IMG/VR virus record: IMGVR_UViG_2671180460_000002
Strand: one strand, 5' to 3'
Length of the DNA stretch: 36,986 bases
From: a virus
Taxonomy: Duplodnaviria; Heunggongvirae; Uroviricota; Caudoviricetes
Below are positions 1-36,986 of this stretch, in pieces. The notes below the pieces were generated by a model. That model saw only the letters and a program-made list of their open reading frames with translations, did no database searches and was not told the DNA's origin. A program made the position numbers and the translations under genes. The number at the start of each line of letters is the position of its first letter. Positions within the stretch are counted from its first letter, which is position 1.

Positions 1-1
1 C

Positions 2-184
2 CGCCAGCTTGAGTACAAGCAGCTCTGGCGTGGCGGTCAGGTGCTTGCTGTTCCGCCAGCGTACACAAGCCAGCGTTGCGCGTGCTGTGGTCATACAGCG
101 AAAGAATGTGGGGTAGTGATCAATTCTGGACTGAGTGAGAACAGCCTGGACGAGCCTATAAGCCTTGAGTGGCGCAGGATGTGA
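2..184 (+). pseudogene. IS200/IS605-family TnpB-like C-terminal fragment, apparently interrupted by the prophage left end
   Basis: Frame beginning at 2 reads ...PPAYTSQRCACCGHTAKE..., matching the YTSQ-C-CG zinc-finger region of TnpB/OrfB. After AKE (about nt 106) the expected second Cys pair is absent and the frame stops after 25 unrelated codons. ORF is open at the window edge. Confidence 0.5.
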
Positions 185-258
185 GAGATTTTACCGATTC
201 TGGATCGTTTTGAAGAAAATGATCAAAAGTACATTTTTTTGCGCTCAAATCTGGACTG
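125..258. repeat. three copies of TCTGGAYYG (125-133, 199-207, 250-258); candidate transposase end-binding sites (L1-L3 analogues)
   Basis: Direct repeats TTCTGGACTG, TTCTGGATCGTTTT and ATCTGGACTGTTTT spaced 74 and 51 bp apart, upstream of the leftward repressor gene, where Mu carries its L1-L3 MuA sites. Confidence 0.3.
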
Positions 259-411
259 TTTTAATCATTAATGGCAGATAATTGATCGTGTTTTAAATGC
301 TTTTAAAACGGGCTTTATCTGTACCCGTTTCCTTATTTTTCCTGTTTGGTTTTGTTTTGATGTGGTTGTTGCTGATTAGTTAGCAGCATGCGCCCCGCCA
401 AAACGAGGCGT

Positions 412-1059
412 TCATGCTGATTTTTTACTTACAGATTTTGTTTCTTGCTCCGGTGTGACATCGGTCTGATCACCCGGCGATTGTGGTCGTATATGAGATT
501 CAACAATTCGCAAAATCTCTCTGTCAGTATCTTCGTTTCCATGTAATGCTACTCGGATTGCATCCTTAAGTGATTTCCTGATATTCAGACTTTGGATAGC
601 ATTCTCTTGCTCCTCCAGCGTGTTAGCGGCTTGTTTCGCTTGCCTAGTGGGTTGTTGCAGACGTTTTAGGATTCCTTTGATACCCATATCACATATTGCA
701 TTTATCAATAGTTCTTTATCTTCTGTGGACGCTCTTTTCAATAACTCGTTAGCTAGCTCGTTTGTAATATCGGGAGAAGGCTGCGCTGTTTGGTTTGATA
801 AAGAGTTTGCTGTGGCGGTGAGTTCCTCACCATAAGCGAGCCAATTTAAACTTACCTGCTCTTTATCTGAGATAAGGCAGGCTATTTTAAAAGAGGGTTC
901 TGTTCCTTTATGGATGTAGTTGTTTAAGGTTGAAGGAGGGATACCCCAGTCGCTCGCGGCAGTTCTGACACTGCGCCCACCTATTAGTTTTACTAAACGC
1001 TCTCTAAAACTTTCTTTTCCTCGGTCAACTAAAGAAAAAGCGTCATCATTTTTTGTCAT
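412..1059 (-). CDS. prophage repressor (Mu c-like position), HTH DNA-binding protein
   Basis: Leftward ORF at the left end, divergent from ner. ATG at 1059 is preceded by AGGAAAGG; the track start at 1092 is a TTG. HTH-like segment ...RSVRTAASDWGIPPSTLNNYI... Confidence 0.6.
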   Translation of the reverse strand: MTKNDDAFSLVDRGKESFRERLVKLIGGRSVRTAASDWGIPPSTLNNYIHKGTEPSFKIACLISDKEQVSLNWLAYGEELTATANSLSNQTAQPSPDITNELANELLKRASTEDKELLINAICDMGIKGILKRLQQPTRQAKQAANTLEEQENAIQSLNIRKSLKDAIRVALHGNEDTDREILRIVESHIRPQSPGDQTDVTPEQETKSVSKKSA

Positions 1060-1192
1060 TTTTCCTTTCCTATTTAACCAATTGATTTTCAATCACAAAA
1101 CTATATAAAGACCAAAAGCAAAAAGAAAATACAAAGAAAAGGCTATTTTTGCTTTACATGGGTTACATATGGATCAATACTTATATCCGAAG

Positions 1193-1225
1193 GGATAACA
1201 CGGCGGTGTTATCCGCACGGATAAC
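1193..1225. promoter_or_regulatory. operator-like inverted repeat GGATAACAC-N4-GTGTTATCC with an extra GGATAAC half-site
   Basis: Perfect 9-bp inverted repeat at 1193-1214 plus a third half-site at 1219-1225, in the repressor-ner intergenic region just upstream of ner. A TTTACA hexamer at 1153-1158 is a possible -35. Confidence 0.5.
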
Positions 1226-1241
1226 TTTTAAGGGTAACCTA

Positions 1242-1478
1242 ATGATGGTTAGAAATGAAGTAATGAACCTGGACTGGCACCGCGAGTACATTGTCGCAGC
1301 TGTGCACACCAAAGGTTTTACATTGCGTGAACTGTCTGTTCGCGCTGGTCTAAAAAAAGACTCTTTAAAAAATGCATTGTATCGCTCATGCCCTAAATAT
1401 GAACGCATCATAGCCGATGCTATTGGTGTGGAACCTGCGGAGATCTGGCCAAGCCGGTATGCCAGTAAGGCGGCATAA
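1242..1478 (+). CDS. ner: Ner-like DNA-binding regulator
   Basis: Translation contains DWHREYIVAAV...IWPSRY, matching Mu Ner (DWHRADVIAG...IWPSRY). Stop overlaps the transposase start. Confidence 0.85.
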   Translation: MMVRNEVMNLDWHREYIVAAVHTKGFTLRELSVRAGLKKDSLKNALYRSCPKYERIIADAIGVEPAEIWPSRYASKAA

Positions 1479-3520
1479 TGTTTTATTCAGCCAATGAACT
1501 GGCCGGTCTTACTGGTTTGCCCGGTACAGTTCAGGGGGTGCGCTGGACGCTCAATCGGATCACAGAGACGCACCCGGAATGGAAGCGCAAGCGTGAAGGC
1601 ACCAAAGCATTCGAGTATCACATCGACTGCCTGCCCGCTGAAGCGCAGAAGGTTTTACGTAAGCGCCTGACTCATCAGGTCCTGGAAGATGCACAACTGC
1701 CCGCCGTGGTTGAGCAGAAGGCAGTTAAAAACGTCGCCGTTCGTGATGAACTGGAAGTGATGGTCAAATGCCCGGAACTGGCATTACGCGAAGTTCAGGC
1801 ACTGACCGACAAGCAAAAGGCCATCGCTGATGCGCGGATATTGCTGGCTACCGAAGTGCATAAACTGCGTGAATACGCAAGAATGTCCAGGACGGCAGCG
1901 ATAAAACACATTGTTGATGGTATCCGCCAGGAGGCTTTGCCCGAGCGCGTTATTGTGGCAGGTAATACCGCCAATGCCCGACAGGGTAAGCGAACTGGCG
2001 TCAGTACAGGGAGTTTACAGGAATGGTATTCCGCCTGGCTGATGGCGCGCGGTGATGCCAATCAGTTACTGGCGTTACTGGCTCCCGGTCATCATAAGGG
2101 AACACCGTGGGAGCAGGTTTGGTGGTTGAGCGATTTCTTTATGTTCTATCGCTCATGGAAGCGCCCGACCGTTGAATATGCGTATCGCGAGTTTTCAGCC
2201 TGGTGGCATGAAAAACACGCGAACGATGCGGGAATGCTGGCGGCACTGCCTTCAGTTCACGCAGTAAGACGGGTGTTAAGCAGCGTCCCGGTGATTGTTA
2301 AAGAGCGTTTCCGCTCCACCGGTTCAGCCTGGCGTTCGCTCAATCCCTTTGTGCGACGCGACTGGAGCACATTACCGGTTAATGCGGTATGGGTCGGGGA
2401 TGGTCACTGTATGAAAATGACCGCGTTTAACCCCCTGACCGGCAATATTTTCCGGCCAGAAGTGACGCTGGTTATGGATGCGGGGCAGCGCTTTGTTGTG
2501 GGCTGGTCGCTGTCCCTGTCGGAGAACGTGATAGCCGTTGCTGATGCGTTACGTTACGGCATGGCGCAGCACGGGATACCGCTGATTTATTACTCCGATA
2601 ACGGGGGCGGCGAAAAAAACCGGGTACTTGATGCCGATATTACCGGGATTCTGCCCCGTCTGGGTGTGGAACATCACACGGGGATACCAGGTAACCCACA
2701 GGGGCGCGGGGTGATTGAAAGGCTTAACAAGGAAATTCCCCGGGATGTGGCCCTGAGTTTCCGGACGTACTGCTCAAAGGGAGCAGACAAGGAAACCGTA
2801 ATGATGCAGCAACGGATTATGCAGTCAGCCATTAAGGCCACCCACAAAGGGAAAGAGCTGACAAAACGGCAGGTTAAGTCAAGGGATGAAATCCCCACCT
2901 TTGAGCAACTGATGGCAGCTATAGAGCTGGAGGTCAGACGCTATAACAACCGGCCACACAGCAGCCTTCCCCGCAAAGAGGATGGCGAATATTACAGTCC
3001 GGCAGCGTATCGCCGGAAACTGATAAAAGAACAGAATGTTGAAATTGATTTTCTGTCGCCGGAAGAGCTGCATGAAATGTTCAGACCGGAGGTGACGCGC
3101 AAAACATTTCGCGGGGAAATTCAGTTATTCAACAATATTTATTACTCGTATGAGCTGGCAGCAGAGCACGGAAATGAAGTCAGGGTTTGTTACGACATTC
3201 ACGACGCAAACAGCGTGATTGTCAGGCGGATGGACGGTTCTTATATCTGCGATGCCATCTGGAACGGTAATAAGGTTGATGCGTTCCCGAAAGCTGTTAT
3301 CGAACAGCAGCAGGAGAAACGCGCCAGAGGCCGCATTGCACGGGCCACGCAGAAAATCGAAGAGGCTAAACGCGAGCTTACCCCGGCTATTACGCAGAAG
3401 CCTGACTTTAATTTTGGATGTGGTCTGGAGCGTAAGGAGGAAAAGAAAAAAGAAGAACTTTATTTCTTTGCATCCGAGCGTGACCGCAATTTAAAGAAAG
3501 ACGGCACAAACAACCGTTAA
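1478..3520 (+). CDS. Mu-type DDE transposase (MuA-like)
   Basis: 680 aa, immediately after ner. N-terminal winged-helix-like region followed by a large catalytic core, size and position as for MuA (663 aa). Confidence 0.9.
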   Translation: MFYSANELAGLTGLPGTVQGVRWTLNRITETHPEWKRKREGTKAFEYHIDCLPAEAQKVLRKRLTHQVLEDAQLPAVVEQKAVKNVAVRDELEVMVKCPELALREVQALTDKQKAIADARILLATEVHKLREYARMSRTAAIKHIVDGIRQEALPERVIVAGNTANARQGKRTGVSTGSLQEWYSAWLMARGDANQLLALLAPGHHKGTPWEQVWWLSDFFMFYRSWKRPTVEYAYREFSAWWHEKHANDAGMLAALPSVHAVRRVLSSVPVIVKERFRSTGSAWRSLNPFVRRDWSTLPVNAVWVGDGHCMKMTAFNPLTGNIFRPEVTLVMDAGQRFVVGWSLSLSENVIAVADALRYGMAQHGIPLIYYSDNGGGEKNRVLDADITGILPRLGVEHHTGIPGNPQGRGVIERLNKEIPRDVALSFRTYCSKGADKETVMMQQRIMQSAIKATHKGKELTKRQVKSRDEIPTFEQLMAAIELEVRRYNNRPHSSLPRKEDGEYYSPAAYRRKLIKEQNVEIDFLSPEELHEMFRPEVTRKTFRGEIQLFNNIYYSYELAAEHGNEVRVCYDIHDANSVIVRRMDGSYICDAIWNGNKVDAFPKAVIEQQQEKRARGRIARATQKIEEAKRELTPAITQKPDFNFGCGLERKEEKKKEELYFFASERDRNLKKDGTNNR

Positions 3521-3537
3521 TTTAAAAGGTATTTAAT

Positions 3538-4431
3538 ATGAGTTTAATTACGCAATTAAATGACGTAATGGCCCGTCGCGGCTATACACAAACCCACGTT
3601 GCCCGTGCTATTGGTCGTAGCAGCGCCGTTATCAACCAGTATTTGCAGGGTAAATATCAGGGCGATATCACTGATATCGAAGAGCGAATTTCTGCCTTTG
3701 TCAGCCGTGAACGGGAAAAAGAAAACAACCGGCGTGTAAAAGCAAGTTTTGTGACTACAGGTATGGCCGCCAAAGGGTTGGAGGCACTGGCCTATGCTCA
3801 TCTGGAGTGTGAAATTAGCGTGTTGTATGGCGCGGCAGGTCTTGGCAAAACAATGATTTTGCGCGAATACGCCGCCAGAAACCGGGACGCAATACTGATT
3901 GAGGCTGACCCGGGCTATACAGCCAGGACACTGCTGGAGGAGTTGTGCCGCCAGTTGGGGGTAAAGGTTCGCGGCAATATTCACGAACTGATTAATGCCT
4001 GTGTACACGAATTGCGTGACTCCGGTCGCCTGCTGATGGTGGATGAAGCCGAACTGCTCCCCTATCGTGCGCTGGAAGTTCTGCGTCGTCTGCATGACAA
4101 GGCGGGCGTCGGTGTTGCCCTGGCTGGTATGCCGCGCCTGTTGATTAATCTTAAAGGCAATCGTGGGGAGTTCGCGCAGCTATACAGTCGGGTGGCTCTT
4201 TCGCTGGACCTCGGCGATACGCTGGCGCAGAAGGATTTCATCCAGATAGCCGCTGAACTGATGCCGGAAGCAGCAGCGCCTGAAATCTGTGAAGCACTTT
4301 ACACACGCTCACGGGGTAATGCCCGACGCCTGTTTAAACTTGTGCGTGGGGTCTACCGGATTTGTGATATCAGCGATGCCCCGGTCAGCGTGCAGGCTAT
4401 TGATGATTTCGCGGAAATGTTAATTCACTGA
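3538..4431 (+). CDS. MuB-like AAA+ ATPase, transposition target DNA activator
   Basis: 297 aa with Walker A GAAGLGKT and N-terminal HTH-like segment; directly downstream of the transposase as in Mu. Confidence 0.85.
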   Translation: MSLITQLNDVMARRGYTQTHVARAIGRSSAVINQYLQGKYQGDITDIEERISAFVSREREKENNRRVKASFVTTGMAAKGLEALAYAHLECEISVLYGAAGLGKTMILREYAARNRDAILIEADPGYTARTLLEELCRQLGVKVRGNIHELINACVHELRDSGRLLMVDEAELLPYRALEVLRRLHDKAGVGVALAGMPRLLINLKGNRGEFAQLYSRVALSLDLGDTLAQKDFIQIAAELMPEAAAPEICEALYTRSRGNARRLFKLVRGVYRICDISDAPVSVQAIDDFAEMLIH

Positions 4432-4444
4432 GTAAAGGTCAGGT

Positions 4445-4777
4445 ATGGAACAAATTGCCATTAAAAAAGAAATTAAAGCACTACGGAATATCGGTCGTAA
4501 TGGTTGTATTTATTTTAATGGATCCCCCGGTGAAATTATTCCGTTTGTTGATTGCTTCGTGCCGAGTGAACTGCGCATTGATTTGTATTCCCGGGAAAGG
4601 GAAATCAATGGAATCGGAAATACCAGTGATGACTGGGACGTTGATGAATGCTGCGCGCGATTAATGATTATCCCTTTTGAGCAGAATTTACAGGGGTTTC
4701 GTCGGGCTTATCGTCTTGCGCGTATGTGTGCCCGTCTTCCCCGTTATCAGCCACGACTTGCGTTTGCACTCAGATAA
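4445..4777 (+). CDS. hypothetical protein (early accessory region)
   Basis: ORF in an AT-rich early region, ATG at 4445. Confidence 0.35.
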   Translation: MEQIAIKKEIKALRNIGRNGCIYFNGSPGEIIPFVDCFVPSELRIDLYSREREINGIGNTSDDWDVDECCARLMIIPFEQNLQGFRRAYRLARMCARLPRYQPRLAFALR

Positions 4778-4815
4778 TGCAGCGCAGAACTGTTAATTCA
4801 CTGATGGAGAACAAA

Positions 4816-5043
4816 ATGATAGACAAGCAGACCATTAATGCCGTCCGTTCCCGTGCCCGTGTGGCCATCCACACCACCGGTGGTCGTGTAACGGGACAGC
4901 ATCACCGTTTACCTGTGGTTTATGCCTGCCCACCCGTGGGTGGTCCTGTATGGCCGGTAACGGAAATCATCCAGACATTCAGCGGCCTGCGTCGTGTGGT
5001 TAAAACGTCCTGTATCGACGGCTGCACCGTCGTATGGCAATAA
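4816..5043 (+). CDS. hypothetical protein
   Basis: ATG at 4816 preceded by GGAG; the track ORF from 4726 probably over-extends. Confidence 0.35.
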   Translation: MIDKQTINAVRSRARVAIHTTGGRVTGQHHRLPVVYACPPVGGPVWPVTEIIQTFSGLRRVVKTSCIDGCTVVWQ

Positions 5044-5058
5044 AACGAGGAATTAAAA

Positions 5059-5310
5059 GTGAGCGTGAAATTAACAATAGTATTTACCGACCTGGGTAAT
5101 AACCAGTGCCATAACCTTATTCGGGTGGAAAATGGCGACAATGCCACACTCGAAGAAGCGGCAAGAACTCTGGGGACTGTCGGCGCTATTTGTACGGTTC
5201 TGAAGGAGAAACACGGAAATGAACGGCTTGATCTGCAAATCTACCATGACTACGTGAAACAACTGGCACAGGGATGTCCGTATATTCCTCAAGAAACACA
5301 AATGCATTGA
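5059..5310 (+). CDS. hypothetical protein
   Basis: GTG start at 5059 preceded by GAGGAA. Confidence 0.35.
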   Translation: MSVKLTIVFTDLGNNQCHNLIRVENGDNATLEEAARTLGTVGAICTVLKEKHGNERLDLQIYHDYVKQLAQGCPYIPQETQMH

Positions 5311-5320
5311 GAGATGAAAA

Positions 5321-5512
5321 ATGTCACTGGAGCTTGAATTAACTTTCAGCCTGGACAGGCCAGGTAAACCGGAGAAAGCCGTCGCGACGTATCAGTTGTC
5401 GCCTGATGTCACGGGAGAGCAGGTTTCCGACATTATCATAAAAACTCACTGTTTTATGAACGAAATTATTTTTAAATCGTTTGATTTCAAAGGAGAAAAA
5501 TATGGCGGTTAA
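5321..5512 (+). CDS. hypothetical small protein
   Basis: ATG at 5321 preceded by GAGAG; 63 aa. Confidence 0.3.
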   Translation: MSLELELTFSLDRPGKPEKAVATYQLSPDVTGEQVSDIIIKTHCFMNEIIFKSFDFKGEKYGG

Positions 5513-5717
5513 GTTAGAAGTAATTATCTATACCGATGAAAACGGTACGCTTCGTGTCAGGAGTATGGGGGCTGTTGATAAAAAAGGATTTACGGATGAA
5601 GAGGTCGGTGTAAGACAACGGTTATGGGAGGTAATGAATCAAACGCTTAATAAAGAATTTAACGGCGTTGATTTATTTTCTGTTGGCGTGGAACCCTGCG
5701 CACATAACACACATTAA
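5502..5717 (+). CDS. hypothetical small protein
   Basis: ATG at 5502 preceded by AGGAGAAAA; overlaps the previous ORF end. Confidence 0.35.
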   Translation: MAVKLEVIIYTDENGTLRVRSMGAVDKKGFTDEEVGVRQRLWEVMNQTLNKEFNGVDLFSVGVEPCAHNTH

Positions 5718-5746
5718 TCTGTAAATATCACTGAGGTAATTTAATT

Positions 5747-6391
5747 ATGACGACTGAAAATAAAGTTAAGCAATACACGAAAACTGAAGCGCCTGAAGGT
5801 TACTGGGTGGATGCACGTGGCGTAATGACACCTGAAAGCCTGATTAAGGATATTGACCGCGACCGCGAGCAGCTGGTCGGTGAGATTGTCGAACTGGTGA
5901 TTGCTGCCTCCGCCTCGCTGCGTGATTTGAAACTGCGCGCGTTTGGCGATATTCAGGCATTTATTGACCTGTCGGCTGAGAAATACGGCGCTGTGAAAGG
6001 CGGTAAAAAAGGGAATATCACGCTTTACAGCTTTGACGGGTGTTACAAGATTCAGCGCGCCATGCAGGACCGTATCGCGTTTGATGAACGCATTCAGACC
6101 GCGAAGTCGCTGATTGATGATTGCCTGGCTGACTGGACGGAAGGTGCACGCCCTGAAATTAAGGCCATCATCAGTGAGGCATTCAGCACGGACAAGGAAG
6201 GCAACATCAACACCGGTCGCGTTCTGGCCCTGCGTCGCCTCGAGATTGAGGACGAACGCTGGAATAACGCCATGTCACTGATTGGTGAAGCCGTCCAGGT
6301 GATTGGCAGCAAAAGCTATATCCGCGTGTATGAGCGCGTCGGTGATTCTGCTGAATACCGCGCAATCCCGCTTGATATTGCAGGGGTTTAA
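5747..6391 (+). CDS. hypothetical protein, resembles DUF3164-type proteins of Mu-like prophages
   Basis: 214 aa acidic protein at the position after B where DUF3164 proteins occur in Mu-like phages; assignment from memory, not searched. No resemblance to Mu Gam. Confidence 0.45.
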   Translation: MTTENKVKQYTKTEAPEGYWVDARGVMTPESLIKDIDRDREQLVGEIVELVIAASASLRDLKLRAFGDIQAFIDLSAEKYGAVKGGKKGNITLYSFDGCYKIQRAMQDRIAFDERIQTAKSLIDDCLADWTEGARPEIKAIISEAFSTDKEGNINTGRVLALRRLEIEDERWNNAMSLIGEAVQVIGSKSYIRVYERVGDSAEYRAIPLDIAGV

Positions 6392-6392
6392 C

Positions 6393-6626
6393 ATGCATCA
6401 GGATATCAAAGAGTACAGAGCCAGAAATAGTTGCGCGGCGTATTCGCTGGGCGCGTCCAGAGCAGAACAACGCGGCGATTATGCCGAAGCTGAAAAACTG
6501 TGGCGTAAGGTAGCACAAAGCCCGTGTAGTACCCTGCGCCGCATCTGGGCGGAACACCGGGCAGAGTTCTGTGCCAATGCTCACCTGAAAGGATGGAAGC
6601 CGCCTCATGAACGCGAAGAACTTTAA
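6393..6626 (+). CDS. hypothetical protein
   Basis: ATG at 6393 one nt after the preceding stop; 77 aa. Confidence 0.35.
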   Translation: MHQDIKEYRARNSCAAYSLGASRAEQRGDYAEAEKLWRKVAQSPCSTLRRIWAEHRAEFCANAHLKGWKPPHEREEL

Positions 6627-6798
6627 TCAGTTATATCCGCCAGGAACTCGCTTCATGCACATTGCACACCCGGCACTGCGTGGTGGTCGTGTGGTGAAAA
6701 CCGTTTCACCTGCCAGAGATTTTAAATGTGGTTGTGTGGTTGAAATTAATGTCGAGCCTTATTTCGTTAAAGTCGAAACGCTGAAAGCACCGCATTAA
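6607..6798 (+). CDS. hypothetical small protein
   Basis: 63-aa ORF overlapping the previous gene by 20 nt. Confidence 0.3.
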   Translation: MNAKNFNQLYPPGTRFMHIAHPALRGGRVVKTVSPARDFKCGCVVEINVEPYFVKVETLKAPH

Positions 6799-6805
6799 TT
6801 TAATT

Positions 6806-6864
6806 TGTTTTTAATTGTTATTTAAAACAGGCGTAAATCCGCCGGGGCTGGCTTACGCCTGAAT
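6806..6864 (+). repeat. 58-bp direct repeat copy 1: AT-rich TGTTTTTAATT box followed by GC hairpin GGCGTAAATCCGCCGGGGCTGGCTTACGCC
   Basis: Near-identical copy at 7432-7489. Hairpin stem GGCGTAA/TTACGCC; no U-tract follows. Confidence 0.7.
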
Positions 6865-6879
6865 TAAGGGGATTTGTAT

Positions 6880-7425
6880 ATGAAAGATAAAGTCTGGGAT
6901 TTTATTGTTTCTCCTGAAGGTTTTGCTACCCGTTCATCTGAGAAGTTAACCAATGTAACGTTATGGGCTTCATCGTTGCTGGGACGTCTGGGAGGACCCG
7001 GTAGTTTTATGGATGTGGTACTTAATGCCCAGATTGCCGGGAATGCTATGGCCAGTAAGGGGGCTTATATTCAGGGGGATTTGTTCGCCATGATGGCAAA
7101 TGACACGGTGGCACTGTACCTCGCGACACGCAACATACTGACAAGAATATCCATGCAGTCATGTAGGGAGGGTATGGAAGACCTCCGGGACATTCTTGAA
7201 GGTGATTTGCTCACTATTTCAGGCGTGCAGGAATCCCTCCCGCGTCAGCTGCGGTTTATTGACCTGATGGAGTCATATAAAGATAAGCCTGATTTTTTTC
7301 AGATTCGATTCAGCGGAATGGAACTGCTGGATGAATATTATCCGCTGGATTCGATTTCCCGTGATGTGAAGGCGTTCGTAAAGTCTGTTGACCGTCATTA
7401 CCGGAAAGCTGAACGTCGTAGTTAA
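6880..7425 (+). CDS. hypothetical protein (AT-rich cargo gene flanked by direct repeats)
   Basis: ATG at 6880 with AAGGGG RBS 8 nt upstream; the track start at 6874 is a TTG. Visibly lower GC than the late region. Confidence 0.5.
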   Translation: MKDKVWDFIVSPEGFATRSSEKLTNVTLWASSLLGRLGGPGSFMDVVLNAQIAGNAMASKGAYIQGDLFAMMANDTVALYLATRNILTRISMQSCREGMEDLRDILEGDLLTISGVQESLPRQLRFIDLMESYKDKPDFFQIRFSGMELLDEYYPLDSISRDVKAFVKSVDRHYRKAERRS

Positions 7426-7431
7426 TAAGTC

Positions 7432-7489
7432 TGTTTTTAATTTTATTTGTATATGGCGTAAACCCGCCGGGGCTGGCTTACGCCTGAAT
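7432..7489 (+). repeat. 58-bp direct repeat copy 2 (same AT box plus hairpin)
   Basis: Matches 6806-6864 with a few substitutions; ends 16 nt before the ATG at 7506. Confidence 0.7.
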
Positions 7490-7505
7490 CTGAGGAAGTT
7501 TATTT

Positions 7506-7688
7506 ATGAATATCGCTAAGCAAAAAAAATTCTCCCGCGAAATTAATCTGACAATTGTTTGTTTTAATCGTCTTGCGACCAGTTCTCAGTCGACAGCAGA
7601 TGTTCATTCAGTACCGCAGCCAGAACGAACTCCCCACGTTCCTGAAGGCTGTGCCGGAAGTTGTGTAATTCAGAATTCAGGATGCTGA
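7506..7688 (+). CDS. hypothetical small protein
   Basis: ATG at 7506 with GAGGAAG RBS, positioned after hairpin copy 2 exactly as 6880 is after copy 1; coding quality uncertain. Confidence 0.3.
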   Translation: MNIAKQKKFSREINLTIVCFNRLATSSQSTADVHSVPQPERTPHVPEGCAGSCVIQNSGC

Positions 7689-7701
7689 GGTTCAGACGAC
7701 C

Positions 7702-8412
7702 ATGAAAGATAAATACATTGCCAAAATCAAAAAACTGTTACGCCTTGCCAGAGGAACATCAAGCCCGGAAGAAGCCGCTAACGCTATTGCAAAAGCCCAG
7801 GCTTATATGCGCCAGCATGGTATCAGCGAAAACGACGCGGAATTGTTCGACATTCAGGAAGCTGCCAGCGCGGGTGCGCCGAGTGATGCCAGTACGCCGC
7901 CGCTTTATATGCACATCCTGTGTGACCTGGTCTGTAAAGCCTTCGGTGTCGAGTGTTACATCTCCGGCGAATACCGGGCTTCTGGTTCACTCAAACGTTA
8001 CGTGCGTTTTTATGGTTCTGACAGCCGCCCGGAAATTGCGGCCTATGCGTTTGATGTGCTTTCCCGTCAGATGATGGCAGAGCGCAAGAAATATCAGGAT
8101 AAACACTGCAAACGTTGTGGTCCGTCCACGCGGGTAGCCCGTGGCGACCAGTTCTGCGAAGGCTGGGCCTTTGGTGCCCGTGACGTGATTACGGTGTATG
8201 ACGTCTCCCCGGAAGAGAAAGGTCGTATTGAGCTTTACCGGCAGAGCCTGCACAGCTCTAAAGGGCTGCGCGAAGGGAATATGCGCACAGCTAAAGCGTG
8301 TCGGGGTGCAGAGTTTGCCGCTACTGCGGGTTTTATCGCCGGGAAAAACGCCAGACTGCATCAGGGGGTTAATGGTCAGAGCAACAGACCGCTGGCACTG
8401 GGGAGGGGATAA
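7702..8412 (+). CDS. hypothetical protein with DUF2786-like N-terminus
   Basis: N-terminus MKDKYIAKIKKLLRLARGTSSPEEAANAIAKAQ resembles the DUF2786 motif common in phage and plasmid accessory genes; from memory. Confidence 0.5.
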   Translation: MKDKYIAKIKKLLRLARGTSSPEEAANAIAKAQAYMRQHGISENDAELFDIQEAASAGAPSDASTPPLYMHILCDLVCKAFGVECYISGEYRASGSLKRYVRFYGSDSRPEIAAYAFDVLSRQMMAERKKYQDKHCKRCGPSTRVARGDQFCEGWAFGARDVITVYDVSPEEKGRIELYRQSLHSSKGLREGNMRTAKACRGAEFAATAGFIAGKNARLHQGVNGQSNRPLALGRG

Positions 8413-8414
8413 CG

Positions 8415-8642
8415 ATGGCTTTTAAACTTCTCAGTGTTACCGAAGCAATATACCAGCCGCCAGGAGAACGCCACGAATACAGGATGAATGACGGCAGCGC
8501 GGCGGTTGAGTTTCCCAAATATCCGGGGGCTTCCCGGTGGCGGTTCTATGACAGTGTGGGACGCCGGATTATTAAAAGAACCGTGCACAACGCCATGAAA
8601 GCCGCTGTAGAACGTCACAAAAGGAGGTTTAACTGCAAATGA
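8415..8642 (+). CDS. hypothetical protein
   Basis: ATG at 8415 preceded by GGGAGGGG. Confidence 0.4.
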   Translation: MAFKLLSVTEAIYQPPGERHEYRMNDGSAAVEFPKYPGASRWRFYDSVGRRIIKRTVHNAMKAAVERHKRRFNCK

Positions 8643-8869
8643 ATATTGAATTTTATAACTATGGGACTAAAGCAAAAATCATTGTTACCTGCTGGCTCTG
8701 GGAGTTTCGCCGCTATAACCGGGTTGTGGATGCGGCGCTGTTTGCGGCCCCTGAAGTGCACCATCAGAGCGGTGGCGGTCTTTTAATGAGAACCGTCATC
8801 TACGGTAAGACGGTCCCGATGTTACGGGCGTTTAAAGTGGCAAAACAGGAGGCTGGCAATGGTCATTGA
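8639..8869 (+). CDS. hypothetical protein
   Basis: ATG at 8639 preceded by AAGGAGG; overlaps the previous stop. Confidence 0.4.
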   Translation: MNIEFYNYGTKAKIIVTCWLWEFRRYNRVVDAALFAAPEVHHQSGGGLLMRTVIYGKTVPMLRAFKVAKQEAGNGH

Positions 8870-9149
8870 TAAAACGATAACGATAGATGTAGCCATGAAT
8901 GCAGGCATCGCTCTTCTCGGTTGGTGTTACATCATGCTCCGCGCCGGGATGTGGCTGTCCCTTGTATTCCTGAAAACATGGAATAAGCACCGTAAACAGA
9001 CGCAGCAGCAGAAGGCAATGAATGCGTTTTTTGAGGCCTTCGATATCGACAGTATAGAGCCGGGAGAACCAACCCGCGTTATCCCCGTAGGTGATGTCGT
9101 GATTTTGGTATACCGGAGTGAAAAGAATGAACAGGAGGTGGCGCAGTGA
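8859..9149 (+). CDS. hypothetical protein with one predicted membrane helix
   Basis: ATG at 8859 preceded by CAGGAGG; hydrophobic stretch AGIALLGWCYIMLRAGMWLSLVFL. Confidence 0.4.
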   Translation: MVIDKTITIDVAMNAGIALLGWCYIMLRAGMWLSLVFLKTWNKHRKQTQQQKAMNAFFEAFDIDSIEPGEPTRVIPVGDVVILVYRSEKNEQEVAQ

Positions 9150-9310
9150 ACCAGCAAACCAGAATAAGCGATAAGAGTCTGACCAGACTGATTGCTGATG
9201 CGGACAAGGTGCTGGAGCGGAACACCCCGGTTGCCGATGAGGAATGGTGGCAGGATTTCCGGGCCGCAATGCTGGAACTTCAGGAACGTCGTCGGGAGGA
9301 GTTGAAGTGA
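9146..9310 (+). CDS. hypothetical small protein (54 aa)
   Basis: GTG at 9146 overlapping the upstream TGA, AGGAGG 8 nt upstream. Not in the supplied track because it is under 60 aa. Confidence 0.3.
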   Translation: MNQQTRISDKSLTRLIADADKVLERNTPVADEEWWQDFRAAMLELQERRREELK

Positions 9311-9330
9311 GCAAGGTGAAAGAGCGCGGC

Positions 9331-10014
9331 ATGATTTTTAATGATGAGATGGTCCGGGCCATCCTCGAAGGAAGGAAGACGCAGACTCGCCGACCTGTAA
9401 AAAATGTCAGGGCCGATAACTGCCTGGTTATCCGTAAACCGACAAAGAAACGCAATGGTGTCTATACCCACGTTATGGATGCACCTGAACATGGTTTATG
9501 CCCGTTCGGTAACGTTGGTGATCGCATATGGGTCCGTGAAGCGTGGGCGATATTAGGCAATGAGGATGGTTGCAGTGTGGACTGGAACGACAACCTTTGT
9601 CGTGGCGATGAGAAGAACGCAGCAAGGATTTATCGGGCCAGTTGTGAGCAAAAACCGGGGGATTATGGCTTATGGTCGATACCCGATGATGCCGACTGGA
9701 AGCCTCACACTGTGAATGAAAAGTTTGATGGTGGGTGGCGTCAATCAATTCACATGCCGCGCTGGGCTTCGCGTATTTTGCTGGAAATTACCGACGTGCG
9801 TGTGGAACGGCTGCATGACATGAGCGAGGCAGATGCTAAAGCGGAAGGTGTATCTCCGGCAACGTACAAAATTACGCCGCCGGAAGCTGTTTATCGCGTT
9901 GGTTTTGGTGATATCTGGCGCGGTATTTACGGGCAAGAGAACTGGCTATCTAACCCGTGGGTATGGGTAATTGAGTTTAAGCGTATTCAGGAGAAAACCA
10001 GTGAGCAAGATTGA
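9331..10014 (+). CDS. hypothetical protein with ASCH-like N-terminal motif
   Basis: MIFNDEMVRAILEGRKTQTRRP...WVREAW resembles ASCH (PUA-like) domain signatures; from memory. Confidence 0.45.
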   Translation: MIFNDEMVRAILEGRKTQTRRPVKNVRADNCLVIRKPTKKRNGVYTHVMDAPEHGLCPFGNVGDRIWVREAWAILGNEDGCSVDWNDNLCRGDEKNAARIYRASCEQKPGDYGLWSIPDDADWKPHTVNEKFDGGWRQSIHMPRWASRILLEITDVRVERLHDMSEADAKAEGVSPATYKITPPEAVYRVGFGDIWRGIYGQENWLSNPWVWVIEFKRIQEKTSEQD

Positions 10015-10594
10015 CTATCAGGCACTGCGAATGGCGGCAGAAAATGCAACACCAGGCGAATGGTGTACTGATGACTACCATGGGGTAATTGCCGATGCCG
10101 GACTGAACGCAAATTACTACATAGCATCATGCTCAGGACCAGATAATCGCTCCAATAAGCGATTCATAGCCGCAGCCAATCCGGCTGCTGTGCTGGTACT
10201 GCTGGATGAACTGGAGTATTACAAATCACGCGAAGAGCGGGTTACAAAGCTGGTTATGGATAACTCGACAAGTTGGGATGCTCTTTACAAGCAGCTGGAA
10301 GCCGCAGAGAAGCGCATAGCAGAACTGGAAGCACGGGAAACAAAACCAGCCAAAGGCGAAGTTCTTGTCGTTGTATCTGGTTTTACTGGTTGCGGAAAAA
10401 GCGCCATTGCCGGGGAAATAGAAATCGCGATGAAGGCTATTGGTGTACCGGTTAAGTGGACTAATGGCGATGCAGAAAAGCGCATGACTGGCGCTGACTG
10501 GCTGACAGCAATTGAGATGTACAAACCAACTGTGCGCATCGTGGAAGTTAATGTGCCACGCGTCGCTGGCATTCGCATCAAAGGAGGTGAGTAG
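10001..10594 (+). CDS. Ead/Ea22-like protein
   Basis: ...ATPGEWCTDDYHGV...NKRFIAAANPAAVLVLLDELE resembles the conserved N-terminal region of lambdoid Ea22-family proteins. GTG at 10001 with AGGAG upstream; alternative ATG at 10031. Confidence 0.5.
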   Translation: MSKIDYQALRMAAENATPGEWCTDDYHGVIADAGLNANYYIASCSGPDNRSNKRFIAAANPAAVLVLLDELEYYKSREERVTKLVMDNSTSWDALYKQLEAAEKRIAELEARETKPAKGEVLVVVSGFTGCGKSAIAGEIEIAMKAIGVPVKWTNGDAEKRMTGADWLTAIEMYKPTVRIVEVNVPRVAGIRIKGGE

Positions 10595-10767
10595 TGCGTG
10601 TGGCATGTATCGGCTTGTTACCGTACCCGACTCGTTTTTGGGCTTCTGCGCTAATTGCAAAGCCGTATGTCCTGATGGCTGACAGCATCATCCCTGCACC
10701 GAAACGCCGTACAGGCATTGCGGCGGCGAGACGAGCAGCAAAGAAACGCAGGAGAACAAAACGATGA
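10594..10767 (+). CDS. possible small basic protein (57 aa)
   Basis: GTG at 10594 with GGAGG 7 nt upstream; stop overlaps the next ATG. Weak. Confidence 0.2.
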   Translation: MRVACIGLLPYPTRFWASALIAKPYVLMADSIIPAPKRRTGIAAARRAAKKRRRTKR

Positions 10768-10946
10768 AAAACCGTAAGGCAAAAATTCTGTTAGCTCGCA
10801 GAAACGGTGTTGGGATCTGGCGATGGTTGAGGATTAGTAACAGACGAGTGAGGTTGACGGGGTGTTGCGGGGTGATGGGGCACAGCTGTTGCAAAAAGCC
10901 CAGCGCGGCGCAAAACCGCTGGAAGAATCACACTAACGCAAAGTAA
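10764..10946 (+). CDS. possible small Cys-rich protein
   Basis: 60-aa ORF, ATG overlapping the previous stop; weak. Confidence 0.2.
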   Translation: MKNRKAKILLARRNGVGIWRWLRISNRRVRLTGCCGVMGHSCCKKPSAAQNRWKNHTNAK

Positions 10947-10966
10947 TTAAATAATAACCAATAACA

Positions 10967-11010
10967 GACCAAAACATATGTTTTGGTCTGCCAAAAGTAG
11001 TGTTTTGGTC
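10967..11010. promoter_or_regulatory. twin palindromes GACCAAAACATATGTTTTGGTC and GCCAAAAGTAGTGTTTTGGTC
   Basis: Perfect 22-bp palindrome at 10967-10988 immediately followed by an imperfect copy, just upstream of the ATG at 11014. Confidence 0.5.
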
Positions 11011-11013
11011 ATT

Positions 11014-11292
11014 ATGAAGATTGAACAAATCGGAATGGCAGCCTTCCGGCAACAGGCTGAAAGCGGTGGTGTGGATGAGTTCGTCGTGCAGCGGTTCGGT
11101 GGTGTGTATCACCTCTTCGCTGTGAATCGCCGCGCCGGGGTGTCCTATTTTCTACAGGAACGCCGTGGCGATTACAAGACGTGGCTGTCTCTTGACCGTG
11201 CCGCCGCGTTCCTGTCGGGGATTGGTGTTTCTCGTTTTACCGTGCGTTTTGAGGATAACAAACATGCTGAAAAAGATGATCGGAGCCATTAA
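11014..11292 (+). CDS. hypothetical protein
   Basis: ATG at 11014 after the twin palindromes; the track start at 10978 lies inside the palindrome. 3' end overlaps the GemA-like gene in another frame. Confidence 0.35.
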   Translation: MKIEQIGMAAFRQQAESGGVDEFVVQRFGGVYHLFAVNRRAGVSYFLQERRGDYKTWLSLDRAAAFLSGIGVSRFTVRFEDNKHAEKDDRSH

Positions 11293-11677
11293 AGCCGGTC
11301 AGGCGTATCTGGGGTGGGATGATGCCCTTTATCGCCAGACACTGGCTCGCCTGACCGGTAAAACCAGCACCACACGCTGCAATCTCGATGAACTGCGCAT
11401 CATCCGGGAATACATGCACGAACAGGGATTTCCGCGCAAAGCGCCCGCCGGTAAAGGTCGCCGCCCCCGTGTTGCAATGAGCAGAAAATCGGTATTATCC
11501 AAAATTGAGGCGTTGCTGGCTGATGCCGGTCGTTCCTGGGCGTATACGGAAGGACTGGCATCTCACATGTATAAGCAACATGTGATCGAATGGCTGACAG
11601 ATGATCAACTGTTCGGGGTGATGGTGGCGCTGACAAAAGACGCCAGAAAACGAGCCAGAGCAGCACGTAAACAATAA
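11264..11677 (+). CDS. GemA-like protein (DUF1018-type)
   Basis: N-terminus ...AIKAGQAYLGWDDALYRQTLARLTGKTSTTRCNLDELRIIREYMHEQGF matches the GemA/gp16 pattern; position just upstream of the Mor/C gene as in Mu. Confidence 0.55.
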   Translation: MLKKMIGAIKAGQAYLGWDDALYRQTLARLTGKTSTTRCNLDELRIIREYMHEQGFPRKAPAGKGRRPRVAMSRKSVLSKIEALLADAGRSWAYTEGLASHMYKQHVIEWLTDDQLFGVMVALTKDARKRARAARKQ

Positions 11678-11682
11678 AGAAT

Positions 11683-11710
11683 CAGCCCCTGCCTTGCAGG
11701 GGCTTTTTTG
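11683..11710 (+). terminator. intrinsic terminator ending the early operon
   Basis: AGCCCCTGC-ctt-GCAGGGGCT stem-loop followed by TTTTTTG, 6 nt after the GemA-like stop. Confidence 0.7.
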
Positions 11711-11713
11711 TGG

Positions 11714-11743
11714 TCTGTACAGGCGATCATGTATGGCTATAAT
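11714..11743 (+). promoter_or_regulatory. putative sigma70-type promoter for the Mor/C-family gene
   Basis: Consensus -10 TATAAT at 11738-11743, 30 nt upstream of the start codon; -35 is weak (TGTACA). Confidence 0.4.
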
Positions 11744-11772
11744 AACAGTAAGTTACTACCGGAGACGCCATC

Positions 11773-12240
11773 ATGCAGACCTTCAGTGAAACAGATCTTC
11801 GCGATGCGCAGGCACTACTGCCCGATTCCGTGCAGCAACTGATTAGCGTGATTGGCTTTCCCGCTCTGACCCGGTTAATTCGTTCTTTTGGTGGTGTGAC
11901 GTTAAGCGGTAAAACCGGCGCACACACCGAACGCACCGGCGGTGTCCATGCCCTGTTACATGACGTGCTGACCGAAGACGAAATCAACAAACTGATCCGC
12001 TTTCTTGGCGGTGCGCCGTTTTATATTCCCCGTTGCGATCATGCGTTACGTGCCCTGCGTAACTCCCGTTTTATGGCTGATTTACAGCAACATATAAAAG
12101 GCGGATGCTCACACCGGCAGGCGCTGGCACTGCTTTGTCCACGTTACGGAATTTCAGACCGGTACGCATGGCAACTGATACACCGACGACAAAAACAGAT
12201 TTCGCTGAAGAGCCCCACCCAGGTGGGGCTTTTTGATTAA
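11773..12240 (+). CDS. Mor/C-family transcriptional activator (late gene activator)
   Basis: Contains the Mor-family ...GGAPFYIPR... segment followed by a C-terminal HTH-like region; located after the early terminator and before the lysis and structural genes. Confidence 0.8.
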   Translation: MQTFSETDLRDAQALLPDSVQQLISVIGFPALTRLIRSFGGVTLSGKTGAHTERTGGVHALLHDVLTEDEINKLIRFLGGAPFYIPRCDHALRALRNSRFMADLQQHIKGGCSHRQALALLCPRYGISDRYAWQLIHRRQKQISLKSPTQVGLFD

Positions 12241-12265
12241 TGGGCCTCAGAAAAAGGAGACACTT

Positions 12266-12544
12266 ATGACCAACTATACGGCCCTTGCCGAGTATACGGC
12301 CTACTCAGAGCAGGCCCGGGATGCTGCCGGACGCCGCTTCGCTTATATGAAAAATCTGTCCAGCCAGCTAAACCGAATGGCCGAACAACCGGATATGATT
12401 GTTCATGAAGAAGCGTTGCAGTGTGCCATTGCTGATATTATCGCCAGTGAAAACGAGATGCGAGCCGCTCTGGAAAAAGCAAACGCCTCTGCTCCGCTTT
12501 GCAATAAACCTCTTATTACGCCGGATTCCCTTTCCCGCTTCTGA
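12266..12544 (+). CDS. hypothetical protein
   Basis: ATG at 12266 preceded by AAGGAG; 92 aa. Confidence 0.4.
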   Translation: MTNYTALAEYTAYSEQARDAAGRRFAYMKNLSSQLNRMAEQPDMIVHEEALQCAIADIIASENEMRAALEKANASAPLCNKPLITPDSLSRF

Positions 12545-12563
12545 TTTATCACCCCGCCACGGT

Positions 12564-12580
12564 GGGGTGCTGAACTCCCC
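12564..12580 (+). promoter_or_regulatory. late-promoter dyad motif copy 1 (GGGGTGCTGAACTCCCC)
   Basis: One of three copies of GTGCTGAAC-N-CCC; overlaps a second dyad CACCCC-N8-GGGGTG. Lies upstream of the lysis cassette. Confidence 0.5.
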
Positions 12581-12663
12581 CAGCAGTACCTGCCACTCCA
12601 TACCGCCTATCCTGTCCACTCAGTCTGTAAAACACGCAGGGATAACACTCACAGGAGAATTTC

Positions 12664-13056
12664 ATGTCTGAACCCATTTCAGGCAGCGGCGCGGTGGCAC
12701 TGACCATTGGCGGTGCCGGTGTGTACGGCCTTATCACCAATACCGATTTCGGTGTGGTCGTGGGCGCATTTGCCGGGGCGCTGTTTGTGGTCACCCAGCA
12801 AAAAGAAATCCCGGTCTGGCGCATGATTATCCACCTGATTATCGCGTTTGTGGTCGGCGTTCTGGGGGCCGGTGTGGCGGCGTCACTGATGCAGTGGCTG
12901 ACCCACTACAACGACAAACCCCTCGACGCGTTATGTGCGGTCGGTGTCTCGGCGCTCTCAATCAAGATTCTGACGTTTATTTATAAACAGGATATTTCAT
13001 CGCTGTTTGGCCTGTTTTCACGGCTGCGCGGCGGAGGGGGTGAAAATGGTAAGTAG
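12664..13056 (+). CDS. putative holin-like membrane protein
   Basis: 130 aa with several hydrophobic helices, AGGAG RBS; first gene of the lysis cassette. Confidence 0.45.
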   Translation: MSEPISGSGAVALTIGGAGVYGLITNTDFGVVVGAFAGALFVVTQQKEIPVWRMIIHLIIAFVVGVLGAGVAASLMQWLTHYNDKPLDALCAVGVSALSIKILTFIYKQDISSLFGLFSRLRGGGGENGK

Positions 13057-13342
13057 CGTTGCCGGCATTGTTAACGTCTGGCTGTGTGTCGCCATTGTGT
13101 TCGGGTTGTTTGTGTACCGCCGTAAAGGGGCTGTTCATAAACCTGCGGTCACCTGGGCGGCGTACTGGCTGATGCTCTGGTACGCCATCATCCCGTTCCG
13201 CTGGTTGTTTGGTACGTACACCCACTCCAGCTGGCTGGTTGTGGCGCTTAATCTGGTGTTCTGTGCGCTCATCGTGTGGGCACACGGGAATTTGTCGAAA
13301 ATCCTTTCGTTACTGAGGTATCCATATGAAATCAAAAGATGA
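13046..13342 (+). CDS. putative membrane protein (holin or antiholin candidate)
   Basis: ATG at 13046 preceded by GGAGGGGG; three hydrophobic segments; directly upstream of the endolysin. Confidence 0.45.
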   Translation: MVSSVAGIVNVWLCVAIVFGLFVYRRKGAVHKPAVTWAAYWLMLWYAIIPFRWLFGTYTHSSWLVVALNLVFCALIVWAHGNLSKILSLLRYPYEIKR

Positions 13343-13871
13343 AATCTTTGACAGCGTTCTGGGTAAAGAAGGCGGTTACGTCAATCACCCGGATGATAAA
13401 GGTGGCCCGACCAAATGGGGAATTACGGAAAAAGTCGCCCGCGCTCACGGATACCGTGGCGATATGCGCGATTTAACCCGTGAACAGGCGCTGGAAATCC
13501 TTGAGGCCGATTACTGGTACGGTCCGCGCTTTGACCAGGTCGCCGCGTTATCCTCTGATATTGCCGCAGAGCTGTGTGATACCGGCGTGAATATGGGGCC
13601 ATCCGTGGCGTCAAAAATGCTTCAGCGCTGGCTGAATGTGTTCAATCTGTGCGGGAGGATGTACCCGGATATGGACGCAGACGGACGCATCGGGCCTCGT
13701 ACTATCAGTGCATTGCGCGCATTCCTGAATTATCGCGGTCAGGACGGCGAACGGGTGATGCTGAAGGCTCTGAACTGTACACAGGGCGACCGCTATCTGA
13801 CGCTGGCAGAGAAACGCGAGGCTAACGAATCGTTTGTTTATGGCTGGCTGGAGGAGCGCGTGGCGGTATGA
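13326..13871 (+). CDS. endolysin, GH108-type lysozyme with C-terminal peptidoglycan-binding region
   Basis: N-terminal motif VLGKEGGYVNHPDDKGGPTKWGIT is the GH108 signature; GAGGT RBS. Confidence 0.85.
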   Translation: MKSKDEIFDSVLGKEGGYVNHPDDKGGPTKWGITEKVARAHGYRGDMRDLTREQALEILEADYWYGPRFDQVAALSSDIAAELCDTGVNMGPSVASKMLQRWLNVFNLCGRMYPDMDADGRIGPRTISALRAFLNYRGQDGERVMLKALNCTQGDRYLTLAEKREANESFVYGWLEERVAV

Positions 13872-14050
13872 CGCGTCAGCACTGGACCCACAGAACGCCA
13901 CGTAAAGCCGCGCGCTGTGTTCTGGCCCTGTTTCTGGTGATGTTGCTTCCGGTGGGATGCACAGACATTAACAGAGCGGGCCAGCTGTTTGACGCGGCGG
14001 CGCAGGTCTGCCGGATTATTGACGGCATCCGGCAGTGTTCACAGAACTGA
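13868..14050 (+). CDS. putative lipoprotein (possible o-spanin-like lysis component)
   Basis: ATG overlaps the endolysin stop; signal peptide with lipobox-like LLPVGC. Confidence 0.4.
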   Translation: MTRQHWTHRTPRKAARCVLALFLVMLLPVGCTDINRAGQLFDAAAQVCRIIDGIRQCSQN

Positions 14051-14071
14051 TTTTTTTAAGGTTTTGCACAA

Positions 14072-14392
14072 ATGAAACAAAAAGAAAACACTGCGATTGC
14101 TCTGACGGAAGCCGCTGTTCCCGGGCGTCCATTTAAGTTCGGACTGACGCAGGTTGTGGCTTTGCACGTCAGCGGAGAATGCGGGGAAATTAAAGCCCGT
14201 ACCCAGTATGCAGATGGTGAAAACCGTTATCTGATTTATTACCAGGACGCCCGCAAGGCAGCACAGCTGAAATGGTTTGGTGAGTCCATGCTGGAAATGA
14301 TTGAGGATATCCGCCATCCCGGAATGCCTGTATTTGCAGTCACCGAACTACCTGATGGCGCAACGGTTTCAGATACCCGGAAGGGCGTTTGA
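14072..14392 (+). CDS. hypothetical protein
   Basis: 106-aa ORF between the lysis genes and small terminase. Confidence 0.4.
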   Translation: MKQKENTAIALTEAAVPGRPFKFGLTQVVALHVSGECGEIKARTQYADGENRYLIYYQDARKAAQLKWFGESMLEMIEDIRHPGMPVFAVTELPDGATVSDTRKGV

Positions 14393-14892
14393 TGGCGTGG
14401 TCGCAGGATATCAGGGACAAAGTCCGTAACGGGTACATCTTTGACCAGCTTCCGCTGGATATCGTCGCCATGAAGTACGCCGTGCCGCACGACACCGCGC
14501 GGCGCTGGAAAACGCAGGCGATGAAGAACGGCGACGACTGGGACAAGCTGCGGGCCGCTCACGCGCTCGCCGGTGACGGGCTGGAAAGTGTCGCCCGCAC
14601 CGTGCTTATCAGTCTGGTGGTGAAGTGTCAGACGACGCTTGAACGGCTGAATCAGAACCCGGACATCCCGCCGCGGGAGTCCGTCGAACTGCTGGCGAGT
14701 CTGTCTGACAGCCTCAGTAAGGCGGTGGCCAGCAGTAAAAAAATCCTGCCGGAAACCGACCGGCTCGCCACGGCACTGGAAGTGGTGCAGCGGCTCGGCG
14801 CGTTCATCAGGGACCGTCACCCGGCGCAGTATGCCCCGTTTCTTGAGGTGCTCGAAAGCTTCGCTAAAGAGCTTGAGGATAATTTCAGTTAA
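14392..14892 (+). CDS. putative terminase small subunit (Mu gp27-like, DUF1804-type)
   Basis: ATG at 14392 overlapping the upstream TGA; HTH-like N-terminus; position upstream of the large terminase. Confidence 0.55.
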   Translation: MAWSQDIRDKVRNGYIFDQLPLDIVAMKYAVPHDTARRWKTQAMKNGDDWDKLRAAHALAGDGLESVARTVLISLVVKCQTTLERLNQNPDIPPRESVELLASLSDSLSKAVASSKKILPETDRLATALEVVQRLGAFIRDRHPAQYAPFLEVLESFAKELEDNFS

Positions 14893-14938
14893 CCACAGCG
14901 GCCCGGTTTTCCGGGCCGTCTGATATTCGGGATTTGTA

Positions 14939-15679
14939 ATGCAAAAACAGATTATTGGTAACGCAACGTTGTATTGCGGTGATGTTCTTGATGTGCTGCC
15001 GGCGTTATCTGAACGTTTTGATGCCGTCATTACCGACCCGCCTTACAGCAGTGGTGGCACACACAAATCAGACCGCAGTATGGCCCCTTCGGACAAGTAT
15101 GTCGGTCACACCCACTATGCCGAGTTCAGCGGGGATAACCGCGACCAGCGCAGCTGGGCATACTGGAGCACCCTGTGGATGTCCGGGGCTGCCCGCCTTG
15201 TGCGCCCCGGTGGTTATTTCATGGTGTTCAGTGACTGGCGACAGCTTCCCACCATGACCGACGTTTTTCAGGCCGGTGGTGTGCTGTGGCGTGGTCTGGT
15301 TGTCTGGGATAAAACGCAGGCTTCCCGTGCGCCACACACTGGCTATTTCCGGCATCAGGCCGAGTATGTGGTCTGGGGCAGCAACGGAAAACTCGACAAA
15401 TGCCCGCACGGTGGCCCGTTCCCGGGTGTGATTACGCAGCGTGTTGTCCCGTCCGCAAAACTGCACATGATCGCAAAGCCGGTTCAGCTGATGGCCGAGC
15501 TGGTTAAACCGCTGGCACCGGATGCGCACGTTCTCGATCCGTTTATGGAAAGTGGCACCACCGCCATCCCTGTACTTGCCCGTGGCGGACGGTTTACCGG
15601 CATTGAAATGACTAACCAGTATTTTGATATCGCCTGCGCACGTATCGAAAAAGCGCAGGCAGAAGCAGCGCAGGTGTGA
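14939..15679 (+). CDS. DNA methyltransferase, beta-class amino-MTase (N6-adenine or N4-cytosine)
   Basis: Motif IV DPPY (AVITDPPYSSGG) near the N-terminus and motif I (LDPFMESGTT) near the C-terminus; this order defines the beta class. No restriction partner nearby. Confidence 0.85.
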   Translation: MQKQIIGNATLYCGDVLDVLPALSERFDAVITDPPYSSGGTHKSDRSMAPSDKYVGHTHYAEFSGDNRDQRSWAYWSTLWMSGAARLVRPGGYFMVFSDWRQLPTMTDVFQAGGVLWRGLVVWDKTQASRAPHTGYFRHQAEYVVWGSNGKLDKCPHGGPFPGVITQRVVPSAKLHMIAKPVQLMAELVKPLAPDAHVLDPFMESGTTAIPVLARGGRFTGIEMTNQYFDIACARIEKAQAEAAQV

Positions 15680-15680
15680 C

Positions 15681-17321
15681 GTGGCAAAACGTAAACTTTC
15701 CATTAAAGAGTTTCAGAGAAGCCTGCAGGAGTACATCGCCAACCTCCGCCAGACCATCGAGGCTGAATGTCTGGGGTTCGATGTTAACCCGCAGGCCACA
15801 CAGGCCCGCCGGGCGGCAGTCTGCGACCCGGTGACGGGCTACGATTATTTTGTCGAAAACTATTTTCCGCACTATGTCCGCAACCCGGCAAAAAGTGAGC
15901 TGCATAAATACCTGTTCAGCCGTCTGCCACAGGTTGTGGCAAGCCCGGCCCCGGAGAACGACGCCATCGCCGCCCCCCGTGGTGAAGCAAAATCCACGCT
16001 GGTGACTCAGCTGTTTACCCTGTGGACCATTATCCGGGCCATTAAACATTACCCGGTCATCATTATGGACAGTATCGACCAGGCTTACCCGATGCTGGAA
16101 GCCATCAAGGCTGAACTGGAATTTAACCCCCGTTTAAAAAACGATTTCCCGGAAGTGTGCGGACAGGGCCGTGTCTGGCGTATGGGGACCATCGTCACGG
16201 TCAACAATATCAAGGTGACCGTTGCCGGTAGTGGTAAAAAACTGCGTGGTCTGCGCCACGGCCCGTACCGTCCTGACCTGGTCATCCTCGACGACATCGA
16301 GAACGACGAGATGGTGCGTAACCCGGAGCAGCGCGACAAGCTGCATGACTGGCTCACCAGAACCGTGATGCCGCTGGGCGAGGCTGGCGGTAAAACCGAT
16401 ATTATTTATATCGGGACTATCCTGCATTACGACTCGGTATTGTCCCGCACCCTGGATAACCCGATGTGGAAAACGGCCCGCTTTAAGGCGGTCATTCAGT
16501 GGCCTGCCAACATGAAGCTGTGGGACGAGTGGGAAGAACTCATCCGCAACAAACAGCCGGAAGCGGCGGAGGCACTTTATCAGCAGAACGAAGCCGACAT
16601 GCTCGCCGGGTCGGTGGTGTCATGGGCGGCGCGCCCACTGCTGGCGCTGATGAAAATCCGTGTCCGTGACGGTCACGACACCTTTGATTCTGAATACCAG
16701 AACGACCCGGTCAGCGGTGAAGATGCGCTGTTTGCGGGCTGCATTAAGTTCTGGGTTAACCGTCTTGATGAATGGGTGTTTTATGGTGCTGTTGACCCCA
16801 GTCTCGGGAAGAAGAATAAAAACCGCGACCCGTCGGCCATTCTCGTGGGGGGCTTTAACCGTTTTACCGGCATTCTGGATGTGGTTGAAGCCGATATCCG
16901 CCGACGTCTGCCAAACAAACTTATCGAAGACGTGATTAAGTATCAGCGGGAATACCACTGTCTGTGCTGGTCGTTTGAGTCCGTCCAGTTTCAGGAGTTT
17001 CTGCGTACCGTGCTGGTTGAGCGTTCGGCGGCGCTGGGCGTGCCGGTTCCGGCGCTGCCGGTCATCCCGCTGGAGGATAAGGCGCTGCGCATTGAGTCCC
17101 TTCAGCCGCATATGGCCAACGGCCTGATTCGTATCAGCCACACACATCAGACGCTGATTGACCAGCTGCGCCACTACCCCAAAGCCGACCACGATGATGG
17201 CCCGGACTGTCTGCACATGCTGTGGACGCTGGCGGTATCGCGCAGCGCAAAATTTCAGATTCACACCCCACGCAGCACCGGGCGTGACCGTGGCGGGCGT
17301 TTTGGTTCAGGAGGATGGTAA
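15681..17321 (+). CDS. terminase large subunit (Mu gp28/E-like)
   Basis: About 546 aa from GTG 15681; Walker-A-like GEAKST; acidic nuclease-like C-terminal region; upstream of portal. Confidence 0.8.
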   Translation: MAKRKLSIKEFQRSLQEYIANLRQTIEAECLGFDVNPQATQARRAAVCDPVTGYDYFVENYFPHYVRNPAKSELHKYLFSRLPQVVASPAPENDAIAAPRGEAKSTLVTQLFTLWTIIRAIKHYPVIIMDSIDQAYPMLEAIKAELEFNPRLKNDFPEVCGQGRVWRMGTIVTVNNIKVTVAGSGKKLRGLRHGPYRPDLVILDDIENDEMVRNPEQRDKLHDWLTRTVMPLGEAGGKTDIIYIGTILHYDSVLSRTLDNPMWKTARFKAVIQWPANMKLWDEWEELIRNKQPEAAEALYQQNEADMLAGSVVSWAARPLLALMKIRVRDGHDTFDSEYQNDPVSGEDALFAGCIKFWVNRLDEWVFYGAVDPSLGKKNKNRDPSAILVGGFNRFTGILDVVEADIRRRLPNKLIEDVIKYQREYHCLCWSFESVQFQEFLRTVLVERSAALGVPVPALPVIPLEDKALRIESLQPHMANGLIRISHTHQTLIDQLRHYPKADHDDGPDCLHMLWTLAVSRSAKFQIHTPRSTGRDRGGRFGSGGW

Positions 17322-17324
17322 TTA

Positions 17325-18920
17325 ATGGCACAGCTTGTTGATATTTACGGACGCCCGCTGAAACGTGAGGCACTCAAAACCACGCAGACGGTCAGAGTGG
17401 CGGAACGGCTGCGCATTTATCCAGACCACCCGTCGCGTGGTCTGAACATCAGAAAACTGCCGCGCATTCTGGAAGCCGCCGAGCGTGGTTATCTTCCTGC
17501 GCAGGCGATGCTGTTTGCGGATATGGAAGAGCGTGACGGGCACCTGTTCGCCGAGATGGAAAAGCGCAAAAAAGCGTTGCTGACGCTGGACTGGTCGGTG
17601 GAGCCGCCCCGCAATGCCTCGAAGGCAGAAAAGGAGCTGGCCGCCGCCGTGGATGAGTGGCTGCACGGCATCCCGGACATGGAGGACATCATCCTCAACG
17701 GGATGAGCAGTGTCGGTTACGGCTTCAGCTGTCAGGAAATCAGCTGGGCGTTCGTGGATAAAACGTGGTTACCGGATGCGGTGACGCTGCGCCCGCATAA
17801 CTGGTTCATAACCCTGCCGGAACACAATGACGAACTCCGGCTGGATGACGGCGGTCGCGGGGAAGATGGTAAGGACGGTTCCGCACTGTGGCCGTTCGGC
17901 TGGCTGGTTCACCGTTACAACGCCCGGTCGGGGCTCCTGGGTTCATCCGGCCTGTTCCGCGTACTGGTCTGGCCGTATCTGTTCAAAAACTTTGCGCTGC
18001 GTGATATGGCGGAATTCCTGGAGATTTACGGCCTTCCGGCGCGTATTGCGTACTATGCACAGGGCACCAGTGACGAAGACCGGGACAACATTCTCGAAGC
18101 CCTGGTCAATCTGGGCCATGAAGCGGTGGCAGCCCTGCCGCAGGGTAACGAGATTGAGTTCAAGGAGGCCGCGTCCGGCGGACCGGAGGCGTTCATGTCG
18201 ATGGTGGAATGGGCAGAGCGCACCACCTCAAAAGCAATTCTGGGCAGTACGCTGACCAGCCAGGCTGACGGTAAAACCTCCACCAACGCGCTGGGTAATG
18301 TGCATAACGAGGTCCGGCACGACATTCTGGCCGCCGATGCGCGCCAGCTGTCCGGCATGTTCAGCAGCCTGATACAGATGATGGCCAGCCTGAACGGCTG
18401 GCAGGATATCCCGCCACGCCGTCTGCCGCGTCTGGTGTTTGATGTGCAGCAGGAAGCCGACATTAAGGGCGTGGCGGAAGCCGTCAGTGTGCTGGTCAAC
18501 AGTGTGGGGATGAAGGATATCCCGGCGTCGTGGGTGCGCAAAAAAACCGGTATCCCCACCCCGAAAGACGGCGAAGAGGTGCTGGTGCCGGTGGCACAGC
18601 GTCTCCCTGTGCAGGCGGGCCACAGCCAGCTGCGTGAGCGGATGAATGTTGCCGCACTCAGTCAGCAGGACAACGGGGAGGACGACCTGGCACAGAACGC
18701 CATCGACCGGGCAGAGCTTCCGGCAGAGGCCATCGCGCAGGGGATGAACGAACTGGTGGCCCCACTGGTGCAGGCCATACAGGAAGGCCGGGATGCAGAC
18801 GAGGCCATGAACATACTGGCGGAAGCCTGGCCGGAACTGCCGGATGAAACACTGCGGCAGTTGCTGACACAGGCATTCTTTGTGGCGGATATCTGGGGGC
18901 GACTGAATGCCGACAGCTGA
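17325..18920 (+). CDS. portal protein (Mu gp29/H-like, DUF935-type)
   Basis: 531 aa immediately after the large terminase; AGGAGG RBS; Mu-like synteny. Confidence 0.8.
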   Translation: MAQLVDIYGRPLKREALKTTQTVRVAERLRIYPDHPSRGLNIRKLPRILEAAERGYLPAQAMLFADMEERDGHLFAEMEKRKKALLTLDWSVEPPRNASKAEKELAAAVDEWLHGIPDMEDIILNGMSSVGYGFSCQEISWAFVDKTWLPDAVTLRPHNWFITLPEHNDELRLDDGGRGEDGKDGSALWPFGWLVHRYNARSGLLGSSGLFRVLVWPYLFKNFALRDMAEFLEIYGLPARIAYYAQGTSDEDRDNILEALVNLGHEAVAALPQGNEIEFKEAASGGPEAFMSMVEWAERTTSKAILGSTLTSQADGKTSTNALGNVHNEVRHDILAADARQLSGMFSSLIQMMASLNGWQDIPPRRLPRLVFDVQQEADIKGVAEAVSVLVNSVGMKDIPASWVRKKTGIPTPKDGEEVLVPVAQRLPVQAGHSQLRERMNVAALSQQDNGEDDLAQNAIDRAELPAEAIAQGMNELVAPLVQAIQEGRDADEAMNILAEAWPELPDETLRQLLTQAFFVADIWGRLNADS

Positions 18921-20073
18921 CGATGTTGACCTGGGGTATGCGTACACCCTGAAGCCGGAAGAAGCGATTAAGTATTTCGAAAGCAAGGGATACGTTATCG
19001 GCTTCCGCTGGCACGATGTGAAGGATATTGCAAACGCCCGGGCGTTCACGGTGGCGGGTGTGCTGAAACTGGATGTGCTGAAGGATATCCGTGATGGCCT
19101 GACGGCGGCACTGGCTGACGGCGGGACGTTCCGGGAGTTTGCTGCACAACTGGAGCCACTGCTGGAATCAAAAGGCTGGCTGGGTAAAAAGCTGATTGTG
19201 GACGAGGACACCGGCGAACTGCACGGCAGACAGCTGACGCCGCGCCGGTTGCGCACGATATTTGATACCAATATTCAGTCGTCCTACAACGCCGGGCGTT
19301 ATCAGCAGCAGATGGCGAACGTGGCCGACCGGCCTTATTTTGAGCGCGTGGCGGTGATGGACCTTCACACCCGCCCGAAACACGCCGCCCTGAACGGTTT
19401 TACCGCCCGGGCGGATGACCCGGTCTGGGAGTATTTCTACGCGCCGGACGGATACGGATGCCGCTGCCGTGTCCGGGCGCGTTCGGCATCGGATGTGGAG
19501 AAATATGGCCTGACGGTGCAGAGCAGCGAGGGACGACTGGTTGAGGTTGAGCAGGAATATGGCCAGCCGGGCCAGACCATCAGAACAATGGGACTGAAGA
19601 TGCCGGACGGCTCCGTGTATACCGCCGACCCGGGCTTCGGATTTAATCCCGGTCGGGTGGCATGGCAGCCGGAACTGGAAAAATATGATTACCGCAGTGC
19701 CCGCCAGTATGTCACCGGCACTCTGACCGGACCGGATTTTGCCCGGGGACTGGCGAACGTCAGCGAACTGGATGCGCGCCAGCGATATCCGCTGGCCATC
19801 CGTTCACCGGAACAGGTCGCCGCCACGGGCGCTGCGCGGCAGACGGTAAACCTTACGGCTGACGTTATGAAGCGCCTCAGTGCAACAGACACGCCCCCGA
19901 CCGCCGCCGACTATGCGCTGATGCAGCAGACCATCGAACGGGCGGAGCATGTCACGCAGGACGGTAACGCGTGGCGGTATGCGTTACAGTCGGGCGACCG
20001 CTGGTCAGTGGCGACGGTGGAGGATGACGTGCTGACAGACTGGGTTATGCAGGACACCCCGGAGGCATCATGA
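18907..20073 (+). CDS. head morphogenesis protein (Mu F-like)
   Basis: 388 aa overlapping the portal 3' end, as for Mu gp30/F. Confidence 0.8.
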   Translation: MPTADDVDLGYAYTLKPEEAIKYFESKGYVIGFRWHDVKDIANARAFTVAGVLKLDVLKDIRDGLTAALADGGTFREFAAQLEPLLESKGWLGKKLIVDEDTGELHGRQLTPRRLRTIFDTNIQSSYNAGRYQQQMANVADRPYFERVAVMDLHTRPKHAALNGFTARADDPVWEYFYAPDGYGCRCRVRARSASDVEKYGLTVQSSEGRLVEVEQEYGQPGQTIRTMGLKMPDGSVYTADPGFGFNPGRVAWQPELEKYDYRSARQYVTGTLTGPDFARGLANVSELDARQRYPLAIRSPEQVAATGAARQTVNLTADVMKRLSATDTPPTAADYALMQQTIERAEHVTQDGNAWRYALQSGDRWSVATVEDDVLTDWVMQDTPEAS

Positions 20074-20621
20074 GCGGCGGTAAACTGGATATTAAGATTG
20101 ATTTAAGCGCGTATAACACCACGCTGGGGAAACTGATTCGTTCCGTGAAGGACCGGCGCGACCTGATGACGGCACTTGCAGGCTCCATGCTGGATGCGGT
20201 TGAGACTAACTTTGAACAACAGGGTCGCCCGAAATGGATGGGCTGGAGTCCGGCTTATGCGAAGCGACGCGGCCCCGGGCAAATCCTCCAGAAGTCCGGG
20301 CGACTGGCTGCCAGTATCCGCTCTGCGGTTAACAATAACGAGGCCACGGTCGGGACAAACGTCCGTTACGCCCGTATCCACAACGAAGGCGGCGAAATCC
20401 GCCATCAGGCACGGACGCAGAACCTGTATTTTAAACAGTACAAAAACGGCAGCGTCAGCACCCGCTTTGTGAAAAAGCGCAACAGTAATTTTGTGCAGAG
20501 CGCAACGGTCGGTGCGTATACGGTCAACATGCCCGCGCGTCCCTTCCTTCAGCTTGTGCAGGACGACATCGACGAGCTGGAGAACACCGCAAACCGCTAT
20601 TTTGCGCGTGTGATTGACTGA
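20070..20621 (+). CDS. virion morphogenesis protein (Mu G-like)
   Basis: 183 aa, GGAGG RBS, start overlaps the F stop; resembles Mu G family. Confidence 0.75.
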   Translation: MSGGKLDIKIDLSAYNTTLGKLIRSVKDRRDLMTALAGSMLDAVETNFEQQGRPKWMGWSPAYAKRRGPGQILQKSGRLAASIRSAVNNNEATVGTNVRYARIHNEGGEIRHQARTQNLYFKQYKNGSVSTRFVKKRNSNFVQSATVGAYTVNMPARPFLQLVQDDIDELENTANRYFARVID

Positions 20622-20774
20622 GTGGCCAGAAGCGCGCTGTAATCATCTGTGACAACATAAACGCCTCACGGATGAGGCATTACAGCACCGCACCCCATAA
20701 ATGCTGTCAGAATCGTTTTTAAAATGGTTTTAAAAACGGTTTTATTTCCCCTTTTATCCTTTCGCGTTATGGCA

Positions 20775-20789
20775 GGGTGCTGAACACCC
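20775..20789 (+). promoter_or_regulatory. late-promoter dyad motif copy 2 (GGGTGCTGAACACCC)
   Basis: Perfect GGGTG-N5-CACCC dyad in the 200-bp gap before the protease/scaffold gene; an AT-rich TTTTAAAA repeat block lies upstream at 20715-20745. Confidence 0.5.
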
Positions 20790-20821
20790 TCCACAGTACC
20801 CCGTGTTCCCCTTCCGTCATC

Positions 20822-21964
20822 ATGACGCGTATGAAGATGAACATTGCGGCGTTAAGCCTCGAAATTACTAAAGCAACCCACAGCGAAATCCAGCTGTTTC
20901 CGGCAGGTGAGTTCAGTGCAGTGGATGGTCGCCCACATACCGATGAAGTCGAAAGCGGTAAATGGGTGCTGACTGCCGGACTGGCCGCGCAGCTTGTCGC
21001 GCAGGTGGCAGCCCGTACCACGCCATTTGTCATTGATTACGAACATCAGACGCTGCGCGCCGTAAACAACGGCAAGCCTGCCCCGGCGGCGGGCTGGTTC
21101 AGCCAGGTGGAATGGCGTGAAGGCGCGGGCCTGTATGCCATCGGTGTGGAGTGGACGGAGAACGCGGCGGCCATGATTGCCGCCGGTGAGTACAAATTTA
21201 TTTCCCCGGTATTTGGATACAACAAGCGCGGTGAAGTCATCGAACTGTTACACGCCGCACTGACCAATACCCCGGCGCTCGACGGTATGGACGCGGTCAT
21301 GCTGGCTGCGGCCAGCCGTCTTGCGAGTCTGTCAACTGAAACGGAGACCACAACGGTGGATGAAGAACTGTTAAACGATTTGCTGTCCAGTTTGCGCTGG
21401 ATGCTTAACCTCCCGGTGACCTCAACGGCGGAAGATATTAAAAGCGAGCTGCAAAAGGTCGTTGACATGATTTCGAACGGTCAGGGAACGGCGGCGGCAT
21501 CCGTCAGCCTGCTGGCCCTGCTGAATCAGAAAGACGAGCAAATCGCCAGCCTGTCAGCAAATGCCTATGACCCGACGAAGCATATCCCTCTGACGGCATA
21601 TGAAGAACTTCAGGGACGTTATGCCGTACTGGTGCAACAGTCCGGCGAAGCCGAAGCCGGGGCACTGATTCAGGCGGCGCTGTCTGACGGGCGACTGCTT
21701 CCGACGCTGGAAGACTGGGCGAAAGATTACGCTCGTCGCGATATCAACGGTTTTAAAACCTGGCTGGATAAAACCACCCCGCTTGCCGCACTCAGCAGCA
21801 CCCAGACCGGCGGCAAACCACCCAAAACGCCGTCACCGGCCCCGGCGCAGATTAAAACTGGCGATGACGTCGATGTCGATATCGCCATTTGTTCCATGAT
21901 GGGCACTGATCCAGAAGATATCGCCCGTTATGCAGGAAACGACTATTACGCAGGAGATGAGTAA
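20822..21964 (+). CDS. head protease/scaffold protein (Mu I-like)
   Basis: Position and size as Mu gp32/I. Start uncertain (ATG at 20822, 20831 or 20837; none has a strong RBS); the track start at 20777 lies inside the promoter motif. Confidence 0.7.
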   Translation: MTRMKMNIAALSLEITKATHSEIQLFPAGEFSAVDGRPHTDEVESGKWVLTAGLAAQLVAQVAARTTPFVIDYEHQTLRAVNNGKPAPAAGWFSQVEWREGAGLYAIGVEWTENAAAMIAAGEYKFISPVFGYNKRGEVIELLHAALTNTPALDGMDAVMLAAASRLASLSTETETTTVDEELLNDLLSSLRWMLNLPVTSTAEDIKSELQKVVDMISNGQGTAAASVSLLALLNQKDEQIASLSANAYDPTKHIPLTAYEELQGRYAVLVQQSGEAEAGALIQAALSDGRLLPTLEDWAKDYARRDINGFKTWLDKTTPLAALSSTQTGGKPPKTPSPAPAQIKTGDDVDVDIAICSMMGTDPEDIARYAGNDYYAGDE

Positions 21965-22360
21965 ATGGATCGCAATACCCCCTACCGTGACGGCGAGCTG
22001 AACCCGGTGCCGGTTGCCGCTGCGACCGAAATTTTTGGCGGCCATATGGTGGCCGTTAACGCATCCGGTTATGCCGTTCCGGCCAGTGCCACGGCCTCAC
22101 AGATTACGCTGGGCGTGTCTGATGGCTGGGTGGATAACAGCACCGGCAGCGATGGCGACGCCACCGTTCTGGTGCGTTGCGGCAAAGCCTTTCTGATGGC
22201 GAACAGCACCTCAGACCCGGTCACGCAATCGCAGGTCGGCAAGGTGTGCTACGTGGAAGACAGCGTGACCGTGGCAAAAACCGACAACAGCAGCGCCCGC
22301 CCTGTCGCCGGGAAAGTAATCGGCATCGGTGACGATGGCGTCTGGGTTCATTTCAGTTAA
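21965..22360 (+). CDS. hypothetical head-region protein
   Basis: 131-aa Gly/Ser/Val-rich ORF between protease/scaffold and major head; AGGAG RBS. Confidence 0.4.
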   Translation: MDRNTPYRDGELNPVPVAAATEIFGGHMVAVNASGYAVPASATASQITLGVSDGWVDNSTGSDGDATVLVRCGKAFLMANSTSDPVTQSQVGKVCYVEDSVTVAKTDNSSARPVAGKVIGIGDDGVWVHFS

Positions 22361-22370
22361 GGAGCAAAAC

Positions 22371-23279
22371 GTGTTAGTCAACGTTAAAAACGTCAAACAG
22401 ATTTTTATCAATCTGAAGGCCACCTTCCAGAAAGCCTTCGACCAGTCGCCAACTGACTGGCAGAAGGTGGCAATGGAAGTGCCATCAAACGGCAAGGAAA
22501 ACGACTACAGCTGGTTAAGTCGTTTCCCGAAAATGCGCGAGTGGATTGGTGACAAGGTCGTTAAATCACTGGCGGCATTTAACTACACCATCCGTAACAA
22601 GGACTGGGAAGCCACGGTTGAAGTCGATCGTAACGACATCGAGGACGACCAGATTATGGGCTATGCCCTTCAGGCAAAAGGAGCCGGACAGTCGGCAGCA
22701 GAGCTACCGGCAGATATTGTGGCGTCCCTTATCAGTAACGGTTTTACCAATCTCTGTTATGACGGTCAGCCGTTCTTTGATACCGACCACCTGGTCGCCG
22801 GTAAATCGGTGTCCAATAAAGGCACCAAAAAACTTAAAGTTGGCTCGCTTGCCGAGGCGAAAGCCTCCTACGGTGCCGCCCGTACATCCATGCGCAGCCT
22901 GAAAGATGACGAAGGCGCATCCCTTAAAATTCGCCCGAATCTGCTGGTTGTGCCACCGGCACTGGAAGATGACGCGAACTACCTGATGACCGCCGAGAAG
23001 TTCCCGGACGGTACGCCGAACCCGTACCGCAATACCGCCGAAGTGCTGGTGATGGCGGAGCTGGCGTCGGATTCTGCGTGGTTCCTGTTTGACACCACCA
23101 AACCGGTGAAACCGCTGATTTATCAGCTGCGTAAAAAGCCTGTTTTTGTGGAGCAGACGGACTACAACAGCGACAACGTGTTCAAGCGTAAGAAGTTCCT
23201 GTTTGGTGCCGAAGCGCGCTGTAACGGTGGTTACGGCTTCTGGCAGATGGCATTTGGTTCTGATGGTACGACGGAGTAA
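22371..23279 (+). CDS. major head subunit (Mu T-like)
   Basis: GTG at 22371 with TAAGGAG 6 nt upstream; about 300 aa; position after protease/scaffold. Confidence 0.75.
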   Translation: MLVNVKNVKQIFINLKATFQKAFDQSPTDWQKVAMEVPSNGKENDYSWLSRFPKMREWIGDKVVKSLAAFNYTIRNKDWEATVEVDRNDIEDDQIMGYALQAKGAGQSAAELPADIVASLISNGFTNLCYDGQPFFDTDHLVAGKSVSNKGTKKLKVGSLAEAKASYGAARTSMRSLKDDEGASLKIRPNLLVVPPALEDDANYLMTAEKFPDGTPNPYRNTAEVLVMAELASDSAWFLFDTTKPVKPLIYQLRKKPVFVEQTDYNSDNVFKRKKFLFGAEARCNGGYGFWQMAFGSDGTTE

Positions 23280-23282
23280 TGC

Positions 23283-23624
23283 ATGGAAAAGGTGATTGAA
23301 ATTACCGCCCGCCGTGAGGGTTTTCGCCGCTGCGGCGTGGCGCACAGTGCAACCACGAAGGCATGGCCTGCGGATGCGTTCACCCCGGAACAGCTGGCGG
23401 TGCTGAAAGCTGACCCCATGCTGATTGTGGTGGAGCGCGATAAAGCGTCCGGCCAGAACGACGCGGCCCAAAGTGATGAACTGGCCGCACAGCTGGATGC
23501 CGAGCGTCAGAAAGTCAGCGAACTGACGGCGCAACTGGAAGAAGAACGCCAGAAAGTCAGTGAACTGACCGCACAGCTGAACGCCGCACAGAAAACACAA
23601 AAAGCGAACAAAAAGGAGAAGTAA
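23283..23624 (+). CDS. hypothetical protein with tandem 14-aa repeats
   Basis: GGAG RBS; contains RQKVSELTAQLEEE and RQKVSELTAQLNAA, encoded by a 42-bp tandem repeat at 23505-23588. Confidence 0.45.
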   Translation: MEKVIEITARREGFRRCGVAHSATTKAWPADAFTPEQLAVLKADPMLIVVERDKASGQNDAAQSDELAAQLDAERQKVSELTAQLEEERQKVSELTAQLNAAQKTQKANKKEK

Positions 23625-23627
23625 CCC

Positions 23628-24059
23628 ATGTCTTACGCCACACCGGAACAGTTCATCAGGGCATTCAGTGAACGCGAGGCACGCACACTGACGGATGAAG
23701 ACATGACGGGATTCATCGACGAAGAAAAGCTGGCCTCCGCGCTTGCACGTGCCAGTGCCCAGATTGATGGCTATCTGGTGGGGCGTTACCGGACCCCGTG
23801 GCCTGACAGCCCGGGGATTCTGGTGGGTTACTGCTGCGATATCGCCCGTTACCACCTGGCGACCGATTACCGTATCTGCTCAGAAGAAATTCAGATGCGC
23901 TACCGGGACGCCATCCGCTTTCTGGAGAAAGTCGCGGCAGGACAAATCAACCTCGGGCGGGATACGTCCGGCAGCGTGATCCAGTCATCGTCACAGGTGC
24001 GTATCCGCTCTGGCTCCCGTCAGTTCGGGCGTGAGTCCACGCGGGGAGGTGCATTCTGA
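23628..24059 (+). CDS. Mu gp36-like protein (DUF1320-type)
   Basis: 143 aa after the major head, AGGAG RBS; synteny with Mu gp36. Confidence 0.5.
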   Translation: MSYATPEQFIRAFSEREARTLTDEDMTGFIDEEKLASALARASAQIDGYLVGRYRTPWPDSPGILVGYCCDIARYHLATDYRICSEEIQMRYRDAIRFLEKVAAGQINLGRDTSGSVIQSSSQVRIRSGSRQFGRESTRGGAF

Positions 24060-24112
24060 TTACTGAAATTGAACGGGCGCTGGTTGAGCGTCTGCGCTGT
24101 GGTCTGGGGCAT

Positions 24113-24694
24113 ATGGTGCAGGATGTCCGCACCTATGCCGGTGAACTGGATGAAGACCCGGGCCGGATTGTTCGCAGCCTTCCGGCAGCCTGGGTGACGT
24201 TCGGCGGCATCGTGAAAACCGAACGCTATTCCACGTCACGCCGGAAATACATTACCACCGGACGCTTTGTGGTTGTGGTGGGTGATTACAACACCCGCAG
24301 CGAACAGAGCGCCAGACAGGGAGGCACCGTCCGGGATGAAGTCGGGACAAACCAGATGGTTGAATCCGTCCGTCGCCTGCTGACCGGTCAGGATTTGGGG
24401 CTGGAGATTGATTATTTCGAACCCGGGCGGGTCAGGATGCTGTTTAACACCGGCGTGGCAGAGCGGGCAATGTCCGTGTTTGCCTGTGAGTTCGATACCC
24501 GCTGGGTGGAGCACGCGCTGGAGAACGGCAAATGGCCGGAGCGTGGCGCAGAAGCGGACCGCCTCTTCAACCGCTACCACGGCAGGCTGTCAGACCCGGA
24601 TCCGGATTTACTGCGAATTGGTACGCAATACGGCGCAGATATCTGTGGTCTGGATGAATTAAGAGAGCAACAGCATGAACAAAATGAAGGTTAA
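24113..24694 (+). CDS. Mu gp37-like protein (DUF1834-type); true start probably upstream at a non-AUG codon
   Basis: First ATG is at 24113, but the frame is open upstream and reads a protein-like ITEIERALVERLRCGLGH from ATT 24059 or CTG 24056, preceded by GGGGAGG at 24043-24049. Confidence 0.5.
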   Translation: MVQDVRTYAGELDEDPGRIVRSLPAAWVTFGGIVKTERYSTSRRKYITTGRFVVVVGDYNTRSEQSARQGGTVRDEVGTNQMVESVRRLLTGQDLGLEIDYFEPGRVRMLFNTGVAERAMSVFACEFDTRWVEHALENGKWPERGAEADRLFNRYHGRLSDPDPDLLRIGTQYGADICGLDELREQQHEQNEG

Positions 24695-24917
24695 GGCGGC
24701 TCCCGGGGTGAAGTTCCCGATGGAGGATAACGCCCGGAAATACATCACCACGGAAGCGGTGACCGTTGAGAACACCGCTTATTACCGGCGCGCCGTTCAG
24801 GACGGTGACCTGATTCTGGTGAAGGATGAGCCTGAAACCACCGTGACGGCTGAACAGGACGCCGTGCAGGTAAAAGCGAAGGCGAAGAGAGAGAAACAGG
24901 TGGATTCCGATGAGTGA
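24675..24917 (+). CDS. hypothetical small protein (Mu gp38-like position)
   Basis: 80-aa ORF directly upstream of the sheath gene. Confidence 0.4.
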   Translation: MNKMKVKAAPGVKFPMEDNARKYITTEAVTVENTAYYRRAVQDGDLILVKDEPETTVTAEQDAVQVKAKAKREKQVDSDE

Positions 24918-26331
24918 AATTCAGTTTGACACCATTTCGGGCGGCATCCGTAAGCCCGGTGTGCATTTTGAGTTCAATACCCGGCTGGCCGTTAACACGC
25001 TGCCGGGTAATGAACAGCGTGTTCTGGTGATTGGCCCGATGCTGTCAGGCGGCACCGCCACGCCCCTGAATGCCGTTTCCGTGTATTCCGAAGACGAAGC
25101 GGATGTGTATTTCGGGGCCGGTTCGCTGGCAGCTGCAATGGCGCGCGCGGCCATTAATGCCAACAGCTATCTGCAACTGGATGTTATCGGTATTGCAGAC
25201 AGTGGCGCAGGAAAGGCAGCAACCGGCGCGGTTACCGTCAGTGGTACAGCAATCAGCAGCGGCACACTGTCGGTATGGGTTGCCGGTGAGCAGGTCACGG
25301 TGGATGTGGAAACTGGTGATGAACCGTCGAAAATCATTCCGGCACTGGTGGAAGCAATGGCGCAGACGCCCTCGCTTCTGGTGACGGGGGAATACAAATC
25401 AGAAACCTCTCAGCTGACGGTGACCACCCGGACCAAAGGTGCCTGGGGGAATGATATCACCCTGTCAGCGTCCACCACGGCAGGTGGTCTGACCGTGAGC
25501 GCCACGCCGATGGCGAACGGCGAAATGGACCCGGATATTCAGCCCGCACTGGATGCGGTCTTTGCCGCCGGTCACAACATTCTGATTTGTCCGTTCAGTA
25601 CCACGCCAGCCCTTGCCGCCCTGAAGCAGCATCTGGAGAAAACCGGGAACGCGATGGAACAGCGCGGCGCGATTGGCTGTGCAGGCTGGACGGGCAGTCT
25701 CGGAAACGGGATCACCCTGGCAGCCGGTGTGAACAGTGGGCGCGTGTCCGTCCCCTGGTATCGCGGCTCCGTGAAGCTGCCAGCGGTGCTGGCTGCCATC
25801 TACGGCGCTGTGATGGCGGGCGAGGAAGACCCGGCGCGTCCGCTGAACTCGCTGGCGCTGTCCGGGCTGGATGTGGTCGCCATGTCACAGCGTGAAAGCC
25901 GTAACGAGCAGGAAAACGCCCTGCATAACGGCCTCACTCCGGTTGAGGTTGGTCCGGGTAACACGGTGCAGATTGTGCGTGCGGTCAGTACGTACACGGT
26001 TAACGCACAGGGCGTGACTGACGTCTCGTTACTGGATATCACGTCCATCAGAACGCTGGACTACACCCGCAAGGCGTGCCGCGAACGCATCAGCCTTCGC
26101 TTCCCGCGCGAAAAACTCAGCACCCGCACTATCGCAAAAGTGGAAAGCGAACTGTATGACGTGCTGATCAAGCTGGAGGAAGCGGAAATTCTGGAGAACG
26201 TGGAAGCGAACAAGGCAAAGCTGCGCGTTCAGCGAAACGGGAAAGATGCAAACCGTCTCGACTGCGTGGTTCCGGCGGATGTGGTTAACGGCCTGCATGT
26301 GTTTGCCGGTCGCATCGACATGATTTTGTAA
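24910..26331 (+). CDS. tail sheath protein (Mu L-like)
   Basis: 473 aa, AGGTGG RBS, followed by the tube gene; typical myovirus sheath size and position. Confidence 0.9.
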   Translation: MSEIQFDTISGGIRKPGVHFEFNTRLAVNTLPGNEQRVLVIGPMLSGGTATPLNAVSVYSEDEADVYFGAGSLAAAMARAAINANSYLQLDVIGIADSGAGKAATGAVTVSGTAISSGTLSVWVAGEQVTVDVETGDEPSKIIPALVEAMAQTPSLLVTGEYKSETSQLTVTTRTKGAWGNDITLSASTTAGGLTVSATPMANGEMDPDIQPALDAVFAAGHNILICPFSTTPALAALKQHLEKTGNAMEQRGAIGCAGWTGSLGNGITLAAGVNSGRVSVPWYRGSVKLPAVLAAIYGAVMAGEEDPARPLNSLALSGLDVVAMSQRESRNEQENALHNGLTPVEVGPGNTVQIVRAVSTYTVNAQGVTDVSLLDITSIRTLDYTRKACRERISLRFPREKLSTRTIAKVESELYDVLIKLEEAEILENVEANKAKLRVQRNGKDANRLDCVVPADVVNGLHVFAGRIDMIL

Positions 26332-26343
26332 GGAGCGCGGTAA

Positions 26344-26718
26344 ATGTCTCTGCATGAATACATTGGCTCGATTGTGCTGGAGGTGGACAGCCAGGAAATC
26401 GAGATCACCGACCTTGATGTTCAGATCAACACCGGGCGAAAACTGGTCAAGACCATGAACAAAACCGGCAGGGCCAAAGGCTTTGCCCGGGGCATTGGCA
26501 CCTATGAACTGTCCGTTTCGGCGGTGATCCCTGATACCAACGAGCCGGACTGGGAAAACCTTGAAGGTGTGAAAATCTCGTTGTACCCGCCCAGTAAAAG
26601 CGGTAAACGCACCTCTTATCTGGACTGCTTCACAACCGAAGTGGGTGAGAAATACACCGTCGATAATGAAGCGAAAATTGATATCAAACTGGCTGCACTC
26701 AGGAAGGTGACAGGATGA
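26344..26718 (+). CDS. tail tube protein (Mu M-like)
   Basis: 124 aa immediately after sheath; AAGGAG RBS. Confidence 0.75.
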   Translation: MSLHEYIGSIVLEVDSQEIEITDLDVQINTGRKLVKTMNKTGRAKGFARGIGTYELSVSAVIPDTNEPDWENLEGVKISLYPPSKSGKRTSYLDCFTTEVGEKYTVDNEAKIDIKLAALRKVTG

Positions 26719-27098
26719 CGATGATTAATACACAGACCGGCGAACTGTCTGATGGCGTGGTGTTTAACGGCACCGTTCATAAAAACTTTGAGCTGCGTCT
26801 GCCGGTCATGCGTGATAACGGACAGGCACTGGAAGAAACCGAAGAACGCTTTCAGACGGTGGATGGCTTCGCGGCGGATTATTACTACCGCTGTGCGGTG
26901 ATGGCGGCAACGCTGGTCCGTCTGGGGGATATTCCGCAGGAAGAACTGACGGCGGAGCTGTTGCACGACAACATGACGCCGGACGATTTTAATATTCTGC
27001 TGGCATCACGCAACGTCCTGAAGGTAAAGCGGAGCGGCGGGAATCCCGGATCGCCGGACTCCGGCTCGCAGTCCTCATCCTCGGGCGCTACGGAATAA
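26715..27098 (+). CDS. tail assembly chaperone (upstream frame)
   Basis: Located between tube and tape measure; a -1 frame ORF overlaps its 3' end. Confidence 0.55.
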   Translation: MTMINTQTGELSDGVVFNGTVHKNFELRLPVMRDNGQALEETEERFQTVDGFAADYYYRCAVMAATLVRLGDIPQEELTAELLHDNMTPDDFNILLASRNVLKVKRSGGNPGSPDSGSQSSSSGATE

Positions 27099-27271
27099 CC
27101 GAAGAGCAAATCATGACCATGAGCCGTCCCGAGCTGGACGGCTGGCTTGCCGCCGTTGACAGGCTGAACGGCGGCGGCTCAGGAAGGAAGGACACTTCAC
27201 AGACCACCCGCCAGTCATTTAAATCCCTCAGAAAGAAACGCAGAAAAGGTAAGCAGAAAAATGGCCGGTAA
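26993..27271 (+). other. -1 frame extension ORF of the tail assembly chaperone (candidate programmed frameshift product)
   Basis: Frame -1 relative to 26715..27098 is open from 26993 to the TAA at 27269-27271 and overlaps the chaperone over 26993-27098; encodes a basic tail ...RKKRRKGKQKNGR. Confidence 0.4.
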
Positions 27272-29534
27272 TTTCAAAGTTGGCATGACCCTGACTGCGA
27301 AGGACGAAGCCTCGCAGGTTCTGGAAAAGGGACAAAAACAGGTTATCAAAGCCACCGAAGGTGTAACAAAGGCAACACGGAAGGCAGGCGCAGAGCAGAC
27401 GCGTACCGGGCAGGAAAGCGTTAACTGCACGAAAAAGGCGGCAAAAGAGATACAGCGTGCCGCCCGTGCCCGGGAAACGCTCGGTATTCGTGCAGAGCGT
27501 GAGATCCGGCGTGAAATTTATCAGACGGTTGCCAGTTATAACCGTCTGGCCCGCGCCGGTTTTGAATCTGCGCAGGAGCAGGAGCGCGCCATGCAGGCCA
27601 CCCGGGAAAAAGCCCGGGCACTCAAGCGCGAACTGGATGGCGTTACTCAGGCTCAGATGAAGATGGCGAAAACGCCTGTTATCCCGGAGCCAGGGCGTTT
27701 TGCGCGTGCGGCTGCATTTGGCGGGAATGCCGTGACAATAGGCGGTGGTATTGCAGCAGGTGCTGCCATTATGGCGCAGCCGGTCAAAAAGCAGATGAGC
27801 TACGAACGCCAGCTGGCAATGATGGCCAATACCGCCTTCAGTGATGGCGGGCTGGAGGGGCGCAGGGCTGGTCTTGAGCAGATGAAAAGCAGCATCCGTA
27901 ACGCGGTGACCTATGGCGGCGGTACGAAAGAAGACGCAGCCGAAACGCTGGATGCCCTGCTGAAAGATGGCGGTATTTCATTTGAAACAGCCAGTAAGTG
28001 GCTGCCTGAACTGATGAAATACGCCACGGCTTCAGGCGCATCAGCGACAGACCTGGCTAATGTGATGCTTAAGGGTAAAAAGACCTTTGGATTCAGGGAT
28101 GAAGATATTTCCACCGTTCTGAATATGGCAATTGCAGCGGGCAAAGAAGGCAGCTTTGAACTGAGCGACATGGCCCGCTGGTTATCTTCGCAACTGGGGT
28201 CAGCGTCAGCTGCGGGGATGAGAGGCAAGGATGATTTTGTCAAGATTCTGGCGCTGAATGAAGCTGCCGCCATCACGGCGGGAAGCAGTGATGAGGCCGG
28301 AAATAACGTGTTTAACCTGCTGGCTAAACTGACCAGCCACGATATTGAAACAGCGGCAAAGCGCATTGATTACAACGGTAAAGGAATTGATTTTTCCGGC
28401 ACGCTGGTTCAGGCGCGCGAACATGGGCTTGATCCGATAGATGCGCTGTCCAGCCTGATAGACAAAATCGTTGCCAGCGATAAACGCTTTCAGGAGTTGC
28501 AAAAGAAACTGGCCTCCGCCCGGGATAAAGGTGAGCAGACGGCTGTTTACGATTCGATGGCAAAACTCCTTGAAGGCTTTGGTGTCGGGAAACTGGTTGC
28601 AGACCAACAGGCGTTAAAAGCGTTGCTGGCTTACCGTAACAACCCTGAATACCGGAAAAAGGTTGAAGACGCGATTAATCAGCAGCGCACCCTGCCGGAA
28701 GGCCAGCGCGCGGGTGATGTGGATTTTAACTTCATATCCGGCCTCAATGACTTTAAAACCGAACAGGCTAAAAACACGCTTGAATTTTCACAAATGGACA
28801 GCGTGAAAAAGCTGGCGGATGCATCCGGTACTGTGGCTGATGCCATAAGCTGGGCGGGTGAAAAGTTTCCGGGACTGACCACGGCAGTGGTGGGTGCCAC
28901 GACCGCCATTGAAGCGATGACCGCAGCGGCCCTGACATGGGCCGGGATCAAAATCCTGACCGGGGGTAAACCCGATGGCAAGGCTGGCGAGGTTGTCGGT
29001 GATGTCATTGAAAACACGGTCAAAAAAGGCAAAGGATTTAAATTCCCCGGCATTGCCGGTAGCCTGCTTTCTTTCGGTGGCACCGTTACGGCACTGGCCA
29101 CCGCAACCAGCCCGGAAGAAGACGCCGCCGTCGAAGGAAGCGAAGAACGCTGGAAGCGCATCCGTGCCCGATACCCCCAGGAAATCATCGACGCTGCCCG
29201 TAAAAAATACCAGCCGTGGTGGCAGTTTGGGGAAGGCTACTCCACCGAAAACGAAGAGTGGTTGAGGCGCTGGGAGGAAGACAGGAAAAAAGCCGCAGCT
29301 GATGCCCTGCCATCACCGGCACAGGTCAACAAAGCCGCCGGAAACACAACGCCTGAATCAGCATCAAAGCAAGCCGGACGCATCACCCAGCCGGAATACC
29401 TCACGCACTGGGTACCACCTGCCAGCCCCATTAATTTCACCACACAACTGGTGCTCGATGGTCAGGTTGTGGCGGAAGCAGTGAACAAATACAACCTTCA
29501 GGACGGTAACAGAGGCACGGGAGGAACTTACTGA
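27261..29534 (+). CDS. tail tape measure protein
   Basis: 757 aa, Ala/Gly-rich with coiled-coil and hydrophobic segments; follows the chaperone pair. Confidence 0.85.
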   Translation: MAGNFKVGMTLTAKDEASQVLEKGQKQVIKATEGVTKATRKAGAEQTRTGQESVNCTKKAAKEIQRAARARETLGIRAEREIRREIYQTVASYNRLARAGFESAQEQERAMQATREKARALKRELDGVTQAQMKMAKTPVIPEPGRFARAAAFGGNAVTIGGGIAAGAAIMAQPVKKQMSYERQLAMMANTAFSDGGLEGRRAGLEQMKSSIRNAVTYGGGTKEDAAETLDALLKDGGISFETASKWLPELMKYATASGASATDLANVMLKGKKTFGFRDEDISTVLNMAIAAGKEGSFELSDMARWLSSQLGSASAAGMRGKDDFVKILALNEAAAITAGSSDEAGNNVFNLLAKLTSHDIETAAKRIDYNGKGIDFSGTLVQAREHGLDPIDALSSLIDKIVASDKRFQELQKKLASARDKGEQTAVYDSMAKLLEGFGVGKLVADQQALKALLAYRNNPEYRKKVEDAINQQRTLPEGQRAGDVDFNFISGLNDFKTEQAKNTLEFSQMDSVKKLADASGTVADAISWAGEKFPGLTTAVVGATTAIEAMTAAALTWAGIKILTGGKPDGKAGEVVGDVIENTVKKGKGFKFPGIAGSLLSFGGTVTALATATSPEEDAAVEGSEERWKRIRARYPQEIIDAARKKYQPWWQFGEGYSTENEEWLRRWEEDRKKAAADALPSPAQVNKAAGNTTPESASKQAGRITQPEYLTHWVPPASPINFTTQLVLDGQVVAEAVNKYNLQDGNRGTGGTY

Positions 29535-30883
29535 TGGGCTGGGCTGAAAACCTGCAAAACGCTTCCTTTCGTGGCGTGCAGTTTGATGTACTGAACACGG
29601 ATGAACAAATCAGCCGCGACCATACGGTCTATGAATACCCGTTTGTTGACGGGGCGGATTTGCACGACCTCGGACGCAAGGCGCGACCGTTCCGCATGAC
29701 GGCGTTCCTGTGGGGGGAGTTTTACGAATATAAACTTGAAAAGCTGATCGCCGCCCTGGATAAAGGCGGCGATGGTGAGCTGATTCACCCGGTTTACGGC
29801 TCCGTACCGTCGGTGATTGTGACCGGCTACAGCATTCGCCATGACGCAGAAAGCCCGGACAGCTGCACCATCGACATGAGTTTTCTGGAGAACCGCACCG
29901 GCAGCGCGTTGTTCAGCACCCCGTTACCGGAGCTGTTTGCACAGCAGTTATTTGAAGAACTGGATAAGTTACTGGAACAGTTAAGCGAATTATTTGACGC
30001 TGTTACGGCCCCTTTAAAGACCATTAACAGCGTGATTAAAAAAATCCAGACGGTGCGTGCCACGCTGGTGAATACCCTGCTGACGTTCAAAAGCGATTTT
30101 CTCTCATCCATCGACAATATGATGTCACTGGCCAGCGAACCCGGAAAGTTCATCGGCGGGCTGGCAGAGGTGCTGGAAATCCACACGTCAGATGTCGGGC
30201 ACGCGGTGCCGGTGCTGGAGCGTACTGATTCCGCCACCACGACCGGACTGACCGGAGAAGACAGCGTCGCCAGTTCTGCGACCGTGATGACCTGCTGGAA
30301 TGAGGTGATGGCAGATATGGATGAGCTGGTCGCGCTGCCGGTCGCACTGGTCAGCGGTGATAAAACGCCGTCTGTGGCACTTCCGCCGGATGCGTCCGTG
30401 GAAGACGTGCAGGACGTGAAAGCGGCTTATGCGGTTCTGGCAGCCTCAGAGCTGGCCAGCGTGGCGACGGCGATACTGTCAGATGAGGCCCAGTCAGAGC
30501 AGCTTATACCGGCGGATATCGGGCGACTGGTCGGGGATGTGCGCACCCGCTTACAGGCCGCCATTACGCTGTTCCGTGAACGCTATGAAGGCGAACGCGA
30601 ACGGATAACCGAAACCGCATCACCACTGGGGCTGATGTACCCGGAAATCATTCAGAGCATGAAGAACGTGGCGGCATCCGTGCAGGATGTCGGCCTGCTG
30701 GTTCTGTCACGCCGCCCACCGCTGACGCAGAAACAGGTGCAGGCGGACAGCTGTCTGCTGTTGCTGGCGTGGCAGTGGTACGGCGACTACAGCCGTGCGG
30801 CAGAGCTGCAACGTCTGAACCCGCAGCTGCGTGACCCGAACAACATAACCGCCGGGATGGTGATTAATGCCTATGCAAAATAA
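29534..30883 (+). CDS. Mu gp43/N-like protein (DNA circularisation protein family)
   Basis: N-terminus MGWAENLQNASFRGVQFDV matches the DNA_circ_N-type start; GGAGG RBS; follows tape measure. Confidence 0.75.
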   Translation: MGWAENLQNASFRGVQFDVLNTDEQISRDHTVYEYPFVDGADLHDLGRKARPFRMTAFLWGEFYEYKLEKLIAALDKGGDGELIHPVYGSVPSVIVTGYSIRHDAESPDSCTIDMSFLENRTGSALFSTPLPELFAQQLFEELDKLLEQLSELFDAVTAPLKTINSVIKKIQTVRATLVNTLLTFKSDFLSSIDNMMSLASEPGKFIGGLAEVLEIHTSDVGHAVPVLERTDSATTTGLTGEDSVASSATVMTCWNEVMADMDELVALPVALVSGDKTPSVALPPDASVEDVQDVKAAYAVLAASELASVATAILSDEAQSEQLIPADIGRLVGDVRTRLQAAITLFRERYEGERERITETASPLGLMYPEIIQSMKNVAASVQDVGLLVLSRRPPLTQKQVQADSCLLLLAWQWYGDYSRAAELQRLNPQLRDPNNITAGMVINAYAK

Positions 30884-32078
30884 CGACGACAAAATCAGCC
30901 TGGTCATTGCCGGAAGGTCGCATTCTGACTGGAGCAGTTATCGTATTGACAGTGATTTCCTGAAAGCCGCCGACGGCTGGCAGCTTCAGCTGGGACTGCC
31001 TGAAAAGGTGTTCCCGGCGGATATCGTCCGGGGTGCGCCGGTCCGTTTGCAGGTGGGAGACGAGACGGTGCTCAGTGGGCGCGTGGACAGCGTGCGCCGC
31101 AGTGTATCCCGTCAGAGCTGCACGCTGACCCTGTCCGGGCGTGATGATGCCGCCATTCTGGTGGACTGTGCCGCGCCGGTATTCAGCGCCAACCAGCTGA
31201 CGCTGGACGAGGTCATCGACAGGATAGTCAGACCGCTGGGGATACAGCGCATCCGTATTCAGGCGTCCGGTGTGTCACGTAATGACAAGGTCGTTATAGA
31301 GCCGGGGATGCGTGCGTGGGATGCACTGGCCAAAGCTGCCGCCGGTCGCGGCTTATGGCCGTGGTTTGAGCCTGACGGGACGCTGGTTGTGGGTGGTCCT
31401 GACTACACCACCACGCCGGTGGACACGCTGCTTCTGACGCTGGACGGTACCGGGAACAACGTGATGGAGCTGGACGATACCCGGTCCATTAACGGCTGCT
31501 TCTCCGAACTGACGGTTCTGGCCCAGAGCCACGCCCGCCGCGCAGACAGCAAGAAACAGGTAGCCGTGGTGCCACTGGACATCTGGAACGAGGACGGCAG
31601 CGTGCGCACATTATCCGGGCAGGACAGCGGTAATACGGATAATGGCCAGACAGGCATTCACAACATGAAAGCCGTGGCCACCGACCCCACCGTGGATTAT
31701 TACCGCCCGCAGATAATCACCCAGGGCGACACCAGCAACATGGAGCAGGTGAACTGGCGCGCAAAAAAAATGATGAGTGATGCCCGTCTGTCGGGGCTGG
31801 ATATCGTCGCACTGGTTGCAGGCCATCGCACGGCGGACGGTGTCCTGTGGCAGCCCGGCCAGCGTGTGCGGATTGTCAGCGAACTCCACGGCATCGACGC
31901 CATCTTTTTCCTGATGGGGCGTGAGTTCAGCAGAGGCCGGAACGGGCAGACAACCCGGCTCCGCTTTAAGGAGGATGGCGTGTGGATACCTGATGCCTTC
32001 CCGCGCGAGAAGAAACGCCATCATCGCAGGGGCAAAAAGAAAAAAGAGGTCGCCATTGTTAAGGTCTGGGAGAAATGA
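30867..32078 (+). CDS. baseplate hub protein (Mu gp44/P-like)
   Basis: 403 aa in Mu synteny after gp43-like; overlaps the upstream gene end. Confidence 0.75.
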   Translation: MPMQNNDDKISLVIAGRSHSDWSSYRIDSDFLKAADGWQLQLGLPEKVFPADIVRGAPVRLQVGDETVLSGRVDSVRRSVSRQSCTLTLSGRDDAAILVDCAAPVFSANQLTLDEVIDRIVRPLGIQRIRIQASGVSRNDKVVIEPGMRAWDALAKAAAGRGLWPWFEPDGTLVVGGPDYTTTPVDTLLLTLDGTGNNVMELDDTRSINGCFSELTVLAQSHARRADSKKQVAVVPLDIWNEDGSVRTLSGQDSGNTDNGQTGIHNMKAVATDPTVDYYRPQIITQGDTSNMEQVNWRAKKMMSDARLSGLDIVALVAGHRTADGVLWQPGQRVRIVSELHGIDAIFFLMGREFSRGRNGQTTRLRFKEDGVWIPDAFPREKKRHHRRGKKKKEVAIVKVWEK

Positions 32079-32728
32079 TGTGGGACAAGGTTAATCAGCG
32101 CGTACAGCAGGCGCTGTCCGCCGTTCGCCAGGCATTCAGGGTGGTGACCGGTACGGTGGACAGTTCGACCAAAGTACAGCTTCTCCAGCTAAACGGGCTG
32201 GCAGGCGAACAGCTGGACGGTGCGGAGTATTTTCAGCATTACGGCCTCACCACATCCCCGCCGCCCGGCTCAATGGGTATTGCCGTTCCGCTGAACGGTA
32301 ATACCTCCCATACGGTTGTGGTCGCCACAGAGCACGGCGCATATCGCCTGACGGAACTGAAACCCGGGGAAGTGGCCCTGTATACCGACGAAGGCGCGAA
32401 AATCGTACTGAAGCGCGGGCGGATTGTTGAAACCGAATGTGACGTTTACCGGGTGAAATGCAAACGCTATGAGGTTGAGGCAGAGGAGAACGCCGCATTC
32501 ACGACACCGTTACTGACAGCCAGCGACAGGCTGATGGTGGAAGGCAAAATCACCGGCAACGGTGGCATGGCCATCAGCGGAGGTAAGAAATATGCCGCCA
32601 CCTTTGAAGGCAACATCAACCATGTGGGTGGTGTGATTACCTCCGTTGACGTCACCATTAATGGCGTTAAAATCGGAACGCACAAACACCCGACCCCACA
32701 CGGCATGTCTGACACGCCGGTTAATTAA
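32075..32728 (+). CDS. baseplate central spike protein (Mu gp45-like, gpV-type)
   Basis: 217 aa; C-terminal GTHKHPTPHG resembles the His-containing apex motif of spike proteins. Confidence 0.7.
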   Translation: MMWDKVNQRVQQALSAVRQAFRVVTGTVDSSTKVQLLQLNGLAGEQLDGAEYFQHYGLTTSPPPGSMGIAVPLNGNTSHTVVVATEHGAYRLTELKPGEVALYTDEGAKIVLKRGRIVETECDVYRVKCKRYEVEAEENAAFTTPLLTASDRLMVEGKITGNGGMAISGGKKYAATFEGNINHVGGVITSVDVTINGVKIGTHKHPTPHGMSDTPVN

Positions 32729-32741
32729 GTGCTGAACACCC
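32729..32741 (+). promoter_or_regulatory. late-promoter dyad motif copy 3 (GTGCTGAACACCC)
   Basis: Third copy of the motif, beginning 1 nt after the gp45-like stop and 53 nt before the gp46-like ATG. Confidence 0.45.
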
Positions 32742-32781
32742 TCACCTGATTCTGACCTGTCCATGCTGCCAGACTGGCGGC

Positions 32782-33132
32782 ATGGACCAGACGATTTCAC
32801 CTGCAACCGGCGACTACGAACGCCGCCGGATTTATACACTTCATAACGCGGTTTATCTGCGACTGGCGACACCGCTTGGCAGTTACTGGGCGGATGCGTC
32901 GCTGGGGTCACGCCTGCACGAACTGAAGCGGGAAAAAGACGTTTCCCGTGTTCACCGGCTGGCGGCGCAGTATGCCAGCCAGGCACTTCAGCCCCTGCTT
33001 GATGACGGGCGGGCGACAGCAATTACCGTTGACACGAAAGCGGGCCAGCGCGGCTGGCTGTTGCTGTTAATCACCGTCACGGATAACGCGGGCACACCGC
33101 AGACGTTTGAACACCCTGTGAGGATTATGTAA
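32782..33132 (+). CDS. baseplate protein (Mu gp46-like)
   Basis: 116 aa directly upstream of the baseplate-J-like gene, as Mu gp46. Confidence 0.65.
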   Translation: MDQTISPATGDYERRRIYTLHNAVYLRLATPLGSYWADASLGSRLHELKREKDVSRVHRLAAQYASQALQPLLDDGRATAITVDTKAGQRGWLLLLITVTDNAGTPQTFEHPVRIM

Positions 33133-34211
33133 TGCCGTTTTCTGTTCCGGGCGTTGCTGAAAACACAGAACGCCAGCTACGTGATATCGCTAACGCCCTG
33201 CCGGGAGAAACCATCGACACCGGCGCTGACAGCGATTACCGCATTCGTGCAAATGCCGTATCCGGCGTGGCGGACGGACTTTATATGCATCAGGGATGGA
33301 TCCTCCGTCAGGTGTTTCCTGACACGGCAGCCCCTGAATATCTGGAGCTGCACTGTCGCACGCGCAATGTTTTTCGTAAAAAAGCAACGGCCTCATCCGG
33401 TCCGGTGGTGATTACCGGCACACCCGGTAAGACGCTGCCAGCCGGTGCGGAAATTCGTGGTGAAGGTGTCAGCGTGGCCACCACAGCAGACTGCACCATC
33501 GGTGATAAAGGCAGCGCAGAGGTGACGGTAAAAAGCACCGCCACGGGTGCACAGACGAATGCATCCACGACGCAGACGGCAACGCTGGTCAGCCCACCTG
33601 AAGGCATCAACAGCACGGTGACGATTAAATCCCTGACCGGAGGAACGGACAGGGAAAGCGACGCCGACCTGCTGGCGCGTTATCTGGATATTCTGCGCAG
33701 GCCGCCCGCTGGCGGTAATAAATATGATTACAAACGCTGGGCGCTGGAAGTGGATGGCGTTACGTCTGCGTATGTGGAGCCGTTGCGTCGTGGACTGGGG
33801 ACGGTTGATGTGGCCATTACGTCAGCCAATGACCTCCCTTCGCAGGAACTGATTAATGCCGTGCTGGCACATATTGAGGAAGTCCGCCCGGTCACAGCAA
33901 AGGACACGATGGTACTAGCCCCGACGAAAAAAGCCGTTGATTTCGTTGTCCGGGTAAAAACCAGCGGCCTGACCGTTGAGCAGATAAAACCGCAGATAAC
34001 TGACGTTATCACGGATTTTATGAACCGGCTGGAGCCGGGGCAGGAATTAATAATTTCACAACTGGAAACCCAGATTTCATTAATTTCCGGTGTCAGTGAC
34101 CGGCGAATCATTACGCCAGCAGACAACGTAAAAGCCATTATTAACGCGTCAACGTGGGAATGGCTGCGCCCGGGAAATATTGATATTCAGTCTTTTCCAC
34201 GTGAGGGGTGA
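33132..34211 (+). CDS. baseplate J-like protein (Mu gp47-like)
   Basis: 359 aa; start overlaps the upstream stop; size and position of Baseplate_J family proteins. Confidence 0.8.
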   Translation: MPFSVPGVAENTERQLRDIANALPGETIDTGADSDYRIRANAVSGVADGLYMHQGWILRQVFPDTAAPEYLELHCRTRNVFRKKATASSGPVVITGTPGKTLPAGAEIRGEGVSVATTADCTIGDKGSAEVTVKSTATGAQTNASTTQTATLVSPPEGINSTVTIKSLTGGTDRESDADLLARYLDILRRPPAGGNKYDYKRWALEVDGVTSAYVEPLRRGLGTVDVAITSANDLPSQELINAVLAHIEEVRPVTAKDTMVLAPTKKAVDFVVRVKTSGLTVEQIKPQITDVITDFMNRLEPGQELIISQLETQISLISGVSDRRIITPADNVKAIINASTWEWLRPGNIDIQSFPREG

Positions 34212-34215
34212 TTTT

Positions 34216-34788
34216 ATGAATATGGTCGATTTATTTCGCGCCATGCTGCCACCTGTCAGTTATGACCTGAACGGGAAATATATTTCCGCAGAACTGACAG
34301 CCGAGGCTGACGTCATGGAGGCCGTGAAGGCCTCAGCGGCGCGCGTTCTGGCACAAATCACCCCGTTGCAGGCATCGATGACGCTGTCCGACTGGGAGCG
34401 CGTGTACGGTGTTGTCCCCCGTGAAGGGGCAATACAACAGGAGCGGCGGCAGAACATTCTGGTAAAAATGGCAGCCACGGGCGGGCTGTCAATCCCTTAC
34501 TTTAAGAGCCTTGCCGCCAGTCTGGGCTATACCATCACCATTACGGAGCCGCGACCGTTCCGGGTGGGGATAAACCGCTGCGGCGACCGTCTGCTGATAC
34601 CGGAAATCCGCTGGGTGTGGCAGGTCAACGTTATCGGGACAAAAACACCTGTCTACCGGTTCAGAACGGGCGCATCGGCAACCGGCGAACCGCTGACGGC
34701 CTTTGGTGAATCCATTTTAGAAAACACGTTTAAAGACTTTAAACCGGCTTTTACGGACTGTTATTTCACGTATGAGGTGGAGGAATAA
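34216..34788 (+). CDS. tail protein (Mu gp48-like, DUF2313-type)
   Basis: ATG at 34216 after GAGGGG; about 190 aa between baseplate J and the tail fibre. Confidence 0.65.
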   Translation: MNMVDLFRAMLPPVSYDLNGKYISAELTAEADVMEAVKASAARVLAQITPLQASMTLSDWERVYGVVPREGAIQQERRQNILVKMAATGGLSIPYFKSLAASLGYTITITEPRPFRVGINRCGDRLLIPEIRWVWQVNVIGTKTPVYRFRTGASATGEPLTAFGESILENTFKDFKPAFTDCYFTYEVEE

Positions 34789-35591
34789 TGCAGAATTTAA
34801 TGCCCCCGGTGAATACGCCGGATAAGTTATTTCATGATGGTGACCCGACTCAGGGAATTGAGGGAACCATCGTTACTGCTGAATTTATGAATAATCATCA
34901 GGCAGCAACGCGTGATTTGCAGCAGGAGGTGATTAACGTCCTTAAAGAAGCTGGCGTCACCCCTGACCCGGAAAAACAAAACCAGCTGGTTGAGGCGCTG
35001 ACCTCGTTTATTGGCCAGAAAGTCCCGGATGCATCACTGACGCAAAAAGGTGTAGTGCAGCTTAACAGTGCTGTTAACAGTGAATCAGAAACAGAAGCAG
35101 CTACGCCAAAAGCGGTCAAGATTACGATGGATAACGCAAACGCCAGACTGGCAAAAGACCGTAACGGCGCAGACATCCCGAATAAACAATTGTTTCTGGA
35201 TAACATCGGCGGTGCGCCGAAAACGCGCAAAATTAACAATATGCCCCTGACGTCGGATATCACCATCAGCAACATCGGCGGCAACGCCGGAACGGCAACC
35301 CGCCTTCAGACGGCCCGCAGGATTAACAATGTGCTGTTTGATGGCACCAGTGATATCACCATCAGCACCACCGATTCTGGTGCAGTACGTAATTTCAGAT
35401 ACACCAGCGAAGTGTTTCACAATCCCGGTGGTAACGAAATTTCCTGGGTATTCCGCGCGCCTTCAGGGTGTATTTTGTCAGGTATTAACGTTCAGGAAAC
35501 TGGCAAAAGCTCTGCGGATAACATCGGTGGTGTGTATTACAAACAAACTCAGATTTATATCAATGGCGGATGGCGCACGGTATCCGGCTAA
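34788..35591 (+). CDS. tail fibre protein (Mu S-like position)
   Basis: Contains KGVVQLNSAVNSESETEAATPKAVK, the conserved tail-fibre motif seen in lambda Stf and P2 H; strong GGAGG RBS; followed by an assembly chaperone. Confidence 0.75.
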   Translation: MQNLMPPVNTPDKLFHDGDPTQGIEGTIVTAEFMNNHQAATRDLQQEVINVLKEAGVTPDPEKQNQLVEALTSFIGQKVPDASLTQKGVVQLNSAVNSESETEAATPKAVKITMDNANARLAKDRNGADIPNKQLFLDNIGGAPKTRKINNMPLTSDITISNIGGNAGTATRLQTARRINNVLFDGTSDITISTTDSGAVRNFRYTSEVFHNPGGNEISWVFRAPSGCILSGINVQETGKSSADNIGGVYYKQTQIYINGGWRTVSG

Positions 35592-35605
35592 TTAAGGAGA
35601 AAATA

Positions 35606-36130
35606 ATGGAACTCAGAAACGTCACACGTTATTACCCTGAAAATATGCCTTATGGTGAAAATATTCAGTATTTCCGCAGTAAAGACGGACATGATTTTTA
35701 TGAATCACAGGATAAATTCACGAAGAAATACAAATTGTGTATTCACCCTGAAACCGGCGTGATTTATTCAATGGCGGAAGACGTTTCCCGTCTTTATCCT
35801 GTTGGTTTTACCATTGTGGAAGTGGACGAATTGCCTGAAGGGTTTGGTATTGAAGCCAGCTGGTATTACCGGGACGGCGAAGTACTGCCGGTGCCCGTTG
35901 ATTACCCACGATTATCAGAAAAACAACGCCAGCGTCTGCTGAATGAAGCAAAGGACATCACTTCTGACTGGAAAACCGAACTGGAGCTGGGCACCCTCAG
36001 CGATGATGACAAAGCCCGTCTTACGCAGTGGATGGAATATATCAAAGCGGTAAAGGCGCTGGATTTAAGTCAGGTCATTGATGAATCTTCCTTTTATTTA
36101 ATTCAGTGGCCGGAAAAACCTGACGTGTAA
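35606..36130 (+). CDS. tail fibre assembly protein (Tfa/U-like)
   Basis: ATG at 35606 after AAGGAG; about 175 aa directly downstream of the fibre gene. Confidence 0.75.
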   Translation: MELRNVTRYYPENMPYGENIQYFRSKDGHDFYESQDKFTKKYKLCIHPETGVIYSMAEDVSRLYPVGFTIVEVDELPEGFGIEASWYYRDGEVLPVPVDYPRLSEKQRQRLLNEAKDITSDWKTELELGTLSDDDKARLTQWMEYIKAVKALDLSQVIDESSFYLIQWPEKPDV

Positions 36131-36136
36131 AACAAT

Positions 36137-36166
36137 AACGGTCGCTGTCTGGCGACCGTTTTCAGT
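36137..36166 (+). terminator. putative intrinsic terminator after the tfa gene
   Basis: 9-bp stem AACGGTCGC/GCGACCGTT with a 6-nt loop, followed by a T-rich TTCAGTT. Confidence 0.5.
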
Positions 36167-36177
36167 TCAGAGGCTTT

Positions 36178-36986
36178 ATGTCTGTATTAATTTCAGGTGC
36201 ACTTGTTAATGGCACTGGCGTTCCGATGGCGGAATGCAAAATTTATTTAGATGCACTGGTTAATACCAGTGAAGTGGTTATTGAATCATTTGCGGTTATT
36301 GAAACCGATGCGGCGGGACAGTATGCCTTTGAAGCGCAGACAGGAAAATATGCCGTTCATATAAAACAAAAGAACGGCCCGAAATGTTGCGTGGGGAATA
36401 TTGCTGTTTATGACGATTCAAAGCCCGGCACGCTGAACGACTTTCTGACCGCCCCCGATGAAGGCGACCTCAAACCCGACGTGGTAAAACGCTTTGAGGA
36501 AATGGTGGCACAGGCGCAGCAGAGCGCAGAAGCCGCCGCTGGCAGCAAACAACAGGCAGGACAACACGCCACTGATGCACAGCAGATTAAGGCCGACTGT
36601 CAGGCGCTGGCGAAAGACGTACAGCAGAAAGCCGACGCGGTTGCGGAGGGTAAACAACAGGCCGAAAATCTGGTCTCACAGGTTGAGAATGCCGCCGAGG
36701 AGGTAAAAAAGGACGCTGAAGCTGCTAAACAGGCCGCATCTGATGCAGAGCATGTCAGGGAGGATATTGACACCGCGTTATCTGCGACACTGAAAACGGC
36801 GAATCGTTTATCAGAGCTGGCTGATGAAGGTGAAGAGGCTCAGCAGGAATCCCGTGATAATCTTGGACTGAAAAGCGCAGCCACGATGACGCCACAGAGC
36901 GACATTCGCGACCGGACTGAAGGCCGTCTGGCGACACCTGGCGCATTTGGTTTTGGGCATATTTTTCTGCCCGCAGAGCGTATCCG
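36178..36986 (+). CDS. side tail fibre protein, lambda Stf-like N-terminal domain (3' partial, runs off window)
   Basis: MSVLISGALVNGTGVPMAECKIYL...GKYAVHIKQ...IAVYDDSKPGTLNDFL...PDVVKRFEEMV parallels the lambda Stf N-terminus. No stop in window, so absent from the supplied track. Confidence 0.8.
   Translation, partial: MSVLISGALVNGTGVPMAECKIYLDALVNTSEVVIESFAVIETDAAGQYAFEAQTGKYAVHIKQKNGPKCCVGNIAVYDDSKPGTLNDFLTAPDEGDLKPDVVKRFEEMVAQAQQSAEAAAGSKQQAGQHATDAQQIKADCQALAKDVQQKADAVAEGKQQAENLVSQVENAAEEVKKDAEAAKQAASDAEHVREDIDTALSATLKTANRLSELADEGEEAQQESRDNLGLKSAATMTPQSDIRDRTEGRLATPGAFGFGHIFLPAERI

Follow-up and report, generated by a model that had tools for sequence, protein, structure and literature searches.

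Two successive tail-fibre cassettes with unrelated anchors at the right end of a Mu-like prophage of Escherichia coli

Two fibre cassettes at the end of the late tail operon

The DNA analysed here is a stretch of 36,986 nucleotides (the window), which represents a Mu-like transposable prophage with E. coli as host. The reading that we favour, with moderate rather than high confidence, is that the late tail operon of this prophage closes with two complete, co-expressed fibre cassettes, whose fibres share one particle, instead of with one invertible cassette. Cassette 1 would comprise a 267-aa fibre (fibre 1) and its Tfa chaperone, and cassette 2 an Stf-like accessory fibre and a DUF4376 chaperone. 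The breadth of the host range would then stem from constitutive dual display and from recombinational swapping of distal fibre parts, and not from inversion of the Gin type. Since the N-terminal anchors of the two fibres are unrelated, they should occupy different sites, both on the same particle; that both fibres are incorporated into the virion, and where they dock, is inferred. The features on which the argument depends are:

107..140, + strand: probable left end of the Mu-like element (TGTGGGGTAGTGATCAATTCTGGAC...), from its similarity to the inverted right end
1478-3520, + strand: MuA-like transposase (Pfam PF09299 Mu-transpos_C, E 3e-17; PF02316)
3538-4431, + strand: MuB-like AAA+ protein (PF13401, E 7.5e-22)
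33132..34211, + strand: gp47 baseplate wedge protein (Baseplate_J, PF04865, E 3e-68; 34% identical to Mu gp47 over the full length)
34216..34788, + strand: gp48 baseplate wedge protein (YmfQ family, PF10076, E 8e-29; 28% identical to Mu gp48)
34788..35591, + strand: fibre 1, 267 aa (PF03406, E 1.8e-20; PHROG 1833 'tail fiber', E 9e-102)
35606..36130, + strand: Tfa/U-type tail-fibre assembly chaperone, 174 aa (PF02413, E 7e-20; PHROG 136, E 4e-55)
36137..36160, no strand assigned: conserved GC-rich hairpin (AACGGTCGC-TGTCTG-GCGACCGTT, stem of 9-10 bp)
36178..36986, + strand: second fibre gene, 5' 57% (PF08400, E 4.9e-51; PDB 9e7m, E 1.3e-17)

The element and its continuation beyond the window

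Its MuA-like and MuB-like genes (1478..4431) make the element recognisable as a transposable phage of the Mu type. It encodes a Mu-type baseplate, a sheath protein of 473 aa that matches the Mu sheath at E 9e-51, an adaptor of the Mu type (23628-24059; match to Mu gpJ at E 7e-12) and a putative tail terminator (24113-24694). The DNA beyond position 36986 was taken from three elements (L004-L006) with 99.86-99.99% identity to the window and not from the source genome, whose own contig (L008, 100% identical) likewise breaks off inside the second fibre gene. L004-L006 are complete, near-identical elements at three independent chromosomal sites. Strains with this element include those of the assemblies GCA_013061645.1 and GCA_009820355.1. 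In L004 the second fibre gene (11391-12815) is followed by a DUF4376 gene (12823-13389) and, 123 bp further, by the end of the element at 13512, and the reconstructed element measures 38.3 kb.

The right junction (...GAAGTTACA) is identical in L004-L006 and is followed by three different host flanks. A search of the window with the inverted right-end sequence, allowing at most 3 mismatches, gave no match, because the two ends of the element repeat each other imperfectly; the left end was instead found by eye and by register alignment. It begins with TGT at position 107, within a tnpB gene, of which the 106 nt upstream encode a zinc-ribbon fragment of TnpB (PF07282, E 1.5e-11); 18 of 30 bases in 107..140 equal the inverted right end of L004-L006 (TGTAACTTCGCGATTTTTTCTGGAC), the TGT and TTCTGGAC included. 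The TG...CA ends and the insertion at unrelated sites are as in Mu-like transposable phages. That the Stf-like gene and its DUF4376 partner belong to a neighbouring element was considered and ruled out, as the right junction common to the three loci puts the pair inside the transposon. A scan of contigs from one genome per species with fibre 1 as query returned a single, irrelevant Bryobacterales match, because such a sampling misses this prophage.

Fibre 1 and its chaperone

The first-pass annotation of the window had described a 267-aa fibre followed by a Tfa chaperone, and both assignments were borne out, on the + strand. Fibre 1 consists of an Sc-like N-terminus (residues 4-141), two internal repeats of about 30 aa and a distal tip of about 70 aa. 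Residues 4-141 are 41-42% identical to residues 12-171 of Mu S, and the similarity ends at the boundary of the Mu G segment. The tip matches the C-terminus of a 'short tail fiber' (PDB 9cuy, E 4.6e-14) and, weakly, residues 453-502 of Mu S. In the cryo-EM structure of Mu the N-terminus of gp49 is anchored on a docking loop of gp48, and gp48 thus carries the dock of the S fibre (PMC11915804). Fibre 1 is a shortened fibre of the Mu S type (267 aa versus 504 aa for Mu S), of which six trimers would dock with their Sc-like N-termini on the gp48 wedge loop as in Mu. The dN/dS of the gene is 0.09-0.19.

Aligned from end to end, the Tfa protein and Mu U' share 29% identity (24-29% for U and U'). Its likely start, following the RefSeq relatives, is the ATG at 35606 and not that of the longer open reading frame from 35570.

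The second fibre gene

As had been noted from the window alone, the Tfa gene is followed on the same strand by a separate gene with a lambda Stf-like N-terminus. It starts with an ATG at 36178, preceded by GAGG, and remains open for 269 codons up to the end of the window. The encoded protein comprises a collar domain (residues 1 to about 95), a linker and a coiled-coil shaft rich in A, Q and E. PF08400 spans residues 1-134 with all 134 profile positions, and the protein matches residues 1-92 of Ur-lambda Stf (phmmer, E 1.3e-17). In the near-identical elements the complete gene encodes 474 aa, has no internal stops and contains no Pfam domain besides PF08400; for the C-terminal 205 aa the only matches are to virulent myophage fibres, at about 30% identity. 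For neither fibre tip did we find a domain or a close characterised homologue informative on receptor specificity.

Six of nine contigs end within this gene, and the truncation at 36986 is an assembly break. The proposal that the open reading frame might be a truncated pseudogene is contradicted by the intact 474-aa copies and by the low dN/dS of the N-terminal domain (0.05-0.07 at dS 0.5-0.8, equal to that of gp48; 0.05-0.33 for the whole gene). Intact versions of 467-684 aa are present in every complete relative examined. Within the lineage the collar is 88-100% conserved, whereas identity beyond residue ~100 is only 27-66%. The opposite was observed in the Mu-like prophage L022, where the shaft is 87% identical and the collar just 35%. 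This puts a recombination joint in the linker between collar and shaft, where Ur-lambda Stf has its domain boundary too (PMC12617516). A strongly constrained collar with a swapped distal part is consistent with a fibre that forms part of the virion.

The description of the adsorption apparatus as a mosaic also holds. Fibre 1 joins a Mu Sc-type N-terminus to an unrelated short distal part, and the collar, shaft and tip of the second fibre each have different nearest relatives.

The DUF4376 gene

The first-pass annotation had proposed to look downstream of the window for the rest of stf, a second tfa, gix-like inverted repeats and a gin-type invertase. The rest of stf is there, and gix and gin are absent; in place of a second tfa we found the DUF4376 gene, a 188-aa open reading frame that begins 8 nt past the stop of the second fibre gene in L004, outside the window (PF14301, E 7.6e-15). 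For the Alteromonas phages V22 (gp27) and A5 (gp9), experiments support a role of DUF4376 proteins as fibre chaperones (PMC7289586, PMC10579305), and PHROG 11571 unites a Tfa-like N-terminal part with a DUF4376 C-terminal part. By analogy, we infer that the DUF4376 protein acts as chaperone of the second fibre. V22 gp27 and A5 gp9 resemble it in being DUF4376 proteins of ~190-240 aa encoded directly downstream of a fibre gene, but the similarity is distant, at the family level only, and the activity was demonstrated in Alteromonas phages.

Absence of a Mu-type G inversion system

The element shares with Mu the transposable backbone (MuA, MuB, gp43-gp48), the constant Sc N-terminus on the fibre and a chaperone of the U/U' type. 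It differs from Mu in having no G segment, inverted S'-U', gix sites, gin, com or mom, and in that a second fibre with an unrelated anchor replaces Mu's inverted half. In the 38.3-kb reconstructed element, tblastn with gin, com, mom and S'/U' of Mu retrieved only the + strand fibre and Tfa, and Gin had no match at E <= 1. The best candidate for a gix, hix, cix or pix site in the window and its continuation scored 17/26, the same as in shuffled sequences, and no long inverted repeats were found there. The observation that the window holds no inverted copy of fibre or chaperone was confirmed and extends to the continuation from the near-identical complete elements, in which neither an inverted fibre-chaperone pair nor an invertase lies directly downstream. 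We also considered whether the Sc boundary of fibre 1 (~35187-35215) retains a trace of a gix site and rejected this, the homologous codons being too diverged to exceed background.

The hairpin between the cassettes

The hairpin reported after Tfa is present at 36137-36160 with a weak T-tract (TTTTCAGTT), so that 'terminator-like' is a fair description and 'terminator' would go too far. In a context of 66 nt it folds with -23.1 kcal/mol (z = -3.45), and it is kept in relatives down to 83% DNA identity. For instance, the stem is conserved in E. coli C5 and STEC313 and in M8, the last of which differs in the loop only. It could be a leaky terminator or attenuator, or an mRNA-stabilising stem. 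We found no promoter-like site on the + strand between the two cassettes; cassettes 1 and 2 would be co-expressed by read-through of the hairpin. A conserved hairpin could, on the other hand, lower or block transcription into cassette 2, which counts against joint display.

Collar fold and candidate docking site

The AlphaFold2 (AF2) model of the collar (pLDDT 74 overall, 82-88 in the strands) predicts a gpStfN-like fold, a six-strand beta sandwich plus helix. Foldseek returned only two significant PDB matches, the Ur-lambda Stf collar (9e7m; TM 0.81/0.94, rmsd 1.0 A) and the neck-binding domain of XM1 gp40 (7kjk_A3; E 2.7e-6, TMq 0.77). The latter relation was also seen with phmmer (E 8e-4, alignment over residues 2-206). 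The collar, of ~95 residues, would form a ring round a six-fold tubular part of the virion, followed by a short linker, a trimeric coiled-coil shaft and an exchangeable receptor-binding tip folded with the help of the DUF4376 protein.

The two structural relatives point to different places on the particle. In lambda, 12 copies of the collar, carrying 4 fibres, wrap the gpV/gpM (tube/tip) junction of a non-contractile tail (PMC12617516). Ur-lambda Stf and the second fibre have the same collar fold (45% identity), a linker near residue 95-100, a long coiled-coil shaft and a likely role as accessory adsorption fibre. Nevertheless, the surface used by the lambda collar is buried under sheath and baseplate in a contractile tail such as that of our element. 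The distal parts differ too: lambda Stf has a T4 gp37-like distal domain and a downstream Tfa (Caudo_TAP), while the second fibre has neither and is followed by DUF4376.

The N-terminal domain of XM1 gp40 binds the neck, at the head-completion and tail-terminator rings (gp4/gp5), in 18 copies (PMC10457771). XM1 gp40, the collar spike of a Vibrio myophage, has an Ig-like N-terminal domain of ~100 residues and the same fold, a trimeric coiled coil of ~100 residues and a receptor-binding C-terminal part. Its identity to the second fibre is just 20%, and its C-terminus is tailspike-like. By analogy with XM1, the neck is a plausible docking site of the collar on this contractile tail. The putative tail terminator had no match in a sequence search against the PDB, and we therefore draw no sequence link between the neck proteins of this phage and those of XM1. 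A more far-reaching proposal, which we offer tentatively and consider rather less probable than dual display as such, is that the collar, unable to reach the tube/tip site of lambda, rings the neck (adaptor/terminator) like XM1 gp40, that two fibre sets permanently shown at opposite ends of the tail replace the G inversion of Mu, and that collar plus DUF4376 form a plug-in accessory fibre for siphovirus, podovirus and myovirus particles.

The cassette in other phages and prophages

The combination of fibre, Tfa, PF08400 fibre and DUF4376 is recurrent and not peculiar to the window; it has been known in sequenced phages since phiP27 (2002). Behind baseplate genes of the gp47/gp48 type, the four genes stand in the same order in other Mu-like prophages, in Salmonella and in the following phages:

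phiP27 (Stx2e-converting, NC_003356): L54-L57
Escherichia phage Rac-SA53: tail1-tail4
Actinobacillus phage vB_Apl-pPE4: gp67-gp70

All three have a fibre, a Caudo_TAP chaperone, a PF08400 fibre and DUF4376, with the cassette at the end of the prophage, and a contractile tail (the Rac-SA53 sheath is missed by Pfam and recognised by PHROGs). Their collars are 63-67% and their DUF4376 proteins 69-71% identical to those of our element, but they have other sequences for fibre 1 and for the distal part of fibre 2. phiP27 and Rac-SA53 further differ in being integrase-type temperate phages with toxin cargo. The tail and baseplate proteins of phiP27 are 24-43% identical to those of the window, and those of Rac-SA53 have no detectable similarity. 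In the close relative JNE21-009 an unrelated 351-aa open reading frame occupies the place of cassette 2, indicating that the lineage can do without the second fibre. In the literature searched, we found neither a functional account of this cassette nor virion proteomics or imaging for any carrier.

Alternative explanations

One point against two fibres on one particle is that the collar remains 63% identical across backbones whose baseplate similarity is 24-43% (phiP27) or undetectable (Rac-SA53). A collar shared in this way argues against tight co-evolution with one partner and would be compatible with a fibre that is attached loosely or acts in trans. We consider it unlikely, yet worth weighing, that the Stf-like/DUF4376 pair is cargo, either a captured fibre module serving as recombination reservoir or one used in trans by co-resident prophages that accept the collar. 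Such a role would suit the location of the pair at the extreme right end, where Mu keeps accessory genes (gin, com, mom), the identity of collar (63%) and DUF4376 (70%) over backbones with little or undetectable similarity, the occurrence of the pair without fibre 1/Tfa, after gpD, in a P2-like cluster (L027), its absence from one close relative (JNE21-009), and the assembly breaks inside the gene, which imply repeated copies in the same genomes. It is harder to reconcile with a collar that diverges in step with gp48 under equal purifying selection, with exchange only distally. Moreover, in every context examined, as far down as 46% identity, the gene lies in a contractile-tail structural operon, directly behind the tail genes and in the same orientation, no promoter of its own was detected for the pair, and between backbones (L022) it is the collar that differs and not the shaft.

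The conserved hairpin, lying exactly between the cassettes, together with the position of cassette 2 in the place of Mu's inverted S'-U'-gin block, would also suit two fibres that are alternative rather than simultaneous: particle populations with different fibre sets would arise if read-through were regulated at the hairpin or if the fibres competed during assembly, as a non-recombinational functional analogue of G inversion. This we regard as improbable, because the anchors (Mu Sc-type versus PF08400 collar) are unrelated and competition for one site is unlikely, and because such a hairpin would have no space between the Tfa gene and the second gene in phiP27 and L022/L024, where the two are consecutive or overlap. 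Regulation by the hairpin, if any, would thus be a trait of individual lineages and would not belong to the module as such. Least credible of all, and very improbable, is decay of the second gene into a non-functional, still transcribed remnant after loss of an invertible segment. The truncation in the window and the label 'partial' on many database homologues might suggest it, but the former is the assembly artefact seen in 6/9 contigs, complete copies reach 474 aa, dN/dS is low along the gene, and all complete relatives examined carry intact versions. Joint display of both fibres remains the reading that we prefer.

Implications

In E. coli and Salmonella, a common group of myoviral prophages that includes Mu-like and phiP27-like ones carries two fibres with their own chaperones, presumably displayed on one particle, and no inversion switch, unlike Mu. 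The second fibre is a portable module anchored by the collar domain of lambda Stf, which raises the structural question of where such a collar docks on a sheathed tail. Predictions of prophage host range must weigh both fibres, and the collar/shaft joint near residue 100 is a natural swap point for engineering. As the carriers include toxin-converting phages (Stx2e in phiP27, LT-IIa in Rac-SA53), the way in which they adsorb bears on how toxin genes spread. Finally, these genes routinely break short-read assemblies, so that a fibre called 'truncated' at the end of a contig should not be taken for a pseudogene.

A Mu-like prophage ending in two fibre cassettes

The window is an almost complete Mu-like transposable prophage, with head and contractile-tail genes, in which a Mu-type fibre with its chaperone (cassette 1) precedes a separate Stf-like fibre (cassette 2). 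The relevant features are:

1-106: zinc-ribbon end of a TnpB protein (PF07282, E 1.5e-11)
412-1092, minus strand: CI-type repressor
1478-3520: MuA-like transposase (PF09299 and PF02316)
3538-4431: MuB-like AAA+ protein, downstream of the MuA-like gene
23628-24059: adaptor (match to Mu gpJ, E 7e-12)
24910-26331: sheath of the contractile tail (E 9e-51 to the Mu sheath in PDB 9khy)
29534-34788: Mu-type baseplate set gp43-gp48
34788-35591: fibre 1, 267 aa (PF03406 phage-fibre repeat, E 1.8e-20; PHROG 1833, E 9e-102)
35606-36130: Tfa chaperone, 174 aa (PF02413, E 7e-20; 29% identity to Mu U'; start codon chosen after the RefSeq annotation of relatives)
36137-36160: GC-rich hairpin with a 9-10 bp stem, between the cassettes
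36178 to window end: second fibre, ATG start, open for 269 codons (PF08400 end to end, residues 1-134, E 4.9e-51)

The left end probably lies at base 107, as judged from TGTGGGGTAGTGATCAATTCTGGAC, which shares 18/30 bases with the inverted right end. The insertion site is a tnpB gene (IS200/IS605-type, Cas12f1-like TNB domain), and 'TCTGGA(C)' motifs repeated across the element's first 250 nt may be transposase-binding sites. The window begins within the tnpB repeat and stops within a fibre repeat, and looks like one whole short-read contig between two repeats.

An exact-protein look-up with fibre 1 returned 19 contigs. One of them, an NCBI assembly contig with 100% identity to the final 12.2 kb of the window, likewise stopped inside the second fibre gene. 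In all, the contig ended in this gene in six of the nine places shown, and many database homologues are labelled 'partial'. This recurrence points to a routine short-read assembly breakpoint, and thus to a technical truncation. Three longer contigs (L004, L005 and L006; 99.86-99.99% identity to the window) supplied the continuation past 36986. In these the gene is whole (474 aa), which excludes a truncated pseudogene, and it is followed after 8 nt by a 188-aa ORF with DUF4376 (PF14301, E 7.6e-15). The rest of stf, which the first-pass annotation proposed to look for, is therefore present, and the place where a second tfa was sought is taken by the DUF4376 ORF. After this gene comes a 123-bp terminal region closing ...GCGAAGTTACA in all three contigs, past which they split into unrelated host genes; a common right end with divergent flanks is characteristic of Mu-type transposon ends, so that both extra genes belong to the element. 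Within the terminal region (L004 13424-13488, beyond the window), a 20-nt inverted repeat (95% complementary, 25-nt spacer) could be a terminator or part of a transposase-binding end. Several NCBI records (P0046, P0068, P0112, P0116, P0119) carry PF08400 fibre fragments under the name 'shikimate transporter', which looks like a propagated misannotation.

Absence of an inversion system

Residues 4-141 of fibre 1 share 41-42% identity with residues 12-171 of Mu S, the constant 'Sc' part, and the likeness ends at the annotated G-segment boundary of Mu. The final ~70 residues are similar to the tip at the C-terminus of 9cuy, a solved 'short tail fiber' (E 4.6e-14), and show a weak likeness to the tip of Mu S. 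Between these parts, two direct DNA repeats (35226-35373, spacing 90-96 nt) encode two ~30-aa units (R-K/R-INN...SDITIS), just downstream of where the Mu S homology stops, at the position of the Mu gix site.

The first-pass annotation described two successive fibre genes (fibre 1 and Tfa, a hairpin, then an Stf-like N-terminus) and no inverted copy of either fibre or chaperone. This description was correct in every element. When the reconstructed 38.3-kb element was searched by tblastn with Mu Gin, Com, Mom, S' and U', only the plus-strand fibre and chaperone matched; gix, hix, cix and pix sites gave top matches no better than those from shuffled sequence, and no long inverted repeat was found across the fibre region. 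The absence of an inverted copy is thus upheld, and a classical G segment with a downstream invertase is excluded. The analysis also supports the proposal of a mosaic, possibly dual-fibre, apparatus.

The hairpin between the cassettes folds at -23.1 kcal/mol, well beyond shuffled controls (z = -3.45), and is kept in relatives down to 83% identity, with only the loop changed. Its T-tract is weak, and no promoter-like site was found on the plus strand between the cassettes. Transcription of the late tail operon would read through into cassette 2, possibly attenuated by the hairpin.

Spread of the cassette

At the sequence level the arrangement is not unusual.

Carriers of the order fibre, Caudo_TAP, PF08400 fibre, DUF4376
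phiP27: genome end, genes L54-L57
Rac-SA53: genome end, genes tail1-tail4 (sheath recognised by PHROG 205)
vB_Apl-pPE4: genome end
L022-L025: element end, Mu-like prophages retaining com-mom
L021: element end, Rac-SA53-like prophage
L028: element end, Salmonella prophage

Among phage records, the collar domain (the N-terminal PF08400 domain) of the second fibre is 66-67% identical to those of phiP27, Rac-SA53 and vB_Apl-pPE4, all with contractile tails, versus at most 50% to lambdoid Stf proteins among the matches listed. The tail proteins themselves share only 24-43% identity with phiP27 and no detectable identity with Rac-SA53, so that the module moves horizontally between backbones. In contig L027 (354-4019) a PF08400 fibre and DUF4376 pair lies immediately 3' of gpU-gpX-gpD in a P2-like tail cluster and is not preceded by a fibre 1/Tfa pair; the module is thus not tied to the baseplate gene block. 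PF08400 fibres also occur on short-tailed Stx phages (PMC3368898), and Stf is conserved in siphophages and myophages (PMC12617516). The four-gene cassette is already sequenced and widely annotated, and the window element adds a new member to its carriers. In the open-access literature searched, no paper on a Mu-like or phiP27-like phage was found to describe incorporation of the cassette into virions, its docking or its part in host range.

In L022 and L024 (6001-8966), com and mom follow the DUF4376 gene, gin and an inverted segment are absent, and the Tfa and PF08400 genes share a 14-nt overlap and have no hairpin between them. In L028 (4650-5926, Salmonella enterica), two minus-strand genes, encoding a 178-aa hexapeptide-repeat (acetyltransferase-like) protein and a 239-aa ORF without a match, separate the Tfa and PF08400 fibre genes and look like a moron between fibre cassettes.

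Proposed docking of the two fibres

For fibre 1 a direct model comes from the Mu virion, where the wedge protein gp48 has a fibre-docking loop that receives the gp49 (S) N-terminus and each baseplate bears six trimers (PMC11915804). The N-terminal anchor of the second fibre is unrelated and the gp48 loop would be occupied by the S-type fibre, so it must dock elsewhere. An AF2 model of its residues 1-110 gave a beta-sandwich plus helix (pLDDT 74 overall, 82-88 in strands) with just two significant PDB neighbours, the collar domain of Ur-lambda Stf (TM 0.81/0.94, rmsd 1.0 A, 43% identity) and, from Vibrio myophage XM1, the domain at the N-terminus of its collar spike gp40 (E 2.7e-6, TMq 0.77). 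The lambda collar is made of twelve domains that encircle the tail where the last tube hexamer meets gpM; four side fibres result, which speed adsorption via OmpC (PMC12617516). At the XM1 neck, eighteen gp40 copies bind the rings of head-completion and tail-terminator proteins, and the domain is followed by a ~100-residue coiled coil (PMC10457771); the second fibre has the same domain, linker and coiled-coil architecture. Since the lambda collar site would be covered on a sheathed tail, the neck is a reasonable candidate, and attachment there is a tentative proposal, drawn from the XM1 analogy, that we consider less likely than not. It seems somewhat probable that the two fibres both function in the virion, each at its own site. 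The structural point of most interest is the docking site of a lambda-type collar on a contractile tail; also of interest is whether the lineage traded Gin-mediated switching for constant dual display.

In Alteromonas phages V22 and A5, experiments support a chaperone role for DUF4376 proteins encoded just 3' of fibre genes (PMC7289586, PMC10579305). PHROG 11571 combines a Tfa-like N-part and a DUF4376 C-part, a domain make-up which supports DUF4376 as a putative stand-in for the Caudo_TAP C-domain.

Selection and mosaicism of the second fibre

The window lineage was set against three relatives from RefSeq, namely C5, STEC313 and M8. Over codons 1-100, the collar domain had a dN/dS of 0.05-0.07 at dS 0.5-0.8 and was 88-100% conserved as protein, on par with baseplate gp48 (0.05-0.10; 90-98%). 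Residues 101-270 were only 33-66% identical, and the tip 27-44%, in comparisons that included STEC313 or M8; between the window and C5 these values were still 91% and 96%. Length varies as well (474, 567 and 684 aa, the last in M8). A fibre that is built into particles and selected for receptor diversity would be expected to pair a conserved anchor with a distal part open to exchange, as seen here. Compared with the window element, L022, of another Mu-like sublineage that kept com-mom, is 87% identical in the shaft and 84% in DUF4376 but only 35% in the collar, which places a recombination joint near residue 100. The collar of Ur-lambda Stf is connected to its coiled coil by a flexible linker at residues 92-101 (PMC12617516).

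Two relatives differ in gene content at this end. In E. coli M8 (L020 10768-11151, an 83%-identity lineage) an extra DUF1353 gene (127 aa) lies between the DUF4376 gene and the element end. In E. coli JNE21-009, a close relative (93.5% identity through the Tfa gene) with a disrupted gp48 gene, a 351-aa ORF without a Pfam match (L019 8613-9668) replaces the Stf-like/DUF4376 pair, and the element borders on oppositely oriented tail genes that belong to a second prophage, of phiP27-like type.
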